NCBI GenBank assembly: GCA_947381415.1
Contig: CANCVB010000011.1
Coordinates: 3,518-67,517, forward strand
Origin: Burkholderiales bacterium
Lineage (GTDB): Bacteria; Pseudomonadota; Gammaproteobacteria; Burkholderiales; Burkholderiaceae_C
Direction of reading: 5' to 3'
DNA length: 64,000 nucleotides
Below the pieces are notes generated by a model that saw nothing but the letters and a program-made list of their open reading frames with translations, searched no databases and was not told the DNA's origin. Shown here piece after piece: positions 1-64,000 of this stretch. Within the stretch, counting starts at the first letter, position 1. Every line of letters starts with the position of its first letter. The position numbers and the translations under genes were made by a program.

Positions 1-1
1 G

Positions 2-826
2 GCCCGCCAAGTGGGTGTGCCTTACATCATCGTGTTTTTGAACAAATGCGACATGGTCGACGACGCCGAACTGCTCGAGCTCGTTGAAATGGAAGTTCGC
101 GAGTTGCTCGACAAGTACGATTTCCCTGGCGACACCACCCCCATCATCCACGGTTCAGCCAAGCTGGCTTTGGAAGGTGACAAGGGCGAGTTGGGCGAGG
201 GCGCGATTTTGAAACTGGCTGAAGCCTTGGACAGCTACATCCCCACACCTGAGCGTGCGGTGGACGGTGCGTTCTTGATGCCTGTGGAAGATGTGTTCTC
301 TATCTCGGGTCGCGGCACGGTGGTGACTGGCCGTATCGAGCGCGGTATCGTCAAGGTGGGCGAAGAGATTGAGATTGTGGGTATCAAAGACACCGTCAAG
401 ACCACTTGCACGGGCGTGGAGATGTTCCGCAAGTTGTTGGACCAAGGTCAAGCGGGCGACAACGTGGGTATTTTGTTGCGCGGCACCAAGCGCGAAGACG
501 TGGAGCGTGGCCAAGTGCTGTGCAAGCCCGGCTCGATCAAGCCGCACACCCATTTCACGGCTGAGGTGTATGTGTTGAGCAAGGATGAGGGTGGACGCCA
601 CACGCCTTTCTTCAACAACTACCGTCCTCAGTTTTACTTCCGTACGACGGATGTGACCGGTGCGATCGAGTTGCCTGAAGGCAAGGAGATGGTGATGCCT
701 GGTGACAACGTGTCGATCACGGTGAAGTTGATTCACCCGATTGCGATGGAAGAGGGCTTGCGCTTTGCTATCCGCGAGGGCGGCAAAACCGTCGGCGCTG
801 GCGTCGTTGCCAAGATCATTGCTTAA
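2..826 (+). CDS. tuf: Elongation factor Tu (5' part outside window)
   Basis: [16 protein letters not shown]...GRGTVVTGR...[10 protein letters not shown] motifs; frame is open from position 2. Confidence 0.98.
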
Positions 827-835
827 GGAATACAC

Positions 836-1150
836 ATGTCAACCAAGCAAAAAATCCGCATTCGCCTTAAAGCATTCGATTACAAATTGATCGATCAATC
901 TGCTGCTGAAATTGTCGACACCGCCAAACGCACTGGTGCGATTGTCAAAGGCCCCGTGCCTTTGCCCACCCGCATGAAGCGCTTTGACATCTTGCGTTCG
1001 CCGCACGTCAACAAAGCCAGTCGTGACCAATTGGAAATCCGTACCCACCAACGCCTGATGGATATCGTCGACCCGACCGATAAAACCGTCGATGCATTGA
1101 TGAAGTTGGATTTGCCCGCTGGCGTCGATGTTGAAATCAAGCTGCAGTAA
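836..1150 (+). CDS. rpsJ: 30S ribosomal protein S10
   Basis: [11 protein letters not shown]...GPVPLPT motif; follows tuf. Confidence 0.98.
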
Positions 1151-1201
1151 GTAATACCAAAGACATCGCCAACAACAATGTCTAGGTTCGAGATGTAAAG
1201 A

Positions 1202-1224
1202 AAAACTGGCCTTTGGCCAGTTTT
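1202..1224 (+). terminator. Hairpin (AAAACTGGCC-TTT-GGCCAGTTTT) between rpsJ and rplC, possible terminator
   Basis: Perfect 10-bp inverted repeat with A/T-rich flanks in a 187-nt intergenic gap. Confidence 0.5.
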
Positions 1225-1337
1225 CAGTTACAATCTCAGGCTCTGTGCATTTTGTACAGGGAAATTATCAACCTTCTCTCATACACCAAACGCTGTTGCC
1301 AATTGAAGTGACGGCGGTGAGAGTTTTGGAGAACAAC

Positions 1338-2009
1338 ATGAGTCAAAGCAACCGTTTGGGGTTGCTGGGCCGCAAGGTGGGCATGATGCGTCTGTTCACT
1401 GATGATGGGGACGCAGTGCCTGTCACAGTGGTGGATGTTTCAAACAACCGTGTAACCCAGGTCAAAACCCAAGAAAACGACGGCTATGTGGCCTTACAGG
1501 TCACATTCGGCGCGCGTAAAGCGTCGCGCGTGAACAAGCCCCAAGCAGGTCACCTGGCCAAAGCCGGTGTCGAAGCGGGCGAAGTCACCCAAGAATTCCA
1601 CGTTACCGCTGAAACTGCTGCGCAGTACCCCGCTGGAACGACTGTGCCCGTCACCGCCATCTTCAATGTGGGCGAAAAAGTTGACGTGCAAGGTACTTCT
1701 ATCGGTAAGGGTTTTGCCGGCACCATCAAGCGTCACAATTTCCGTTCACAGCGTGCCTCCCACGGTAACAGCCGTTCGCACAATGTGCCTGGCTCTATCT
1801 CTATGGCCCAAGACCCTGGCCGCGTTTTCCCCGGCAAGCGCATGTCTGGCCACATGGGAGACGAGACCGTTACCACCCAAAACCTGTCGGTGATTCGCAT
1901 CGATGAGGGCCGTCAACTCATCCTGATCAAGGGTGCAGTTCCCGGCTCCAAGGGTGGTTTTGTCACGGTTCGCCATGCCATCAAGGCTGCGCCTCAAGGA
2001 GTCAAATGA
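1338..2009 (+). CDS. rplC: 50S ribosomal protein L3
   Basis: [26 protein letters not shown]; ATG at 1338 after GGAGAA RBS. Confidence 0.97.
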
Positions 2010-2629
2010 TGCAAATCGAACTCCTCAATGACCAAGGCCAAGCGGCTTCAAAATTTGATGCGCCCGAGACCCTGTTTGGTCGCGATTACAACGAAGACCT
2101 GATTCACCAAATCGTGGTGGCTTACCAAGCCAATGCGCGTCAAGGCACCCGTGCCCAAAAAGACCGCGAACAGGTCAAGCACTCCACCAAAAAGCCATTC
2201 AAGCAAAAGGGTACCGGCCGTGCCCGTGCGGGTATGACTTCTTCTCCCATTTGGCGTGGAGGCGGTCGCGCTTTCCCCAACAGTCCTGAAGAAAACTTTA
2301 CACAAAAAATCAACAAGAAGATGTACCGCGCAGGTATGGCCTCCATCTTTTCTCAGTTGGTGCGTGAAGGTCGTTTGGCTGTGGTGGACTCCATCAAGAT
2401 TGAAGCCCCTAAAACCAAATTGTTGGCTGCCAAACTCAAAGCGATGAACTTGCAATCGGTGCTTGTCATCTCTGAAGAGGTGGACGATAACTTGTACTTT
2501 GCGTCACGCAACCTGGCCAATGTGCTGGTGGTTGAACCCCGTTATGCCGATCCCGTTTCCTTGGTGCATTACAAAAAAGTGCTGATCACCAAAGGCGCGA
2601 TCGACAAACTCAAGGAGATGTTCGCATGA
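2006..2629 (+). CDS. rplD: 50S ribosomal protein L4
   Basis: [15 protein letters not shown] motif; S10 operon order. Confidence 0.97.
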
Positions 2630-2940
2630 GCACACCTAAGTTTGATGAAGGACGTTTGATGGCTGTGCTGGTCGCACCCATCGTCTCCGAGAAAGCCACC
2701 ATGGTGGCTGAAAAGTCCAATGCAGTCACTTTCAAAGTGCTGCAAAACGCCACCAAGCCCGAGATCAAGGCTGCCGTGGAATTGATGTTCAAGGTTGAAG
2801 TCAAGGGCGTGTCAGTGGTGAATACCAAAGGCAAGACCAAGCGCTTCGGTCGCTCCATCGGTCGTCGCGACAATGTTCGCAAAGCTTATGTGACATTGAA
2901 AGCTGGGCAAGAGCTCAACTTGTCAGGAGAGGTGGCTTAA
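2626..2940 (+). CDS. rplW: 50S ribosomal protein L23
   Basis: PIVSEKA...KKAYVTL-like motif; operon order. Confidence 0.96.
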
Positions 2941-2942
2941 CC

Positions 2943-3767
2943 ATGGCAGTCGTCAAAATGAAACCCACTTCACCTGGCCAACGTGCCGTGGTGAAAGTGA
3001 CCCGAGACCATTTGTTCAAAGGCCCTGCATATGCGCCTTTGCTCGAACCGCAATTCCAAAAAGCGGGTCGCAACAACAATGGTCACATCACCACCCGTCA
3101 CAAGGGCGGTGGACACAAGCATCACTATCGCGTGGTCGATTTCCGTCGCTCTAAAGATGGCATTCCAGCCAAAGTAGAGCGCATTGAATACGACCCCAAC
3201 CGTACAGCACACATTGCATTGGTTTGCTACGCTGACGGCGAGCGTGCCTACATCATTGCACCTCGCGGCTTGGAAGTCGGCGCCACCATCCAAAGTGGTT
3301 CTGAAGCCCCTATCCGTGCTGGCAACACTTTGCCCATTCGCAACATCCCAGTGGGTTCAACCATCCACTGCATCGAATTACGTCCCGGCAAAGGCGCACA
3401 AATTGCGCGCTCTGCAGGTACATCGGCCACTTTGTTGGCGCGCGAAGGTACCTATGCCCAGGTGCGTATGCGCTCTGGCGAGGTCCGCAAAATTCACATT
3501 GAGTGCCGCGCCACCATTGGCGAGGTTGCCAACGAAGAGCACAGCTTGCGTCAATTGGGCAAGGCGGGTGTCAAGCGTTGGATGGGTATTCGACCCACAG
3601 TGCGTGGTGTTGCCATGAACCCTATCGATCACCCACACGGTGGCGGCGAAGGTCGTACCGGCGAAGGCCGTGCAGCAGTTGACCCATGGGGCAACTTGAC
3701 CAAGGGCTATCGCACCCGTAACAACAAGCGCACGCAAGTCATGATCGTCTCGCGTCGCAAGAAATAA
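2943..3767 (+). CDS. rplB: 50S ribosomal protein L2
   Basis: [29 protein letters not shown] motifs. Confidence 0.98.
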
Positions 3768-3777
3768 GGGTTAACAC

Positions 3778-4056
3778 ATGACACGCTCACTCAAAAAAGG
3801 TCCGTTTGTCGATCACCACTTGTTGGCCAAGGCGGAAAAAGCCGTTGCCACCAAGGACAAAAAACCAATCAAAACCTGGTCACGTCGCTCTATGGTCTTG
3901 CCTGATTTCATCGGTTTGACCATCGCGGTTCACAACGGCAAGCAACATGTGCCGGTCTACATCACCGACCAAATGGTGGGTCACAAGTTGGGCGAATTCG
4001 CCTTGACGCGTACCTTCAAAGGCCATCCGGCGGACAAAAAAGTCCAGAAGAAGTAA
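3778..4056 (+). CDS. rpsS: 30S ribosomal protein S19
   Basis: [18 protein letters not shown] motifs. Confidence 0.98.
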
Positions 4057-4065
4057 GGAGCAGCT

Positions 4066-4395
4066 ATGGAAACACGTGCAGTTCTGCGAGGTGTGCGCTT
4101 ATCGGTCGACAAAGGCCGTTTGGTAGCAGACTTGATTCGCGGTAAAAAGGTGGACCAGGCTTTGAACATCCTGACCTTCACACAGAAAAAAGCAGCGGGC
4201 ATTGTTAAAAAGGTGCTCGAATCCGCTATCGCCAATGCTGAGCACAACGATGGTGCTGACATTGACGAGTTGCGCGTCAAGACCATTTACGTGGAGCAAG
4301 GCGCAACCCTCAAGCGTTTCACAGCTCGCGCCAAAGGCCGCGGCAACAGCATCAGCAAGCCCACATGCCACGTGTATGTGACGGTTGGCAACTGA
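4066..4395 (+). CDS. rplV: 50S ribosomal protein L22
   Basis: [17 protein letters not shown] motifs. Confidence 0.97.
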
Positions 4396-4410
4396 AAGGT
4401 CTAGGAAAAT

Positions 4411-5298
4411 ATGGGACAAAAAATCCACCCCACCGGTTTTCGCCTGTCGGTGAGCCGCAATTGGGCCAGCCGCTGGTATGCAAGCAACAAAGACTTCGCT
4501 GGCATGCTGGCTGAAGACATCAAGGTGCGTGAATACCTCAAGGTCAAACTCAAGAGCGCTGCTGTCTCGCGCATCTTGATCGAGCGTCCTGCCAAAAATG
4601 CCCGCATCACGATTTTTTCCGCACGACCTGGCGTGGTCATCGGCAAAAAAGGTGAGGACATTGAAAACCTCAAGAAAGAATTGGCCGCACGTTTGGGCGT
4701 GCCTGTCGCCGTCAACATCGAAGAAGTGCGCAAGCCCGAAATCGATGCCCAATTGATCGCTGACAGCATCACCCAGCAGCTTGAAAAACGCATCATGTTC
4801 CGTCGCGCCATGAAGCGCGCCATGCAAAACGCCATGCGTCTGGGTGCCCAAGGCATCAAGATCATGTCGGCTGGTCGTTTGAACGGTATCGAAATTGCGC
4901 GTACCGAGTGGTACCGCGAAGGTCGTGTGCCACTTCACACCTTGCGCGCTGATATTGACTACGCCACCTCTGAAGCCAAAACCACTTACGGCATCATCGG
5001 TGTGAAGGTGTGGGTCTACAAAGGCGACACACTGGGTCGCAATGACGCACCTGCTGCACAAGAACCACGCACAGAAGACGAACGCCGCCCACGCGGTCCA
5101 CGTCGCGATGCTCGCCCAACTGGCGATCGTCCACCAGCACGTGGCGCTCGTCGCCCTGCTGGCACCAATGCCGCACCGGCGGATGGCAGCGATAAACCCG
5201 CTGAAGCCACCGATGCTCCCAAAACCACCGTCAAGCGCGTCCGCAAGGTAGCCGCGCCCGCATCCACTGGCACGGCTGCGGACGGCAAAGGAGAATAA
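4411..5298 (+). CDS. rpsC: 30S ribosomal protein S3 with Ala/Pro/Arg-rich C-terminal tail
   Basis: [26 protein letters not shown] motifs. Confidence 0.98.
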
Positions 5299-5300
5299 GC

Positions 5301-5717
5301 ATGCTGCAACCAGCGCGCCGTAAATACCGCAAAGAACAAAAAGGCCGCAACACCGGCATTGCCACCCGTGGCAATACCGTGGCCTTTGGTGACTTTGGCT
5401 TGAAATCAACCGACCGTGGTCGTTTGACAGCTCGCCAAATCGAGTCCGCTCGTCGTGCCATCTCTCGTCACGTCAAACGGGGTGGACGCATTTGGATTCG
5501 CATCTTCCCCGACAAACCCATTTCCCAAAAGCCTGCTGAGGTGCGTATGGGTAACGGTAAAGGCAACCCCGAGTACTACGTGGCTGAAATTCAGCCCGGC
5601 AAGGTGTTGTATGAAATCGTGGGTGTGCCCGAAGAACTCGCGCGTGAAGCATTCCGTTTGGCCGCTGCCAAACTGCCTTTGCGCACCACCTTTGTTTCCC
5701 GCCTGATTGGCCAATGA
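5301..5717 (+). CDS. rplP: 50S ribosomal protein L16
   Basis: [14 protein letters not shown] motif. Confidence 0.98.
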
Positions 5718-5730
5718 TTCAGGAGACACC

Positions 5731-5931
5731 ATGAAAACATCTGAATTACGTCAAAAAGACACTGCAGGTTTGCAAACGGAAATCAAAGAATTGCAAAAAG
5801 CGCATTTCAATATGCGCATGCAAAAAGCCACCCAACAACTCAACAACACGGCCCAAATGAAAGTGGCCCGTCGCAGCATTGCGCGTGCCAAAACCATTTT
5901 GGCCGAACAACAAGCCAAGGCGAAGGAGTGA
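5731..5931 (+). CDS. rpmC: 50S ribosomal protein L29
   Basis: MKTSELR...RRSIARAKT; ATG after AGGAGA RBS. Confidence 0.95.
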
Positions 5932-5933
5932 AC

Positions 5934-6203
5934 ATGACAGAAGCTAAAACCTCACTCAAACGCACCTTGATTGGCAAAGTTGTCAGTGCCAAACGTGCCA
6001 AAACAGTCACCGTGTTGGTGGAGCGCCGCGTCAAGCATGCGCTCTACGGCAAGATTGTGGGCAAATCCAGCAAATACCATGCGCACGACGAGAACGGTCA
6101 ATACCACTTAGGTGATGTGATCGAAATCACTGAAAGCCGCCCCATCTCCAAAACCAAAAATTGGGTAGCTACCCGCTTGGTTGAAAAGGCACCTGCGGTT
6201 TAA
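5934..6203 (+). CDS. rpsQ: 30S ribosomal protein S17
   Basis: [16 protein letters not shown] motifs. Confidence 0.97.
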
Positions 6204-6235
6204 GTACTATCAGATTGTTTCAAAACACAATCTTC

Positions 6236-6264
6236 AAAATGACCCACAATCGTGGGTCATTTTT
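6236..6264 (+). terminator. Intrinsic terminator after rpsQ
   Basis: 12-bp stem AAAATGACCCAC/GTGGGTCATTTT plus T tail. Confidence 0.75.
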
Positions 6265-6282
6265 CATTTCAAGGAGCAAAAC

Positions 6283-6789
6283 ATGATCAAAGTTGGCGAC
6301 ACCCTGCCCCACTCCGTGCTGATGGAGTATTCCGAAGTTGAGGGCAATGGCTGCAGCATTGGCCCCAACCCGGTCGATGTGGCCAAAGCCTCTGCTGGAC
6401 AAACCATCGCTTTGTTTGCCTTGCCTGGTGCCTTCACGCCAACCTGCTCGGCCAAGCATGTGCCTGGCTACTTGGACAAGCACGCTGAATTGACCGCAGC
6501 GGGCGTGGATGAGATTTGGTGCGTCAGCGTCAATGATGCGTTTGTCATGGGCGCATGGGGTCGTGAATTGCATGCTGCAGGCAAAGTGCGCATGTTGGGT
6601 GATGGGGATGCCGAGTTCACCAAAGCCACTGGTTTGACACTTGACCTCACAGGCAAAGGTTTGGGCTTGCGCTCTAACCGCTACTCTATGCTCGTGAAGG
6701 ACGGCAAAGTGGTCACGTTGAATATCGAAGGCCCAGGTAAATTTGAAGTCAGCGACGCTGACACCTTGCTCTCTCAGACCAGACACTGA
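6283..6789 (+). CDS. Peroxiredoxin (Prx5/redoxin family)
   Basis: PGAFTPTCS active site, CVSVNDAFVM; ATG after AAGGAG. Confidence 0.93.
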   Translation: MIKVGDTLPHSVLMEYSEVEGNGCSIGPNPVDVAKASAGQTIALFALPGAFTPTCSAKHVPGYLDKHAELTAAGVDEIWCVSVNDAFVMGAWGRELHAAGKVRMLGDGDAEFTKATGLTLDLTGKGLGLRSNRYSMLVKDGKVVTLNIEGPGKFEVSDADTLLSQTRH

Positions 6790-6866
6790 TTCACAGATCA
6801 ACCGTCAGACAGTGCCAGCCAGCATCAAAGTGTGACGGCAGGTTGGCACTTCTTCCCTAGCAAGCC

Positions 6867-8111
6867 CTAAATGGCTTGCGCTTGGCGCAAGGCCTCGCGT
6901 TGGACGGAATCGAGATTGAGCCATTCTTGCAACACTTCGTCGGTATGCTGACCCAACAGTGGTGGCGCTAAGTCACAGCGAACAGGCGTCACGCTGAGCT
7001 TCATGGGACTGGCCACCAAATCCAGCGGTACGCCTAAAGCATGTTGCCAGTGGTCAACCATGTGGCGCGCTTGAACATGGGGATCGGCAAACACTTCGGC
7101 CAAGGTATTGATGGGACCGCACGGCACCTTGGCGGCCTCTAAGGCCTCCAGCCAAACATACTTGCCCCGCGTGCGTAAAACAGCCGCTAGCAGAGGTACC
7201 AGCACTTCGCGAAAACGAACCCGGTCTTGGTTGCGAACAAACCGAGGGTCTTGGGCCCAATCGGCATGGCCAAGCACTTCGCAAAGTTTGGCGAATTGAC
7301 CGTCGTTACCCACGGCCACAATCACAAAATCGCGCTCGCCCGATGCTTTCGGTGCGGTTTCAAAGACTTGGTAGGGCACGATATTCACATGGGCGTTACC
7401 CATGCGTTGCGGGGGAGCTGCAGTGGCACCGTTGACCAAGAAATTGGCGCCTAAATTGGCCAGCATGGCTACCTGGGTATCCAGCAAGGCCATGTCAATA
7501 TGCTGGCCCAGACCCGTGCGTTCAGCATGGCGAATCGCCGCCAAAATGGCAACGGTGGCATACATGCCCGTGAACAAATCTGCCACCGCCACACCGACCT
7601 TTTGCGGGCCACCGCCGAGGTCGTCGCGCTCCCCTGTCACACTCATCAAGCCACCCATCGCTTGCACCGCAAAGTCATAACCAGCGCGTGCACGGTAGGG
7701 GCCAGTTTGGCCAAAACCGGTGATGCTGCAGTAAACCAAACGGGGATTGATGGCTTTGAGTGTGGCGTAGTCGATGCCGTATTTCTCCATATCACCGACT
7801 TTATAATTTTCAATGAACACCTGACTATGTGCGGCCAGCGAGCGAATCAGGTCTTGCCCTTGGGGACTGGCGATGTCGCAGGTGACGGAGCGCTTGTTGC
7901 GGTTGGCACCCAGGTAATAAGCGGATTCAGCGCTGGCTTCACCTTGTGCATCATGCAAAAAAGGCGGCCCCCAACCACGGGTATCGTCACCGGTGCCGGG
8001 TCGCTCAATCTTCACCACGTCGGCGCCCAAATCGGCCAATATTTGGGTGGACCAAGGGCCGGCGAGGACACGGGACAGGTCTAAAACACGGATGCCGTTC
8101 AAAGCGTTCAT
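6867..8111 (-). CDS. CaiB/BaiF family CoA transferase
   Basis: VLDLSRVLAGP, GADVVKIERP, NRNKRS motifs. Confidence 0.93.
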   Translation of the reverse strand: MNALNGIRVLDLSRVLAGPWSTQILADLGADVVKIERPGTGDDTRGWGPPFLHDAQGEASAESAYYLGANRNKRSVTCDIASPQGQDLIRSLAAHSQVFIENYKVGDMEKYGIDYATLKAINPRLVYCSITGFGQTGPYRARAGYDFAVQAMGGLMSVTGERDDLGGGPQKVGVAVADLFTGMYATVAILAAIRHAERTGLGQHIDMALLDTQVAMLANLGANFLVNGATAAPPQRMGNAHVNIVPYQVFETAPKASGERDFVIVAVGNDGQFAKLCEVLGHADWAQDPRFVRNQDRVRFREVLVPLLAAVLRTRGKYVWLEALEAAKVPCGPINTLAEVFADPHVQARHMVDHWQHALGVPLDLVASPMKLSVTPVRCDLAPPLLGQHTDEVLQEWLNLDSVQREALRQAQAI

Positions 8112-8172
8112 AGATTCATTATTGCAAAGCCAACAACAAGGGTGATAATTCAAGGGTTTTTGACAAATTCAC

Positions 8173-8580
8173 ATGAGCACCCGCATTCTTCTCATTGCAC
8201 ACGCCCCCTTGGCCACCGCCCTGAGGGATTGTGCTTTGCATGTTTTCCCCGAATGCGCCAGCGAGCTGATCGCCATCGATGTGCCTGCGCACGAAGCCCC
8301 TGAAGACACACTCAAAGCGGCCCAACAATTGTTAGGCCAATCTTTGGATGAAAACACCTTGGTGTTGACCGACGTGTTTGGTGCCACGCCTTCCAATATT
8401 GCGAAGCGCTTGGTCGAAGGTGTGCAGTCGCGTCTGATCGCAGGTGTGAATTTGCCCATGCTGTTGCGCAGCGTCTGCTACCGCCATGAACCTTTGGATG
8501 TGTTGACACAGCGCGCCCTCTCGGGCGGTGCGCAAGGTGTGATGCAGGTTGCCTGTGACAACACTTCTGTATCTTCTTGA
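8173..8580 (+). CDS. PTS EIIA component, mannose/fructose type
   Basis: LIAHAPLA, DVFGATPSN, GVNLPML motifs. Confidence 0.9.
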   Translation: MSTRILLIAHAPLATALRDCALHVFPECASELIAIDVPAHEAPEDTLKAAQQLLGQSLDENTLVLTDVFGATPSNIAKRLVEGVQSRLIAGVNLPMLLRSVCYRHEPLDVLTQRALSGGAQGVMQVACDNTSVSS

Positions 8581-8587
8581 AATAACT

Positions 8588-8857
8588 ATGCTCAAACAAA
8601 CCACCAACGTCGTCAACAAACTGGGCTTGCATGCCAGAGCATCGGCCAAGCTCACCAAACTGGCGGGTGCTTTCCCCTGCCAAGTCTGGATCACCAAAGG
8701 TGAACGCCGCGTCAATGCCAAAAGCATCATGGGTGTCATGATGTTGGCTGCAGGCATAGGCAGTGTTGTCGAAATTGAAACCGATGGCGACCAAGAAGCC
8801 GCAGCGCTGCAGGCCTTGCTCGACTTGTTTGCCGATAAATTTGGCGAAGGTCAATAA
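8588..8857 (+). CDS. ptsH: Phosphocarrier protein HPr
   Basis: GLHARAS, NAKSIMGVM motifs. Confidence 0.95.
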   Translation: MLKQTTNVVNKLGLHARASAKLTKLAGAFPCQVWITKGERRVNAKSIMGVMMLAAGIGSVVEIETDGDQEAAALQALLDLFADKFGEGQ

Positions 8858-8861
8858 GCCC

Positions 8862-10622
8862 ATGACATTTTCAATACACGGCTTGGCAGTGGCGCGTGGC
8901 ATCGCCATTGGTAAAGCCGTGTTGGTCGCCTCAAGCCGTGTAGATGTCGCCCATTACTTCATTGAACCTGCTCAGATCGCGTCGGAGCTAGCGCGCATTG
9001 ACCAATCGCGGCAAGCCGTGATGTTGGAAGTGCAGCGCTTGCAAAAACTGGTGCCCAAAGATGCCCCGCCCGAACTTTCAGCTTTGCTGGAAGTTCACCT
9101 GATGCTGTTGCAAGACGAGTTACTGGCTGAAGGCGTCAAGCACTGGGTAACAGACCGTTTGTACAACGCCGAATGGGCGCTCACCTCGCAGCTGGAGGTC
9201 GTGGCCCGTCAATTTGATGACATGGAAGACGCCTATTTGCGTGAGCGCAAAGGGGACCTGGAGCAAGTGGTTGAGCGCTTATTGCGCCACATGAAAGGCT
9301 TGCCCACCAGTTTGCCGCAGCCCGCGCAGCGCAAACCTGGCACATGGCAACAAGACCAGTTGCTAGACGACAGCCATGATGTGCCCTTGGTATTGATCGC
9401 CCACGACTTGTCGCCAGCAGACATGTTGCAATTCAAGCAAAGCGTGTTTACCGGGTTTGTCACCGATGTGGGTGGCAAAACCTCGCACACAGCGATTGTG
9501 GCAAGAAGTTTAGACATACCGGCCGTGGTGGGTGCGCGTAACGCCAGCCATTTGGTTCACCAAGACGACTGGGTCATCATCGATGGCGATGCCGGCGTCA
9601 TCATCGTCAGTCCGTCACCGATCATCTTGGCGGAATACGCCTTCAAGCAGCGCCAAGCACAGCTAGAACGCGAGCGACTGACCCGTTTGCGTCACACGCC
9701 CTCGGTGACCTTGGCTGGCCAAAAAATTCAGTTGCTGGCAAACATTGAGTTGCCCGAAGACGCCGCTGTGGCCTTGTCGGTAGGCGCGGTTGGCGTGGGC
9801 TTGTTCCGAAGTGAATTTTTGTTCATGGGGCGCGAGGGCGAGTTGCCGGGCGAAGAAGAACAATACCAAGCCTACCGTCGTGCTGTCGAGGGCATGAAAG
9901 GTTTGCCAGTCACTATTCGCACAGTAGATGTGGGTGCAGACAAGCCCTTAGACCGCACCAGCAAAGACGAAGCCCACCTTAACCCTGCTTTGGGCTTGCG
10001 CGCGATACGTTGGAGTTTGGCAGACCCCAGCATGTTCTTGAGCCAATTGCGCGCTATTTTGCGTGCAGCATTGCATGGCTCGGTGAATTTGCTCATACCC
10101 ATGCTGGCGCATACCCGTGAAATCCATCAAACCTTTGTGTTGCTGGCGCAAGCAAGGGAACAATTGGATAAAAAAGGTGTGGCATACGGCGCCGTCAAAG
10201 TGGGTGCCATGATTGAGGTGCCCGCAGCTGCACTCAATTTGCCGGTATTTTTGAAGTATTTTGATTTTTTATCGGTCGGTACTAACGATTTGATCCAATA
10301 CACCTTGGCGATTGACCGCGCCGATGAGCAGGTGGCCCACCTGTATGACCCATTGCACCCAGCTATTTTGCAACTGGTCGCCAACACCATCGCGCAAGGC
10401 GCGGCCGCGGGCAAAGACATCAGTTTGTGTGGAGAGATGGCAGGCGACCCCACACTGACACGCTTGCTGTTAGGTTTGGGCTTGCGTCAATTTTCAATGC
10501 ACCCTACCCAGATTTTGCGAGTCAAACAAGAAGTCTTGCGTGCAGATGCCGGGCGCTTGGCGGCTTGGGCCCAGCGCGTGATGGCGGCGGAAGACCCCGC
10601 AGCCGAAATGCTGGTCCCTTAA
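8862..10622 (+). CDS. ptsI: PTS enzyme I
   Basis: TSHTAIVAR, GLFRSEFL, SVGTNDLIQY, LCGEMA motifs. Confidence 0.96.
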   Translation: MTFSIHGLAVARGIAIGKAVLVASSRVDVAHYFIEPAQIASELARIDQSRQAVMLEVQRLQKLVPKDAPPELSALLEVHLMLLQDELLAEGVKHWVTDRLYNAEWALTSQLEVVARQFDDMEDAYLRERKGDLEQVVERLLRHMKGLPTSLPQPAQRKPGTWQQDQLLDDSHDVPLVLIAHDLSPADMLQFKQSVFTGFVTDVGGKTSHTAIVARSLDIPAVVGARNASHLVHQDDWVIIDGDAGVIIVSPSPIILAEYAFKQRQAQLERERLTRLRHTPSVTLAGQKIQLLANIELPEDAAVALSVGAVGVGLFRSEFLFMGREGELPGEEEQYQAYRRAVEGMKGLPVTIRTVDVGADKPLDRTSKDEAHLNPALGLRAIRWSLADPSMFLSQLRAILRAALHGSVNLLIPMLAHTREIHQTFVLLAQAREQLDKKGVAYGAVKVGAMIEVPAAALNLPVFLKYFDFLSVGTNDLIQYTLAIDRADEQVAHLYDPLHPAILQLVANTIAQGAAAGKDISLCGEMAGDPTLTRLLLGLGLRQFSMHPTQILRVKQEVLRADAGRLAAWAQRVMAAEDPAAEMLVP

Positions 10623-11113
10623 ATCAAACCGATCACGCTGTCGTCGGTGAACACCGTCTCTAAGGGGAAGCGTTGCCCGCGTGCGTGGTCTTGTGCGCAG
10701 CGCAGCAGCAAACGACTGCGGTGACGGCTTTCGGTGGCTTGCATTTCATCCATGCCCATCCACAAGGTACGCACAATGCCCTCGTCCAGCGACCTGTGGG
10801 CCTCATGCGCGCCGAGTACACCGGTGAAAGCAAAACGCAGGTAAGTGATGTCTTGGGCGGGCGCGTCGGCGCTGGCTTGTTTGAAAAAGCGAGACAAATA
10901 CACGCCGACCAAGGCGGTGGGGGTGAAGTGATAAGCCGTTTCTTCCAGTACCTCACGCACACAGGCTTGCACGGGCGACTCCCCGGGGTCGAGGTGACCG
11001 GCTGGGTTGTTGAACATCAAGCCATTGGGGGTGTGTTCCTCAACCAGCAAGTAACGACCGTCTTTTTCAATGATGCCAGCAACGGTGACGCTGGGCTTCC
11101 ATCTTTCCATCAT
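10619..11113 (-). CDS. NUDIX hydrolase
   Basis: Nudix box GHLDPGESPVQACVREVLEETA. Confidence 0.92.
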   Translation of the reverse strand: MMERWKPSVTVAGIIEKDGRYLLVEEHTPNGLMFNNPAGHLDPGESPVQACVREVLEETAYHFTPTALVGVYLSRFFKQASADAPAQDITYLRFAFTGVLGAHEAHRSLDEGIVRTLWMGMDEMQATESRHRSRLLLRCAQDHARGQRFPLETVFTDDSVIGLI

Positions 11114-11189
11114 GGTGCAAAATCACCCCTTTGTCTGGGCGCATTGTGAATCTGCGATGATTCTCGCCCATTGAGTGGAGGAGATAACC

Positions 11190-12305
11190 ATGCGGATTGG
11201 CGTGCCTGCCGAAACCACGGCGGGCGAAACCCGTGTTGCCGTGACCCCTGAGACGGCTAAAAAAATCATTGCCCAAGGGCATCAAGTGCATGTGCAAGCT
11301 GGCGCAGGCGTGGCCGCGAGTGTGACCGATGCGGCCTTTGAAGCGGTTGGCGCACACATCACTGACGCTTCGGGCGCCCTCGGTGCCGAGTTGGTGTTGA
11401 AAGTGCGTGCGCCATCGAGCGCTGAGTTAAGCCATATGGCCTCTGGCGCGGCGTTGGTGGGCATGCTCAATCCTTTTGATGCCGACGGCTTGCAGCGCAT
11501 CGCCAAGGCGGGCCTCACCAGTTTTGCGCTGGAAGCCGCTCCCCGCACCACCCGTGCCCAAAGCATGGACGTGTTGTCTTCCCAAGCCAATATTGCAGGT
11601 TACAAGGCGGTGATGATCGCCGCTGACAAATACCAACGCTTTTTCCCCATGCTCATGACTGCCGCAGGCACCGTCAAAGCCGCCCGCGTGGTGATCTTGG
11701 GTGTGGGCGTGGCCGGTTTGCAAGCCATTGCCACGGCCAAGCGTCTGGGTGCGGTGATTGAAGCCTCGGACGTGCGACCCAGTGTGAAAGAACAGGTCGA
11801 GTCTTTGGGTGCCAAGTTCATCGACGTGCCTTACGAAACTGCCGAAGAAAAAGAAGCGGCTGAAGGCGTGGGCGGTTATGCCCGCCCCATGCCGCAAAGC
11901 TGGCTGGACCGCCAAAAGGCGGAAGTGGCCAAGCGCGTGGCGCAAGCCGACGTGGTCATCACCACCGCGCTCATCCCGGGCCGCGCCGCACCCGTGCTGG
12001 TCACCGAAGACATGGTGAAAAGCATGAAACCCGGCTCGGTCATCGTGGATTTGGCCGCACCTGCGGGCGGCAACTGTCCCTTGACCGAAGCTGGGCAGAC
12101 GGTGCTCAAACATGGCGTGACCTTGGTGGGTGAAACCAATTTGCCTGCCTTGGTCGCCGCTGACGCTTCAGCGCTGTACGCGCGCAATGTGCTGGATTTT
12201 TTGAAATTGGTGTTGCCCAAAGACAAGGGCTTCACTGTTGACATGGAAGACGACATCGTGGCTGCGTGTTTGATGACACAAGGCGGCGAGGTCAAAAGGA
12301 AATAA
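11190..12305 (+). CDS. pntA: NAD(P) transhydrogenase alpha subunit, part 1
   Basis: [33 protein letters not shown] motifs. Confidence 0.95.
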
Positions 12306-12307
12306 GC

Positions 12308-12610
12308 ATGGACCACACCATCACCAACCTCATCATTTTCGTGCTCGCCATTTACGTGGGCTACCACGTGGTTTGGAACGTCACGCCCGCCTTGCACACC
12401 CCGCTCATGGCGGTGACCAATGCGGTCTCGGCCATCATCATCGTGGGCGCCATGTTGGCAGCAGCCCTCACCGTCACGCCTTTGGGCAAAACCATGGGCG
12501 TGTTGGCCGTGGCGCTGGCCGCGGTCAATGTGTTCGGCGGTTTTTTGGTGACACGGCGCATGCTGGAGATGTTCAAGAAAAAAGCCCCCAAAGCAGGAGC
12601 TGACAAATGA
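12308..12610 (+). CDS. NAD(P) transhydrogenase alpha subunit, part 2 (membrane)
   Basis: [30 protein letters not shown] motifs. Confidence 0.93.
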
Positions 12611-14037
12611 GCATGAACCTTGTCGTTCTTTTGTATTTGGTGGCCAGCATCTGTTTTATCCAGGCGCTCAAAGGGCTGTCGCACCCCACTACCTCGATTC
12701 GAGGCAATCTGTTTGGCATGAGTGGCATGGCCATTGCGGTCGTGACCACGGCGGCCTTGATCGTCAACTTGGCCGGTCATGCCGATGGCTTGGGCTGGGT
12801 GTTGCTCGGCTTGGTGATTGGCGGCGGTGCGGGCGCCATCATGGCGCAACGCGTCGAGATGACCAAGATGCCCGAATTGGTCGCCTTCATGCACAGCATG
12901 ATCGGTTTGGCGGCGGTGTTCATCGCCATCGCCGCGGTGGTCGAACCTGCGGCCTTTGGCATCGTGGCGCAAGGCATGGGCACGCTGGACATTCCCAATG
13001 GCAACCGACTTGAACTGTTCTTGGGAGCGGCCATCGGTGCCATCACCTTCAGCGGATCGGTCATCGCCTTTGGCAAGCTCTCGGGCAAGTACAAGTTCCG
13101 TTTGTTCCAAGGGGCGCCCGTGGTGTTTGCGGGTCAACACATGCTGAATTTGGTGATGGGCGTGGCCACCGTCGCGCTGGGCGTGTACTTCATGTTCACC
13201 GGCAACTGGGACGCCTTCCTCATCATGCTGGCGCTGTCGTTCGTGCTGGGTGTGCTGATCATCATCCCGATTGGCGGTGCGGACATGCCGGTGGTGGTGT
13301 CCATGCTCAACAGCTATTCGGGTTGGGCAGCGTCGGGCATTGGTTTCAGCTTGAACAACAGCATGCTGATCATTGCGGGCTCGTTGGTCGGGTCATCCGG
13401 TGCGATCCTGAGCTACATCATGTGCAAGGCCATGAACCGCTCCTTCTTCAACGTCATCTTGGGTGGCTTTGGGGGCGAGGCGGGCAGCGCTGCGACTGGC
13501 AGCACCGAGCAGCGCCCGGTGAAAAGCGGCAGCGCAGACGATGCCGCCTTCATTTTGGGCAACGCCGAAACCGTGGTGATCGTCCCCGGCTACGGCCTGG
13601 CCGTGGCGCGTGCCCAGCATGCGGTGAAAGAGTTGGCCGAGAAGCTCACCCACAAAGGCATCACCGTGAAATACGCCATTCACCCGGTGGCGGGTCGCAT
13701 GCCAGGCCACATGAACGTGCTGTTGGCCGAGGCCGAAGTGCCTTACGACCAGGTGTTTGAGATGGAAGACATCAACGGCGAGTTCGGCCAAGTGGACGTG
13801 GCCATCATCTTGGGTGCCAACGATGTGGTCAACCCTGCTGCCATGATCAAAGGCTCACCCATCTATGGCATGCCGATTTTGGAGGCCTACAAAGCCAAAA
13901 CCGTCATCGTCAACAAGCGTTCCATGGCCGCAGGTTATGCCGGTTTGGACAACGAGCTGTTCTACATGGACAAAACCATGATGGTCTTTGGCGATGCGAA
14001 GAAAGTCGTTGAGGACATGGTCAAGGCGGTTGAATAA
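12607..14037 (+). CDS. pntB: NAD(P) transhydrogenase beta subunit
   Basis: [29 protein letters not shown] motifs. Confidence 0.97.
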
Positions 14038-14063
14038 GCCTTTTGCGCCTCCGAGGTGAGCCC

Positions 14064-14825
14064 ATGAAGCCGATCGTCATCATGGGCGCCATGCAGCAAG
14101 AGTTGGCGGGCCTCAAGCAGGCTTTGCAAGGCTTGCACACGGTCACATTGGGTTCGCGTCAGGTCACCACAGGGACTTGGCACGGCCATGCGGTGGTGTT
14201 GGCCTTGTCCCATATTGGCAAGGTGGCAGCAGCCACCACCGCCACCGCGCTCATCGAGCGCTTTGATGTCACCGAGATTGTGTTCACGGGTGTGGCGGGT
14301 GGCTTGGGTGCTGGCGTGAACGTGGGTGACATGGTGGTCGCCACCGAATTTTTGCAGCACGACATGGATGCCTCACCCTTGTTTCCCCAATACGAGGTGC
14401 CCATGTACGGTCGGGCGCATTTCCCCACCGACGTGCGTTTGACCCATAGCCTGCACTCAGCGGCCCAAGCTATTTTGAAAAACCCAGCCCAATGGATGGA
14501 CATGGATGTGCTGCGCGAACTGCATGTGCAATCCCCCCAAGTACACCAAGGTTTGGTGCTCAGTGGTGACCGTTTTGTGGCGACCAGCGCCGAGAGCAAG
14601 GCTTTGTTGCAGCAACAACCCAAAGCCATGGCGGTTGAAATGGAAGGTGCGGCGGTGGCGCAGGTGTGTTTGGACTACGGCGTGCCTTTTGCCGCGGTTC
14701 GCACCATTTCAGACCGTGCAGACGACAGCGCGACCACCGACTTCAACCGTTTTATCCATGAAGTTGCCAGCCGCTACACCAGTGCATTGATGGGCACATG
14801 GTTGTCCCAACGTACCAGCGGTTAA
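14064..14825 (+). CDS. mtnN: 5'-methylthioadenosine/SAH nucleosidase
   Basis: IGKVAAA, GVAGG, AVEMEGAAVAQV, RTISDRAD motifs. Confidence 0.93.
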   Translation: MKPIVIMGAMQQELAGLKQALQGLHTVTLGSRQVTTGTWHGHAVVLALSHIGKVAAATTATALIERFDVTEIVFTGVAGGLGAGVNVGDMVVATEFLQHDMDASPLFPQYEVPMYGRAHFPTDVRLTHSLHSAAQAILKNPAQWMDMDVLRELHVQSPQVHQGLVLSGDRFVATSAESKALLQQQPKAMAVEMEGAAVAQVCLDYGVPFAAVRTISDRADDSATTDFNRFIHEVASRYTSALMGTWLSQRTSG

Positions 14826-15811
14826 CGCAGCCAGCCTTTTTTGTAGCAGTACCACATGGGCAATGCCGCGCTCAGGAACATCAATGACACCACATAGGGG
14901 TAAGCCAAACTGCCCAGCACAGCGAATTCAGGGAACTGCAAGTTCATGCCGTAAATGCTGGCCACCAAGGTAGGTGGCAGCAAGGCCACGCTGGCGACAG
15001 AGAAGATTTTGATGATCTTGTTTTGGCTGATGTTGATGAAACCCACGGTGGCATCCATCAAGAAGTTGATCTTGTCAAACAAAAAAGCCGTGTGACCATC
15101 CAGCGAATCGATGTCGCGCAAAATTTGCCTTGCGTCGTCAAACTGTTCGGCGTTCAACATGCGCAGACGCATGGCAAAACTCAAAGCGCGGCGGGTGTCC
15201 ATCATGTTGCGACGAATGCGACCATTCAAATCCTCTTGGCGGGCGATGGCACCCAGCACTTCCGCTGCTAACTCGTCGGTGACATCACCCGACAACACCA
15301 TTTTGCTGACTTTTTCCAATTCGTCATAAATGCCTTCCAAGGTATCGGCAGAGTATTCGGCGTCGACAGAAAACAACTCCAGCAGCACATCCTTGGCATC
15401 TTCAATCAAGCCAGGTGCTCGGCGTGCACGCAAGCGCAGCAAGCGAAACACCGGTAAATCTTCATCATGGATAGAAAACAACACGCCATGGCTTTTCAAT
15501 GCGTCGTTGTGTTGGTTCAAGATAAAAGCGACGCGTACAGCGCGCGGCTCTTCAATGTCGGCAATCAAGAAGTCGGAGCGAATATGCAACTCACCGTTGT
15601 CTTCTTCGTAAAAGCGGGCCGACTCTTCGATGTCCTCGTCCATCGCGTCTTCGGGAATCTGTACGCCAAAGTGCTGGTTGACCCAGCGCTTTTCTTCCAA
15701 AGTCGGGGATTCCAAATCTACCCAGATGGGTTGAAAACGTGCCAGTTCTTCCAAGGAAGAAATTTCTTCCTGAAACAAGCGGCCGTTGGCAAGCGAAAAA
15801 ATATTGAGCAT
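14822..15811 (-). CDS. corA: Magnesium/cobalt transporter CorA
   Basis: PPTLVASIYGMN signature. Confidence 0.95.
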   Translation of the reverse strand: MLNIFSLANGRLFQEEISSLEELARFQPIWVDLESPTLEEKRWVNQHFGVQIPEDAMDEDIEESARFYEEDNGELHIRSDFLIADIEEPRAVRVAFILNQHNDALKSHGVLFSIHDEDLPVFRLLRLRARRAPGLIEDAKDVLLELFSVDAEYSADTLEGIYDELEKVSKMVLSGDVTDELAAEVLGAIARQEDLNGRIRRNMMDTRRALSFAMRLRMLNAEQFDDARQILRDIDSLDGHTAFLFDKINFLMDATVGFINISQNKIIKIFSVASVALLPPTLVASIYGMNLQFPEFAVLGSLAYPYVVSLMFLSAALPMWYCYKKGWLR

Positions 15812-16028
15812 GGCAGGTTCTCTGTGCTGGGGGAGAGGCAAAGGTCGAAGGGTTCAGGTTCGCTTTCGACTTTGCACGGCACAGGTTGCCGAAGAAGCCG
15901 AAAGCTACCAACTAGGGTAGGTTTCCAAGGAGGGTGCTCCAAAGCTATTGAAGTGAGAATTATGGCACCGACCGGTGAAATAAAGGTGACACACTGTTAG
16001 AGTGTCGGGTTTGCCACCACACTTATTT

Positions 16029-17246
16029 ATGCATACTGTTTTGACGCCGCGGCGCGAGTTTTGGTTACTGTTGACGTTGGCTGGCATTCAGTTCACCCAT
16101 GTGCTGGATTTCATGATCATCATGCCGCTGGGGCCGCAGTTGCGTACCTTGTTTGACATCAATGATGCGCAATTTGGTTTTTTGGTCTCGGCGTATACCT
16201 TTGCTGCAGGGGTTTCAGGTCTGTTAGCGGCGTCGTTTGTTGATCGGTTTGAGCGCAAGCGCTTGGTGGTGGTGTTGTATGTGTTGTTTGGCTTGACCAC
16301 CTTGGCATGCGCGTTGGCACCGAGCTATGTCTTGCTGATGCTCTCGCGAGTGGCTGCAGGCACCTTTGGCGGCATTCTGTCAGCGATGACCCAAACAGTT
16401 ATCGGTGATGTGATTCCTTTCGAGCGACGTGGTCGCGCGACCGGTTTTGTGATGACCTCATTTGCCATGGCCACCGTCGTGGGTGTGCCCAGTGGTTTGA
16501 TGTTGGCCAATTGGGGAGGATGGCACAGTGCATTTTTGGCCATTGCCTTCATGTGTGCGGGTGTCTGTGCCATGGCATTGGTGTGTTTGCCCCGCTTAGA
16601 TGCCCATGTGGCCAAAGCCCAGGGGCAAAAAATATCGTTTGCCATGCGACAAGTGTTGGCAGACCCCAATCACCGTCGAGCCTTGTGGATGTCGGGTTTC
16701 ATGATGTTTGCAGGCTTCACCATCATTCCCTATATCACCATCTATACCCAAGCTAACCATGTCTTGGCACCAGATGAAATTCCTTATATTTATTTGTGTG
16801 GGGGTACTGTCACCTTGCTCACGGCGCGTTGGGTGGGGCGTTTAAGCGACCGTATCGGTAAGCGGAAAATGTTTCAACGCATGTTGCTGCTGGCAATGGT
16901 GCCTATGACGATAACCACTGTCCTGCAACCGGCCCCTTTGCCTTGGGTGCTGATGGTGTTCGCTGGTTTCTTTTTTTGCATGAATGCACGCATGATCCCA
17001 GGCATGGCTTTACTCACCTCTGCGGCGCAGCCGCAATGGCGCGGCACCTTCATGTCCTTGAACGGTGCTGTTCAATCGGTGGCGATTGGCATGGCCTCAT
17101 GGTTGGGCGGAATGCTGATTCAGCGCGACGCTGGCGGCCAGGTAACCCATTTTTGGCTCTGCGCTTTGGTCGGAATAGTGGCAACTTTGCTCGCCTTTAC
17201 CCTGTCTAGGCGTGTGGAAATGCACAGCGCCCCCCAGACGTCTTGA
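16029..17246 (+). CDS. MFS transporter
   Basis: About 12 hydrophobic segments; DRFERKR and GDVIPFERRGRA loop motifs. Confidence 0.9.
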   Translation: MHTVLTPRREFWLLLTLAGIQFTHVLDFMIIMPLGPQLRTLFDINDAQFGFLVSAYTFAAGVSGLLAASFVDRFERKRLVVVLYVLFGLTTLACALAPSYVLLMLSRVAAGTFGGILSAMTQTVIGDVIPFERRGRATGFVMTSFAMATVVGVPSGLMLANWGGWHSAFLAIAFMCAGVCAMALVCLPRLDAHVAKAQGQKISFAMRQVLADPNHRRALWMSGFMMFAGFTIIPYITIYTQANHVLAPDEIPYIYLCGGTVTLLTARWVGRLSDRIGKRKMFQRMLLLAMVPMTITTVLQPAPLPWVLMVFAGFFFCMNARMIPGMALLTSAAQPQWRGTFMSLNGAVQSVAIGMASWLGGMLIQRDAGGQVTHFWLCALVGIVATLLAFTLSRRVEMHSAPQTS

Positions 17247-17391
17247 GCTTAAGTACTCGTTTAAAAGGGTGACTTAAAAGGGTGACGCGGGGAATTGATT
17301 TTTTCCTCAACTGGGCGCATAGTGGGGGTGCCTGTCTTTGATCTGGCATGTTGCTTGATTAAACGGTCAGGTAATTCTCTGGAGGAGTCGT

Positions 17392-17727
17392 ATGAATTTG
17401 ACGATCAGCGGTCATCATCTCGAAGTCACCCCTGCACTGCGTGGCTATGTCACCCACAAACTCGATCGCATCAACCGACATTTTGACCAAGTGGTCGATG
17501 TGCGCGTGATCCTCAGTATTGAAAAGCAAAAAGAAAAAGAGCGCCGACAGCGCGCTGAATGCAATATCCATGTCAAAGGCAGCGATTTGTTTGCAGAGTC
17601 TTGTAACGAAGACTTGTATGCCGCTGTCGATGAGTTGGTCGATAAATTAGACCGACAGGTGGTGCGCCATAAAGACCGCCTGCAAGACCATGGCCACACC
17701 AGCGCCAAACGTGCCGAATTGATCTAG
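17392..17727 (+). CDS. hpf: Ribosome hibernation factor HPF/RaiA
   Basis: [19 protein letters not shown] motifs. Confidence 0.93.
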
Positions 17728-17747
17728 GTTTTCCCATTCTGCACAGC

Positions 17748-17775
17748 AAGCCGCCTGTCCCTCAGGCGGCTTTTT
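17748..17775 (+). terminator. Intrinsic terminator after hpf
   Basis: AAGCCGCCTG/CAGGCGGCTT stem plus T tail. Confidence 0.75.
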
Positions 17776-17864
17776 CACGAATAAAACCTGATAATTGAAA
17801 ACCAAACAATTAAATATTTACCCTAGCTTGACATGGCTAAGCGGTGCATAATCAGCACCCCAAT

Positions 17865-18332
17865 ATGAACAGACTCGCTGCCATCTTGCCTTCTGCACAA
17901 GCCCTTGTGCAGGTAGACGTCACCAGCAAAAAACGCGCTTTTGAAGAGGCCGGTTTGCTGTTTGAGAATTTGCATGGCCTCAACCGCGCCTTGGTCGCAG
18001 ACAGTTTGTTTGCGCGAGAGCGCCTAGGTTCGACAGGTTTAGGGCATGGTGTGGCTATTCCCCACGGCCGCATCAAAGGCATGAAGTCGCCCTTGGCGGC
18101 GGTATTTCGCCTGTCCCAACCCATTGGTTTTGATGCACCTGACGAGCAACCGGTGTGCTTGTTATTTTTCTTGCTGGTGCCAGAGGCCTCAACCCAAAAG
18201 CATTTGGAAATCTTGTCCGAAATTGCAGAAATGCTCAGCGACACCGGCATGCGTGAGCGCTTGAAGAAAAGCAGCGATGCCCAAGACTTGCATCACTTGA
18301 TTGTGTCTTGGCAGTCCACGCTCACGGTTTAA
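17865..18332 (+). CDS. ptsN: PTS EIIA-Ntr
   Basis: [19 protein letters not shown] motif. Confidence 0.95.
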
Positions 18333-18348
18333 CCCCCACACAAAAAAT

Positions 18349-19314
18349 TTGAAGCCAACCGCTGTCAGTGCCGATGTCTTGTTTGAGGACTTCAGAGAAA
18401 AGCTGCAGTGGCAGTGGATCTCGGGGCAAGGCGCCTCGGAGCGTCATTTTGATGAAGTGGCTGTTCGCATGGCGCGCTCGGGCGCCGATTTGGTGGGCTA
18501 CCTCAACTACATCCATCCTTACCGTTTGCAAGTGCTGGGCGAGCGTGAAATTCGTTACCTCAACAGCAGCCCTTTGGTGGACACCGAGCGGCGCATTCAG
18601 CGCATCGTGACCTTGGAACCACCGGTGTTGGTGGTGGCCGATGGGCAAGTCGCACCCCCGTCCTTGCTCAAGATGTGCGAAGGTGCACAAATCCCTCTGT
18701 TCACGACCAGCGAATCTTCCGCTTTCGTGATCGATTTGTTGCGCGCCTACCTGTCCAAGCATTTTGCCGATCGCACTACATTGCATGGGGTGTTTTTGGA
18801 TATTTTGGGCATGGGCGTGGTCATCACCGGTGAGTCAGGCTTGGGTAAAAGCGAGTTGGGCCTGGAGTTGATTTCGCGCGGTCATGGCTTGGTGGCAGAT
18901 GACGCGGTCGATTTGTACCGCATCAACCAAGCCACCATCGAGGGACGTTGTCCCGAGTTGCTGCAAAACCTGCTGGAAGTTCGCGGCATTGGCTTGTTAG
19001 ACATCCAAGCCATCTTTGGTGAAACCGCCGTGCGCAGAAAAATGCGTTTGAAGTTGATTGTGCATTTGGTGCGCAAAGAAACCTTGGAGCGCGACTACGA
19101 AAGACTGCCACACGAACCGCTCACGCAAGATGTGTTGGGCATACCCGTGCGCAAAGTGGTGATTCAGGTGGTGGCCGGTCGCAATATTGCGGTATTGGTT
19201 GAGGCCGCCGTGCGCAACACCATCTTGCAGATGCGAGGCATCGATACCTACGATAAGTTCGTGCACCGGCATCGCCAAGCCATGCTGGCCGATCAAAAAA
19301 CCCCTGAGAATTGA
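18349..19314 (+). CDS. hprK: HPr kinase/phosphorylase
   Basis: [21 protein letters not shown] motifs; probable TTG start. Confidence 0.95.
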
Positions 19315-19315
19315 A

Positions 19316-19744
19316 TCAAGCGTTTTTGTAAGGGCAGGCTGTTTGCTTGCAATGGGCGTACAAACTCAGCGCGTGGTCGGCGAGCTCAAACCCCTTGGCT
19401 TGCGCAATATCGTGCTGGCGTTGCTCGATACTGGCGTCATAAAACTCCTCTACGCGGCCACAGTCTAAGCAAACCAAATGGTCGTGGTGCTGGCCTTGAT
19501 TGAGTTCATACACCGATTTGCCGCTCTCAAATTGGCTGCGCGACAAAATGCCCGCTTGTTCAAACTGCATCAGCACACGGTAAATCGTGGCCAAGCCAAT
19601 GTCGGCACGGTCATCTAGCGCTAAGCGGTAGACGTCCTCGGCGCTCATGTGGCGAAGCCCGCTTTTTTGGAACAGCTCCAAAATTTTCAAGCGTGGCACG
19701 GTTGCCTTCAGGCCGGTGTTTTTCAAGCCGTCGATCGATGGCAT
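19316..19744 (-). CDS. fur: Ferric uptake regulator
   Basis: [28 protein letters not shown] motifs. Confidence 0.97.
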
Positions 19745-19808
19745 GGGTGCTTTCTGTTGCGAAATATCAGGGTGATGAGGCCCATCGGTACAATGTTTCC
19801 ATCATAAC

Positions 19809-20366
19809 TTGCCCCATCCCACCATGACACTTTTGCGCCAGTCGATGGCTTATTGCATGACATTTGCGGCTTTGCTGGTGGCGGGGTGTTCCACCATTGA
19901 CGACCCTGTGGCCAAAGCCATTCGCAAAGTCACCCCTTACCGCGTGGAAGTGGTGCAAGGCAATTTCGTGTCCAAAGAGCAGGTGCAGGCATTGCGCCCA
20001 GGCATGGGTCGCAATCAGGTCAAGGAAATTTTGGGCACGCCTTTGATTGCCAGCGTGTTCCACGCCGATCGTTGGGACTATGCCTTCACCATTGTGCGCA
20101 AAGGCACCCAGCCACAGCAACGCCAGTTGTCGGTGTACTTCAAAGACGATCTCTATGTTCGCTTCGAAGGCGATGACTTGCCCAGTGAATCCGAGTTCGC
20201 AGAGCGCATTGCCGTGCCTGAAGACCGCAAAGTGGTACCGCGTTTAGAGGCCACGCCCAAAGAATTGGAAAGTTTCCACAAAAACACACCCACACCTGCG
20301 GCCACCACCCCCAAGCCTGCCGCTGCATCGCCCGACAAAACCTATCCACCCTTAGAGAGACCCTGA
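19809..20366 (+). CDS. bamE: Outer membrane assembly lipoprotein BamE
   Basis: Lipobox LVAGC, QGNFV, GTPL..FHADRWDY; divergent from fur; start uncertain. Confidence 0.92.
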   Translation: MPHPTMTLLRQSMAYCMTFAALLVAGCSTIDDPVAKAIRKVTPYRVEVVQGNFVSKEQVQALRPGMGRNQVKEILGTPLIASVFHADRWDYAFTIVRKGTQPQQRQLSVYFKDDLYVRFEGDDLPSESEFAERIAVPEDRKVVPRLEATPKELESFHKNTPTPAATTPKPAAASPDKTYPPLERP

Positions 20367-20372
20367 TTTTTT

Positions 20373-21206
20373 ATGAACGCTAGCCTTGCCCAAGCCCATC
20401 GCGTCGCTATCGCTGGTGCCAGTGGCCGCATGGGTCGCATGTTGGCGCAAGCCCTGTTGGAGTCTGCGGATTGCCAGCTGGCGGGTGCCTTGGATGTTGC
20501 CGACAGCATTCACCTGGGCAACGATGCCACAGGCTTTTTAGGCCAAGCCAGTGGCGTGGTCATTCAATCTGATTTGCATGCTGGCTTGGCAAACGCGCAG
20601 GTCTTGATTGACTTCACGCGGCCTGAAGGCACCATGGCGCACCTCAAAGCCTGTCGTGAACTTGGCGTGAAGATAGTGATTGGTACCACCGGTTTTAGCG
20701 ACGCCCAAAAAGCCGAGATCCAAACGGCCAGCCAAGACATTGCCATCGTGATGGCGCCCAATATGAGTGTGGGCGTGAACGTCACTTTGAAGTTGCTAGA
20801 GATGGCCGCTGTGGCACTGGCCACTGACTACGACATTGAAATCATCGAGGCCCATCACCGCCATAAAGTGGATGCCCCATCCGGCACTGCGCTGAAGATG
20901 GGAGAAGTCATTGCCCAGGCATTGGGGCGAGACCTCAAGCAATGCGCGGTGTTTGACCGTCAGGGCCACACCGGTGCGCGCCCCGAGAACGCGATTGGGT
21001 TTTCCACCATCCGTGGTGGCGATATTGTGGGAGACCACACGGTGATGTTTGCGGGCACGGGTGAGCGGATTGAAATCACCCATAAATCTTCTAGCCGCAG
21101 CACCTATGCAGAGGGCAGTTTGCGTGCCGTTCGTTTTGTCACCCAACAACCGCATGGCTTGTTTGATATGTTTGATGTGTTGGGCTTGAGGAACGCCCAG
21201 CCATGA
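20373..21206 (+). CDS. dapB: 4-hydroxy-tetrahydrodipicolinate reductase
   Basis: [22 protein letters not shown] motifs. Confidence 0.97.
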
Positions 21207-21853
21207 GCCTGTGGCACTGGCTTGCGCAAGCCGACTTGTTAAGCCAAGTGGTGGCGCTGGCCTTGTGCGCAATGTCCGTCGTGAGTTGGGTCTTGATTGT
21301 TTACAAGTCATGGTTGTTGTCGCTGGCCCGCCGAGATATATCGCTGTGTCAGGCGTCTTGGGCGCAGTCGACCAGTTGGTCACATGTGGCGCAAAATTGG
21401 CGCGCCTTGGACACCCAACACCTGTTGGGTGGCTTGCTGCAAGACCACTTAAGCCTTGCCAAACAGGGCATGGCCGCATTCACCTCGCGGGAAGACCAAC
21501 TCAACAGCAGTTTGCGCCAAGCCTTACAAGGCATTCGCCAACGCTTGCGGTATGGCCAAGACCTGTTGGCCACGATTGGCGCCACATCCCCGTTCATTGG
21601 TTTGCTTGGCACTGTCTGGGGCATCTACCATGCCTTGGTGAATTTGGCCCAAATTGGGCAATACAGCTTGGACAAAGTGGCGCAGCCCGTGGGTGAGTCT
21701 TTGGTGATGACAGCGGCAGGTCTGGGTGTTGCCATCCCTGCGGTCATGGCTTACAACTTGTTGGGCAGGCGTTTGGTGGCCATTGAAGCGGCGTTGGACG
21801 CCTTGGCATTTGATTTGCGGGCCTATTGGTTGGCCCAGCCCGCACAGCCCTGA
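21203..21853 (+). CDS. MotA/TolQ/ExbB family proton channel
   Basis: [25 protein letters not shown] motifs. Confidence 0.9.
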
Positions 21854-21863
21854 GGTGACTGGC

Positions 21864-22316
21864 ATGGGCTTGGGCGAATTTGAGTCTTCTTCAGCGCATG
21901 CACCCATGGCGGACATCAATGTCACACCCTTGGTTGATGTGATGTTGGTGTTGCTGGTGATTTTTCTCATCACCGCGCCTTTGATGGGCAATGCCTTGCG
22001 TTTGGATTTGCCCCCCGCGCAGGCAGCGTTTTCGCCAACCCCTGTCACTTCTATGCGTTTGAGTCTTGACGCAACAAGCCATGTTTTTGTGGATGACAAA
22101 CCGGTTGAGTTACAGGCCTTGCCTGCCATTTTGGCCATGCAAGCTGGCGTTGATGCATCGATAGAGGTGCAACTGCAGGCTGACCAAAGCGTGCCCTACG
22201 GGCGCGTCGCCGAGGTGATGGGCCTGTTGCAAAAAGCCGGGCTGGCCAAGGTCGCTTTGGCGGTGCAGCCCCCTGCGCCTAAAATCCAAGCATCTTCCCC
22301 GCCCCTGCGCCCCTGA
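21864..22316 (+). CDS. ExbD/TolR family protein
   Basis: [17 protein letters not shown] motif. Confidence 0.9.
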
Positions 22317-22344
22317 TGGCTGCAGGGGCTATTTACTGAGCCCC

Positions 22345-25059
<2,715 letters not shown>

Positions 25060-25061
25060 AC

Positions 25062-25562
25062 ATGATGCAACGTCGCGTATTTGCTTCAAGTGTGTTGTTG
25101 ATGGGGGTCACGGCATGTGGCTTTCAGTTGCGCCAAGCGCCCAATTACCCGTTTCGCACGCTCTTTAGCGGCTTGCCCGAAGCCTCTGTGTTTGGCCAAG
25201 AACTCAAGCGCAATATTTCGGCCTCTGGCAAGGTGGAGGTCATCAGCGACCCCAGGCAAGTCGAGCGGGCTGATGTGATTTTTGATTTGTTGCAAGAGTT
25301 GCCTGAGAAGGTCATTCTGAGTCGAACCTCTGCCGGCGCGGTGCGCGAATTTCAGTTGCGCTTTCGCATTCGCTTTAAGCTGCGAACCCGCGAAGGCATC
25401 GAGTTGATTCCAGACACCGAACTCGTGCAAGAGCGTGACATCAGTTTCAGTGAAAGTTCCGCCTTGTCCAAAGAGGCTGAAGAGGGTTTGCTCTACCGCG
25501 ATATGCGTTCCGACTTGGTGCAACAGGTGCTGCGCCGAATCGCTGTGGTGCGCATGCCCTAG
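25062..25562 (+). CDS. lptE: LPS assembly lipoprotein LptE
   Basis: TACGFQLR lipobox; leuS-lptE-holA synteny. Confidence 0.9.
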   Translation: MMQRRVFASSVLLMGVTACGFQLRQAPNYPFRTLFSGLPEASVFGQELKRNISASGKVEVISDPRQVERADVIFDLLQELPEKVILSRTSAGAVREFQLRFRIRFKLRTREGIELIPDTELVQERDISFSESSALSKEAEEGLLYRDMRSDLVQQVLRRIAVVRMP

Positions 25563-25574
25563 GCTTGGCGACGC

Positions 25575-26627
25575 ATGCAACTTTCTGGCCAACGCTTGAT
25601 CGAACAATTGCCGCAAGCTTTGCGCTCGCTCTACACCTTGCATGGCGATGAGCACTTGTTGCTGCAAGAGGCGGCCGACGCGATCCGTGCCAGCGCCAGA
25701 CAACAAGGGTTTTTAGAGCGCCATGTGTTTACCGTGGCCGGCGCGCATTTTGATTGGGGCGAGGTGGAATCAGCCACCTCGGCCATGAGCTTGTTTGCCG
25801 ATAAACAGCTGATTGATATTCGCATCCCCTCGGGCAAACCTGGCAAAGATGGCAGCGAAGCTTTGCAGCGCATGGCCCAGGCTTGCGAAGGCAATGACGG
25901 TGTGTTGGTGCTGCTGTCTTTGCCGCGCTTGGACAAAACCGCCAAGTCTTCAGGTTGGTTCACTGCGCTCGATGCGCATGGCATCAGCGTGCAAATCGAC
26001 CCCATAGAGCGCGCCGCTTTGCCCGAGTGGATTGCCAAGCGTCTGTCTCTGCAGCAGCAGCGTGTGCGTGCGGGTGAAGAGGGGCAGCGCAGCTTGCAAT
26101 TTTTTGCCGACAGGGTCGAGGGCAATTTGCTGGCGGCGCACCAAGAAATTCAAAAGCTGGCCTTGCTCTACCCGCCTCAGGAGTTGAGTTTTGAAGACAT
26201 TGAAACCGCGGTTTTGAATGTGGCGCGCTTCAATGTGTTCAAGCTCAGCGAAACGGTTTTGGCAGGTCAACACCAACGGGTGCAGCGCATGTTGGACGGC
26301 TTACGCGCCGAGGGAACGTCCGAGGTGCTGGTGCACTTTGCGTTGGCTGAGGATATACGCGCGTTAAAGCGTGTCAAAGACGCGGTGGCCAGCGGGCGGG
26401 CATTGCCGCAGGTGCTGCGTGAGCAACGCATTTGGGGGCCCAAGGAGCGGTTGTTCGAGCGGGTGTTGCCCCGCTTGACGCCAGCCATGATGGACCGCTT
26501 GCTGCAAGCCGCACACCAAGTGGATGGCGTGGTCAAAGGCTTGCGCTTTGCACAGTGGCCGCAAGACAGCTGGCAGGCTTTGGGCCGTTTGGCTTTGATG
26601 CTCAGCAAAGCCTGTCAACCGTCTTGA
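25575..26627 (+). CDS. holA: DNA polymerase III delta subunit
   Basis: [24 protein letters not shown] motifs. Confidence 0.93.
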
Positions 26628-26652
26628 ACACCATCTCTGCCAAAATCCAGCC

Positions 26653-27936
26653 ATGAACGCTGTCACCACCATCCCTGAACTCATGCGCACCTTGGGCCTG
26701 CAAGCGCGTTGCGCGGCAGCAGGCATGGCGCGTGCCACGGCGGCGCAAAAAAACCGGGCCCTGCGGGCGCTGGCGCGCTTGCTGCGCGAACACACGGCGG
26801 CTTTGCAAACCGACAACGCCAAAGACCTGAGCCGCGCCCAAGCCGCTGGTTTGGCCGCGCCTCTGGCGGACCGACTCAAGCTTTCGCCGCAAACCTTGGA
26901 AACCTGTGCGCTGGGTTGCGAGCAACTCGCTGCCATGCCCGACATCATTGGCAGCATCAGCGGCATGAGCCAGCAGCCCAGCGGCATCCGCGTGGGGCAA
27001 ATGCGCGTGCCCATTGGCGTGTTTGGCATGATTTACGAGAGCCGCCCCAACGTCACCATCGAAGCGGCGTCACTCGCCATCAAGAGTGGCAACGCCTGCA
27101 TCTTGCGCGGCGGCTCCGAGGCCATCGACTCCAACAAAGCCTTGGCAGCGCTGGTGCAGCAAGCCTTGGCAGAAGCCGGCCTGCCCACCGACGCGGTGCA
27201 ACTCGTGCCCACCACCGACCGTGCGGCCGTGGGTGAACTCATCACCATGCCCCAGTATGTGGACGTGGTCATTCCGCGCGGCGGCAAGGGCTTGATCGAG
27301 CGCATCAGCCAAGACGCCAAGGTGCCGGTCATCAAGCATTTGGACGGCAACTGCCACACCTATGTGGACGACCCCTGTGACCTCGACATGGCGTTGAAAG
27401 TCGTTGACAACGCCAAGACACAGAAATACAGCCCTTGCAACGCGACAGAAAGTTTGTTGGTGGCCCGTGGTGTGGCGGCGGCGTTTTTGCCGCGCATCGG
27501 CCAGGTGTTGGCCGACAAAGGTGTGGAGATGCGTTGCTGCCCTGAAAGCAAAACCTTGTTGCAAGCTGTCAAGGGCGCGGTGCTCAAAGACGCCACCGAG
27601 CAAGATTGGTTCGAGGAGTATTTGGCGCCCATCATCAGCATCAAGCTGGTGGACGGCTTGGACGCGGCCATTGCCCACATCAACCACTACAGCAGCCACC
27701 ACACCGACGCCATATTGACGCTGAACCATGTGCACAGCCAGCGCTTCATGCGCGAGGTGGACTCGGCCAGCGTCATCGTCAACGCCAGCACCCGCTTTGC
27801 CGATGGTTTCGAGTACGGCTTGGGCGCCGAGATTGGCATTTCCACCGACAAATTCCACGCGCGTGGACCCGTGGGCATCGAGGGGCTCACCTCGCTGAAG
27901 TATGTGGTGTTGGGGGCGGGGGAAGTGCGGGGGTGA
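26653..27936 (+). CDS. proA: Gamma-glutamyl phosphate reductase
   Basis: [34 protein letters not shown] motifs. Confidence 0.97.
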
Positions 27937-27992
27937 GATGCAGTGCATCCATCTCTCACAACACGCTTAGGGCCAAGCCAGGCGTGTGACGA

Positions 27993-28916
27993 TCAGTTAG
28001 ATTGAAAGCGATTCAGCAAGGGCTGAAGCAAAGCTTGTCCAAACACATTCAACAGTAAACCCAGCATCAGCAGCGCGCCACCGGCCCAGTGCAGTGGCCC
28101 CAGGGATTCACCAAAAACCCACCATCCAGTGCTCAGGCCCACCACTGGAACCAGCAGGGTAAATGGCGCCACACGGTTGATTGGATACAGGCTCATCAAA
28201 TACGTCCACAGGCCATAGCCCAAAAGCGTTGCCATCCACGCCAAGTAGGCCACTGCTGCCAGTGTGGTTGAAGACAAATGCGTCAGCGATTGCACGATGG
28301 CCTCAGGCCCATCCAACCACACAGACAAAGCGATGAATGGCAGAGGCGGCACCAGGCTGGCCCAAACCACAAAAGCCAGTTGGTTCATGGGACCATAACG
28401 GCTCACAACCCGCGTGACAATGTTGCCGCAAGCCCATGACAGTGCAGCCAATAGCGTGAGTCCAAAGCCCAGCAGCGGCACGCTGAGCCCGTTCGCCAAT
28501 GAACTGTGCGCCATGCCGATCAGCACCAGACCCAATAAGGCCAGCAACAGTCCTGCCATTTGGTGCCCGTGCCAGCGCTCTTTGAGCCACCAACTGGCCA
28601 GCAAGAGTGTGAAAAACGACTGCGATTGCAGCACCAGCGACGCCAGTCCTGAAGGCATGCCCTCATGGATGGCACTGAACAAAAATGCAAATTGACCGAC
28701 CGAAATCGTCAGGCCGTAAGCAAGGTACCAGCGCAGTGGCACCCCGGGCGGTTTGACAAACAGCAAGGCCGGAAACGCCGCCAACATGAAACGCAAAGCC
28801 CCCAGCAGCATGGGCGGCACACCGACAACGCCAACCTTGATGACGGCAAAGTTCACGCCCCAGACACCGATGACCAGCAAGGCCAAGGCCAGGTCTTTGG
28901 GGCGCAGTTGGCGCAT
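27993..28916 (-). CDS. EamA/DMT transporter (O-acetylserine/cysteine exporter-like)
   Basis: WGVNFAVIK, GMPSGLASLVLQSQ, two EamA repeats. Confidence 0.9.
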   Translation of the reverse strand: MRQLRPKDLALALLVIGVWGVNFAVIKVGVVGVPPMLLGALRFMLAAFPALLFVKPPGVPLRWYLAYGLTISVGQFAFLFSAIHEGMPSGLASLVLQSQSFFTLLLASWWLKERWHGHQMAGLLLALLGLVLIGMAHSSLANGLSVPLLGFGLTLLAALSWACGNIVTRVVSRYGPMNQLAFVVWASLVPPLPFIALSVWLDGPEAIVQSLTHLSSTTLAAVAYLAWMATLLGYGLWTYLMSLYPINRVAPFTLLVPVVGLSTGWWVFGESLGPLHWAGGALLMLGLLLNVFGQALLQPLLNRFQSN

Positions 28917-28934
28917 GCGGTTTGGGCTTTCGTT

Positions 28935-29498
28935 TCAGAGGCTGGACAAACAGGCGTCCACGCTCACGATGCGCGCAAAGCGATCGGCCAAAACCAGCTC
29001 GGTGCGTGTGGTGATCTCTTGCGCACTGAAGGTCTGGCCCGTGCCCTTGTGGGTCATGGGAAAGGTCAGCGTGGCCTCAGACACAAAGTCCACCGCATAG
29101 CCCAGATCCGAACCCACACGTGCCGTGGTTTCGCAGCATTGCTCGGTGCGCATGCCGCTGATGATGAGGTGCTGCACCCCTTGACGGCGCAGCCACACAT
29201 CAAGGCCGGTGTCGGTGAAGGCGTTGTGTACATGCTTGTCAAAGCGCACCGCAGGCTCACCCGGCAGCCAGTCCATGGGTTTGACCAGTCCAGAGTCGAG
29301 CAAAAAGGGCCCCGCCAGTCCTACATGGTAGATGTGCACCACAGGCACATTGGCGGCCCTGCACCCAGCGTCCAGTCGCAGCAGTGCTTGCTGGAAGGGG
29401 GCGATGTCGCCGAGTTTCCAAAACGGCATGTGCATGAAGGACTGCTGAACATCGATGACCAGCAAGGCAGATTGTCGGGGGGTGGTTGGATGGGTCAT
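28935..29498 (-). CDS. Isochorismatase/cysteine hydrolase family protein
   Basis: LLVIDVQ, KHVHNAF, GMRTEQCCETTAR motifs. Confidence 0.9.
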   Translation of the reverse strand: MTHPTTPRQSALLVIDVQQSFMHMPFWKLGDIAPFQQALLRLDAGCRAANVPVVHIYHVGLAGPFLLDSGLVKPMDWLPGEPAVRFDKHVHNAFTDTGLDVWLRRQGVQHLIISGMRTEQCCETTARVGSDLGYAVDFVSEATLTFPMTHKGTGQTFSAQEITTRTELVLADRFARIVSVDACLSSL

Positions 29499-29674
29499 GG
29501 GGCGCTTTCAATGGAGTGGGCCATCATGCCATGCGGCGGGTCAGGTCGGGCGGTGCACAGGTGTAGGCAAGACCAAAAATATACCAAAAAGAACAACATG
29601 GAAATGTTGTGATTGATATTTTTGCAGTACTTTAGAATTTATGTGACCACCACTATAACTTCAGGAGACTCACC

Positions 29675-30301
29675 ATGTTCCCCCTTGAAATTTGGCTGAC
29701 TTACAGCGCGGCTTGTTTGTTATTGGTGTTGTCTCCCGGCCCGGACAACCTCTTGGCCATGGGGCGCGGTCTCAGTCAAGGTAAACCTGCGGCCGTCGTA
29801 TCAGGCCTGTCTTCGGGGGCTGGCATTCTTTTTCATGTGGGCGCAGCGACCTTTGGCTTGACCTTGCTGATGCAAACTTCTTCTTTGGCGTTCTGGGTGG
29901 TCAAACTGACCGGCGCGGCTTATTTGCTTTGGTTGGGCGTCAAGGTTTTACGCTCGCGCAACTTGATCAGTTTTGCGCCTGCGGCCCAACAACCTTTGTC
30001 CCGCATTTTTGCGACGGGTTTTTTGTCGGCAGCGCTCAATCCCAAACCGGGCTTGTTTGTCTTGGCCTTCATTCCGCAGTTTGTCAGCCCTGAGCGCGGC
30101 TCGGTCACCATGCAGATGTTGGTGTACGGCGTGTGGTTCGCGTTTCTAACGGCACTGAGTTTTGCCTTGATGGGTGTGTTTGCCTCACGCCTGTCCTCAT
30201 GGCTGCGTCAACGGCCCCGGGTGGTTGCGGGGCTCAACATCGGCGCCGGTGTGACCTTTGTGGCTTCGGGCTTGTCGGTGGCAGTGCTCAGGCAAAAGTG
30301 A
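29675..30301 (+). CDS. LysE/RhtB family translocator
   Basis: SPGPDN, NPK motifs; six hydrophobic segments. Confidence 0.9.
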   Translation: MFPLEIWLTYSAACLLLVLSPGPDNLLAMGRGLSQGKPAAVVSGLSSGAGILFHVGAATFGLTLLMQTSSLAFWVVKLTGAAYLLWLGVKVLRSRNLISFAPAAQQPLSRIFATGFLSAALNPKPGLFVLAFIPQFVSPERGSVTMQMLVYGVWFAFLTALSFALMGVFASRLSSWLRQRPRVVAGLNIGAGVTFVASGLSVAVLRQK

Positions 30302-30325
30302 AATAGGCGTGTTCCGTCATTGCTC

Positions 30326-30343
30326 CTGACACCCCGTTGTCAG
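30326..30343. promoter_or_regulatory. Palindromic operator CTGACA-N6-TGTCAG upstream of the VOC/HTH-WYL operon
   Basis: Perfect inverted repeat about 65 nt upstream of the VOC start codon; a partial copy sits at 31530-31546. Confidence 0.55.
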
Positions 30344-30407
30344 TACCCCTCAGGCACAGTCCTTTCCGGAGCGCAGACGGTCTGCGCTGATGCCAAGAAA
30401 GGACAAT

Positions 30408-30785
30408 ATGAAACAAGTGATCGATTGGTTTGAGATTCCCGTGCGCGATATATCGCGGGCCCAGGCGTTTTATGAGGCGGTTTTGCAAACCTCTTTACAC
30501 CGAGAAAATTTTGTGGGCCCCAACATGGAAATGGTGGTGTTTAAAGAAGATGGTCATCGCGCCAAAGGTGCTTTGCTGTCTGGTCACCCAGCATTGCAAC
30601 CGGGCACCAGCGGCACCTTGGTGTATCTGTATGCAGGTGCATCGTTGGATGCTGCTTTAAAGCGTGTCGTGGCTGCGGGCGGGCAAGTCGCCATGGGTCA
30701 GGTGGCATTGCCAGAAGGGGCGGGATTCATGGCACACATGGTGGATGTGGACGGCAACCGGGTGGGCTTGCATGCTTACGCCTGA
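30408..30785 (+). CDS. VOC/glyoxalase family protein
   Basis: WFEIPVRDISRAQAFY...DVDGNRVGL motifs; ATG after AAAGGA. Confidence 0.9.
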   Translation: MKQVIDWFEIPVRDISRAQAFYEAVLQTSLHRENFVGPNMEMVVFKEDGHRAKGALLSGHPALQPGTSGTLVYLYAGASLDAALKRVVAAGGQVAMGQVALPEGAGFMAHMVDVDGNRVGLHAYA

Positions 30786-30828
30786 AGACCCTAGACTGGT
30801 GCCCATTTTTTAAAACACGCACCTCGCC

Positions 30829-31533
30829 ATGCGCCGCGCAGACCGTTTGTTTCAGATTGTCCAACTCATCCGAGGTCGCCGCCTGACCACGGCCCAGTGG
30901 CTGGCGCAGCGGCTAGAGGTATCCGAGCGCACGGTGTACCGCGATGTGGCTGACTTGCAATACCAAGGTGTGCCGATTGAAGGGGCGGTAGGAGTGGGCT
31001 ACCGTTTGGGTCAAGGTTTTGAGTTGCCGCCACTGATCTTCACCCCACAAGAGGCGCAGGCCTTGGTGGTGATGACGCGGGTGGCGCAGCAGTGGTTGGA
31101 CCCGGCCTTGGCGCGTGCCAGCGAATCGGCCTTGTCGCGGGTGTTGAGCGTCATGCCTGCAGACCAGCGTCATGCGGCGCAACACACGCCGGTGTATTCG
31201 CCGCCCTGGGGTTTGACACCGGCGCAACAACCGCACTTGCAGCTGTGGCGCGAGGCCACACAAGCCAGTGACAAGCTGGCACTGGTCTACAGCGATGCCC
31301 AAAGTCGCACCAGAGAACGCACGGTATGGCCCTTGGGCAGCTTCTTTTGGGGCACGGTCTGGACGCTGGTGGCTTGGTGCGAAAAGCGCCAAGACTTTCG
31401 CAGCTTTCGACTGGACCGCATCCAGTCCATGCGTGCGCTGGGTCAGCACTTCAAGCTGGTCGATGGGCAGCGCCTCATCGACTATTTGCGCCTGCAAGGC
31501 GTGGACCCGCAGGCCTTGGCCGACGGTCGCTGA
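30829..31533 (+). CDS. HTH-WYL domain transcriptional regulator (YafY-like)
   Basis: N-terminal HTH (LEVSERTVYRD); WYL-type WTLVAWCEKRQDFRSFRLDRI. Confidence 0.92.
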   Translation: MRRADRLFQIVQLIRGRRLTTAQWLAQRLEVSERTVYRDVADLQYQGVPIEGAVGVGYRLGQGFELPPLIFTPQEAQALVVMTRVAQQWLDPALARASESALSRVLSVMPADQRHAAQHTPVYSPPWGLTPAQQPHLQLWREATQASDKLALVYSDAQSRTRERTVWPLGSFFWGTVWTLVAWCEKRQDFRSFRLDRIQSMRALGQHFKLVDGQRLIDYLRLQGVDPQALADGR

Positions 31534-31542
31534 CAGGACCTG

Positions 31543-31803
31543 TTGATGAAACCCATTGAGATTCAAACAAAAAAGGTGCTGGGCCTGTTGGTACGCACCT
31601 GCAATGCAGATGAAATGCAGGCCAGTACCGCACGCTTTGGCCCATTGTGGAAAGACTTTGCAGCGACAGTCGCTCCAAGCCTGCCTCTAACAGCCCAGGT
31701 GTTGGGTGTTTATTACCGCTATGCATCAGATGCCCACGGCGCTTTTGAACGCAACGGCCCCGAAGGGAAGATCGAGATATTCATCGCCGTGGTGCAGCCA
31801 TGA
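31543..31803 (+). pseudogene. GyrI-like effector-binding protein with apparent internal in-frame deletion
   Basis: N-terminal GLLVRTCNADE and C-terminal FER..IEIFIAV fit the family, but the ORF is only 86 aa. Confidence 0.55.
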
Positions 31804-32237
31804 ATCACTGGATCGGCGTGGTCAGCCGCTCGCATGTGCTTCGCGGGGTTGCGGGTGGTTTTGCGCAGATGAACCACGGCAAGCAAGCGCCGCTCCAGCG
31901 CATGAAGGCCGGGGATGGGTTGATTTATTACTCACCGCGGGAGGACTATCCCGATGGTGCACCCTTGCAAGCCTTCACCGCTTTGGGGTTCATCCGCACG
32001 GGTGAGGTTTACGCATACGACATGACGGCAGATGGTGTGCCGGGGTTTGTGCCCTGGCGCATCGATGTGGATTTCGTTCCAGCGCAATCGGTGCCCATCA
32101 AGCCCCTGATTGCGCAGTTGGAGTTCATCAAAGACAAAACCCACTGGGGTGCGGCTTTCCGGTTTGGGCAGGTCCGAATTGGCGAAGTGGACTTTCGGTG
32201 CATTGCGCACGCGATGGGATGCATATTGCGGGGATGA
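31800..32237 (+). CDS. EVE domain protein
   Basis: WIGVVSRSHV..G..GF.Q.NHGK, GDGLIYYSP, WGAAFRFG motifs. Confidence 0.85.
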   Translation: MNHWIGVVSRSHVLRGVAGGFAQMNHGKQAPLQRMKAGDGLIYYSPREDYPDGAPLQAFTALGFIRTGEVYAYDMTADGVPGFVPWRIDVDFVPAQSVPIKPLIAQLEFIKDKTHWGAAFRFGQVRIGEVDFRCIAHAMGCILRG

Positions 32238-32238
32238 A

Positions 32239-32358
32239 TTAAAGGCCGTCGTCCTTTGATGCAGCCTTGCTTTTTTCTTTGGCTTCAAAGTAAGACGCAG
32301 CCAAAGACATGGCGCACATCAATATGGTGAAGCCAATCACGATATAGACGATATTCAT
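32239..32358 (-). CDS. Small single-pass membrane protein, 39 aa (MNIVYIVIGFTILMCAMSLAASYFEAKEKSKAASKDDGL)
   Basis: Translated by hand; AAGGGA RBS 7 nt upstream; hydrophobic N-terminus and charged tail; below the ORF-track size cutoff. Confidence 0.5.
   Translation of the reverse strand: MNIVYIVIGFTILMCAMSLAASYFEAKEKSKAASKDDGL
32276..32310. repeat. 35-bp direct repeat, copy 1 (TCTTTGGCTTCAAAGTAAGACGCAGCCAAAGACAT)
   Basis: Identical to 38491-38525; contains an internal inverted repeat. Confidence 0.9.
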
Positions 32359-32391
32359 GCGCTGTTCCCTTGTGAATTGAGAAACTCAGCT

Positions 32392-32554
32392 TCATCGTCA
32401 ACGCCAGAACCGATTTGCCGATGGTTTTGAGTACGGCCTGGGTGCCGAGATTGGCATTTCCACCGACAAATTCCACGCCCGTGGACCCGTGGGTATTGAG
32501 GGGCTCACCTCGCTGAAATATGTGGTGTTGGGGGCGGGGGAAGTCAGGGGTTGA
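32392..32554 (+). pseudogene. proA: Second, diverged copy of the proA 3' end
   Basis: Hand alignment to 27773-27936: 12 substitutions and one 1-nt deletion (about 92% identity), ending in TGA. Confidence 0.93.
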
Positions 32555-32557
32555 CGG

Positions 32558-33178
32558 CTAAATCCAAGTGGTTGGTCTGGTTAAGACATACCCATCTGGC
32601 CTAGTCACTTCATCTGGTAATTGCGACTGTCTGAGATGTGCTTCGCCGATGGTAAAAAAACCGTTGGATGCCTTTGACAACTCGTTGGATTTGCGCCCAG
32701 GTGGAAAAGCAACGATCAAGCGCTTAGAAGGAAATTGCCGTCGCAGCGTGGTGACAGGTGTGGTGAGGTCGCTGTCACCTGAAATCAAGATGGCGGTATC
32801 AAAAAGATCTTCGTAGGCATCGGTCAACAGTTGAACCGCCATGTTGACGTCGGTCATTTTTTCTTCATAACTCAACCATTGGGCACCACAGGCATGGCAT
32901 TGCCGAGGTTTTTCCAAGAAATGTCCCCAATGAATATCAAGACCAGATAGGCAAGCCAATGCCTCAAGGTAGGTCGTTTGTCTTTGAATATCGGTTTGGT
33001 TGTTGTTCGTGGAGCGAATGCGTGACGTGAAGTAATGAACTTTGCGCAACTGTTGATCGTGCTTGAGCAGTGCACTTGCCAAAGCCACTAAATTAAGCCA
33101 ATAGAGTTTGCGCCAGCCTTTGCTTTTCATGCCAAAGTAAAGGTTAAAGCCGTCCACATAAGCCACAACGCGTTGCAT
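32558..33178 (-). CDS. NYN (LabA/DUF88, PIN-like) domain RNase
   Basis: YVDGFNLY, EEKMTDVNMA, ISGDSDL acidic motifs and a CHACG insertion; alternative start at 33217. Confidence 0.9.
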   Translation of the reverse strand: MQRVVAYVDGFNLYFGMKSKGWRKLYWLNLVALASALLKHDQQLRKVHYFTSRIRSTNNNQTDIQRQTTYLEALACLSGLDIHWGHFLEKPRQCHACGAQWLSYEEKMTDVNMAVQLLTDAYEDLFDTAILISGDSDLTTPVTTLRRQFPSKRLIVAFPPGRKSNELSKASNGFFTIGEAHLRQSQLPDEVTRPDGYVLTRPTTWI

Positions 33179-33222
33179 GTGAAAACCAATTTCGGTTTTA
33201 AGGGTAAATGGGGACATCGACT

Positions 33223-33251
33223 TTGCACATTTGTCAGGTTTTCCTTATAAA
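33223..33251 (+). promoter_or_regulatory. Sigma70-type promoter divergent from the NYN gene
   Basis: TTGCAC-N17-TATAAA. Confidence 0.6.
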
Positions 33252-33256
33252 ATTCC

Positions 33257-33324
33257 CTCTGTTAACCCCCCCGGAGATCGCATCTCCGGACCGACGCCTC
33301 CCATGTGGAGGCGTTTCTTTTTTT
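33257..33324 (+). ncRNA. Candidate ~68-nt small RNA (two hairpins, the second an intrinsic terminator)
   Basis: Promoter upstream; stems CCGGAGAT/ATCTCCGG and ACGCCTCC/GGAGGCGT followed by TTCTTTTTTT; no ORF. Confidence 0.5.
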
Positions 33325-33493
33325 AAAGACTAAAAAACTAACCCATTTCAGGCTTGCTCTACAAGAGCCCCAAAGGATACATAAAAAATACAAATACAAA
33401 TGTATTTTTAATTTATTTTTACTAATTCAGGGTTCAGCACAAATTCACCCATCGTTGCGACGGGTGTCGCGTTGAGCGCTTCGCTGCAATCTA

Positions 33494-34122
33494 AATGAAG
33501 TAACCGCACAAATACATGGCGGCTGGAGCTCATACGACTGCGGCCACTACCGAAGCGTGGTTCTAGTAACCGCACAAATACATGGCGGCTGGAGCGAAGC
33601 CGATACAGAGGGGTGTTTGTTGCTGTTCTAGTAACCGCACAAATACATGGCGGCTGGAGCGAAGCAAATACAAACAGCCATGGATATTAGTTCTAGTAAC
33701 CGCACAAATACATGGCGGCTGGAGCGATGTAGAGCATTCGGATATTGGTTTCCGTGTTCTAGTAACCGCACAAATACATGGCGGCTGGAGCTGCCATAGG
33801 GTTCTTTCAAATAGTTGAGATGTTCTAGTAACCGCACAAATACATGGCGGCTGGAGCCAAAACCCACCAAGGCAAGGGGTGTGGACAGTTCTAGTAACCG
33901 CACAAATACATGGCGGCTGGAGCCGCCCTCTTGCTCTGTGCACTGGCCGCTGTGTTCTAGTAACCGCACAAATACATGGCGGCTGGAGCTTGATGCAATC
34001 ACTTGATCGTATGTTTCGCTGTTCTAGTAACCGCACAAATACATGGCGGCTGGAGCAAGAACTGTCATAGGTACAGCATTTTTAACGTTCTAGTAACCGC
34101 ACAAATACATGGCGGCTGGAGC
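33494..34122 (-). CRISPR. CRISPR array: 10 repeats of 36 nt (GCTCCAGCCGCCATGTATTTGTGCGGTTACTAGAAC on the minus strand) and 9 spacers of 29-31 nt
   Basis: Nine identical repeats start at 33560, 33625, 33690, 33756, 33822, 33888, 33954, 34021 and 34087, plus an end-degenerate repeat at 33494; spacers are unique; strand inferred. Confidence 0.98.
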
Positions 34123-34131
34123 CGACCCGCT

Positions 34132-35733
34132 TCAAACCTTTGATTGCAAAGGATTTTCTTCAGTTTGGCCATTCGAAAAAAAGGCTTGGTGCAGGTCATG
34201 GTGAGCCTGGGCATGGTGGTTTTTGCACAAAATCTGTACCGCATCAAGTGTGGTGCGCCGCTCTCCTTCGCTGATGGGTCGGGTGTGGTGCACATCCAGC
34301 AAATGCACGGCGGTCACACCGCAGTCTGCGTGCATGCATTGGGGGCCGTGGTGCTTCAAAGCGGCTGCGCGCAGTTGCGCGTTGCGCTCGCGCTGCAAAT
34401 GGGTTTGCAAGACTTCAGCACCCTCTACAAAACCGTCCCAGTCCACATGGAAGCGCTCAGGAATGGCGGGGCGCAAAGCCATGCGAGCGCTTCGGGGGTC
34501 TAGCAGCAGCAGGGTGCATTGGGCGTCGGGGGTGCGCAGCCCTCGGTGCAAGCCTTGGTGGGTGCGGCGCAGCGCCACCACTTGGCTGTCGATGAAGTGG
34601 TTGAGGGCTTGCCCATTCACTGCCATGGGCTGGCCATAAGGCGTTTGCGGGATGACCACGGTTTGCCAGCGCAAGCGGGGTTCGTCCAAGCCCGACCACG
34701 CACCCGCCGCGATCAGTACCCCGCCATCAGGGCAGCGTTGCACAGCATCAGCCAAGGGCTCTTGCGGCATGCGGACCACCGCGTCGGGCAACAACGCACC
34801 CAGTTGGGCGCTCATATGGTGGCTATTGGTCAGCACCAAGCAGGGTTTGGCGGCATGGGCGATGCGCTGCGCCATGGCGTCGTGCGTCAAGGTGTCGGTG
34901 GCCACCTCCACCTTCAGGCTGCCATGCTGTGCGGGGTCGAGGTGGCGGCTTTCGGGGGCGATGGCTTGCAGGCCAAGGCAGCGCACGAAATGGTCAAAAC
35001 GGCCATTGACTTGCAGCGTACCGCTGGTGAAAACACAGCGCGGCACATCGCGCACCAAGGGCTTGAGCATGCGCCCCGGCATGCGGTGCTTGAGCAGCAA
35101 AGCGCCGTCGTCGTCATGACCCACCACTTTGTAGGCCGCAGGGTGGGCCAAGGCATACAAGATGGCACTGGCGGCGCAACGGTCTTCGGCTTGGCTGGCG
35201 TGTTGCAGCACCTTTTGCGCGGCGATCGCCGGTGCCAACGAAGCAGCACCGCAGTCGGCAAGGGTGGCGGCGCTGATGTGGAAGGTGCTGCGCAGATCGG
35301 CGGCATCGGCCAGCAAATCGGCCTCGTCAAACAGCACCACATCACGTTGGCGCAGTTGGGCGTAGCCTGGCTGCAAGCTGTCAATCAAAGCCGCTGCATG
35401 GGTCAGCACCAGCACTTGCGCTTGCATGGCTTGGGTGCGGTGCGTTTGGTAGTCCTGTTCGCTGGCAAAACTGTGGCGGGTTTGCAAAGCCACCACGCTG
35501 ATGGGGTGCGATTCACAGGCCGAGTGAAGTGCAGCGCTTTGCAGGTATTGCTGCATCAATTGTCGCGTGCTCATGGCAATGGCGATGCGTTTGCCCGAGC
35601 GCACCAAGGGAATGCTGTAACCATGGGTTTTGCCCAAACCTGCTGCGGCGCCTGCCAACAAGGGTGGACCAGGGCGCAGCGCGGTCTCGATCAGCTTGGC
35701 ATAGCGCTGTTGCTCAGGGCTGCGAAAACTCAT
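34132..35733 (-). CDS. dinG: DinG-family helicase (Csf4) with C-terminal HNH nuclease, 533 aa
   Basis: AAAGLGKT, DEAD, FTSGTL, GAWSGLD, QGLHRGLR, LLDPR; C-terminal C-x4-C...VHH.RP...LCKNHHAQAH; ATGA overlap with csf2. Confidence 0.9.
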   Translation of the reverse strand: MSFRSPEQQRYAKLIETALRPGPPLLAGAAAGLGKTHGYSIPLVRSGKRIAIAMSTRQLMQQYLQSAALHSACESHPISVVALQTRHSFASEQDYQTHRTQAMQAQVLVLTHAAALIDSLQPGYAQLRQRDVVLFDEADLLADAADLRSTFHISAATLADCGAASLAPAIAAQKVLQHASQAEDRCAASAILYALAHPAAYKVVGHDDDGALLLKHRMPGRMLKPLVRDVPRCVFTSGTLQVNGRFDHFVRCLGLQAIAPESRHLDPAQHGSLKVEVATDTLTHDAMAQRIAHAAKPCLVLTNSHHMSAQLGALLPDAVVRMPQEPLADAVQRCPDGGVLIAAGAWSGLDEPRLRWQTVVIPQTPYGQPMAVNGQALNHFIDSQVVALRRTHQGLHRGLRTPDAQCTLLLLDPRSARMALRPAIPERFHVDWDGFVEGAEVLQTHLQRERNAQLRAAALKHHGPQCMHADCGVTAVHLLDVHHTRPISEGERRTTLDAVQILCKNHHAQAHHDLHQAFFSNGQTEENPLQSKV

Positions 35734-36725
35734 GCCGATGCATGCGCTGGTTCTGCTGCTTGAACAAAGGTCTGACCTTGCGGCGTCCATGCACATTGAG
35801 CCGCTTGCAGACCACCAAAGTCCAGCACCAACAACACCTCGCCATCGGCAGTGCTGAAGCGCACTTGCCCCTTGATCTCGCCGCAACCCCTGGCTTGTTG
35901 CGCACCGATGAACGGTTTTCGGCTCAGGCCGTCAAAGGCGGTGACCAAGGTTTGCAGGTCGAAGGCTTGGGCATGCATCATGGTGAGCTTGCCGCTGAGG
36001 GTGATGCCAGCGGGAATCACTTGCAATTCCAGCAAGTGCTTGGAGTTGTCAGATGTGTCGCCGCCCTTTTGTGTTTTTTTAAGCGCTTTGAGTTCTTCAA
36101 CTTTGGCTGTCAAGGCGTCTATTTTTTCTTGGTCTTTCAGCTTGCGGGCGGCACTCAGTTCGCGCATGCTGAGTTTGATCAAGCCCTCGGCTTTGGAGGC
36201 CAAACCTTGCTTGCCTTGACGCTCATAAAAGCGGTCTTGTTCTGTGTCGTCGAGCAAGCCCATCATGTCTTGGTTGGTGTCCAAGTCGTGTCGAATGTGG
36301 CTGATGTTGTCGGGCAAGACATTGACCGACGGCAAAAGGTGCGAGACATAAAGACGGCTGGCCACCTTCCAGGTGCCAAACAAATCGAGAAACGGGTTTT
36401 GCTGTCGAAATGCGATTTGCTCTTTCAGTTTGATGGCTTCGGGTTCGTCGTCTTCGCTAGGGCGCAGATCTTGTCCCAGTGCCAACAAATATGCATCCTC
36501 CAGCTTGGCTTTGTGGGGGCGCCCGCGCAGTTCGGCGAAAGCAGCTTCGTGGCGCAAGCGGCCCCGCAGTTGCGCGGCGGGGATGTAGACGCTGCGCTGG
36601 TGGCGGCCTTCGGCATCGATGCCACGGGTCAGCAGGGGCAGGCCATCTGTGCCGTGGTGGGTGAAGGTCAGGGGTTGCACGGTGTGCAGGTCGATGGTGG
36701 CAACCAAGGTAAGGCTAGAGGTCAT
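35730..36725 (-). CDS. csf2: Type IV CRISPR backbone subunit Csf2 (Cas7-like), 331 aa
   Basis: VYIPAAQLRGRLRH, NPFLDLFG, Gly-rich IGAQQARGCG; position in the cas operon. Confidence 0.85.
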   Translation of the reverse strand: MTSSLTLVATIDLHTVQPLTFTHHGTDGLPLLTRGIDAEGRHQRSVYIPAAQLRGRLRHEAAFAELRGRPHKAKLEDAYLLALGQDLRPSEDDEPEAIKLKEQIAFRQQNPFLDLFGTWKVASRLYVSHLLPSVNVLPDNISHIRHDLDTNQDMMGLLDDTEQDRFYERQGKQGLASKAEGLIKLSMRELSAARKLKDQEKIDALTAKVEELKALKKTQKGGDTSDNSKHLLELQVIPAGITLSGKLTMMHAQAFDLQTLVTAFDGLSRKPFIGAQQARGCGEIKGQVRFSTADGEVLLVLDFGGLQAAQCAWTPQGQTFVQAAEPAHASA

Positions 36726-36742
36726 GGTGTGGTCTTTCGGGG

Positions 36743-37225
36743 TTATTGAACGATCAAGAGGTTCAGGCCAAAGGCTTTGCCCACCTTGCCAATGCCTTTG
36801 CTCAGGCACAGGGCAAACGCTGCGGGCTCGTTCACTTTCAAAAGGCCGGTGAATTCAGTGGCGTCTAACTTGAAGCGTCTGCCGTCATGGGTTTGCACTT
36901 CTTGCATGCCGGGTGTGATGTGCACGCCGACAATTTCAAAGCCGTGCTTCATGCCTTGTTTGTCCAGCCAAGCCCTGCGACCACGCCAATCAGCCAAAGG
37001 CAGGTATTTGTGTTTGTGGCCGCTACTGAACGACACGCAAGCGGTGGTGGTGAACGCCAACAATTTGCCACTGTCGTAGTGGGGCGGTGTGGCCTCTTCG
37101 GGGCGGATGCGCAGTTGTTGCCCCTCATCGGCCCACAAAGCGGGTTTGCCGTTTCGGTATTGCTCAACAATGCGGTGCAAGGCATAGCCACGCACACGCG
37201 GGGGTTTGTCTATCAAGATGTCCAT
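36743..37225 (-). CDS. cas6: Compact Cas6e-like crRNA-processing RAMP, 160 aa
   Basis: WLDKQGMKHGF, FTGLLKV, GIGKVGKAFG C-terminal Gly loop; ATG after GGAGAA. Confidence 0.8.
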   Translation of the reverse strand: MDILIDKPPRVRGYALHRIVEQYRNGKPALWADEGQQLRIRPEEATPPHYDSGKLLAFTTTACVSFSSGHKHKYLPLADWRGRRAWLDKQGMKHGFEIVGVHITPGMQEVQTHDGRRFKLDATEFTGLLKVNEPAAFALCLSKGIGKVGKAFGLNLLIVQ

Positions 37226-37626
37226 GTTTTCTCCTGGGTGGCGTCGTAGGTGTGGACTTTGCCTTCGCTGCACAAGCGAGCTGCGCGTGGGTCATAGGTG
37301 ACAAACAGGTCCCGAGCGGTCATGTTTCGCTTGCCCAGAGCAAGCAAGATGCATGGATCGCCAGACTGAAGGGCTTCTTTGATGGCGGTTTTGCGCTCCA
37401 TGTCTTGGCGAAAACCAAGCGCAGGTAAGAACTTGAAGTTGGTGGCCACCCATTGCGGTGTGACCACCATCCAACAAGTTTGAATGCGTCTTTGTTTTTT
37501 GCTCTTCTGGATAGTTAGCGACAGACGCAATAGCGTGTCTGCGTCGGTCACAGCATCTTGGGTCTGTTGGTCAGTTGGCAGCAGGCGGTAACCGACATGG
37601 CGCATGAAAAAATCGGGTCCGTTCAT
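37213..37626 (-). CDS. Putative reduced Csf1 (Cas8-like) subunit, 137 aa
   Basis: Coupled between csf3 and cas6; weak Csf1-like segments (CWMVVT, DPCILLALGK); identity is mostly positional. Confidence 0.45.
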   Translation of the reverse strand: MNGPDFFMRHVGYRLLPTDQQTQDAVTDADTLLRLSLTIQKSKKQRRIQTCWMVVTPQWVATNFKFLPALGFRQDMERKTAIKEALQSGDPCILLALGKRNMTARDLFVTYDPRAARLCSEGKVHTYDATQEKTWTS

Positions 37627-37629
37627 GGC

Positions 37630-38250
37630 TCATACCTGTGGCGCAAAACATCGGGTGCGGTTGCGCACATCCCAATAGGGGGCTTTCCAAGCGGCTTCGA
37701 CAGCAACCCAATCGCCGCCTTGTGTCCAGCGCTCAGTGGGCACAGGACGCAAGGGGTCGTCTGCATAGCCCACCACGCCATCCAGTTCGCCAACCTCTGC
37801 ATCCCAGCGAACCACTTCGCCATAGCCTGCGGTTCTGCGCTTACCAATGAAAGGGATGGAGCGCACCACCTCCAACACAGCTTTCATGTCGCCCGTGGCA
37901 TACCACTCGATGGCGTTGGCAACAGTCGCGGTGTAGGCGTTGATGATGTTGCCGGCTTCACGCTGCCTGCCCAAGCCAATTTTCAGGTCACCGTCTTTGG
38001 TGTTGGACTGCAACAGCGCCAACCAATGGGGCGAGTGTTCTGGCCGCATGCTGGCCACAAACGACGCTCGTTGCGTGGCGTGGGCTTCTACCGCAAAGCC
38101 CGAACTGGCAAAGTACAAATCGTTTTCGCAATGCAGCAGGTGGGACACATCACCACAGGCCAAGCTCGACATGAGCAGCGCATCCAAGGTGACGTGACCG
38201 CGCCGAATCACGGGGGTGCGCAAGTGTGCGCGAAGGACAAAAGGATTCAA
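37630..38250 (-). CDS. csf3: Type IV CRISPR Csf3 (Cas5-like), 206 aa
   Basis: TLDALL, EWYATGD, IGKRRTAGYGEV, RPVP, APYW motifs; TTG start after AGGAAG. Confidence 0.85.
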   Translation of the reverse strand: MNPFVLRAHLRTPVIRRGHVTLDALLMSSLACGDVSHLLHCENDLYFASSGFAVEAHATQRASFVASMRPEHSPHWLALLQSNTKDGDLKIGLGRQREAGNIINAYTATVANAIEWYATGDMKAVLEVVRSIPFIGKRRTAGYGEVVRWDAEVGELDGVVGYADDPLRPVPTERWTQGGDWVAVEAAWKAPYWDVRNRTRCFAPQV

Positions 38251-38318
38251 GCATGCTTCCTTTGAAGTTCATGGGCGGTTCAGCCGATGTGTTGAAATGA
38301 GTGGAACTTATAGAAGTA

Positions 38319-38347
38319 ATATTAAGCGAAATACCGATAAATATGAA
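38319..38347 (-). promoter_or_regulatory. Candidate promoter of the cas operon
   Basis: TTCATA-N17-TAATAT on the minus strand within an AT-rich stretch. Confidence 0.35.
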
Positions 38348-38429
38348 ATCTTTAATACGAATTAATGTGTGTTTCCAACCCAAGATCTTTGGGCAGGAAG
38401 GGATGGTCGTGTGAAACGCATGAGCCATG

Positions 38430-38456
38430 AAAAAAGCCAGACGATGGTCTGGCTTT
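38430..38456 (-). terminator. Intrinsic terminator upstream of the cas promoter region
   Basis: 10-bp stem AAAGCCAGAC/GTCTGGCTTT followed by a U-run on the minus strand. Confidence 0.65.
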
Positions 38457-38486
38457 GTCGTTGAGGTTGGGAGGGAATTACAGATC

Positions 38487-38526
38487 GATGTCTTTGGCTT
38501 CAAAGTAAGACGCAGCCAAAGACATC
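38487..38526. repeat. 35-bp direct repeat, copy 2 (38491-38525), inside a perfect 13-bp inverted repeat
   Basis: GATGTCTTTGGCT-N14-AGCCAAAGACATC; core identical to 32276-32310. Confidence 0.9.
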
Positions 38527-38615
38527 ACCATCCAGATAACCAAGCTTTCATCCCCCTCATGCTTGAAGCTGTCAGAATCGGCCCCACATCCAAAATTCAA
38601 ACAGACAAGCGACCC

Positions 38616-39911
38616 ATGGTTCCTCACCTCATCACAGCGCTCACCGGCCCCATCAACGAGCTCGAGCAACGCATCCTCGACTCCATGCCCGCCATCGAGC
38701 GCTGGTTTCGCATGGAATGGATGGAGCACACCCCCCCTTTTTACAGCTCGGTGGACATCCGCAACGCCGGTTTCAAGCTCGCGCCAGTCGACACCAACCT
38801 CTACCCTGGTGGCTGGAACAACCTCACACCCGAGATGCTGCCCTTGGCGGTGCAAGCGGCGATGGCCGCGATTGAGAAAATTTGCCCCGAGGCGCGCAAC
38901 CTGCTTCTCATCCCCGAGAACCACACGCGCAACACCTTCTACCTGAGCAATGTGGCGCAGTTGGCGCGCATCTTCAACATGGCGGGCCTGAATGTGCGCA
39001 TTGGCTCGATCAACCCCGAGATCAAAGAAGACACGGTGATTGACTTACCCAATGGTGAATCCGTGAAATTGGAGCCCGTGATTCGCAGCAAAACCCGCTT
39101 GGGGCTCAAAGACTTCGACCCTTGCACCATCTTGCTTAACAACGATTTGAGCGCAGGCATTCCTGGCATCTTGGAAGATTTGCACGAGCAATACCTGCTG
39201 CCGCCCTTGCACGCGGGGTGGTGTGTGCGGCGCAAAAGCCAGCATTTCGCCAACTATGAAGAGGTGTCTAAGCGTTTTGGCAAGTTGCTCGGCATCGACC
39301 CTTGGTTGATCAACCCCATGTTCAGCCACTGTGGCGAGGTCAATTTCGCAGAAGGCACCGGCATGGAGTGTCTGACCACCAATGTCGATATGTTGTTGAC
39401 CAAAATCCGGCGCAAGTACAAGGAATTTGGCATCCATGAAAAGCCCTTTGTCATTGTCAAGGCGGACAACGGCACCTATGGCATGGGCATCATGACCGTG
39501 CGCAGCGTGGCCGATCTGGAGGCGCTCAACCGCAAAACCCGTAACAAAATGAGCGTGGTCAAAGACGGTCAAGAGGTCAACCAGGTCATCATCCAAGAAG
39601 GGGTGCTGACCAACGAGCGTATCAACGACGCGGTGGCCGAGCCGGTGGTGTACATGATGGACCGCTATGTGGTGGGTGGCTTTTACCGCGTGCATGCCGA
39701 GCGCGGCGTGGACGAAAACCTGAATGCCCCAGGATCGAGCTTTGTGCCCTTGGCCTTTGAGCAAAGTGCACACACGCCCCAGCCAGGTGCCAAGGCCGGT
39801 GTCAGTTTGCCCAACCGTTTTTACATGTATGGCGTGATTGCCCGTTTGGCCATGTTGGCTGCAAGCTACGAAATCGAGCAAACCGACCCCAATGCCGAGG
39901 TATACGAATAA
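38616..39911 (+). CDS. gshA: Glutamate--cysteine ligase (betaproteobacterial type)
   Basis: MVPHL..AL, PPFYSSVDIRNAGFKLAPVDTNLYPGG, KADNGTYGMG motifs. Confidence 0.92.
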   Translation: MVPHLITALTGPINELEQRILDSMPAIERWFRMEWMEHTPPFYSSVDIRNAGFKLAPVDTNLYPGGWNNLTPEMLPLAVQAAMAAIEKICPEARNLLLIPENHTRNTFYLSNVAQLARIFNMAGLNVRIGSINPEIKEDTVIDLPNGESVKLEPVIRSKTRLGLKDFDPCTILLNNDLSAGIPGILEDLHEQYLLPPLHAGWCVRRKSQHFANYEEVSKRFGKLLGIDPWLINPMFSHCGEVNFAEGTGMECLTTNVDMLLTKIRRKYKEFGIHEKPFVIVKADNGTYGMGIMTVRSVADLEALNRKTRNKMSVVKDGQEVNQVIIQEGVLTNERINDAVAEPVVYMMDRYVVGGFYRVHAERGVDENLNAPGSSFVPLAFEQSAHTPQPGAKAGVSLPNRFYMYGVIARLAMLAASYEIEQTDPNAEVYE

Positions 39912-39999
39912 AAAAGCATGCCTGTGCTGCACTGCAATATAGGTAAACTCCGCGCATCTTGTAAATGGATGGAGAGGCGATCAGCCGCTTCATAGGCTG

Positions 40000-41883
40000 A
40001 TGAGCGGTTCTGACTTAGATTCACACAAATCTTCACTTGCCAGTTTGACTTTGGGCGCTATCGGGGTTGTCTACGGTGACATTGGCACCAGTGTTCTTTA
40101 CTCTATCAAAGAGGTGTTTGGTTCGGGTCATGTGGCTTTCACACCTGACAATGTGATGGGTATTTTGTCCATCTTTTTCTGGACCCTGACCTTCATTGTT
40201 TCGATTAAATATGTGATGTTGGTGCTGCGTGCGGATAACAACGGCGAGGGCGGTTTGGTCGCCATGCTGGCGCTGGCTTCTTCCTCGGTGCGCGACAAGC
40301 CACGGCTGCGCAGCATTTTGCTGGTCGTGGGCATTTTTGGCACCTGTTTGTTTTATGGCGATGGTGTCATCACACCGGCGATTTCGGTGTTGTCTGCGGT
40401 AGAGGGCTTGGAGGTGGTCTCGCCTAACTTCAAGCGCTACGTCATTCCCTTGACCCTGATTATTTTGTTGTGTTTGTTTGCCGTGCAAAAGCGCGGAACA
40501 GGTGGCATCGGCAAATTTTTTGGCCCCATCACCTTGGTCTGGTTTGCCTCGATTGCCGCTTTGGGCGTCTACCACATCGCCAGTAATCCGGCGATTTTGT
40601 GGGCCATCAGCCCTTACTACGCTGTCCATTTCATTTGGGAACAACCCGGCACCACGTTTTTGATTTTGGGCGCGGTCGTGTTGTGTGTGACCGGTGGCGA
40701 GGCGCTGTATGCCGACATGGGGCACTTTGGCAAAAAGCCCATCCGTTTGGCCTGGTTTGGCATCGTCATGCCTTGTTTGACTTTGAACTATTTCGGCCAA
40801 GGTGCTTTGCTGTTGACGGAACCTTCCGCGGTAGAGAACCCCTTCTTCAACATGGCCCCTGATTGGGCGTTGATCCCCTTGGTGATCTTGGCGACAGCGG
40901 CCACCGTGATTGCCTCACAGGCCTTGATCACCGGCGCATTCAGCGTCACCAAGCAGGTGATTCAGTTGGGCTTTTTGCCGCGTTTGCAAGTGCAGCACAC
41001 CAGCGAAAAAGACACCGGGCAAATCTTCATGCCGTTTGTGAACTGGGGCTTGTTTGTATGGATTGTGTTGGCGGTGGTGATGTTCAAAACCTCCAGTAAT
41101 TTGGCGGCGGCCTATGGTATTGCGGTGTGTACCGACATGCTGATCACCACGGTGCTGACTTTCTTTGTGATTCGCTATGCATGGAAATACCCCCTGTGGC
41201 TGTGCATCAGCGCCACCTCGGTGTTCTTTGTGGTGGACTTGGCCTTTTGGAGCTCCAACCTCTTAAAGCTGGTTGACGGTGGCTGGTTCCCGCTGTTCAT
41301 TGGCGGCATGATTTTGGTGTTGATGCTGACCTGGCGTGATGGCCGCGCCTTGTTGCACCACAAGACCCGCAACGAAGCCATGGAGCTGTCGTCGTTTTTG
41401 GATGCTTTGTTCATCGCACCGCCCACCCGCGTGGAGGGCACGGCGGTGTTTCTCACTTCCGAAGACGGCATCGTGCCCAATGCCATGCTGCACAACCTCA
41501 AGCACAACAAGGTGGTGCACGCGCAAAACCTGTTTGTGTCGGTGCGCAGCCATGAGGTGCCCTGGATCGCTGAAAACCAGCGTATTGAGTTGACCGACAT
41601 GGGTCACCAGTGTTGGCAAGTGAAGATCCACTATGGCTTCAAGGATGACCCCGATGTGCCCGGCGCGCTGTCTCTGCTCAAAGGCCAGGTGGGCAGTATC
41701 GATCCCATGAGCACCAGCTTTTTTCTCTCGCGTGACAGCATCGTGCCCACGGTGGGTGGTGGCATGGCGCAGTGGCGTGAGAAGCTGTTTGCCCAGATGT
41801 ACCTCAATGCCAGCGCAGCAGCGGACTTTCTTAACCTGCCCAGCAACTCGGTGGTTGAGATGGGTAGCAAGATCGAAATTTAA
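40000..41883 (+). CDS. kup: Potassium uptake protein Kup
   Basis: [21 protein letters not shown] motifs. Confidence 0.96.
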
Positions 41884-41931
41884 GTCAACGGCAGGCCAAA
41901 CTTGCCTGCCGGTGCTGGTAACCTAGGGTCT

Positions 41932-42909
41932 ATGAACCTTTTGTTTATCACCGATCCGCTTGACGGATTCAAGCTCGACAAAGACAGCAGCTTGGCCATG
42001 ATGCGTGAGGCACAACGTCGTGGCCATGCGGTGTGGGTGTGCGGTACCCCTGATCTGCAGTGGCGAAGCGGCGAGCGCGTCAGTGCAGTGGTGCAACGCC
42101 TGCACTTGCAAGAGCAGACCCATGATTGGTACCGCATCGAAGAAACGCGCAGCCTAGCCGTGTGTGAAATGGATGCGGTTTTGATGCGCAAAGACCCACC
42201 GTTTGACAGCGAATACTTTTACGCCACCCACTTGCTAACCCAAGCCGAGCGCGAGGGTGCCAAGGTGTTTAACCGCCCCAGCGCTTTGCGCGAGCACCCC
42301 GAAAAACTCGCTCTGATGGAATTTGCCGCGTGGACCACGCCCACCTTGGTTACCCGCCGGCCCGAGGCCATTCGGGCTTTTCACCAGCAACACCAAGACA
42401 TCATCTTGAAGCCTTTGGATGGCATGGGTGGCATGGGTATTTTTCGGGTGCGCGCCGATGGCCTGAATTTGGGCAGCATCATTGAAACCCTCAACCGCGA
42501 TGGGGCAACCAGTGTCATGGTGCAGCAGTTTGTGCCAGCGATTGCCCAAGGCGATAAACGGGTGTTGGTGATAGGTGGCAAGCCTGTGCCTTATGCACTG
42601 GCACGCATTCCCCAAGGCAACGAGGTACGAGGCAACCTGGCGGCAGGCGGCAAAGGCGTGGCCCAGGCCTTGACGGCGCGCGACCAAGAAATTGCCCATG
42701 CCATAGGCCCTGTGCTGGCTGCCAGAGGCTTGTTGCTGGTGGGTTTGGACATCATTGGCGACTGTCTGACCGAGGTCAATGTCACCAGTCCCACCTGTTT
42801 CCGTGAAATCACCGACCAAACCGGTTGTGATGTTGCCGCCCTCTTCATGGATGCCTTGCAACAAGCACTGAATCACCCCCAAGCGATGACGCTGGCATCG
42901 GGCGCATGA
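41932..42909 (+). CDS. gshB: Glutathione synthetase
   Basis: MRKDPPFD, KPLDGMGG, RGNLAAGG, EVNVTSPT motifs. Confidence 0.96.
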   Translation: MNLLFITDPLDGFKLDKDSSLAMMREAQRRGHAVWVCGTPDLQWRSGERVSAVVQRLHLQEQTHDWYRIEETRSLAVCEMDAVLMRKDPPFDSEYFYATHLLTQAEREGAKVFNRPSALREHPEKLALMEFAAWTTPTLVTRRPEAIRAFHQQHQDIILKPLDGMGGMGIFRVRADGLNLGSIIETLNRDGATSVMVQQFVPAIAQGDKRVLVIGGKPVPYALARIPQGNEVRGNLAAGGKGVAQALTARDQEIAHAIGPVLAARGLLLVGLDIIGDCLTEVNVTSPTCFREITDQTGCDVAALFMDALQQALNHPQAMTLASGA

Positions 42910-44114
42910 AACTGTTTTTGGACCAGCAGTTGTTTGAGCCCTATGCCCATGCGGCACAGGCGCGCTTGGCGTCTATCCGTCCCTTTGAGTACGCCCAAAC
43001 CCGCAACCATTTGGGTGGCGCGGTCACACTGTTGTCACCGTATCTGACCCACGGTTTGCTGAATGTGCCGCAAGTGGCCCAGTATGTGTACAAAGCACAC
43101 CGCATCGGTGTGCAACACAAGTTCATGTTCGAGTTGGCGTGGCGAGAATATTTTCAGCACGTGCACGAGGTTTTGGGCGATGACATCTTGCACAACTTGC
43201 ACGAAGGCGTTTTGCCTGAAGATGCCTATGCCCAGAGCTTGCCCGAGGATGTGCGACGCGGCGCAACCGGTGTGCCGGTGGTCGACCAAGCGGTGCGTCA
43301 GTTGTATTTCAGTGGTTATGTGCACAACCATGCACGCCTGTGGTTGGCCAGCTACTTGGTGCATATGCGCAAGGTCCATTGGCGCGTGGGCGCCGAGTGG
43401 ATGTACAGCCATTTGATCGATGGCGACATCGCCAGCAACCACCTGAGTTGGCAATGGGTGGCTGGCACGGGCAGCCACAAACCGTATTTGTTCAATGCCG
43501 ACAATGTGGCGATGTATGCGCCAGACCTGTGGCACAGCCCGCAAACAGTGATCGACAAAGACATGGACATCATTGACATGATTGCCCGCAGTCGCGCCAC
43601 CTTTACCCAGTCGCAATCCAGACACGCGCCGGTCGAAGAACCCACGCTGTTTGCGCAACCGCCAGCGGTCGCCGATTTGGTGGCCAGTGGCGTGGCTGCA
43701 GACAAGTTGGTGGGGCGCGATGTGTGGTGGATACACCCTTGGGCCATCAGCCACCATACCCCCCAGGCCTTGCCCGCTGATGTGATTCACATGGCAGCGT
43801 GCTGGCAAAGTTGGACCGAGCAACACCCTTGGAGCGAGGCGCGTTGGCGCTTTGTAGGCAAAGGCATGAACGATGTGGCCTCGCATTGTTGGTTTGAGCC
43901 CGATGCCCAGTTGATGGCGATGTTTGCCAAAGCCAAGACGGTGCATGTGTGGGACCACGCCTGCTTGCCCCAATGGCCGGGTATTCATTGGGTGCGCCAT
44001 GCACCCCCCAGGCTATGGCCCAGGCAAGCCGAGCACAGCCCATCGTTTTCGCACTGGTGGGGCCGGGTCAACCGCTACAAGCAGTCGATCCCGCAGTTGT
44101 TGCGTAAGCTCTAA
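42906..44114 (+). CDS. Photolyase-family protein with N-terminal FAD-binding domain (inverted domain order)
   Basis: [37 protein letters not shown] motifs lie in the first ~200 aa. Confidence 0.8.
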
Positions 44115-46315
44115 GCCGCCTTCACCTTCAAGCGCCAGGCATGCAGCAGTGGCTCGGTGTAGCCGCTGGGTTGCTCCTTGCCTTTGAACACCAGGTCCAG
44201 CGCCGCTTGGTAAGCCTTGGAGCTGTGGAAGTGACCCGCCATGGCTTGGTAAAGCGTGTCGCCCGCGTTTTGCTTGTCGACCACGGCCGCCATGCGCTCA
44301 AAGGTGGCGCGCACCTGAGCTTCGCTCACCACACCATGTTCAAGCCAATTGGCAATGTGCTGGCTGGAGATGCGCAGCGTGGCGCGGTCTTCCATCAGGC
44401 CCACGTTGTGGATGTCGGGCACCTTGGAGCAGCCCACGCCTTGGTCAATCCAACGCACCACATAGCCCAAGATGCCTTGCACGTTGTTGTCGAGTTCTTG
44501 CTGTTTCTCGGCCGCGCTCCAATCGGCTTTGGCCACCACGGGCACGGTGAGCAGGTCTTGGAGCAACTTGGCGCGCTGTTTGTCGGCGTCAATTTTTTCC
44601 AGCTCTTTTTGCACATCGCTCACCAACACCTGGTGGTAGTGCATGGCGTGCAGCGTGGCACCGGTGGGGCTGGGCACCCACGCGGTGTTGGCACCGGCTT
44701 TGGGGTGCGCAATTTTTTGTTTCAGCATCTCGGCCATCAGGTCGGGCATGGCCCACATGCCTTTGCCAATTTGCGCCTTGCCGCGCAGGCCACAGGACAA
44801 GCCCACCAGCACGTTGTTGCGCTCGTAAGCAGCAATCCAAGCACTGCTCTTCATGTCGCCCTTGCGCAGCATGGGGCCAGCGAGCATGGCGGTGTGCATC
44901 TCGTCGCCAGTGCGGTCCAAAAAGCCGGTGTTGATGAAGGCCACGCGGCTGGCTGCCGCGGCGATACAGGCTTTCAAATTGACGCTGGTGCGGCGCTCTT
45001 CGTCCATGATGCCCAGCTTCACGGTGCTGTCGGGCAAGCCCAAGACCTGCTCGACACGGCCAAACAATTCGGAGGCAAAGGCCACCTCGGCGGGACCGTG
45101 CATTTTGGGTTTGACGATGTAGACCGAGCCCGTGCGTGAATTGCGAATGCCGTTGGCACCATGGCCTTGCAGGTCGTGCAGGGCGATGGTGGTGGTGACC
45201 ATGGCGTCCATGATGCCCTCGGGGATTTCATGCGTTTGGCCGTTGGCACCGGTGTAGAGGATGGCCGGGTTGGTCATCAAGTGGCCCACATTGCGCAAGA
45301 ACAAAAGCGAGCGGCCATGCAACTTGACCTCGGCGTCACCTTTGGGGGCGTGGTATACGCGGTCAGGGTTCAGGCCGCGCTTGAAGGTGGTGCCGCCCTT
45401 GCTCACATCCTCGGTGAGCGTGCCTTTCAAAATGCCCAGCCAGTTGCTGTAGGCCAAGAGTTTGTCCTCGGCGTCCACGGCAGCGACGGAATCTTCCAAG
45501 TCCAGGATGGTGGACAAAGCGGCTTCCACCACCAGGTCGCACACGCCTGCGGGGTCGGTTGCACCGATGGGGTGTTGGGCGTTGATTTGGATGTCCAAAT
45601 GCAAGCCGTTGTGAATCAGCAAGACGGAAGAGGGGTGGGCCGCATCACCTTGGTAGCCCACGAATTGCTTGGGGTTGGCCAAGGCGGAGGTTTTGCCGCC
45701 TTGCAGGGTGACCACCAAAGCGCCTTTGACCACGGCGTAGCCAATGGAATCGATGTGCGAGCCGGTTTTCAAAGGGGCAGTGCGGTCCAGCACATAACGG
45801 GCGTATTCGATGACCTTGGCGCCACGCTTGTCGTTGTAGCCCGGGCCTTTGGCGCAGCCATCGGCTTCAGAGATGGCGTCCGTACCGTACAGCGCGTCGT
45901 ACAACGAACCCCAGCGTGCATTGGCCGCGTTCAGGGCGTAGCGCGCGTTCAGGATGGGCACCACCAACTGCGGGCCGGCTTGGGTCGCCAGTTCGGCGTC
46001 CACGTTGGCGGTGGTGGCCTTCACGTTGGCAGGCACGGGCACCAAATAGCCAATTTGGGTGAGAAAGGCTTGGTAGGCCTTCATGTCGGTGACCGGGCCT
46101 GGGTGGGCGCTGTGCCAGTGGTCGAGTTCGGTTTGCAAGCGGTCGCGTTCGGCCAGCAAAGCTTTGTTTTTCGGGGCCAAGTTGGCCACGATGGCGTCAA
46201 AGCCGCGCCAGAAATTGACGCTGGTGACACCGGTGCCGGGCAAAACCTGTTGGTCAATGAATTGGTAAAGAGGGGTGGCTACTTGGAGTCGGTAAACAGA
46301 GGTACGAGCAGTCAT
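44111..46315 (-). CDS. glcB: Malate synthase G
   Basis: [35 protein letters not shown] motifs. Confidence 0.96.
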
Positions 46316-46432
46316 GGTCAATCACTAAAGTAGGGGCGTTGAAAAAACAAAAAGCCTTGAAAGGCCGCGCAGCCATTGTAGAGAAAGGGCGCAGACAAGG
46401 TTCAGGGCAGGCCTGCCTCGTAGAATGAGCGA

Positions 46433-48130
46433 ATGCTTTTGGTTCAAAATGATTTACACACTGCGCTGGCGCAGTCCTTAGAGGCATTGATGCCCGGCGG
46501 CGCAGCCAAGGCGGTATTGGAATACCCCAAAGTGGCCGCCCATGGCGACTGGGCGGTAACGGCTGCCATGCAATTGGCCAAGCCTTTGAAACGCAATCCC
46601 CGCGAATTGGCCGAGGCTTTGCGCCAATCCTTGCTTGACTCGGACGCGGCCAAGCGCTGGGTGCAAGCCATTGAGATTGCAGGGCCTGGCTTTATCAACA
46701 TCCGCTTAACCCCTGATGCACATCAGCAGGTGGTGCGGGAGGTCTTGCGTCAAGCCGCAGGCTTTGGCCGCCAAGCCGCGCATGGTCAACGGCTGTTGGT
46801 GGAGTTCGTCTCGGCCAACCCCACAGGCCCTTTGCATGTCGGCCATGGCCGCCAAGCCGCCTTGGGCGACGCGATTTGCAATTTGTTCGACAGCCAAGGC
46901 TGGTCGGTGCACCGTGAGTTTTATTACAACGATGCGGGTGTGCAAATCCACACCTTGGCGGTCTCCACACAATGCCGTGCCAAGGGCTTGTCACCCGGCG
47001 ACGCGGCATGGCCGGAGAACGCCTACAACGGCGACTACATCGCTGACATCGCGCTCGATTTTTTGGCCAAAAAAACCGTTTCAGCCGATGACCGCCAATT
47101 CACCGCCAATGGCGATGTGGAGGACTTGGACAATATCCGCGACTTCGCTGTCGCGTATTTGCGGCGTGAGCAAGACCTTGACTTGCAAGCCTTCCAAGTC
47201 TCGTTTGACCATTACTACCTGGAGTCCAGCCTTTACACCGATGGGCGTGTCGACCAAACCGTGGCGTCATTGATAGCCTCGGGTCACACCTATGAACATG
47301 AAGGGGCGCTGTGGTTGCGCTCTACCGATTTTGGTGACGACAAAGACCGTGTGATGCGCAAGTCCGATGGCGGCTACACCTATTTCGTGCCCGATGTGGC
47401 TTACCACTTGGCCAAGTGGGAGCGAGGATTTACTAAGGTCATCAATATCCAAGGCACCGATCACCACGGCACCATCGCGCGTGTGCGCGCGGGTTTGCAA
47501 GCGGCCTCACAGCAACAGGGTTTGCATATTCCCCAGGGCTATCCCGACTATGTGTTGCACACCATGGTGCGGGTCATGCGCGGCGGTGAGGAAGTGAAAA
47601 TTTCCAAACGCGCGGGCAGTTATGTCACCTTGCGCGACCTGATTGAGTGGACCAGCAAGGATGCGGTGCGCTTCTTTTTACTTAGCCGCAAACCCGACAC
47701 CGAGTATGTGTTTGATGTGGATTTGGCGCTGGCGCAAAACAACGACAACCCGGTGTTTTATGTGCAATACGCGCATGCACGGATTTGTTCGGTGTTGGCG
47801 AGCTGGGCTGAATCCAGCGGCTTGACGCCTGCCCATTTGGCCGATGTCGACCTGATCGCATTGGATTCGCCTGCCGCACTGTCACTGATGCGGGTGCTGG
47901 CGCGTTATCCTGACATGCTGCAACAAGCCTGTACCGACTTTGCCCCGCACGATGTGAGTTTTTACCTGCGCGAGTTGGCCTCGGCTTACCACAGCTATTA
48001 CGATGCCGAGCGGATCTTGGTCGATGCGCCCGAGGTGCGCCAAGCACGGGTGGCGTTGGTGGCCGCTGTGGCGCAGGTTTTGCACAATGGATTGGCGGTG
48101 TTGGGCGTGTCAGCCCCCGCCCGTATGTAA
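46433..48130 (+). CDS. argS: Arginine--tRNA ligase
   Basis: [30 protein letters not shown] motifs. Confidence 0.97.
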
Positions 48131-48139
48131 AGGTCAAGC

Positions 48140-48721
48140 ATGGTTTCTTTTTCTCGACAGCGCGGCAACACCGTCTTAGGCTTTATCTTGGGCTTGGTGG
48201 TGGGTTTGACGGTGGCTTTGGTGGTGGCGATTTACGTCACCAAGGTACCCATCCCCTTTTTGAACAAAGGCCTGAGCCGCAATGCCGAACAAGACGCGGC
48301 CGAACAAAAAAAGAACAAAGACTGGGACCCCAACGCCCCCTTGTATGGCAAAAACCCAGCGGCCAACGCACCCGCCGACAAGCCTGCGGTCAACCCGGCA
48401 GCGCCTCCCCCACCCCCTGCCGCAGAGTCGACAAGCGCAGACCCTTTGGGCGATTTGGCGCAAAGCAAAACCCAAGCGGGCGAGGCCTTTTACTATTTCG
48501 TTCAGGTCGGCGCTTTCAATGGCAGCGAGGACGCACAAACCCAACGCGCCAAATTGGCTTTGGGTGGTTTTGACCCCAAAATTTCTGAGCGCGAACAAAG
48601 CGGCAAAATCGTTTACCGTGTTCGCTTGGGCCCGTTTGAGACCAAAACCGAGGCCGAAGACACCCAAGCCAAACTCAAAGCCACCAAATTTGAATCTGCC
48701 CTGATTCGGGTTCAACGCTGA
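48140..48721 (+). CDS. SPOR domain cell division protein (FtsN-like)
   Basis: N-terminal TM, low-complexity linker, VQVGAF...YRVRLGPF; argS-SPOR-dsbA synteny. Confidence 0.88.
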   Translation: MVSFSRQRGNTVLGFILGLVVGLTVALVVAIYVTKVPIPFLNKGLSRNAEQDAAEQKKNKDWDPNAPLYGKNPAANAPADKPAVNPAAPPPPPAAESTSADPLGDLAQSKTQAGEAFYYFVQVGAFNGSEDAQTQRAKLALGGFDPKISEREQSGKIVYRVRLGPFETKTEAEDTQAKLKATKFESALIRVQR

Positions 48722-48743
48722 TCTTTTTTCCAAGAGGCCCTTT

Positions 48744-49385
48744 ATGCAACGCCGCACTTTTTCTGCCCTGACTTTGGGCGCTTTGTCGTCTGTACCTTTT
48801 GCCTCTGCCCACGCGCAAGCCGGCTTCAAAGAAGGTACCGATTACTACAAACTCAGCCAAGCCGTGCCCACCGAAGCGGCCAAGGGCCGTATCGAGGTGT
48901 TGGAGTTCTTTTGGTACAACTGCCCGCACTGCAATGCGTTTGAACCCAGCTTGAGTGCGTGGAGCAAAAAGTTGCCCAAGGATGTTGAACTCAAGCGTGT
49001 GCCAGTGCGCTTTCGTGCCGAGTTTGAGCCACAGCAACGCGCGTTTTATGTTTTGGAAGCCTTGGGCAAGATTGAAGAATTGCAAGCCAAAATGTTTGCC
49101 GCCATCCACACCGAGCACCAAACCCTGACCAGCTTAGAGCCTTTGCAGGCATGGGCCGAGAAAAACGGGATTCCCAAAAAGCAGTTCACCGACTTGTTCA
49201 ATTCGTTCGCTGTGATTGGCAAAGCCCGCCGCGCCGCACAGTTGCAAGAGCTCTTCAAGGTCGAAGGGGTGCCCGCCTTGGGTGTGGCGGGCCGGTTTTA
49301 TGTGGACGGCTCTTTGGCGGGCAGCATGGACCGCGCTTTGCAAATTGCGGACTTCTTGGTCGCCGAGGTACGCAAAGGCCGTTGA
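48744..49385 (+). CDS. dsbA: Thiol:disulfide interchange protein DsbA
   Basis: EFFWYNCPHC, GVP motifs; signal peptide. Confidence 0.93.
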   Translation: MQRRTFSALTLGALSSVPFASAHAQAGFKEGTDYYKLSQAVPTEAAKGRIEVLEFFWYNCPHCNAFEPSLSAWSKKLPKDVELKRVPVRFRAEFEPQQRAFYVLEALGKIEELQAKMFAAIHTEHQTLTSLEPLQAWAEKNGIPKKQFTDLFNSFAVIGKARRAAQLQELFKVEGVPALGVAGRFYVDGSLAGSMDRALQIADFLVAEVRKGR

Positions 49386-49445
49386 AAGCGCGGGCGATTC
49401 TGCCCCTACAATGCAGGCCATCTGTCTTTCAGCAATTTTCGTGCC

Positions 49446-50003
49446 TTGAAAAATTTTCTCTTTGTGTGTTGTCTCGCTGCGGCTTTGCAATCCCCCTTGG
49501 TTGCTTGGGCGGAAAAAGCCGACCGTGGCAAACCCATGAACATCGAGGCCGATAACCTGGACCATGACGAGTTAAAACAACTCAGCATCTTCACGGGCAA
49601 AGTGGTGGCCACCAAAGGCAGCTTGGTTTTGCGGGGTGCGCGCTTAGAGGTGTTGCAAGACCCCGAGGGTTACCAATACGGTTTGTTGATTGCCGAGCCT
49701 GGCAAAAAAGCGTTTTACCGACAAAAGCGTGAAGGCCTGGACGAGTGGATGGAAGGCGAAGGCGAGCGTATCGAGTACGACAGCCGCGCAGACCGCGTGA
49801 CCTTGATCAACCGTGCAGAAATTCGACGCTTTCGTGGCACCGTTTTGAACGACGACATCACCGGACAGCGCATCGTTTACGAAAACTTGACCGACCAATT
49901 CACGGTCGATGGCAAACAGGCCGGTAACAAGCCCAGTGCCGAATCCTCTGGGCGGGTGCGTGCGGTGCTCACACCGCGCAAAAAAGACGAGGCAGGCAAG
50001 TGA
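49446..50003 (+). CDS. lptA: LPS transport periplasmic protein LptA
   Basis: [17 protein letters not shown]; upstream of lptB. Confidence 0.88.
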
Positions 50004-50761
50004 ATTCCACGCCTGCCCCCATCAGCCGGTTGGTGGCGCAGCATCTTCAAAAAACCTATATCAGCCGCACCGTGGTGCACGATGTGTCTATTTCGGTTGC
50101 CAAGGGTGAAGTGGTCGGCTTGCTCGGCCCCAATGGCGCGGGCAAAACCACCTCTTTTTACATGATTGTGGGTTTGGTGCGTGCCGATGCGGGCAGCATT
50201 TCCATCGATGGTGTGTCGGTCGAGCATTTGCCCATTCACCGCCGCGCCCGCATGGGCTTGAGTTACCTGCCCCAAGAGGCATCCATTTTTCGCAAGCTCA
50301 ATGTGGCAGACAACGTGCGTGCGGTGTTGGAGTTGCAAACCGACGAGCAAGGCAAGCCTTTGGACAAAGGCACGATCGAGACCCGTTTGAGTGGCTTGTT
50401 ACAAGAGTTGCGCATCGAACATTTGCGTGATTCGCCAGCGCCGTCCTTGTCGGGTGGCGAGCGTCGGCGGGTAGAGATTGCGCGCGCCTTGGCCACCCAA
50501 CCGCGGTTTATTTTGCTGGATGAACCCTTCGCGGGTATCGACCCGATCGCGGTGCTGGAGATCCAGCGCATCATCGGCTTTTTGAAAGCCAAGGGCATTG
50601 GCGTGCTCATCACCGACCACAATGTGCGTGAAACCTTGGGCATTTGTGACCACGCCAGCATCATCAGCGAAGGCCGGGTACTGGCTGAGGGCACGCCCGA
50701 AGCGATTGTCAACAACCCTGAGGTACGGCGGGTGTACCTGGGCGAAAACTTCCGCATGTGA
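50000..50761 (+). CDS. lptB: LPS export ABC ATPase LptB
   Basis: [33 protein letters not shown] motifs. Confidence 0.96.
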
Positions 50762-50777
50762 GGCTTAGGCACAGCTT

Positions 50778-52355
50778 ATGAAGCAAGGCCTGTCACTTCG
50801 CGTCTCGCAGCACCTCGCGCTCACGCCCCAGTTGCAGCAATCCATTCGCTTGCTGCAACTCTCCACCTTGGAGTTGAGCCAAGAAATCGAACAAATGCTC
50901 GACGACAACCCATTTCTGGAAAAAGAAATGGAAGACTTGGCGCCGCGCGAAGACTTTGGTCTGGAACAAGAAAACACGGTGGCACAAACCTCTGAAGCAG
51001 AGCCCGAGAGCTGGGACGGTCCGATGGACCGGGTCAGCGAGGTGCGGGTGGAAACCGCCAGCGAAGCCGCCGCCCCCTTGGATGCCGAAGGTGTGGCCGA
51101 GAGCTGGGACGGCGATGGCAGCGTGGACTTCTCGCCCGACGACAGCGAATGGGGCGGCGACGCACCCGCGCGCAACAACAACAGCAATGACGACGATGAA
51201 AAAGCACAAGCCACTGAACTGGCGCGCAACCAAGAGTCGCTGACCGCGTTTTTGCACCGCCAAGCGTTGGCGCTGCGCTTGGACGACACCGACCGCGCCG
51301 CCTTGCGCTTCCTCATCGAGTCCTTGAACGATGATGGGTATTTGGAGGACAGCTTCCAAAGTTTGGCCGAGAGTTTGGCGGGCGACGACCTGGAGCAGTG
51401 CGAAGAACTGGTGCACCGCTTCCAAGTGGCGCTGGGCTTGTTGCAAAGCCTGGAGCCCACAGGGGTGGGCGCGCGCGACTTGGGCGAATGCCTGCGCTTG
51501 CAGTTGCAAGCCATTGCCGCCGACACCGAAGAGCGCGCCGCTTTGCGCGCCTGTGCCTTGGCGATTTGCAAGCAACCCTTGGAGTTGCTGGCCAAGCGTG
51601 ACTTCAAACGCTTGGCCGTGGCGGTGGGGGACACCGAGGCGCAGGTGAAATTGGCCATGGCGCTGATTGCCCGTTTAGAGCCCAAGCCGGGTCGTAAATT
51701 CATCGATGTGGAGCGCAACATCGTCATCCCCGACGTCTTGATCTTGCCGCATGGGGTGGACAAGCAAGGCACACCGCAGTTTCGCGCCATGCTCAACCCC
51801 GAGGTGATGCCGCGCCTGAAGGTCAACGACATTTATGCCAACGCCTTGAAGGGTGGCAAGGGCGATGGCCACGCGGGTTTGCAACAGCGCTTGCAAGAAG
51901 CGCGCTGGATGATCAAAAACATCCAGCAACGCTTTGACACCATCTTGCGCGTGAGCAACGCCATCACCCAGCGGCAAAAAAACTTTTTCATCCATGGCGA
52001 GCTGGCCATGAAGCCCATGGTGCTGCGTGAAATTGCCGAGGAACTGGGCTTGCACGAGTCCACCATCAGTCGCGTCACCACCGCCAAGTACATGCACACG
52101 CCCTATGGCACCTACGAGCTGAAGTATTTCTTTGGCTCGGGGCTGGGCACCGACAGCGGCAACAACGCGTCCAGCACCGCGGTGCGTGCGCTCATCAAAC
52201 AGCTCATCGCCAGTGAGAACCCGAAAAAACCGCTGTCTGACAACCAACTCTCGGACATGCTCAAAGAGCAAGGCATCGACTGCGCCCGTCGCACCGTTGC
52301 CAAGTACCGCGAAGCCCTGCGCATAGCGCCCACCAACCTGCGTAAAGCCCTGTGA
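50778..52355 (+). CDS. rpoN: RNA polymerase sigma-54 factor
   Basis: LTPQLQQSIRLLQLS, HESTISR, ARRTVAKYRE (RpoN box). Confidence 0.97.
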   Translation: MKQGLSLRVSQHLALTPQLQQSIRLLQLSTLELSQEIEQMLDDNPFLEKEMEDLAPREDFGLEQENTVAQTSEAEPESWDGPMDRVSEVRVETASEAAAPLDAEGVAESWDGDGSVDFSPDDSEWGGDAPARNNNSNDDDEKAQATELARNQESLTAFLHRQALALRLDDTDRAALRFLIESLNDDGYLEDSFQSLAESLAGDDLEQCEELVHRFQVALGLLQSLEPTGVGARDLGECLRLQLQAIAADTEERAALRACALAICKQPLELLAKRDFKRLAVAVGDTEAQVKLAMALIARLEPKPGRKFIDVERNIVIPDVLILPHGVDKQGTPQFRAMLNPEVMPRLKVNDIYANALKGGKGDGHAGLQQRLQEARWMIKNIQQRFDTILRVSNAITQRQKNFFIHGELAMKPMVLREIAEELGLHESTISRVTTAKYMHTPYGTYELKYFFGSGLGTDSGNNASSTAVRALIKQLIASENPKKPLSDNQLSDMLKEQGIDCARRTVAKYREALRIAPTNLRKAL

Positions 52356-53659
52356 ATTCCTTGCAATTGTTTGTGCCCTGCGCTGCAGGGGTTGAGAGCT
52401 ATTTGGCGCATGAAGTGGCGCAGATCACCGGCTTGCCCGCGCGTGACCTGCAAACCTTGCGCGGGGGGGTGCAATTGCAAGCCTCTTGGCGCGCGGCCAT
52501 GCAACTCAATTTGCACAGCCGCTTGGGCATGCGGGTGCTGATTCAACTCGCCCACCAGCCTTATGCCAGCGAGGACGACATTTACCAAGCCGCCAGCGCC
52601 GTGGCCTGGGAAATGTGGTTCACGCCCAAGCAAAGTTTCAGGGTGGAAATCACCGCGCAACACAGCCCTTTGAAGAGCCTGAACTTCGCCACGCTGCGCG
52701 TCAAGGACGCGGTGGCAGACCGCTTTCGCGACAAAAGTGGCGTGCGCCCCGATGTGGACACCCAACGCCCCGATGTGCGCGTGCACGCCCACCTGACCGA
52801 CAAAATGCTCACCCTGTATTTGGACACCACGGGTGAACCTTTGTTCAAACGCGGTTGGCGCGAAGACAAGGGTGACGCCCCTTTGAAAGAAACCTTGGCC
52901 GCCGCCATGCTGGCCGCCAGTGGATGGAGCATGCCGGTGCTCACCGCGCCTGGCGAAACCCCGCCTTCCGTGCCCGCCGTCGCGGGTGTGGAGCAAGGCC
53001 TGCCCTTGTACGACCCGTGTTGTGGCAGTGGCACCATCGTCATCGAGGCGGCGCAAATCGCTTGTCGCATGGCGGCGGGTTTGCAGCGGCGTTTTGGCTT
53101 TGAGAAGCTTCGCATGTACGACGCCCATGTGTGGCGGCAGTTGCAAGACGAGGCCCGCGCCCAAGAATGCGCCCCGCGCGCGCCAGTGTTTGGCAGCGAT
53201 TTGGCGTTTCGCATGGTCGACTTTGCCCAGCGCAACGCCGAGCGCGCGGGTGTGGCCAAGGCGGTGAATTTGCGCGGCGGCGACGCTTTGCAGCGCATGC
53301 CACCAGGCGACGCACCGGGTGTGATGTTGGTCAACCCGCCTTACGGCGAACGCATCGAAGCCGGTGGCGTGGCGGGTGCGGCCAGCCTGGCACGCGGCGG
53401 TCGCGAGGTCGGGCAGGTGGAGGACGGTGGCGAGTTTTTCAGCCAACTGGCCAGCCATTGGAAGCACCACTACGCGGGCTGGCGCGCCTGGGTGCTGACC
53501 CCCGATTTGAAGCTGCCTGGTCGCATGCGCCTCAAAGAGTCGCGCCGTGTGCCGATGTGGAATGGCCCCATCGAGTGCCGCATGTTTCGTTTTGACCTGA
53601 TGGCCGGTTCGGCACGCAAACCTGCAGCACAGGTCGACCAGCCGCCAGTTGCGCCATGA
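52352..53659 (+). CDS. THUMP-domain RNA methyltransferase (RlmL-like)
   Basis: APLKETLAAA, DPCCGSGT, NPPYGER motifs. Confidence 0.9.
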   Translation: MNSLQLFVPCAAGVESYLAHEVAQITGLPARDLQTLRGGVQLQASWRAAMQLNLHSRLGMRVLIQLAHQPYASEDDIYQAASAVAWEMWFTPKQSFRVEITAQHSPLKSLNFATLRVKDAVADRFRDKSGVRPDVDTQRPDVRVHAHLTDKMLTLYLDTTGEPLFKRGWREDKGDAPLKETLAAAMLAASGWSMPVLTAPGETPPSVPAVAGVEQGLPLYDPCCGSGTIVIEAAQIACRMAAGLQRRFGFEKLRMYDAHVWRQLQDEARAQECAPRAPVFGSDLAFRMVDFAQRNAERAGVAKAVNLRGGDALQRMPPGDAPGVMLVNPPYGERIEAGGVAGAASLARGGREVGQVEDGGEFFSQLASHWKHHYAGWRAWVLTPDLKLPGRMRLKESRRVPMWNGPIECRMFRFDLMAGSARKPAAQVDQPPVAP

Positions 53660-54123
53660 CGCAGGGCGTGGTGACGCCATCAGCATCGGTGGCCCCGGTC
53701 CCTGTGGTGATAGACACCAACATCGTGCTGGATATTTGGGTTTACCAAGACCCCGCAACACCTTCCTTGTTGACGGCCTTGGCGCAAGGTGCTGTGCAGT
53801 GGTTGGCCACAGCGCCCATGCGCGAGGAGTTGTTGCGGGTGTTGGACTATCCGCACATCGCCCAGCGCCGCGAGCGAGATGGTGTGACTGCGCTGGAGGT
53901 ATTGGCCTGCTTTGACCGCTTGGCGCAGATGCGCCCTGTTGCCCCCAAAGCCCCTTATGTCTGCAAAGACGCGGATGACCAGAAGTTCATCGATGTGGCC
54001 GTGGCGCATCAAGCCCTTCTGCTGAGCAAAGACAAGCAGGTGCTGCGACTGACCAACCGACTGGCTCGGCTGGGGGTGGAGGTGCGCGCACAATGGCATT
54101 CAACACCGAGGGAAGATGCATGA
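53656..54123 (+). CDS. PIN domain protein
   Basis: VVIDTNIVL, CKDADDQKFI, LLSKDKQVL acidic PIN motifs. Confidence 0.85.
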   Translation: MTQGVVTPSASVAPVPVVIDTNIVLDIWVYQDPATPSLLTALAQGAVQWLATAPMREELLRVLDYPHIAQRRERDGVTALEVLACFDRLAQMRPVAPKAPYVCKDADDQKFIDVAVAHQALLLSKDKQVLRLTNRLARLGVEVRAQWHSTPREDA

Positions 54124-54434
54124 CCCCATCTTTGCGCACAGAACAAGCCCTTGCAGCTTTTCAACAGCTGCAGCGCCAAGCCCATGCGCCTTGGCGTTTG
54201 CAAGAAAACGCCTTGGAAGTTGAATGGATGTTCAACGATTTCCGGCAAGCCATGGCGTTCATGAACGCGGTGGCCGAGGTGGCTGAGCGCATGAACCACC
54301 ACCCCGAGTGGACCAATGTGTACAGCCGCGTCACTGTGCGCTTGACCACCCATGACGCGGGGGGCCTGACTGCGCTGGATTTTGAATTGGCGCAGGCGAT
54401 GGAGGCTTTGGCCATTACCGCTTCACAGAGTTAA
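54120..54434 (+). CDS. Pterin-4-alpha-carbinolamine dehydratase
   Basis: AERMNHHPEW, TTHDAGGLT motifs. Confidence 0.92.
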   Translation: MTPSLRTEQALAAFQQLQRQAHAPWRLQENALEVEWMFNDFRQAMAFMNAVAEVAERMNHHPEWTNVYSRVTVRLTTHDAGGLTALDFELAQAMEALAITASQS

Positions 54435-54452
54435 CGCCTAAGGCTCTGGGGC

Positions 54453-54680
54453 ATGAGTCGCGTGGTTCAAATCAAAGTCAAACCCCAGTCGCGGGTAAGT
54501 ACCCTCAGCCAAACCGAGGACGGCAGTTGGTTGGCACAGATCAAATCGCTGCCGGTGGACGGCAAAGCCAATGAAGAATTGATCGCTTTGGTGGCCAAGC
54601 AGTTTGGCTGCGCCAAGTCCCGGGTCAGCATCAAAAGCGGGGCAACTTCGAAAACCAAGCGAGTCCTGATCGAGGACTGA
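54453..54680 (+). CDS. DUF167/YggU family protein
   Basis: VKVKP, PVDGKAN, SGATSKTK motifs. Confidence 0.88.
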   Translation: MSRVVQIKVKPQSRVSTLSQTEDGSWLAQIKSLPVDGKANEELIALVAKQFGCAKSRVSIKSGATSKTKRVLIED

Positions 54681-54681
54681 C

Positions 54682-55209
54682 TTAGCTTGCAGCGCCGCGT
54701 TGGTCGAAAAACGCCAACAACTCGTGCAAAGCATGGGCCAAGGTGGCTTGGCGCACAGCGGCGCGGTCGCCTTCAAAGCGGCAGGTTTGGACTTTCACCC
54801 ATGCGGTTTCAGCGCCCACGCTGGGGCCGCCGTCGGTGGGCATTCCCCAGGCAAAACACACCGTGCCCACGGGTTTGTTGGCGCTGCCGCCCGTGGGGCC
54901 AGCAATACCCGTCACGGCTATCGCCACCTGCGCTTGCGAGGCGGTCAAGGCACCCCGCACCATGGCCTTTGCGACTTCTTCACTGACCGCGCCATGCTGT
55001 TCAATCAGCGCCTTTGGCACAGCCAGTAACTCGTGTTTGGCTTCGTTGCTGTAACTGACAAAGCCGCGTTCAAACCATTGGCTGGAGCCGGCCAAGTCGG
55101 TGCACGCCGCGGCGATCATGCCGCCGGTGCAACTCTCTGCGGTGGCGAGCATCCAGCCGCGGCGCAGCAAATGGGCCGCCAAGGCAGAGACGTCACGCTC
55201 AATACTCAT
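54682..55209 (-). CDS. CinA C-terminal/PncC family amidohydrolase
   Basis: ATAESCTGG, YSNEAK, GAVSEEV, TGIAGP motifs. Confidence 0.92.
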   Translation of the reverse strand: MSIERDVSALAAHLLRRGWMLATAESCTGGMIAAACTDLAGSSQWFERGFVSYSNEAKHELLAVPKALIEQHGAVSEEVAKAMVRGALTASQAQVAIAVTGIAGPTGGSANKPVGTVCFAWGMPTDGGPSVGAETAWVKVQTCRFEGDRAAVRQATLAHALHELLAFFDQRGAAS

Positions 55210-55724
55210 TGGGTCACCTGCCACAAAGCCAAGGTCAACAAGGTGCAAAACGCAGCCACCACATCGTCAAACATGATGCCAAAACCGCCACGCCAACCTT
55301 GGCCATGGAATGCCTGATCGGCCCAGCCCACAGGGCCTGGCTTGAGGGCATCAAACAAGCGAAACAATACAAATGCGACGAACTGCCCGCCCAAACTGGC
55401 CGGCGTCCAAACCAGCAACACCAACCAAAACGCGGCAACCTCGTCCCACACGATGGCACTGGGGTCGTTGACCTGCATGTGGTCAGCCGTGACGGTACAT
55501 GCCCACCAACCCACAGGCAAAGAGACGGCGACCACCCAAGCCAACTGTGTGGTGTCCAGCCAATAGGCCATCAACAGATAGGCCGCCCAAGCCCATAAAG
55601 TACCTACTGTGCCCGGCGCCCAAGGACTCAAGCCTGAGCCAAAACCCATGGCCAGCACATGCGCGGGGTGGGTGCGCATGAACAATGAAGCTTGCCGAGC
55701 GGCGGGGAAAGACATGGCTGCCAT
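55206..55724 (-). CDS. pgpA: Phosphatidylglycerophosphatase A
   Basis: GSGLSPWAPGT, DPSAIVWDEV, FRLFDALKP motifs. Confidence 0.93.
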   Translation of the reverse strand: MAAMSFPAARQASLFMRTHPAHVLAMGFGSGLSPWAPGTVGTLWAWAAYLLMAYWLDTTQLAWVVAVSLPVGWWACTVTADHMQVNDPSAIVWDEVAAFWLVLLVWTPASLGGQFVAFVLFRLFDALKPGPVGWADQAFHGQGWRGGFGIMFDDVVAAFCTLLTLALWQVTQ

Positions 55725-55725
55725 C

Positions 55726-56691
55726 TTAATGGCCGAAATGCTCAAAGCTGGCAAAGCGCCGAGACAAGGGCACGCCTTGCAAATCCAGTACCTGCACACC
55801 GGCCACCGGGGTGATGCGGCCAATGCAGGTGACGCTCACACCACATTGCTCGCCCGCGTCTAACACCTCGTCGGCCTGATCGGGCGGGGCAGTGAACAAC
55901 AGTTCGTAATCGTCGCCACCGGCCAAGGCAAAGTCCAAGCGTTTGTTAAACGCCACCGACTGCATCGCATCGCTGATGGCCGCGCTGTCTTGCACCCAAG
56001 CGGTTTCAATCACCGCACCCACTTTGGCGCGCTGCAAGATGTGGCCAAGGTCGCCCAACAAACCATCGCTGATGTCGATGGCGGCATTGGCCACGCCGCG
56101 CAATGCCACGCCCAACTCCACCCGTGGCGTGGGCTTGTCCATGCGCTGCCTGGCCGCTTCAAAATGCGCGCTGTCCAAGGCCAACTGGCCGCGAAACACC
56201 TCCAAGGCCATACGCGCGTCACCCACCGTGCCGCTGATGTAAATATCGTCGCCCACTTGGGCGTGCTGGCGCAACAAAGCGTCGCCCGGTGGCACTTCGC
56301 CCAACACCGTGATGCAAATGTTCAAAGGCCCTTGGGTGGTGTCGCCACCGATCAGTTCACAGCCATGCGCATCCGCCAACGCCCATAAACCCTTGGAAAA
56401 ACCACTCAACCACTGCTCGTCGATCGAGGGCAAGGCCAACGCCAAAGTGAAAGCCAAAGGCTTGGCGCCACACGCGGCCAAGTCACTCAGATTGACCGCC
56501 AAGGCTTTGTGGCCCAAACCGGTTGCCGGGGTGGTGGACAAGAAATGCCGCCCTTGGACCAACATATCGCTGGACACGGCGAGTTGCATGCCCGGTTGCA
56601 CTTGCAGCAACGCGCAGTCGTCCCCCACACCCAGTACCGCGTGGCGTGGGGGCCGGGTGAAATAGCGGGCGATCAGGTCAAACTCACCCAT
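55726..56691 (-). CDS. thiL: Thiamine-monophosphate kinase
   Basis: GEFDLI, GVGDDCA, NLSDLAACGA, DISDG, GGDDYEL motifs. Confidence 0.95.
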   Translation of the reverse strand: MGEFDLIARYFTRPPRHAVLGVGDDCALLQVQPGMQLAVSSDMLVQGRHFLSTTPATGLGHKALAVNLSDLAACGAKPLAFTLALALPSIDEQWLSGFSKGLWALADAHGCELIGGDTTQGPLNICITVLGEVPPGDALLRQHAQVGDDIYISGTVGDARMALEVFRGQLALDSAHFEAARQRMDKPTPRVELGVALRGVANAAIDISDGLLGDLGHILQRAKVGAVIETAWVQDSAAISDAMQSVAFNKRLDFALAGGDDYELLFTAPPDQADEVLDAGEQCGVSVTCIGRITPVAGVQVLDLQGVPLSRRFASFEHFGH

Positions 56692-56696
56692 GCGGC

Positions 56697-57086
56697 TCAA
56701 TGCATTTGGCGCTTGCCGTTGCCGCTCAAGGCATCCAGCACAAACATGGGGATGTCGACATCAAATTTTTCACCGTCTTCGGCCACGCAAAAATAACTGC
56801 CATGCATGGTGCCAGTGGGTGTGCGAAGCCGAGTTCCGCTGGTGTACTCAAACACCTCGCCGGGCTGCAACAGCGGCTGGTACCCCACCACGCCCAAACC
56901 CTTGACCTTTTCATGCAAACCCTCGGCGTCGTTGATATGCCAGGTGCGGGCAATCACTTGTGCGCCAATGTCGCCGGTATTGCGGATCAGCACCGAGTAG
57001 GCGAAGGCGTAGATGCCGTCCTGTGGTGCAGATTGCTCGGGCAGGTAGTGGGGTGTGACTTCGACGCGGAGTTGGTAAGACGACAT
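56697..57086 (-). CDS. apaG: ApaG protein
   Basis: [22 protein letters not shown] motifs. Confidence 0.92.
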
Positions 57087-57147
57087 AGGCAACGGGAAAT
57101 TGGGGAAAGTTCAGCTTAAGCGGCATTCTGACACCATAATCACGCCC

Positions 57148-57828
57148 ATGACTACCACATACCGCATCGCCCCCTCCATTTTGTCCGCCGACTTTGCCCG
57201 CCTGGGTGAGGAGGTGAAAAACGTCATTGCCGCAGGCGCCGACTGGATTCACTTTGATGTGATGGACAACCACTATGTGCCCAACCTGACCTTTGGTCCC
57301 ATGGTGTGCCAAGCGCTCAAGCCCCATGCCAAAACCCCCGCAGGTGTGGCCGTGCCCATCGATGTGCACCTGATGGTGCAGCCCGTGGACGCCTTGGCCG
57401 CTTTGTTTGCCCAAGCCGGTGCCGACCTCATCAGCTTCCACCCCGACGCCAGCGCCCACGCCCACCGCAGCGTGCAGGCCATCAAGGCGGCCGGTTGCCA
57501 AGCGGGTGTGGTGTTCAACCCCGCCGAACCGCTGGATGTGCTGGACTGGCTGATGGACGACATCGACCTCATCCTCATCATGAGTGTCAACCCAGGTTTT
57601 GGTGGCCAAAGTTTCATCGACTCGGCGCTGCGCAAGGTCGAACACGCCCGCAAACGCATTGAGGCCAGTGGCCGCGATATTCGCCTGGAGGTCGATGGCG
57701 GCATCAAGCCTGACAATATTCGCCAAGTCGCCAACGCCGGTGCAGACACCTTTGTGGCGGGCAGCGCCATCTTTGGCAAGCCCGACTACAAAGCCGTCAT
57801 TGACCAAATGCGTGTGGCCTTGGCCTAA
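57148..57828 (+). CDS. rpe: Ribulose-phosphate 3-epimerase
   Basis: [32 protein letters not shown] motifs. Confidence 0.97.
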
Positions 57829-57844
57829 CTTTTTGAAAGCCCCT

Positions 57845-58342
57845 ATGTCCCTTCGAATCCATGGTTTGGCTCTCGCCGCTTCGCTGGCGCTGGTGACCAA
57901 CCTCGCCCAAGCCGTGTGTTTTGCCGACTCGCCCTTGACCCGTCCGGATGACCGTTACCAAGCGGTGGATGGCAGCAATGGTGCCGAAGTCAAAGACAGC
58001 CAAACCGGCTTGGTATGGCAGCGTTGCATGCACGGTCAGACCTGGGATGGCACCACCTGTTCGGGCAATGTGCTGCCCCAAGATTGGTCTGGCGCCAGCA
58101 AAACCGCCGCTGCCGCTAAACCTTGGCGCTTGCCCACCCAAGCCGAGTTAGAGGGTTTGATTGAGAAAAGCTGCAGCAAGCCCGCGTTGAACAACCACTG
58201 GTTTGGCACCGGACCCATGGGTTGGGTTTGGACCGCGACCGACATGGGCAGTCCAGATGGCGCGGTGGTGGTCAATACCGAATCAGGCTTGATCGCCAAC
58301 CTCATCAAAAAGCTGCCCCTGTACGTGCGCTGGGTACGTTAA
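57845..58342 (+). CDS. Secreted DUF1566/Lcl-domain protein
   Basis: Signal peptide; DSQTGLVWQRC, WRLPTQAEL, W.WTAT, YVRWVR pattern. Confidence 0.75.
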   Translation: MSLRIHGLALAASLALVTNLAQAVCFADSPLTRPDDRYQAVDGSNGAEVKDSQTGLVWQRCMHGQTWDGTTCSGNVLPQDWSGASKTAAAAKPWRLPTQAELEGLIEKSCSKPALNNHWFGTGPMGWVWTATDMGSPDGAVVVNTESGLIANLIKKLPLYVRWVR

Positions 58343-58363
58343 CCAACCCCCTGTTTGAAGCCT

Positions 58364-59062
58364 ATGCATCTACCCTCTTTACAAGCCCTCATGATCGACT
58401 TGGATGGCACCATGGTCGACACCATGGCCGACTTCGAAGCCGCACTGAATTTGGCCTTGGCTGACATCGACCTGCCCAAAGTGGACAAAAGTGTGGTCAA
58501 CATTGCCGTGGGCAAAGGCTCTGAACATTTGGTGCGAACCGTGTTGCAGCACCAGTTGACCCTGCCCGAAGTCACAGCCAGTGGCCTGGTGTGCGACAAC
58601 ACCACGGTAGAGACACTTTATGAGCCGGCTTTTTTGCGCTACCAGCACCACTATGGCCGCGTCAATGGCCAGCATGCGCAGGTCTACGCGGGGGTATTGC
58701 AGGGCTTGCAGGCTTTTCAGGCCAAAGGCCTGCCCATGGCTTGCCTGACCAACAAACCCACGGCCTTTGCCAAAGACCTGTTGGCCCGCAAAGGCTTGGA
58801 GGGTTTTTTTGCGCATGTCTACGGTGGCGACGCTTTCTCTCTCAAAAAACCCGACCCCATGCCACTGTTGGAAACCTGCAAAGCCTTGGGCATCGTGCCG
58901 TCCCAAACCTTGATGCTGGGTGACTCGCAAAACGACGCCCAAGCGGCGCGGGCGGCGGGCTGCCCTGTGGTGTTGGTCACCTATGGCTACAACCACGGCG
59001 AACCCATCCGCGGCGTGGACTGCGATGGCTTCATTGACAGCTTCACCGAACTGCGTCTTTGA
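58364..59062 (+). CDS. gph: Phosphoglycolate phosphatase (HAD)
   Basis: DLDGTMVD, LTNKP, KKPDP, GDSQND motifs. Confidence 0.93.
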   Translation: MHLPSLQALMIDLDGTMVDTMADFEAALNLALADIDLPKVDKSVVNIAVGKGSEHLVRTVLQHQLTLPEVTASGLVCDNTTVETLYEPAFLRYQHHYGRVNGQHAQVYAGVLQGLQAFQAKGLPMACLTNKPTAFAKDLLARKGLEGFFAHVYGGDAFSLKKPDPMPLLETCKALGIVPSQTLMLGDSQNDAQAARAAGCPVVLVTYGYNHGEPIRGVDCDGFIDSFTELRL

Positions 59063-59095
59063 GCGCCTGCAGGCGCATTTGATACACTTTCTGAC

Positions 59096-59191
59096 ATGTT
59101 TATCCATCTCAACACCCTCACAGGTTGCAACGACCGGGGAGCTTGGCCTTGGCGTCGCCAGCCCTGCTCGGCAGTGTTGGTGTTGGCTTAA
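59096..59191 (+). CDS. Candidate trp leader peptide, 31 aa (MFIHLNTLTGCNDRGAWPWRRQPCSAVLVLA)
   Basis: Translated by hand; W-P-W codons; ends 92 nt upstream of trpE. Confidence 0.5.
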   Translation: MFIHLNTLTGCNDRGAWPWRRQPCSAVLVLA

Positions 59192-59283
59192 ACCCTTTAC
59201 TGCCTCCTTCTCTTGCGCCTTGCTTGGCGCCCTCGTTTCAATTTAATAGCCCAGATGGGCCGAGCTGTGGAGGCTCAGGTGTC

Positions 59284-60780
59284 ATGACAGAAACCGAATT
59301 CAATCAACTCGCTCAGCAAGGCTTTAACCGCATTCCTTTGATGCTGGAAGCCTTTGCAGATTTGGAAACCCCGCTCTCGCTCTACCTGAAGCTGGCGTTC
59401 CACCAAGACGGCGGCAAACACAGTTTTTTGCTGGAGTCGGTGGTGGGTGGCGAGCGCTTTGGCCGCTACAGTTTCATTGGTCTGCCCGCGCGCACCTTGC
59501 TGCGCGCCAAGGGTTTTGGACAGGCCGCCCACACCGAGGTGGTGACCGACGGCGTGGTGGTGGAAACCCACCATGGTAATCCGCTGGATTTCATCGCCCG
59601 TTACCAAGCCCGTTTCAAGGTGGCGCTGCGCGCGGGCATGCCACGGTTTTGTGGCGGCTTGGCGGGTTATTTTGGCTATGACACGGTGCGCCATATTGAG
59701 AAGAAATTGGTGCATACCTGCCCGCCCGACACCTTGGGCTGCCCCGACATCTTGCTGTTGCAAACCGAAGAATTGGCGGTGATCGACAACCTGTCGGGCA
59801 AGCTGAGCCTGCTGGTGTATGTGGACCCTGCACTGGCGCAGGCTTACGAGCATGGTCAGCAACGATTGCAACAACTCAAAGACATGCTCAAGCGCTCAGT
59901 GCTGGCACCTGAACTCAAGCCTTCGCAGGCCCACCCCGCCGAGCGTCAATTCGACAAAGCCGATTATGTGAGCGCGGTCGAGCGCGCCAAACGCTTGATT
60001 GAAGCGGGCGATTTCATGCAGGTGCAAGTGGGGCAGCGCATTCAAAAGCGGTTTACCCAAAGCCCGCTCTCGCTTTACCGTGCGCTGCGCTCTTTGAACC
60101 CCAGCCCCTATATGTACTACTACCACATGGGCGATTTCCATGTGGTGGGTGCCTCGCCTGAAATTTTGGTGCGGCAAGAAACCACGCCCGAGGGCAACAA
60201 GGTCACCATTCGTCCGCTGGCGGGTACGCGTCCCCGAGGTGCAAGCCCCGAGGCCGACCTGGCCACCGAGCACGAACTCATCAACGATCCCAAAGAGCGC
60301 GCCGAGCATGTGATGCTGATTGACTTGGCGCGCAACGACATTGGCCGCATCGCCAAAACCGGCACGGTGAAGGTGACCGAGGCCTTTGCGGTGGAACGCT
60401 ATAGCCATGTGATGCACATCGTCAGCAATGTCGAGGGGGTGCTCCAAGACGGCATGAGCAGCATGGACGTGCTGCGCGCCACCTTTCCAGCCGGCACGCT
60501 CACGGGTGCGCCCAAGGTGCACGCCATGGAACTCATTGACCAACTCGAACCCGTCAAGCGCGGCATTTACGGCGGTGCGTGTGGCTACCTCAGTTTTGCG
60601 GGCGACATGGACGTGGCCATCGCGATTCGCACCGGCATCGTCAAGGACGACACCTTGTACGTGCAGGCGGCTGCGGGTGTGGTGGCCGACTCCATCCCCG
60701 AGATGGAGTGGCGCGAAACCGAGCACAAGGCGCGGGCGTTGCTCAGGGCCAGCGAGTTGGTGGAGGAGGGCTTGGAATGA
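59284..60780 (+). CDS. trpE: Anthranilate synthase component I
   Basis: [35 protein letters not shown] motifs. Confidence 0.96.
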
Positions 60781-61349
60781 AACTCCTCATGATCGACAAC
60801 TACGACAGCTTCACCTACAACCTGGTGCAGTACTTTGGCGAGCTGGGGGCCGAGGTGCTGGTGCACCGCAACGATGAAATCACCCTGGCCGAAATGGAGG
60901 GCTTGCAGCCCAGCCATTTGGTGGTGTCACCTGGCCCTTGCTCCCCAGCCGAAGCAGGTATTTCGGTGGCAGCCATTCGTCATTTCGCGGGCAAGCTGCC
61001 CATTTTGGGTGTGTGCCTGGGCCACCAAAGCATTGGCGCGGCCTTTGGTGGGCGCATCATTCGCGCGCAACAACTCATGCATGGCAAAACCAGCGTCATC
61101 CACACCACCCAGCAAGGGGTGTTTGCCAATTTGCCGCAGGCCTACACGGTCAACCGCTACCACTCGCTGGCCATCGAACGCAGTTCTTGCCCGCCCGAGT
61201 TGGAAGTCACGGCTTGGACCGAGGACGGCGAGATCATGGGCGTGCGCCACCGCAGCCTGGCCATCGAAGGCGTGCAATTCCACCCCGAGTCCATCCTCAC
61301 CGAGCATGGTCACGCTTTGTTGCGCAACTTTTTAAGGCCATCCGCATGA
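60777..61349 (+). CDS. trpG: Anthranilate synthase component II
   Basis: [21 protein letters not shown] motifs. Confidence 0.95.
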
Positions 61350-62401
61350 AGCCCATCGATTTGCGCAGCGACACGGTCACACGCCCCACGCCAGGCATGC
61401 GCGAGGCCATGCTGAGCGCCCCTTTGGGTGATGATGTGTATGGTGACGATCCCACGGTGTTGGCCTTGCAAGCCCGCATCGCCCATTTGACGGGCAAGCA
61501 AGCCGCTTTGTTCATGCCCACTGGCACGCAAAGCAATCTGTGTGGCCTCATGGCCCATTGCGAACGCGGCGAAGAATACCTGGTGGGCCAGTTGGCCCAC
61601 ACCTACCGCTATGAAGCGGGCGGCGCGGCGGTGCTGGGCAGCATCCAGCCCCAGCCCTTGCCACAGGATGCGCAAGGGCAAATGGCCTTGTCAGACATCG
61701 CCACCGCCATCAAACCCGACGATGCGCACTTCGCCCGCACCCGTTTGCTGGCCTTGGAAAACACCTGGAATGGCCGACCCATGCCCATGGCGTATTTGCA
61801 AGAGGCCAGCGCCTTGGCACGCCAGCATGGCTTGGCGCTGCATCTGGACGGTGCGCGGGTGTTCAACGCCGCGGTTGCGCAGGCCAGCGACTTGGGCACC
61901 GATGTCTGGACCGAGTTGCGTGCCATCACCGACTTGTTTGACAGTGTGTCGGTGTGTTTCAGCAAAGGACTGGGCGCGCCGGTGGGCTCGGCCTTGTGTG
62001 GTTCGCAGGCCTTCATTCAAAAAGCCCACCGCCACCGGAAAATGCTGGGCGGGGGCATGCGTCAGTCTGGCGTGCTGGCCGGTGCCGCGCTGTACGCGCT
62101 GGACCATCATGTGCAGCGCCTGGGCGATGACCATGCCTTGGCGCTGCGTTTGGCCCAGGGCTTGCAAGGCCTGCCAGGGCTCTCGGTGCGGTCGGCGAAT
62201 ACCAATATTGTGTTTGTCGATGTCAGCGAGGACAGAGGGCCGGCACTGCTGGCGCATCTGCGGCAAGACGGCGTGTTGGCCACGGGTTTGATTGGCTTGC
62301 GCTTTGTCACCCACTTGGACGTTGATGCCGACGACATTGACCACACGGTGGACAGTGTGCGGCGGTTTTTCCAGGCCGCCCCTGAATTGGAGATTTCATG
62401 A
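61346..62401 (+). CDS. ltaE: Low-specificity L-threonine aldolase
   Basis: [23 protein letters not shown] motifs. Confidence 0.93.
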
Positions 62402-63435
62402 CCAGCATCACCCCCACCGAAGCCCTGCAACGCACCATTGAGCATCGTGAAATTTTTCACGACGAAATGTTGCACCTGATGCGCATGATCATGAAGGGTG
62501 AGATCACGCCGCTGATGACGGCCGCCATCCTCACGGGCTTGCGCGTGAAAAAAGAAACCATTGGTGAAATCACTGCGGCCGCGCAGGTCATGCGCGAGTT
62601 CTCCACCAAGGTAGAGGTTGCCGACACCACCCATTTGGTCGACATCGTGGGCACGGGGGGTGACGGCGCCAACACATTCAATATTTCCACCTGCGCCATG
62701 TTCGTGGCGGCGGCGGCGGGCGCCCGCGTGAGCAAACACGGCGGGCGCAGTGTCAGCAGCAAAAGTGGCAGTGCCGATGTGCTGGAGAGTCTGGGTGTGC
62801 ACATCAATCTCAGCCCTGCGCACATCGCCCAAGCCATCGCGCAAGTGGGCGTGGGCTTCATGTTCGCGCCCAACCACCACCCGGCCATGAAAAACGTGGC
62901 CCCTGTGCGCAAAGAACTCGGTGTGCGCACCCTGTTCAATATCTTGGGACCCCTCACCAATCCAGCCAATGCACCGCATATTTTGATGGGCGTGTTCCAC
63001 CCCGATCTGGTGGGCATTCAAATCCGCGCCTTGCAGCGCCTGGGCGCCGAGCATGCGCTGGTCGTTCATGGCCGAGACGGCATGGACGAAGTGAGTTTGG
63101 GGGCGGCCACCTTGGTGGGCGAGTTGAAAAACGGTGAAATCACCGAATATGAAATTCACCCCGAGGACTTTGGCCTCACCATGGCCAGTCACCGCGCCCT
63201 GCGGGTGGACACGCCCGAGCAGTCGCGCGACATGGTGTTGGCTGTGCTGGACAACCATGCAGGTGCGCCGCGTGACATCGTGGCCTTGAACGCGGGCGTG
63301 GCCTTGTACGCCGCCAATGTCGTGCCCACCATGGCTGAAGGCATCGCGCATGCCCAACGCGCGTTGGCCGATGGTTCAGCCAAGGCCAAGTTGGCACAAT
63401 TGACGCAATTCACCGTTCAACACGCTTCGGCGTGA
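62398..63435 (+). CDS. trpD: Anthranilate phosphoribosyltransferase
   Basis: [30 protein letters not shown] motifs. Confidence 0.96.
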
Positions 63436-63455
63436 CACACACAAAGGCCCTGCCC

Positions 63456-64000
63456 GTGAGCGACATCCTCAACAAAATCGTCCAAACCAAGCACGAGGAA
63501 GTGGCCTTGCGTCAACGCAAAATACCGCTTGAGGTGGTGCGTGCCGACGCAGAAAGCCGAGTGATGACGCGCGGCTTTGAAGCGGCCTTGCGTGCCAAGA
63601 TGGCCGCTGGACAGGCGGCCGTCATTGCCGAGGTGAAAAAAGCCAGCCCCTCCAAAGGCTTGTTGCGCGAAGACTTTATTCCCGCCGACATCGCGCAAAG
63701 TTACGCTTTTGGCGATGGCCAGGTGAATGCGGCCTGTTTGTCGGTTCTCACTGATCAGCAGTATTTCCAAGGCAGCGCCGATTACCTCAAGCAAGCCCGC
63801 GCCTCTTGCGGTTTGCCAGTGCTGCGCAAGGACTTCATGGTCGATCTCTACCAAATTTACGAGTCGCGCGCCATGGGCGCAGACTGTGTCTTGCTGATCG
63901 CTGCTTGTTTGGATGACGCCCAAATGGCTGAATTCGAGGCTGCCGCCCAGCGTTTAGACATGGCGGTCTTGGTCGAGGTGCACGACCGCGCCGAACTCGA
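63456..64000 (+). CDS. trpC: Indole-3-glycerol-phosphate synthase (3' part outside window)
   Basis: Hand translation MSDILNKIV...[12 protein letters not shown]...LRKDF. Confidence 0.93.

Follow-up and report, generated by a model that had tools for sequence, protein, structure and literature searches.

Within the window, the 64,000-nucleotide stretch of DNA analysed here, a NYN-domain gene lies head-to-head with a short promoter-hairpin-terminator unit, in the company of a duplicated end of proA, a CRISPR array and a type IV-A cas operon. The features, with the evidence for each, are as follows.

32387..32554, plus strand: duplicated 3' end of proA, 92% identical to 27768-27936
32558..33178, minus strand: NYN-domain gene of the HEC-09 type, 206 aa (Pfam, PADLOC, homologues)
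33223-33251, plus strand: sigma-70-type promoter of the small RNA, TTGCAC-N17-TATAAA (sequence and promoter scan)
33259..33324, plus strand: predicted small RNA of ~65 nt, composed of 5' UUAAC-CCCCC, stem 1, linker ACCGA, terminator stem 2 and U-tail
33270..33290, plus strand: stem 1, 8-9 bp, conserved apex GAU-CGC-AUC (covariation)
33293..33324, plus strand: stem 2 and U-tract, the intrinsic terminator of the small RNA (terminator scan, covariation)
33325..33471: AT-rich spacer with a hairpin (33446-33466, minus strand) between the RNA gene and the array
33494..34122, minus strand: CRISPR array, ten 36-nt repeats and nine spacers of 29-31 nt
34132..38250, minus strand: type IV-A cas operon (PADLOC, Pfam)
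34132-35886, minus strand: CasDinG (PADLOC typeIV_DinG, Csf4_2_IVA1, 1.8e-40)
35730-36809, minus strand: Csf2/Cas7 (PADLOC typeIV_Cas7, 3.4e-32)
36743-37273, minus strand: Cas6 (PADLOC typeIV_Cas6, 5.4e-23)
37213-37626, minus strand: 137-aa ORF, no match
37630-38250, minus strand: Csf3/Cas5 (PADLOC typeIV_Cas5, 1.4e-27)

The promoter proposed in the earlier note is borne out by the sequence and by a consensus scanner. Its -35 element TTGCAC occupies 33223-33228 and its -10 element TATAAA 33246-33251, with a 17-nt spacer between them; the scanner renders the same promoter as TGCACA-N18-TAAAAT and finds no other promoter-like site on the plus strand of 32000-38600. The 5' end of the transcript (~33259) follows from the position of the promoter. 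From there on the plus strand reads UUAACCCCCCC, succeeded by an 8-bp hairpin with the loop CGC. In this first stem CCGGAGAT (33271-33278) pairs with ATCTCCGG (33282-33289), and the letters of its apex are GAUCGCAUC, the family consensus being GAU-AGC-AUC or GUG-AGU-AGC. Stem 2 is a G+C-rich helix of 9 bp in which (G)ACGCCTCC (33293-33301) pairs with GGAGGCGT(T) (33307-33315); together with the T-run TTTCTTTTTTT (33314-33324) it ranks first among the terminator-like sites reported by the scanner. The two hairpins described earlier, the second ending in a U-run, are thus present as stems of 8-9 bp within 33271-33324, head-to-head with the NYN gene, and the reported distance of about 170 bp to the array measures 170 nt from the end of the U-run to the first, degenerate CRISPR repeat at 33494. 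The plus-strand RNA folds at -30 kcal/mol (z = -5.7), and none of 200 dinucleotide shuffles folds as well. No Rfam 15 family matches within the window at gathering thresholds or in a permissive search; the best sub-threshold match in 33150-33500 reaches 18.5 bits where the gathering score is 55, and covers the terminator only.

On the other strand, the NYN reading frame is open to an ATG at 33217 (32558-33217, 219 aa). Translation probably begins at the ATG of 33178 instead, because almost all of 3039 database homologues are 206 aa long and begin with MxRV. The protein matches PF01936 (NYN) at 44.9 bits against a cut-off of 24.2 (E 2e-11), and the PADLOC HEC-09 profile (PDLC04163) at E 3.3e-94, over positions 1-202 of 203. 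Residues D22, N25, D123, D140 and D148 are invariant and D150 is kept in at least 90% of sequences (219-aa numbering); an alignment of 36 sequences gives the same conservation of acidic residues, and the acidic catalytic motifs are intact, as had been claimed. A CxxC motif is conserved in an inserted beta-hairpin. The AlphaFold2 model (mean pLDDT 94.6) has an NYN/LabA-like fold, its best PDB match being 2qip (VPA0982, a Pfam NYN-family protein of unknown function; E 9.7e-10), which the sequence profile search also matches. Fold and residues together predict a metal-dependent ribonuclease. The G+C content of the gene is 47%, against 54% for the genome.

HEC-09, Hma-embedded candidate 9, comes from a preprint that characterises it as a putative RNase of NYN/MARF1-like type in which three aspartates are conserved (Payne et al., bioRxiv 10.1101/2024.01.29.577857). 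The preprint treats it as one gene and names no RNA; a clone that carried the native promoter region protected against none of the phages used. A full-text literature search returned no paper that ties NYN or HEC-09 to an RNA partner.

Conservation and transcription of the small RNA

The intergenic DNA that holds the unit was found in the window's own genome and in none of 40 related genomes, only one of which, an order-level relative, carries a NYN gene, a distant one. Since close relatives lacked the region, its conservation was sought in metagenomes. Contigs whose NYN proteins are 83-96% identical to that of the window carry the same two hairpins, near-unchanged between diverged flanks. The same architecture, with other stem sequences, lies upstream of NYN homologues of 41-55% identity in Nitrospirales, Dehalococcoidia, Bacteroidota, Planctomycetales and Clostridiales genomes. 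We built a covariance model, R1, from nine sequences of six bacterial groups and searched 80 further metagenome NYN loci (43-65% identity), which bring the total with the earlier loci to 91. An R1 match lies beside 87 of the 91 (43-96% protein identity), mostly with E-values of 1e-7 to 1e-19, which are rough values from a shortened calibration; the window copy itself scores 80.4 bits (E 3e-18). Of the four misses, two are contigs that stop at the NYN gene, one is a locus whose variant RNA has a promoter of its own, and one is a NYN gene cut by an IS. The covariance analysis upstream of NYN homologues that the earlier note had asked for thus finds the structure conserved.

Covariation supports both helices. 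In the aligned R1 matches standard pairs account for 97.8% of cells, and compensatory changes occur at each of the 16 pairs; none of 500 shuffles, and no slid register, comes near this pairing. Stem 1 has 8/8 pairs compensated and 96.9% of its cells paired, and in stem 2 all eight pairs covary, with 98.7% of cells paired. The R1 alignment is fitted to the model, and a second covariation test was for that reason made on 33 sequences newly aligned with MAFFT, the window copy being the only one taken from the nine-sequence seed. RNAalifold returned the same two helices with 12 of the 16 pairs compensated, and a ninth covarying pair appeared in stem 1 in this de novo alignment. The parts kept across phyla are the stem-1 apex (N-AGY-A closed by covarying pairs), the CCGA linker and a 5' AAC-C(C/A)(C/G)C tract. 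Variation is confined to compensated stem positions, and the RNA has no variable guide-like segment. At a few loci (L015, L016 and G042) it is present in two to three tandem copies. A reading of stem 1 as a mimic of an anticodon stem was dropped: the loop-adjacent pairs covary and the alternative apex has no U33.

The strand of the RNA is fixed by two features. In most loci the U-tract lies on the strand opposite the NYN gene, and G-U pairs are frequent on the RNA strand, the closing pair of stem 2 being G-U in 27 of 33 sequences; these pairs fit the RNA strand only, because the other strand would have A-C mismatches. Across the family, a sigma-70-type promoter, TTGACA-N17-TAnnnT, often with a perfect TTGACA and with a 17-nt spacer, stands at a fixed distance upstream. 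A scan of 88 RNA copies gave a mean best promoter score of 9.5, where shuffles average 7.2 (sd 1.2) and the opposite strand 7.1; 71 copies score at least 8.5, and 61 of these have a -10 element whose end falls within model positions -5 to +4. The fixed distance places the 5' end at the conserved (U)AAC and gives an RNA of ~65 nt. No conserved promoter in the NYN sense was found in the spacer or beyond the RNA terminator, where scores are no better than those of shuffles. A strong RNA promoter set against an undetectable NYN promoter suggests that the RNA is in excess.

The promoter-hairpin-terminator unit is a real gene for a structured RNA of ~65 nt that stands beside a NYN family in many bacterial phyla. 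That it forms a separate small-RNA unit coupled to the NYN gene, as the earlier note held, finds support in its conservation, its covariation and its own promoter in many phyla; these comparisons support an independent gene with a functional tie to its neighbour.

Linkage and arrangement of the NYN-RNA pair

Whole-genome R1 searches were made in 401 Pseudomonadota and 251 Bacteroidota genomes; they scored the top candidates per genome, and the orphan and co-occurrence counts below are approximate. The RNA adjoins every full-scoring HEC-09 gene, 7/7 in Pseudomonadota and 6/6 in Bacteroidota. No full-scoring NYN gene with readable flanks lacks it, and the linkage of the NYN gene to the RNA is obligate. 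In five whole genomes the sole RNA matches are those beside NYN. The reverse dependence does not hold: the two genome samples contain ~13 RNA genes without NYN, two of which keep a stub of the first 18-27 NYN codons, and two frameshifted NYN genes retain an intact RNA. In the Bacteroidota sample taken alone, roughly half of the RNA genes stand without NYN. Such orphans adjoin genes for HsdR, Abi_2, PLD-SNF2 and DUF3800, and one copy constitutes the 3' trailer and terminator of a tRNA-Ala gene. Given the frequency of orphans in Bacteroidota, the RNA may have roles or partners beyond NYN.

The orphans and the tRNA-Ala copy would suit a unit that is a mere promoter-terminator insulator or decoy on a mobile cassette, or a host-directed small RNA unrelated to NYN. 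We regard this as very unlikely. A mere terminator would not keep a second hairpin, an apex, a linker and a 5' tract across phyla, and all 13 of the full-scoring NYN genes in the genome samples are linked to the RNA. The supposed single-gene defence candidate HEC-09 looks, on this comparative evidence, like an RNA-protein pair.

What the RNA does for its partner can be read in more than one way. The linkage and the conserved single-stranded motifs, which are equally compatible with an antidote, would also be expected if the RNA were a required subunit of an active NYN ribonucleoprotein, as scaffold, guide or sensor, with the protein inert in its absence. The subunit explanation is in keeping with the failure to find NYN without the RNA, and the HEC-09 test, which registered no defence, says nothing of the active state. 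We nevertheless think a subunit unlikely: the orphan RNAs, and the broken NYN genes beside intact RNA, fit an antidote better than a cofactor, the RNA has no segment of the kind a guide would need, and the promoter difference suggests more RNA than protein.

Arrangement of the two genes bears on whether the RNA acts in trans. Beside main-family NYN genes, the 89 RNA copies are divergent in 80 cases, co-oriented upstream in seven and downstream in two, and the RNA sequence is kept the same in all three layouts. The co-oriented loci, seven in number, group together with good support in one clade that lies within the divergent loci, which suggests that the inversion happened once and that the RNA was kept unchanged while the clade went on to diversify. 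Their order of promoter, RNA, terminator, Shine-Dalgarno sequence and NYN recurs in distant NYN subfamilies, many of them on viral contigs, with a two-hairpin RNA. Antisense pairing with the NYN translation start was considered and gave no signal, the duplex energies between the RNA and the NYN start region being equal to those of shuffles (mean z -0.02).

These layouts also bear on the possibility that the RNA controls NYN expression at the RNA level, with no protein binding. In the divergent layout it would do so as an antisense RNA or through transcriptional interference against read-through, and in the co-oriented layout as a leader or attenuator. Three considerations agree with such control: i) no recognisable NYN promoter exists in the spacer or beyond the terminator, so that NYN transcripts derived from upstream would carry the complement of the RNA, ii) read-through, from the cas genes or the array here and from the helicase gene in Hma systems, would yield a NYN 5' UTR perfectly complementary to the RNA, and iii) the distant subfamilies have the gene order given above, with the RNA and its terminator ahead of NYN. 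We rate regulation of this kind as improbable, since the RNA sequence persists after inversion and in downstream positions, conservation of the apex and linker across phyla is needless for pairing in cis, complementarity to the NYN start region is lacking, and orphan RNAs persist with no NYN to regulate. An antisense contribution is nonetheless conceivable in the divergent layout, should read-through transcription reach NYN. The constancy of the RNA in every layout, the absence of complementarity to the start region and the conserved apex, linker and 5' tract favour a trans-acting RNA recognised by a protein over a cis-antisense element. Most likely, the RNA would act in trans on the NYN protein, in the manner of a type III toxin-antitoxin system.

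The CRISPR-Cas neighbour and the proA-gshA site

The neighbouring operon has CasDinG, Csf2/Cas7, Csf3/Cas5, Cas6 and an array, the complement by which type IV-A is recognised; Csf1, the large subunit, was not identified in it, and no cas1 or cas2 occurs among the ORFs next to it. The array is probably read on the minus strand from the cas side, because its degenerate repeat lies at the NYN end. The spacer region between the RNA gene and the array is 90% identical to that of locus L005, which has no CRISPR; judged by its presence in relatives devoid of CRISPR-Cas, it is not a CRISPR-specific leader. At the other end of the cassette, the duplicated proA end runs up to the NYN stop codon, a position that intact proA takes in relatives, and is collinear with the proA end in L005, L012 and L205.

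The earlier note had suggested that the pair stabilises or backs up the CRISPR cassette, that is, that NYN and its RNA constitute a CreTA-like addiction or back-up module for the neighbouring CRISPR-Cas genes. The array does begin only 170 nt from the unit, a published list of auxiliary genes linked to CRISPR includes NYN domains (PMC10910872), and the closest relatives have an array next to NYN as well: L010 and L011 carry DinG, two repeats and NYN, L013 carries an array, and in all three the array adjoins NYN. Neither the cas genes nor the repeat is present beyond the nearest relatives, among which L012 has just one degenerate orphan repeat left. In the 3-kb flanks of the 80 metagenome NYN loci, the window's cas genes and repeats are absent throughout. 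At the same proA-gshA site, L004-L009 (NYN 96% identical) and the P0020 contigs (NYN 69% identical) carry NYN and the RNA with no CRISPR-Cas. Other members stand elsewhere: in P0117 and P0101 NYN lies between the helicase and methylase genes of Hma systems, matching the published context (bioRxiv 10.1101/2024.01.29.577857), and further members are on viral contigs.

The RNA has no repeat-like or spacer-like part. A tracrRNA-like or CreA-like element was rejected, no repeat-like sequence having been found outside the array. Self-targeting spacers were likewise considered as regulators of NYN or the RNA; no spacer has a match elsewhere in the genome. Each of these results tells against the earlier suggestion, and the distribution of the pair largely refutes a CRISPR-guarding function, to which we give almost no credence. 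As the pair occupies the same site in genomes devoid of CRISPR-Cas, no spacer matches the genome and the RNA is not repeat-like, comparison of loci indicates that NYN and its RNA occupy the variable, defence-rich proA-gshA site independently of CRISPR-Cas, with their position beside the array incidental. In a same-genus genome devoid of NYN the proA-gshA spacer measures 275 nt, and in L005 ~1.45 kb stand in its place; comparison of the two shows no target duplication at the cassette boundaries.

Proposed mechanism and known systems

Taken together, a model emerges in which the NYN-RNA pair would constitute a type III-like toxin-antitoxin or abortive-infection module. NYN never found without the RNA, an RNA that persists where NYN has been lost, a strong RNA promoter and weak or read-through expression of NYN favour a toxin with an RNA antidote. 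The module would consist of two genes, one for a predicted ribonuclease of the NYN fold and one for a strongly promoted, terminator-ended RNA of ~65 nt that would be a separate, trans-acting product. The RNA would most likely bind the protein through the stem-1 apex, the 5' AAC-C(C/A)(C/G)C tract and the CCGA linker, and, being abundant where the protein is scarce, would keep the nuclease in check; a fall in the supply or integrity of the RNA, for instance on phage infection, would release it. The adjacent type IV-A CRISPR-Cas locus would be an independent neighbour in the same variable site. The family has a defence context, in Hma systems, on viral contigs and, for the orphan RNAs, near HsdR, Abi_2, PLD-SNF2 and DUF3800 genes. 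We place moderate confidence in the module as a whole, its binding, inhibition, toxicity and defence functions being inferred. The lack of protection by the published HEC-09 clone is a counterpoint to the toxin-antitoxin model.

A more far-reaching idea, which we put forward tentatively and think rather unlikely, is that HEC-09-type NYN proteins belong to a new kind of obligate RNA-protein immune module in which the ~65-nt RNA is the sensor. The nuclease would then be licensed when a phage causes the RNA to be lost, cleaved or sequestered, or when an RNA or protein of the phage displaces it, and the stand-alone RNAs of defence islands might be anti-addiction or cross-protecting antidotes, or partners of PLD-SNF2 helicases or Abi_2.

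Several consequences would follow if HEC-09 is truly an RNA-protein pair. PADLOC annotates it as a one-gene candidate defence system, which scored negative when tested; the annotation, the cloning boundaries and the reading of that test would need to be revisited. A partner and a function open to testing would be assigned to an RNA family that is widespread, covaries strongly and is missing from Rfam, and the small set of protein-RNA systems of the type III-like toxin-antitoxin or abortive-infection kind would gain a member with an unrelated nuclease fold and a non-repetitive RNA. The locus also cautions that proximity to a CRISPR array is, by itself, no basis for a functional link.

Among the known systems that come close to the pair is HEC-09 itself, of which the window protein is a full-length member by the PADLOC profile PDLC04163; unlike the published one-gene candidate, every intact member examined here adjoins a conserved RNA gene. 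In CreTA and CreR systems, the small RNAs CreA and CreR, each of which contains a partial spacer as well as a degenerate CRISPR repeat, work through Cascade; the toxin CreT is itself an RNA. The window resembles them in having a small RNA gene beside a class 1 CRISPR-Cas system, and in the idea of a toxin released when a system is lost. It differs in that its RNA has neither a repeat-like element nor a partial spacer and is partnered by a protein; in most places where the pair is found there is no CRISPR, and cas genes do not consistently accompany it. With type I toxin-antitoxin systems it shares a small RNA, strongly promoted by prediction, beside a potentially harmful gene, and a possible overlap with read-through transcripts in the divergent layout. 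The partner here is a 206-aa enzyme rather than a small membrane peptide, and, unlike a type I antitoxin, the RNA has no complementarity to the start region, is conserved in sequence and is kept in any orientation.

Known type III antitoxins are tandem repeats of 34-36 nt that are processed by a toxin of the ToxN fold. Two features of the pair stand as counterpoints to a type III assignment: the protein has the NYN fold and not the ToxN/AbiQ fold, and the RNA consists of one ~65-nt unit of two hairpins, carries its own terminator and forms no repeat array. The RNA gene is, moreover, divergent from the nuclease gene in most members, the window included, so that the type III terminator between the RNA and a co-oriented toxin gene is absent from the window and present in 7 of the 89 main-family copies and in the distant subfamilies. 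The likeness to ToxIN, CptIN and TenpIN lies in the joining of a predicted endoribonuclease to a small structured RNA transcribed from a strong promoter. In part of the NYN family it extends to the succession of promoter, RNA, intrinsic terminator and nuclease gene, an arrangement in which the RNA should outnumber the protein, and it is seen again in the defence-island and phage context and in the NYN loci that carry two to three RNAs in tandem.

Variation and copy number of the RNA

In the family alignment of the predicted two-hairpin small RNA (A3), read together with the tree of NYN, the predicted HEC-09-type RNase encoded beside it, the apex of stem 1 switches repeatedly between GAU-AGC-AUC and GUG-AGU-AGC across separate NYN clades. 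Scored as a three-state label (GAU, GUG or other), the apex must have changed no fewer than 14 times on the NYN tree; its N-AGY-A core is always kept in the alignment. At some loci two or three RNA genes lie in tandem upstream of a single NYN gene (L015/L016, 3665-3899; genome G042, contig C48, 2802-3513), and in L015, where the U-tract of the NYN-proximal copy is weak, the copies may be co-transcribed.

A disrupted NYN gene, and RNA genes without NYN

An insertion sequence splits one NYN homologue close to the 5' end (L096, 2650-3000); from its translation, as read by eye, we take the element to be of the IS4 family, with a DUF4372-type transposase N-terminus. Some RNA genes have no NYN beside them. 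In genome G403 (L102, 1417-1573) a copy at full score (66.7 bits) follows a tRNA-Ala(CGC) gene of the same strand after a gap of 8 nt, which leaves no space for a promoter, and its surroundings lack NYN; this copy would be the 3' trailer and terminator of the tRNA. Six Bacteroidota loci (L165, L174, L179, L172, L167 and L176) also carry RNA genes and lack NYN. The neighbouring genes, each divergent from the RNA and 20-170 nt away, encode a PLD-SNF2 helicase, HsdR, Abi_2, DUF3800 or a ClpP-like protease, so partners other than NYN are possible for the RNA; alternatively, the orphan sites may be places of NYN loss.

The proA-gshA site and its CRISPR-Cas neighbour

The window features in question are as follows.
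27768-27936 and 32387-32554: proA 3' end, present twice (92% identity)
32276-32310 and 38491-38525: identical copies of a 35-bp palindromic sequence, TCTTTGGCTTCAAAGTAAGACGCAGCCAAAGACAT
30829-31533: HTH-WYL regulator gene
34132-38250: type IV-A cas operon

The two pairs are interleaved, flanking a 4.4-kb island (EamA, LysE, glyoxalase, WYL-HTH and EVE genes) and the NYN-CRISPR-cas block. A relative that lacks NYN has a related sequence in its proA-gshA spacer, there in the ancestral form. Together the data suggest a single hotspot with nested insertions.

The HTH-WYL gene, which adjoins the EVE-domain gene in that other inserted island, 2.7 kb from the array, strongly matches the CRISPR-associated WYL profile (PADLOC WYL, E 3.7e-64). 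Within the type IV-A operon, no Csf1 large subunit was recognised and a 137-aa ORF (37213-37626) had no Pfam or PADLOC match; no cas1 or cas2 was seen among the adjoining ORFs. The array repeats are 36 nt long, and only 9 nt separate the first of them from the dinG stop codon. The system is chromosomal, and its DinG is A1-like.

Follow-up and report, generated by a model that had tools for sequence, protein, structure and literature searches.

Variant IV-A2 is the only type IV CRISPR system shown to cut DNA, and it has a single tested representative, which is alphaproteobacterial. This is the DinG-HNH system of Sulfitobacter sp. JL08, for which PAM-dependent interference and directional cleavage were reported in Science (Altae-Tran et al. 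2023). Interference by this system needs all five of its proteins, as well as Walker B and HNH (Altae-Tran et al. 2023), and crRNA-guided directional degradation of double-stranded DNA that depends on PAM, ATP and HNH has been shown for the Sulfitobacter system only. The DinG-HNH variant was named IV-A2 by Makarova (2025), and a review (PMC11981726) is among the sources for the operon order and adjoining array by which we recognize it.

Here, we describe a locus in a 64,000-nucleotide stretch of DNA from a Burkholderiales bacterium (contig CANCVB010000011.1; the whole stretch analysed is referred to as the window). With a probability of roughly 80%, we read this locus as a chromosomal IV-A2 CRISPR-Cas system, that is, a type IV-A system with a CasDinG-HNH helicase-nuclease, which by analogy would work as its Sulfitobacter homologue does. 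A preliminary description of the locus had named DinG-HNH variants from the 2023 study as a precedent; the precedent exists and is the relevant one. The five proteins are homologous and their genes are arranged in the same order. On sequence grounds, the locus is an additional member of a rare variant already described, tested and classified, and not a new system.

Organization of the locus and its relatives

The cas operon consists of five minus-strand genes in the order csf3/cas5, a gene for a 137-aa protein, cas6, csf2/cas7 and dinG-HNH, with gaps or overlaps of -13 to +17 nt, and the array begins 9 nt past the dinG stop codon:

37630..38250, minus strand: csf3/cas5, 206 aa, TTG start; PADLOC Csf3_0_IV, 1.4e-27, full length
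37213..37626, minus strand: putative small subunit of 137 aa, homologous to the Sulfitobacter 'M protein (Csf1/Cas8)' by hhalign and same slot
36743..37225, minus strand: cas6 (Cas6e-like), about 160 aa from the likely start ATG 37225; the ORF reaches GTG 37273
35730..36725, minus strand: csf2/cas7, about 331 aa from the likely start ATG 36725; the ORF reaches 36809
34132..35733, minus strand: casDinG-HNH, 533 aa; the ORF reaches 35886; PADLOC Csf4_2_IVA1, 2e-40
34198..34389, minus strand: C-terminal HNH of DinG, residues about 449-512, from translation and profile match
34240..34242, minus strand: codon GCG, Ala498, at the middle ('N') position of H-N-H, equivalent to Sulfitobacter D514
33494..34122, minus strand: CRISPR array of ten 36-nt repeats, GCTCCAGCCGCCATGTATTTGTGCGGTTACTAGAAC (minus strand), with nine spacers of 29-31 nt
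33446..33466, minus strand: terminator-like hairpin just past the last repeat, from a consensus scan only

All five cas ORFs are intact in the ORF calls, and the likely dinG start (ATG 35733) overlaps the csf2 stop codon in an ATGA. The preliminary description had reported five close-packed genes followed by a 10-repeat array, about 4.1 kb of coding sequence and a type IV-A-like character. ORFs and array were found at those positions, the ORF coordinates give the same total, and PADLOC type IV profiles match Cas5, Cas6, Cas7 and DinG; by these models, the type IV backbone of csf2/Cas7, csf3/Cas5 and Cas6 is present. Csf3 is 33% identical to Sulfitobacter Csf3 (E = 1e-35), with 58-69% identity in eight related loci. 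Csf2 matches PADLOC Csf2_0_IV (3.4e-32) and Pfam RAMPs (6e-5) and is 32% identical to its Sulfitobacter homologue (E = 7e-39); the relatives' Csf2 proteins have 331-333 aa. Cas6, with matches to Pfam CRISPR_assoc (1.2e-13) and PADLOC Cas6_5_IV (5e-23), is likewise 32% identical to Sulfitobacter Cas6, and the relatives' Cas6 is called at 160 aa. The NCBIfam profiles csf2 (cas7_csf2), csf3 (cas5_csf3) and csf4 gave weak matches to the window proteins.

The 137-aa protein had no match in Pfam, NCBIfam and PADLOC profile searches, nor did its eight orthologues in PADLOC. It is kept at full length in the same slot in all eight related loci (56-67% identity). Its sole link to Csf1/Cas8 is the Sulfitobacter M protein, which lies in the same slot and with which it shares 24% identity (hhalign probability 84%, E = 7e-6, 101 columns); the motif F-x-T-[YF]-DPR falls inside this match. 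A Foldseek search of its AF2 model (pLDDT 68) against the PDB returned no fold match.

The DinG-HNH protein aligns with Sulfitobacter DinG-HNH over residues 3-513 (35% identity, E = 2e-94). Walker A lies at G32-T36 and Walker B at D136/E137, and the family alignment shows no variation in GLGKT or DEAD. The top PDB matches of its AF2 model (pLDDT 78) are the CasDinG structures 8s35_M, 8e2w and 7xf0 (IV-A3, IV-A1). The SF2 and HNH motifs quoted in the preliminary description are seen in the translation, and the McrA-type HNH domain that it placed at the C-terminus is supported by the Sulfitobacter alignment, which runs through HNH, and by a match of the HNH-region profile to the HNH domain of EcoKMcrA (6ghc, E = 2e-5). 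The same profile also matches the HNH domains of a group II intron maturase, of ZRANB3 and of colicin. Searched with the single sequence, Pfam HNH scores 15.8 bits, below its cut-off of 21.4 bits. Beta-beta-alpha elements are present in the AF2 model of the domain (E479-483, E499-503, H504-523). Because the HNH domain is present, the protein is not a nuclease-free CasDinG of the IV-A1 or IV-A3 kind. Apart from the middle position, the invariant HNH and zinc residues are all kept (C466, H482, H483, C503, H507), and the protein has four differences at positions of at least 95% conservation, all of them conservative (family median, two). As far as its sequence tells, the gene is not decaying.

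Nine of the ten repeats are identical, the degenerate one being the terminal repeat (33494-33529), farthest from the cas genes. In the predicted fold of the repeat, positions 6-28 form a stem-loop between a 5-nt tail and an 8-nt 3' tail. This geometry is common to the window, Sulfitobacter and the relatives; the stems differ in sequence by lineage and still pair. The array layout and its 66-nt period recur in the eight related loci. The array of locus L002 also ends in a hairpin followed by a T-run. No leader was found at the window array and no second array in the genome, and an Rfam scan of 31500-39000 gave no match. The locus has the IV-A2 layout throughout: cas5, a small, putatively Csf1/Cas8-like gene, cas6, cas7 and dinG-HNH, and next to them an array in which 30-nt spacers separate 36-nt repeats.

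A contig search with a single protein found nothing; the same search with an alignment found the eight related loci, all from Burkholderiales. More than 100 protein clusters were recovered, and no fetched member is plasmid- or phage-borne. The window belongs to a large clade of Burkholderiales, which a long branch separates from its sister, the tested Sulfitobacter clade. The preliminary description had suggested that the 36-nt repeat, reduced Csf1 and chromosomal site may define a distinct lineage. This suggestion is not supported: the Sulfitobacter system also has a 36-nt repeat, a small Csf1/Cas8 protein and the same gene order, all relatives fetched share these traits, and the family is without a homologue in 72,556 plasmids. 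Since the 36-nt repeat, 30-nt spacers and small Csf1/Cas8 occur in Sulfitobacter too, they are traits of the family as a whole and give no ground for a new lineage.

Proposed mode of action and the middle residue of HNH

The operon is probably transcribed together with the array that directly follows it. From the predicted fold, Cas6 would probably cleave each 36-nt repeat where its hairpin ends on the 3' side, giving a crRNA with an 8-nt 5' handle (ACUAGAAC), a guide of about 30 nt and a 3' hairpin. This crRNA would be bound by a complex of Csf2/Cas7, Csf3/Cas5, the small subunit of 137 aa and Cas6, which would recognize a protospacer flanked by a PAM and open an R-loop there. By analogy with the tested system, DinG-HNH would next be loaded onto the displaced strand and translocate 5'->3' with ATP, and its HNH would cut the DNA. 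In the window copy, replacement of the acidic residue at the HNH middle position by Ala498 may have weakened or abolished the nuclease; the helicase and the remainder of HNH are intact.

The catalytic triad of the tested system is H497, D514 and H523 (numbering from the published plasmid map, in which D->A is marked at codon 514). The window has H483 and H507, and pairwise alignment places Sulfitobacter D513-D514 against window D497-A498. Across 111 homologue representatives, the middle residue is D in 85, E in 25 and H in one, and it is A in none. The changed residue bears on activity, not on homology. The DNA-cutting effector proposed in the preliminary description is plausible by homology and weaker for this particular copy, in which the equivalent of D514 is already Ala.

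We think it rather unlikely that Ala498 stems from an error in assembly or consensus or reflects a rare minority allele; the true codon would then specify Glu, as in the relatives, and the system would be an ordinary IV-A2 with full activity. GCG and GAG differ by one base, and all other contigs aligned to the site, which belong to relatives from seven metagenomes (7/7), have T at 34241 and thus GAG. Searches of sequencing runs for reads over the window's own base at 34241 recovered relatives only, and X1, the sole run with the window strain (word depth about 3.8x), leaves this position uncovered. The rest of DinG-HNH is also free of relaxed constraint. However, there is no positive sign of an error, and the sequence on either side is clean and keeps the frame.

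Natural impairment of HNH by Ala498, leaving an IV-A2 system that acts without cutting or by nicking only, is unlikely in our judgement. R-loop formation and DinG translocation might, for example, block transcription or replication, as in the nuclease-free IV-A1 and IV-A3 systems; nuclease-free IV-A systems are reported to silence their targets. The window has Ala at a position that is D or E in 110 of 111 homologues and Glu in the seven close relatives from metagenomes, and D->A is likewise annotated in the published dead-HNH construct. In that construct, however, D514A is one of three altered HNH residues (Altae-Tran et al. 2023); the text names the three jointly, and the effect of D514A alone is not reported. 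Middle-Asn mutants of other HNH enzymes keep activity in ColE7 (7-83%) and GVE2 (50-80%), although it is lost in EheA. Asp497 also adjoins Ala498, and none of the reads recovered covers the base itself. The natural Glu-to-Ala change provides a ready-made test of the weight of the middle residue in a helicase-coupled HNH.

Genomic site, spacers and adaptation genes

Comparison with congeners delimits a cassette between proA and gshA:

32555..38560, no strand assigned: 6.0-kb cassette of NYN gene, array, cas operon and upstream region, set against empty proA-gshA sites of congeners
32387..32554, plus strand: second copy of the proA 3' end at the cassette's left junction, 169 bp

In the empty sites of three congeners (G024, G016 and G010), the proA end abuts or nears the gshA upstream region (gap of 51 nt in G024), and against these sites the cassette edge is at 32554/38561. 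The operon is likewise divergent from gshA in the closest relative, L035 (85% nucleotide identity). Compared with the 3' end of the resident proA (27768-27936), the proA fragment shows 91.7% identity and has a 1-nt deletion, after which all 11 differences over 48 codons are synonymous; the copy therefore derives from a functional foreign proA allele. The proA-gshA interval is a hotspot, and the cassette arrived with a foreign proA 3' fragment, probably by recombination with DNA of a related donor. The clean empty site and the imported fragment show the cassette moving between chromosomes without a recombinase of its own. The system was found in none of 120 sampled congeneric species.

Two other candidates at this site were rejected. 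The NYN/HEC-09 gene is not a conserved accessory, as it has a homologue in none of the eight related loci in the fetched flanks. The view of a 35-bp direct repeat as the att site, or the target-site duplication, of an element able to move itself is not supported: no integrase is present in the cassette, the left copy is part of an intact small ORF conserved beside gshA in congeners, the flanks of the right copy are unrelated, L035 does not have the repeat, and the cassette boundary lies elsewhere. A tblastn search with DinG-HNH found no homologue among 72,556 plasmids (PLSDB) and phages, and a DinG-HNH pattern search of IMG/VR gave no match.

The nine spacers have no self-match in their own genome. 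In blastn searches, they gave nothing credible against 50,697 phage records (only 25-nt matches at E = 5) and no match against the 72,556 plasmids; exact scans of IMG/VR with every sixth base free gave no match for six spacers (S1-S6). Profile searches of the 99.9%-complete window genome found no Cas1 (PF01867; controls responded in 7 of 14 genomes) and no Cas3 above the cut-off, extending to the whole genome the preliminary description's report that cas1 and cas3 are missing from the window. Because the genome has no Cas1, the locus does not qualify as a complete adaptive CRISPR-Cas system, and the nine spacers are not renewable by known machinery in this strain. This absence is not peculiar to the window copy, since Cas1 is also missing from two of the eight related genomes carrying the system (three of nine with the window genome). 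Two co-resident Cas1 loci inspected in related genomes have 37-nt repeats and 34-35-nt spacers. The spacer set of L035 is wholly different from that of the window, and therefore arrays turn over in this lineage. Leaderless Burkholderiales IV-A2 arrays with differing 30-nt spacers despite absent Cas1 hint at an unknown acquisition route. We consider it rather improbable that the strain's IV-A2 effector is a naturally HNH-attenuated form, working through its helicase as a silencer or nickase and not as a shredder, in a clade whose arrays point to such a route; if true, this would be a reversion towards the nuclease-free IV-A mode.

Finally, a stranded non-functional remnant, imported by recombination, acquiring no spacers and being lost, would fit a genome without Cas1, Cas3 or a further array, the 0/120 congeneric species, the substitution in the HNH motif and the lack of spacer matches, but it is highly improbable given five intact ORFs with conserved overlaps, nine identical repeats, only four conservative differences at family positions conserved to at least 95%, and the two of eight related carrier genomes that also have no Cas1.

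Comparison with known systems

Read as a IV-A2 system, the window locus leaves knowledge of this kind of system unchanged. The Burkholderiales sister clade is much larger than the tested one, and the whole system takes up only about 4.1 kb of coding sequence. Its members, none of which lies on a plasmid or phage among those fetched, are therefore diverse, compact candidates for profiling of PAM and activity.

The closest described system, Sulfitobacter JL08 IV-A2, has five genes in identical order, all homologous to those of the window, a C-terminal HNH on DinG with CCCH/CCCC zinc ligands and an HH...H motif, a 36-nt repeat (5-nt tail, hairpin, 8-nt handle) with 30-nt spacers, and, like the window, no homologue in PLSDB plasmids. 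The window proteins are, however, only 24-35% identical to it, and therefore PAM, processivity and cleavage pattern may differ. DinG has 557 aa in Sulfitobacter and 533 aa in the window, and the small subunit 160 and 137 aa; the zinc knuckle is C-R-I-C-H in Sulfitobacter and C-K-N-H-H in the window, and D514 is replaced by Ala.

The IV-A1 and IV-A3 systems of Pseudomonas oleovorans and Klebsiella pneumoniae plasmids share the Csf2/Csf3/Cas6 backbone and a CasDinG-type helicase of the XPD family. Their DinG has about 600-700 aa with an N-terminal domain and no nuclease, whereas the window DinG is shorter and carries HNH; they have a larger Csf1, are mostly plasmid-borne and are reported to silence targets in place of cutting them, whereas the window locus is chromosomal.

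I-E2 (Cas5-HNH) and I-F4 (Cas8-HNH) are likewise independent fusions of HNH to a class 1 effector component, as the sole effector nuclease (Makarova 2025). In these, HNH is on a Cascade backbone subunit and makes a precise cut near the target without a helicase, whereas the window HNH sits on a translocating helicase. The best sequence-profile match of the window domain, EcoKMcrA (6ghc), has LEVHH...DN..LC.NCH..H where the window has LDVHH...DA..LCKNHH..H, so that the middle position is Asn in McrA, D or E in the DinG-HNH family and Ala in the window. Unlike EcoKMcrA, the window HNH is not a stand-alone restriction enzyme.

Operon, array and protein domains

The preliminary description had placed five minus-strand ORFs and a CRISPR array in this part of the window, and this placement is borne out. 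It had also recommended profile and structure searches, which put four ORFs in type IV families through PADLOC, with extra, weaker backing from Pfam and NCBIfam, and matched the DinG model to CasDinG:

csf3: PADLOC Csf3_0_IV (1.4e-27)
cas6: PADLOC Cas6_5_IV (5e-23)
csf2: PADLOC Csf2_0_IV (3e-32)
dinG: PADLOC Csf4_2_IVA1 (2e-40)
33494-34122: CRISPR array with ten repeats of 36 nt (nine are identical) separated by nine 29-31-nt spacers

The operon is tighter with the likely starts than with the longest ORFs. The likely dinG start is the ATG at 35733, which overlaps the csf2 stop as ATGA and gives a protein of 533 aa, and the likely starts of cas7 (36725; 331 aa) and cas6 (37225; 160 aa) agree with gene calls in relatives. 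The array begins 9 nt past the dinG stop, its degenerate repeat is the copy most distant from the cas genes, and a terminator-like hairpin (33446-33466) lies past its last repeat. Spacers S7 and S8 (both 29 nt; window 33596-33689) have similar minus-strand ends, TGTATTTGCTTC and TGTATCGGCTTC, which may reflect an origin in related protospacers or a shifted repeat boundary at this point.

The AlphaFold2 model of DinG-HNH (mean pLDDT 78) has its best PDB matches in CasDinG of types IV-A3 (8s35_M) and IV-A1 (8e2w, 7xf0), followed by XPD and DinG, and contains beta-beta-alpha elements at residues 479-523. As a single sequence, the protein scores 15.8 bits against Pfam HNH, under the 21.4-bit cut-off. 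The best match of a C-terminal profile built from 24 family members is EcoKMcrA, in its HNH domain (6ghc; E 2e-5), and the earlier reading of the region as McrA-type HNH was correct; weaker matches are to group II intron maturase, ZRANB3, and pyocin and colicin HNH domains. The 137-aa protein gave a fold model of moderate quality (pLDDT 68) with no fold match in the PDB, and it has no match in the Pfam, NCBIfam and PADLOC profile libraries. We assign it as a putative Csf1/Cas8-like component from its slot in the operon, its conservation over the full length in eight related loci, and its weak homology to the M protein of the Sulfitobacter sp. JL08 DinG-HNH system.

The proA-gshA site

Congeners carry leuS-lptE-holA-proA-gshA in that order, with a proA-gshA gap as short as 51 nt (congener G024). 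In the window, 10.6 kb separate the two genes, and the right-hand part of this interval holds the CRISPR system:

32555-38560: right-hand 6.0 kb of the interval, with an NYN gene, the CRISPR array and the cas operon
32387-32554: second copy of the proA 3' end, 169 bp, forming the left boundary of the cassette (resident counterpart 27768-27936)
32558-33217, minus strand: NYN-domain gene (PADLOC HEC-09, a candidate defence family, full length, 3.3e-94; Pfam NYN, 2e-11)
32276-32310 and 38491-38525: direct repeat of 35 bp, both copies identical, containing a 9-bp palindrome

The second proA copy is 91.7 per cent identical to the resident one, with one 1-nt deletion, and all 11 differences over 48 in-frame codons are synonymous; it therefore derives from another lineage's functional proA. 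These sequence features suggest that the cassette was imported together with a foreign proA fragment from a related donor. In the closest relative, L035, the same operon lies divergent from gshA, and members of the lineage therefore share the proA/gshA site. We infer, as the simplest reading, that the cassette entered by recombination with donor DNA, through homology next to gshA and illegitimately at the opposite end.

The 35-bp repeat brackets slightly more than the NYN-array-cas cassette and has just two copies in the genome. The left copy falls within an intact, membrane-like ORF of 39 aa (32237-32356, minus strand), and this ORF also neighbours gshA in congeners G011 and G021. The sequence around the right copy is unrelated, and L035 lacks that copy.

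The NYN gene adjoins the array inside the putatively imported cassette, and 3 nt separate it from the foreign proA fragment. No NYN homologue occurs in the retrieved flanks of any of eight related IV-A2 loci, so the gene appears to belong to a small defence islet beside the system and not to be an accessory of it. The stretch between it and the array (33224-33315, plus strand) contains TGCACA-18-TAAAAT, which resembles a promoter, and then a strong hairpin with a T-run (GACGCCTCC...GGAGGCGTT) that resembles a terminator. This element, for which Rfam gave no match, could be a short non-coding transcript.

The same proA-gshA hotspot holds a second variable cargo block, at 27938-32386. From the ORF translations, we take its genes to be an EamA-like transporter, an isochorismatase-like gene, LysE, a glyoxalase, a WYL-type regulator, an EVE-like gene and a small ORF. 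The part from the glyoxalase to the small ORF is present at this site without CRISPR in G021; G011 carries the small ORF only, and G024 has no cargo.

Spacers, adaptation genes and the HNH motif

Neither Cas1 nor a second array was found in the window's genome, and no Cas3 match passes the cut-off. Cas1 is present in six of eight related genomes, each time on a different contig from the IV-A2 system. Two Cas1 loci that we inspected have 37-nt repeats (...GGATTGAAAC) and 34-35-nt spacers, unlike the 36/30 geometry of the window; these loci, in which Cas1 adjoins the array, are L027 3016-3771 (genome of L002) and L028 3109-3871 (genome of L006), with the repeat GGATCGCCCG.CAGTGATG.CGGGCGCGGATTGAAAC. 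The closest relative, L035 (85 per cent nucleotide identity), has a repeat that differs by 2 nt, yet it has no spacer in common with the window, and spacers therefore turn over in this lineage. The spacers matched nothing in their own genome, known phages or plasmids, and the six of nine scanned against IMG/VR had no match there.

The published Sulfitobacter construct marks codon 514 as "D --> A". This residue lies five positions ahead of the C-x-x-[CH]-H knuckle, and an alignment with McrA places it at the middle "N" position of H-N-H. The equivalent residue in the window is Ala498 (codon GCG, 34240-34242). Homologue clusters gave 111 representatives with the motif: 85 carry D at this position, 25 E and one H, and none A; the preceding position (D497 in the window) is variable. 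All seven relatives' contigs, from seven metagenomes, have T at the equivalent of 34241, which gives GAG (Glu). An assembly error is possible: public runs yielded no reads over base 34241, and the sole run containing the strain, at about 3.8x word depth, stops short of it. At positions conserved in at least 95 per cent of the family, the window's DinG-HNH has four differences, all conservative (family median two), and outside the Ala498 site there is no sign that the protein is decaying.

The three HNH residues are named jointly by Altae-Tran et al. (2023). In other HNH enzymes, middle-Asn mutants of ColE7 and GVE2 keep 7-83 and 50-80 per cent of activity, respectively, and that of EheA loses all (PMC5304195). 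The effect of Ala498 on cleavage is uncertain, and the substitution is a real caveat on the earlier claim that the window's copy cuts DNA.

Distribution and relationship to variant IV-A2

A search of about 5.8 billion proteins recovered more than 120 DinG-HNH clusters at 42-90 per cent identity, nearly all of about 530 aa and most from metagenomes. The system is present in eight species-representative genomes, all from Burkholderiales (Polaromonas and unnamed lineages), with the same five genes in order in every locus and the array directly after dinG in seven. In the related contig L006, the array (12204-12977) lies about 2.6 kb downstream of dinG-HNH, and its repeat hairpin differs from copy to copy with pairing kept. 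The system is rare in the window's genus (none of 120 other species) and order (one of 400 other genomes sampled).

In a FastTree phylogeny, the window's protein groups with homologue P0001 (90 per cent identity) inside a 60-row betaproteobacterial clade, which a long branch parts from the clade with the tested Sulfitobacter protein and the Altae-Tran representative sequence. Searches of PLSDB plasmids, GenBank phages and IMG/VR gave no homologue, and on long contigs the cassette lies between housekeeping genes (e.g. radC/ispH and smr in L036). The Burkholderiales IV-A2 clade that holds the window is large and apparently chromosomal.

The precedent named in the preliminary description is the Sulfitobacter sp. 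JL08 system (Altae-Tran et al. 2023), later classed as variant IV-A2 (Makarova et al. 2025; PMC12669027). It uses a 5' YCN PAM, its processed crRNAs carry 30-nt spacers, and its cleavage is directional and ladder-like; all five proteins are needed, as are Walker B (D139/E140) and HNH residues H497, D514 and H523 (Altae-Tran et al. 2023). A 2025 review gives the IV-A2 gene order as cas5, cas8, cas6, cas7, casDinG-HNH and array, and reports a chromosomal homologue in Nordella (PMC11981726). Using the protein sequences and repeat from the supplementary plasmid map of Altae-Tran et al., we found all five proteins to be homologous in pairwise comparison, with their order kept:

Csf3: 33 per cent identity, E 1e-35
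137-aa ORF, against the 160-aa "M protein (Csf1/Cas8)": 24 per cent identity, E 1e-5, hhalign probability 84 per cent
Cas6: 32 per cent identity, E 3e-29
Csf2: 32 per cent identity, E 7e-39
DinG-HNH: 35 per cent identity, E 2e-94, over the full length including HNH

The Sulfitobacter repeat is likewise 36 nt long, with the same predicted fold (5-nt tail, stem-loop, 8-nt 3' tail); between the window and its relatives the stems differ in sequence, with predicted pairing kept. The initial recognition of a type IV-A-like system with DinG-HNH was right. The proposal of a distinct lineage does not hold: the Sulfitobacter system has a 36-nt repeat and a small Csf1-like protein too, and the chromosomal site is likewise a family trait, because no homologue occurs in 72,556 plasmids and long-contig members lie among housekeeping genes. 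A unique HNH-motif substitution and a genome without any adaptation genes add interest to the locus, which is a divergent addition to the already characterised variant IV-A2.

Follow-up and report, generated by a model that had tools for sequence, protein, structure and literature searches.

The closest described system to the locus analyzed here is a type IV-A variant from Sulfitobacter sp. JL08, in which an HNH domain is found at the C-terminal end of DinG (Altae-Tran 2023, Science; PMC10910872). Plasmid interference by this system has been shown in E. coli; it uses a 5' YCN PAM, requires all five of its genes, and degrades double-stranded DNA directionally, in a manner that depends on ATP and on the HNH domain with its catalytic residues H497, D514, and H523 (PMC10910872). 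The published plasmid maps give the operon order Csf3, "M protein (Csf1/Cas8)", Cas6/CasE, Csf2, and DinG-HNH (pHS1068), and a 36-nt repeat, AATACAGCCATCCGGAAATTGGGTGGCTACTAAAGG, paired with a 30-nt guide (pHS1182); small-RNA sequencing of the Sulfitobacter crRNAs likewise gave 30-nt spacers (PMC10910872). The IV-A1 system of Pseudomonas oleovorans and the IV-A3 systems of Klebsiella pneumoniae plasmids also combine Csf1, Csf2, and Csf3 with Cas6, DinG, and an array, and lack cas1-cas2.

We examined a CRISPR array in the window, a stretch of 64,000 nucleotides from the genome of a Burkholderiales bacterium, together with the five minus-strand cas genes that run toward it: csf3, a csf1-like gene, a cas6e-like gene, csf2, and dinG-HNH (Table 1). 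The array very probably belongs to a compact type IV-A system of the rare DinG-HNH variant encoded on the chromosome, with a layout of 36-nt repeats and 30-nt spacers (36/30) that was inherited within this clade and was not recently captured from a class 2 system.

Table 1. Features of the array, its leader, and the cas operon, in window coordinates.
Feature	Coordinates	Strand	Basis and remarks
CRISPR array, ten 36-nt repeats and nine 29-31-nt spacers	33494..34122	- (crRNA sense)	repeat search, 68 related loci, hairpin covariation
Degenerate terminal (trailer-end) repeat	33494..33529	-	hairpin kept, 4 of last 5 nt altered
Leader	34123..34192	-	overlaps dinG 3' end, only 9 nt non-coding; conserved blocks in 41 dereplicated upstream regions
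IHF-consensus-like motif AATCAAAGGTTTG (WATCAANNNNTTR)	34133..34145	-	-23 to -11 from first repeat
T-run, second conserved leader block	34176..34182	-	about -60 to -54; consensus TTTT about -59 to -55
dinG-HNH (Csf4 helicase with C-terminal HNH nuclease domain), 533 aa	34132..35733 (probable start 35733; longest ORF extends to 35886)	-	PADLOC typeIV_DinG E=1.8e-40
HNH core, C-x4-C ... HH ... C-x2-H-H	34201..34338	-	residues invariant in 22 homologs
csf2 (Cas7 backbone)	35730..36809 (probable start 36725)	-	PADLOC Csf2_0_IV E=3.4e-32
Cas6e-family crRNA endonuclease	36743..37273 (probable start 37225)	-	Pfam PF08798 E=1.2e-13; PADLOC Cas6_5_IV E=5.4e-23
Small Csf1/Cas8-like subunit, 137 aa	37213..37626	-	24% identity, E=1e-5, to Sulfitobacter "M protein (Csf1/Cas8)"
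csf3 (Cas5)	37630..38250	-	PADLOC Csf3_0_IV E=1.4e-27

The array and its cas operon

The feature is a genuine CRISPR array. A repeat search found ten copies (n=10), starting at 33494, 33560, 33625, 33690, 33756, 33822, 33888, 33954, 34021, and 34087, with start-to-start spacings of 66, 65, 65, 66, 66, 66, 66, 67, and 66 nt and spacers of 30, 29, 29, 30, 30, 30, 30, 31, and 30 nt. The bases adjoining the repeat are not conserved, and 36 nt is therefore the true repeat length. The repeat reads GTTCTAGTAACCGCACAAATACATGGCGGCTGGAGC on the plus strand and GCTCCAGCCGCCATGTATTTGTGCGGTTACTAGAAC on the minus strand, and nine of the ten copies are identical. The remaining copy, which lies farthest from the cas genes, ends in ACTTCATT in place of ACTAGAAC when read on the minus strand, and a similar decay at the 3' end of the last repeat occurs in three related loci (L010, L015, and L018). 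The 2.51-Mb, 40-contig genome holds no further copies of the repeat outside the array and no second CRISPR array. An earlier note on this DNA, made from the sequence alone, had described 36-nt repeats with these spacer lengths and this minus-strand sequence, and its description was correct in every detail that could be measured.

All five cas ORFs are intact, with conserved Walker A/B motifs and HNH Cys/His residues. In the DinG helicase (Pfam DEAD E=3.8e-9), Walker A (GLGKT) and Walker B (LFDEAD) are invariant in 22 homologs, as are the HNH residues C466, C471, H482, H483, C503, and H507. The Pfam HNH match to the DinG tail taken by itself is weak (E=0.01), and PF01844 is recorded for several homologs. 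The 137-aa Csf1-like ORF has no family match in Pfam or PADLOC; a gene of 136–139 aa occupies the same slot in all relatives examined.

Against the Sulfitobacter proteins, BLASTP gave 33% identity for Csf3 (E=1e-35), 24% for the 137-aa ORF with the M protein (E=1e-5), 32% for Cas6 (E=3e-29), 32% for Csf2 (E=7e-39), and 35% for DinG-HNH (E=1e-93), the last with the Walker B DE and both catalytic HNH histidines aligned. The two systems thus have the same five genes in the same order, and all five proteins are homologous at 24–35% identity. They also share the 36-nt repeat, the 30-nt spacer, the position of the hairpin, an 8-nt tail of the ACUA type, and the lack of adaptation genes; the Sulfitobacter repeat matches the minus-strand repeat at 21 of 36 positions without gaps, with the stem in the same place and an 8-nt tail in both. 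The two systems differ in that about two thirds of the residues are not identical, a freshwater betaproteobacterium is the host here and a marine alphaproteobacterium there, and the fourth zinc ligand of the HNH domain is His here and Cys in Sulfitobacter. The HNH acidic residue that aligns with D514 is shifted one position earlier (LDAV versus LxDV), a variation also seen in other homologs. If the system works as the tested Sulfitobacter one does, Csf proteins assembled into a complex on crRNA would bind PAM-flanked DNA and recruit DinG-HNH, which would then move 5' to 3' and shred the target.

HNH-bearing variants are classed apart from IV-A2 (PMC11519345). The earlier note had contrasted the 36/30 layout with that of Cas6e-linked IV-A arrays, and a difference from IV-A1 and IV-A3 is upheld: their repeats of 28–29 nt, which are I-F- or I-E-like and cluster with those of types I-F and I-E (PMC7038947), are combined with spacers of about 32 nt. 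Their DinG is nuclease-free and they act by repression, whereas the DinG described here bears an HNH domain. They are also mostly plasmid-borne, in contrast to a DinG with no plasmid-encoded relative in PLSDB at E<=1e-20, and their genes are arranged in an order other than the one found here.

Several further features lie around the operon. An identical 35-bp direct repeat, TCTTTGGCTTCAAAGTAAGACGCAGCCAAAGACAT, is present at 32276–32310 and 38491–38525 and brackets the array, the cas operon, and a gene for an NYN-domain protein (about 6.2 kb in all); the pair may mark an insertion. Flanking direct repeats were considered as a general mobility signature of these cassettes and rejected, as among eight relatives checked they were found only for L014 in addition to the window, and those of L014 are a duplicated tRNA end. 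The NYN-domain protein (32558–33217, minus strand) is encoded just past the trailer end of the array and matches the candidate defense family HEC-09 in PADLOC (E=3.3e-94); the gene is not a conserved neighbor in relatives. Beside it, at 32387–32554, is a duplicate of the 3' end of a proA-like gene located 4.6 kb away (27768–27936; 92% identity), which suggests an island junction. Upstream of the island are genes for an HTH-WYL regulator (30829–31533, plus strand; PADLOC "CAS-associated" WYL, E=3.7e-64) and an EVE-domain protein (31800–32237, plus strand), which together look like a small defense neighborhood.

Repeat hairpin, strand, and predicted crRNA processing

RNA transcribed from the minus strand of the repeat is predicted to fold as .....((((((((......)).))))))........ 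at −9.9 kcal/mol, with positions 6–11 paired with 23–28 and an 8-nt 3' tail left over. The plus-strand RNA of the same repeat has a lower predicted energy (−13.1 kcal/mol, z = −3.3) and a 7-bp terminal stem. Because the plus-strand fold is the more stable of the two, fold energy alone cannot give the strand for this repeat, but comparison across the family does.

The family alignment used for this purpose contained 44 modal repeats from related loci and was free of gaps. Cells of the hairpin formed by positions 6–13 and 21–28 pair in 93% of cases, compared with 21–60% when the partner column is slid, and compensatory changes are found at pair 9/25 (C-G to U-A, in 7 sequences) and at pair 10/24 (A-U to G-C, in 11 sequences). 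A G7-U27 pair is present in 100% of the sense repeats versus 7% of the antisense ones. The sense-strand fold is the more stable in 40 of the 44 repeats, with the repeat described here among the four exceptions. The terminal pairs 2/35 and 5/32 form in only 2–23% of the sequences, so the terminal stem is not conserved, while the 8-nt tail ACUNGAAC is close to invariant. Near the ends of the repeat an inverted motif, TCnAG...CTnGA (positions 3–7 and 30–34), is also nearly invariant; it shows no covariation, hence no evidence of RNA pairing, and could be a ruler site for an integrase.

These patterns support the minus strand as the likely sense of the crRNA, with a predicted 8-nt handle. The earlier note had proposed both this orientation and the hairpin of positions 6–11 and 23–28 with its 8-nt 3' tail. 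The hairpin is borne out by the fold together with the family covariation, and the orientation by the covariation in the 44 repeats, the strand-specific G7-U27 pair, and the orientation of the repeat in the working Sulfitobacter constructs. Its use of the degenerate terminal repeat as an argument for orientation also holds; the hairpin of that copy is intact and 4 of its last 5 nt differ.

The opposite arrangement, in which the array would be transcribed on the plus strand from the AT-rich flank at 33330–33440 and the repeat would form a class 2-style hairpin with paired ends, is very improbable. The energy and 7-bp terminal stem of the plus-strand RNA are what such a model would predict, and the AT-rich stretch that adjoins the 33494 end does resemble a classical leader. 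The repeat beside this flank, however, is the degenerate copy, the family as a whole has not kept the terminal stem, and 93% of the antisense repeats lack the 7/27 pair. The greater stability of the sense strand in 40 of 44 family members, the expression of the repeat in cas-strand orientation in the tested Sulfitobacter constructs, and the position of both the conserved leader motifs and the polarized spacer gain at the dinG end (see below) all point the other way.

Under minus-strand transcription, then, the most likely course of processing is that the Cas6e-family nuclease cuts the conserved hairpin of the repeat at its base on the 3' side, which would yield a crRNA consisting of an 8-nt 5' handle (ACUAGAAC) followed by a 30-nt spacer and, at the 3' end, a hairpin handle of 28 nt. 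With a 5' flank of 5 nt ahead of the hairpin and an 8-nt tail behind it, the repeat follows the type I-E/Cas6e plan with a larger hairpin. The likeness to type I-E extends to the nuclease family (PF08798), the G+C-rich stem, and a 3' tail that becomes the 5' handle; the differences are that type I-E has a 29-nt repeat with a 4-nt loop and 32-nt spacers, whereas here 30-nt spacers separate 36-nt repeats that have a longer stem and a loop of 7–11 nt. The plan of the repeat fits a nuclease of the Cas6e family, and a class 2 origin is not called for to explain it.

The 36/30 layout across the clade and its origin

A protein search returned 127 DinG-HNH homologs at 42–90% identity. The loci surveyed came from three sources: 10 from genomes that represent their species (for the most part Polaromonas, Rhodoferax, and further Burkholderiales), 8 contigs obtained through exact-protein look-ups, and 53 metagenome contigs recovered with a degenerate repeat pattern. 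The repeat is 36 nt long in all 68 related loci with arrays. Among 421 unique spacers in these loci, lengths of 30, 29, and 31 nt account for 366, 27, and 25, respectively, placing 418 at 29–31 nt; this spacer length of 30 ± 1 nt is extremely tight across the clade and possibly useful to specialists. Of the 53 contigs found by the repeat, 42 carry genes of the cassette, with the other 11 being single matches or arrays severed from the cas side, and none carries cas9, cas1, or cas2, which ties the repeat family to the DinG-HNH cassette.

In relatives the cassettes occur in unrelated chromosomal contexts, often beside toxin-antitoxin genes, and BrnT/BrnA and PemK genes lie directly downstream of the array in several of them (L037–L039 and L043). 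In some loci (L014, L017, and L037–L039) nearly all repeats differ from one another, mostly in the loop, while those of the array described here are uniform; such uniformity or divergence may separate recently active arrays from decaying ones.

On the strength of the 36/30 geometry, the earlier note had suggested that type II-C or VI-B machinery was the source of the array by capture, or feeds it. Capture is not supported by the survey. The published variant is itself 36/30 and the layout is common to 68 of 68 related loci, so that arrays of this repeat class are common in IV-A systems of the DinG-HNH variant, an outcome that the earlier note had itself named as refuting its inference. Because the layout is normal for this variant, it can be explained without anything taken over from a Cas9 or Cas13 system, and since the whole clade has it in common, any capture would be ancient and not a property of this particular locus.

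The resemblance to class 2 repeats was evaluated by counting identical positions. The comparison sequence for Cas13bt/Cas13X is the one given in the earlier note, presumed to be the repeat of that system. It matches the repeat described here at 24 of 36 positions, and the earlier note's arithmetic on this point was correct. For the type IV repeat family as a whole, the median is 20 of 36 against the presumed Cas13bt repeat and 18 against the reverse complement of that repeat, compared with 14–15.5 against unrelated real repeats and 9 ± 2.2 against shuffled repeats. Nine II-C repeats from the same order match the repeat described here at 10–22 of 36 positions, with family medians of 9–18, where unrelated real repeats reach 14–15.5. 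One II-C subclass (L147, L144, and L035) stands at the upper end of this range, with 19–22 of 36 against the repeat described here, a family median of 17–18, and a shared TCnAGC start and GGAAC end. Judged by these counts, the resemblance to the presumed Cas13bt repeat lacks specificity, being no higher for some family members than that of its reverse complement, and likeness in sequence does not decide where the repeat came from.

Type II-C arrays, such as those of Neisseria and of the Polaromonas locus L035, have 36-nt repeats and 30-nt spacers, but the identity of their repeats is only 12–18 of 36, there is no cas9, tracrRNA, or cas1-cas2 here, and the array has dinG and the NYN gene as its neighbors. 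Processing would differ as well, with RNase III acting on a tracrRNA duplex in type II-C and a predicted Cas6 cut at the hairpin here. Type VI-B and Cas13bt share the 36/30 layout and, for the presumed Cas13bt repeat, the 24 of 36 positions, but there is no cas13 here, the sole array of the genome is flanked by type IV genes, and the terminal stem that closes VI-B repeats is not conserved in the family.

The adaptation genes were considered across genomes. The genome described here, 99.9% complete by marker genes, contains no cas1 and has no match to cas9 (TIGR01865). No Cas1-like ORF was found in 71 related loci with a local HMM that was built from 7 diverse Cas1 proteins and is less general than the Pfam model. 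Cas1 is encoded on other contigs in 7 of the 10 relatives' genomes; 4 of these Cas1 loci belong to co-resident class 1 systems with 37-nt-repeat arrays and 32–37-nt spacers, and one genome (G061) has a cas9-cas1-cas2 locus with a 36/30 array. As cas9 occurs in 1 of 11 DinG-HNH genomes versus 43 of 301 genomes (14%) in the order, it is not enriched alongside the cassette.

Taken as a whole, the proposal that a type II-C or VI-B locus was the source from which the array or its class of repeat was captured, or that a Cas1-Cas2 of II-C or VI-B type supplies its spacers in trans, appears unlikely. In its favor are the II-C arrays of the same order, with repeats of 36–37 nt and spacers of 30 nt, the cas9-cas1-cas2 locus of G061, the 24 of 36 positions shared with the presumed Cas13bt repeat, and the subclass at 19–22 of 36 with its common repeat ends. 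The co-resident class 1 arrays, with their longer repeats and spacers, also do not fit, so that II-C is the only layout-compatible adaptation module seen. Weighing against these points, the layout and repeat family are clade-wide and extend to Sulfitobacter, whose proteins are about 33% identical; the repeat is built on the Cas6e plan and its sequence has changed together with that of the cassette; a terminal stem of the VI-B kind is absent as a conserved feature (pairs 2/35 and 5/32); and the sequence resemblance barely exceeds that to unrelated real repeats, with the reverse complement of the Cas13bt repeat scoring 18. To this are added the missing cas1 and cas9 of the genome, the lack of cas9 enrichment, and the 53 repeat-family contigs, 0 of which carry cas9, cas1, or cas2. 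We consider descent of the layout within the DinG-HNH clade the better account.

Leader, spacer turnover, and the source of new spacers

The array does have a leader. Only 9 nt separate the stop codon of dinG from the first repeat, and the sequence on this side contains blocks that are conserved in 41 leaders: a T-run near −58, AAa near −34, AaTCAAgg.cTTg at −23 to −11, and TCa at −3. The IHF consensus at −23 is matched exactly in 10 of the 41 dereplicated leaders and with at most one mismatch in 21, against background rates per position of 3.5e-5 and 3.5e-4, respectively. The leader described here matches it exactly, with the motif overlapping the last codons of dinG. In loci where the array follows csf2 or csf1 the −23 motif is non-coding, which indicates that it travels with the array. 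The −23 block is a putative IHF site by its match to the consensus, and spacer gain may depend on IHF.

Such sites have been reported in some II-C leaders as well, and the −23 motif therefore does not speak against II-C; an argument of that kind was considered and dropped. One IHF site combined with a motif about 50 bp upstream is the arrangement of type I-E, and the preprint that describes it confirms leader IHF sites for types I-E, I-F, and I-C (10.1101/2023.05.26.542337). The leader described here is like that of type I-E in this respect, with an IHF-like site and, further upstream, a second motif about 50 bp away from the repeat. An IHF site has also been reported in the IV-A3 leader (PMC7038947).

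The minus strand showed no promoter-like site ahead of the array, and past the array there is a weak terminator-like hairpin (33466–33446). A search for RNA sequencing runs that contain this stretch gave no hits. Given the lack of a promoter-like site of its own, the simplest reading is that the array is read through from the cas operon and co-transcribed with it, which would also fit relatives in which the array lies inside the operon. In this distant branch, with DinG 37–51% identical, the array is found between csf2 (or csf1) and dinG (L040–L042, L049, L055, L060, L064, L074, and L076; also L047, L062, L072, and L081), and some of its loci have the gene order cas6-csf2-csf3-csf1. With the array in this position, Cas6 processing would cut the operon transcript upstream of dinG.

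Comparisons between closely related arrays reveal turnover at the leader end. The array of L040 exceeds those of L041 and L042 by 5 units, and that of L092 exceeds the array of L091 by 6; in each comparison the additional units lie at the leader (operon-proximal) end. Cassettes whose DinG is 85–93% identical to the one described here have zero spacers in common with its array. Without a Cas1 in the genome, the array cannot grow in this host.

None of the spacers has a match longer than 16 nt in its own genome, and no protospacers were found in 50,697 phage records or 72,556 plasmids; exact 22-mers of three spacers had no match in IMG/VR. These results, the missing cas1, the HNH acidic residue shifted by one position, and the apparent decay of the repeats in relatives such as L014, L017, and L037 are what would be expected if the locus were an inactive relic and the array a fossil with no working guides. 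We regard this as quite unlikely, since the five cas ORFs are intact and have kept Walker A/B and the HNH Cys/His residues, 9 of the 10 repeats are identical, unlike those of decayed arrays, the leader motif matches the consensus exactly, and type IV systems normally lack cas1 (PMC7038947).

Across the clade, new spacers enter at the operon-proximal end, beside the conserved leader with its IHF-like site, and the Cas1-Cas2 integrase that adds them would act in trans. The combination of a phased leader, gain at the leader end, the presence of cas1-cas2 in 0 of 71 loci, and repeat and spacer lengths unlike those of the co-resident class 1 systems raises the prospect that a II-C-like integrase in trans may serve the clade. 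That the DinG-HNH clade depends on a type II-C-like Cas1-Cas2 in trans, possibly in earlier hosts, or else on an integrase not yet recognized as such, is a speculative proposal to which we assign a low probability.

The layout that seemed foreign at this locus characterizes a variant that was already reported and tested in 2023, and the locus itself is an ordinary member of it. Of possible use to specialists are the leader, whose IHF-consensus site keeps a fixed position at −23, whose T-run lies near −58, and which overlaps the end of dinG, and an array that turns over at its leader end although no locus carries an integrase. Together with the tight spacer lengths, these features sharpen the old question of how type IV systems acquire spacers, and the leader and repeat described here offer a concrete substrate for adaptation assays. 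If the dependence on a II-C-like integrase were true, no class 1 effector before this one would have been known to receive its spacers from a class 2 adaptation module.
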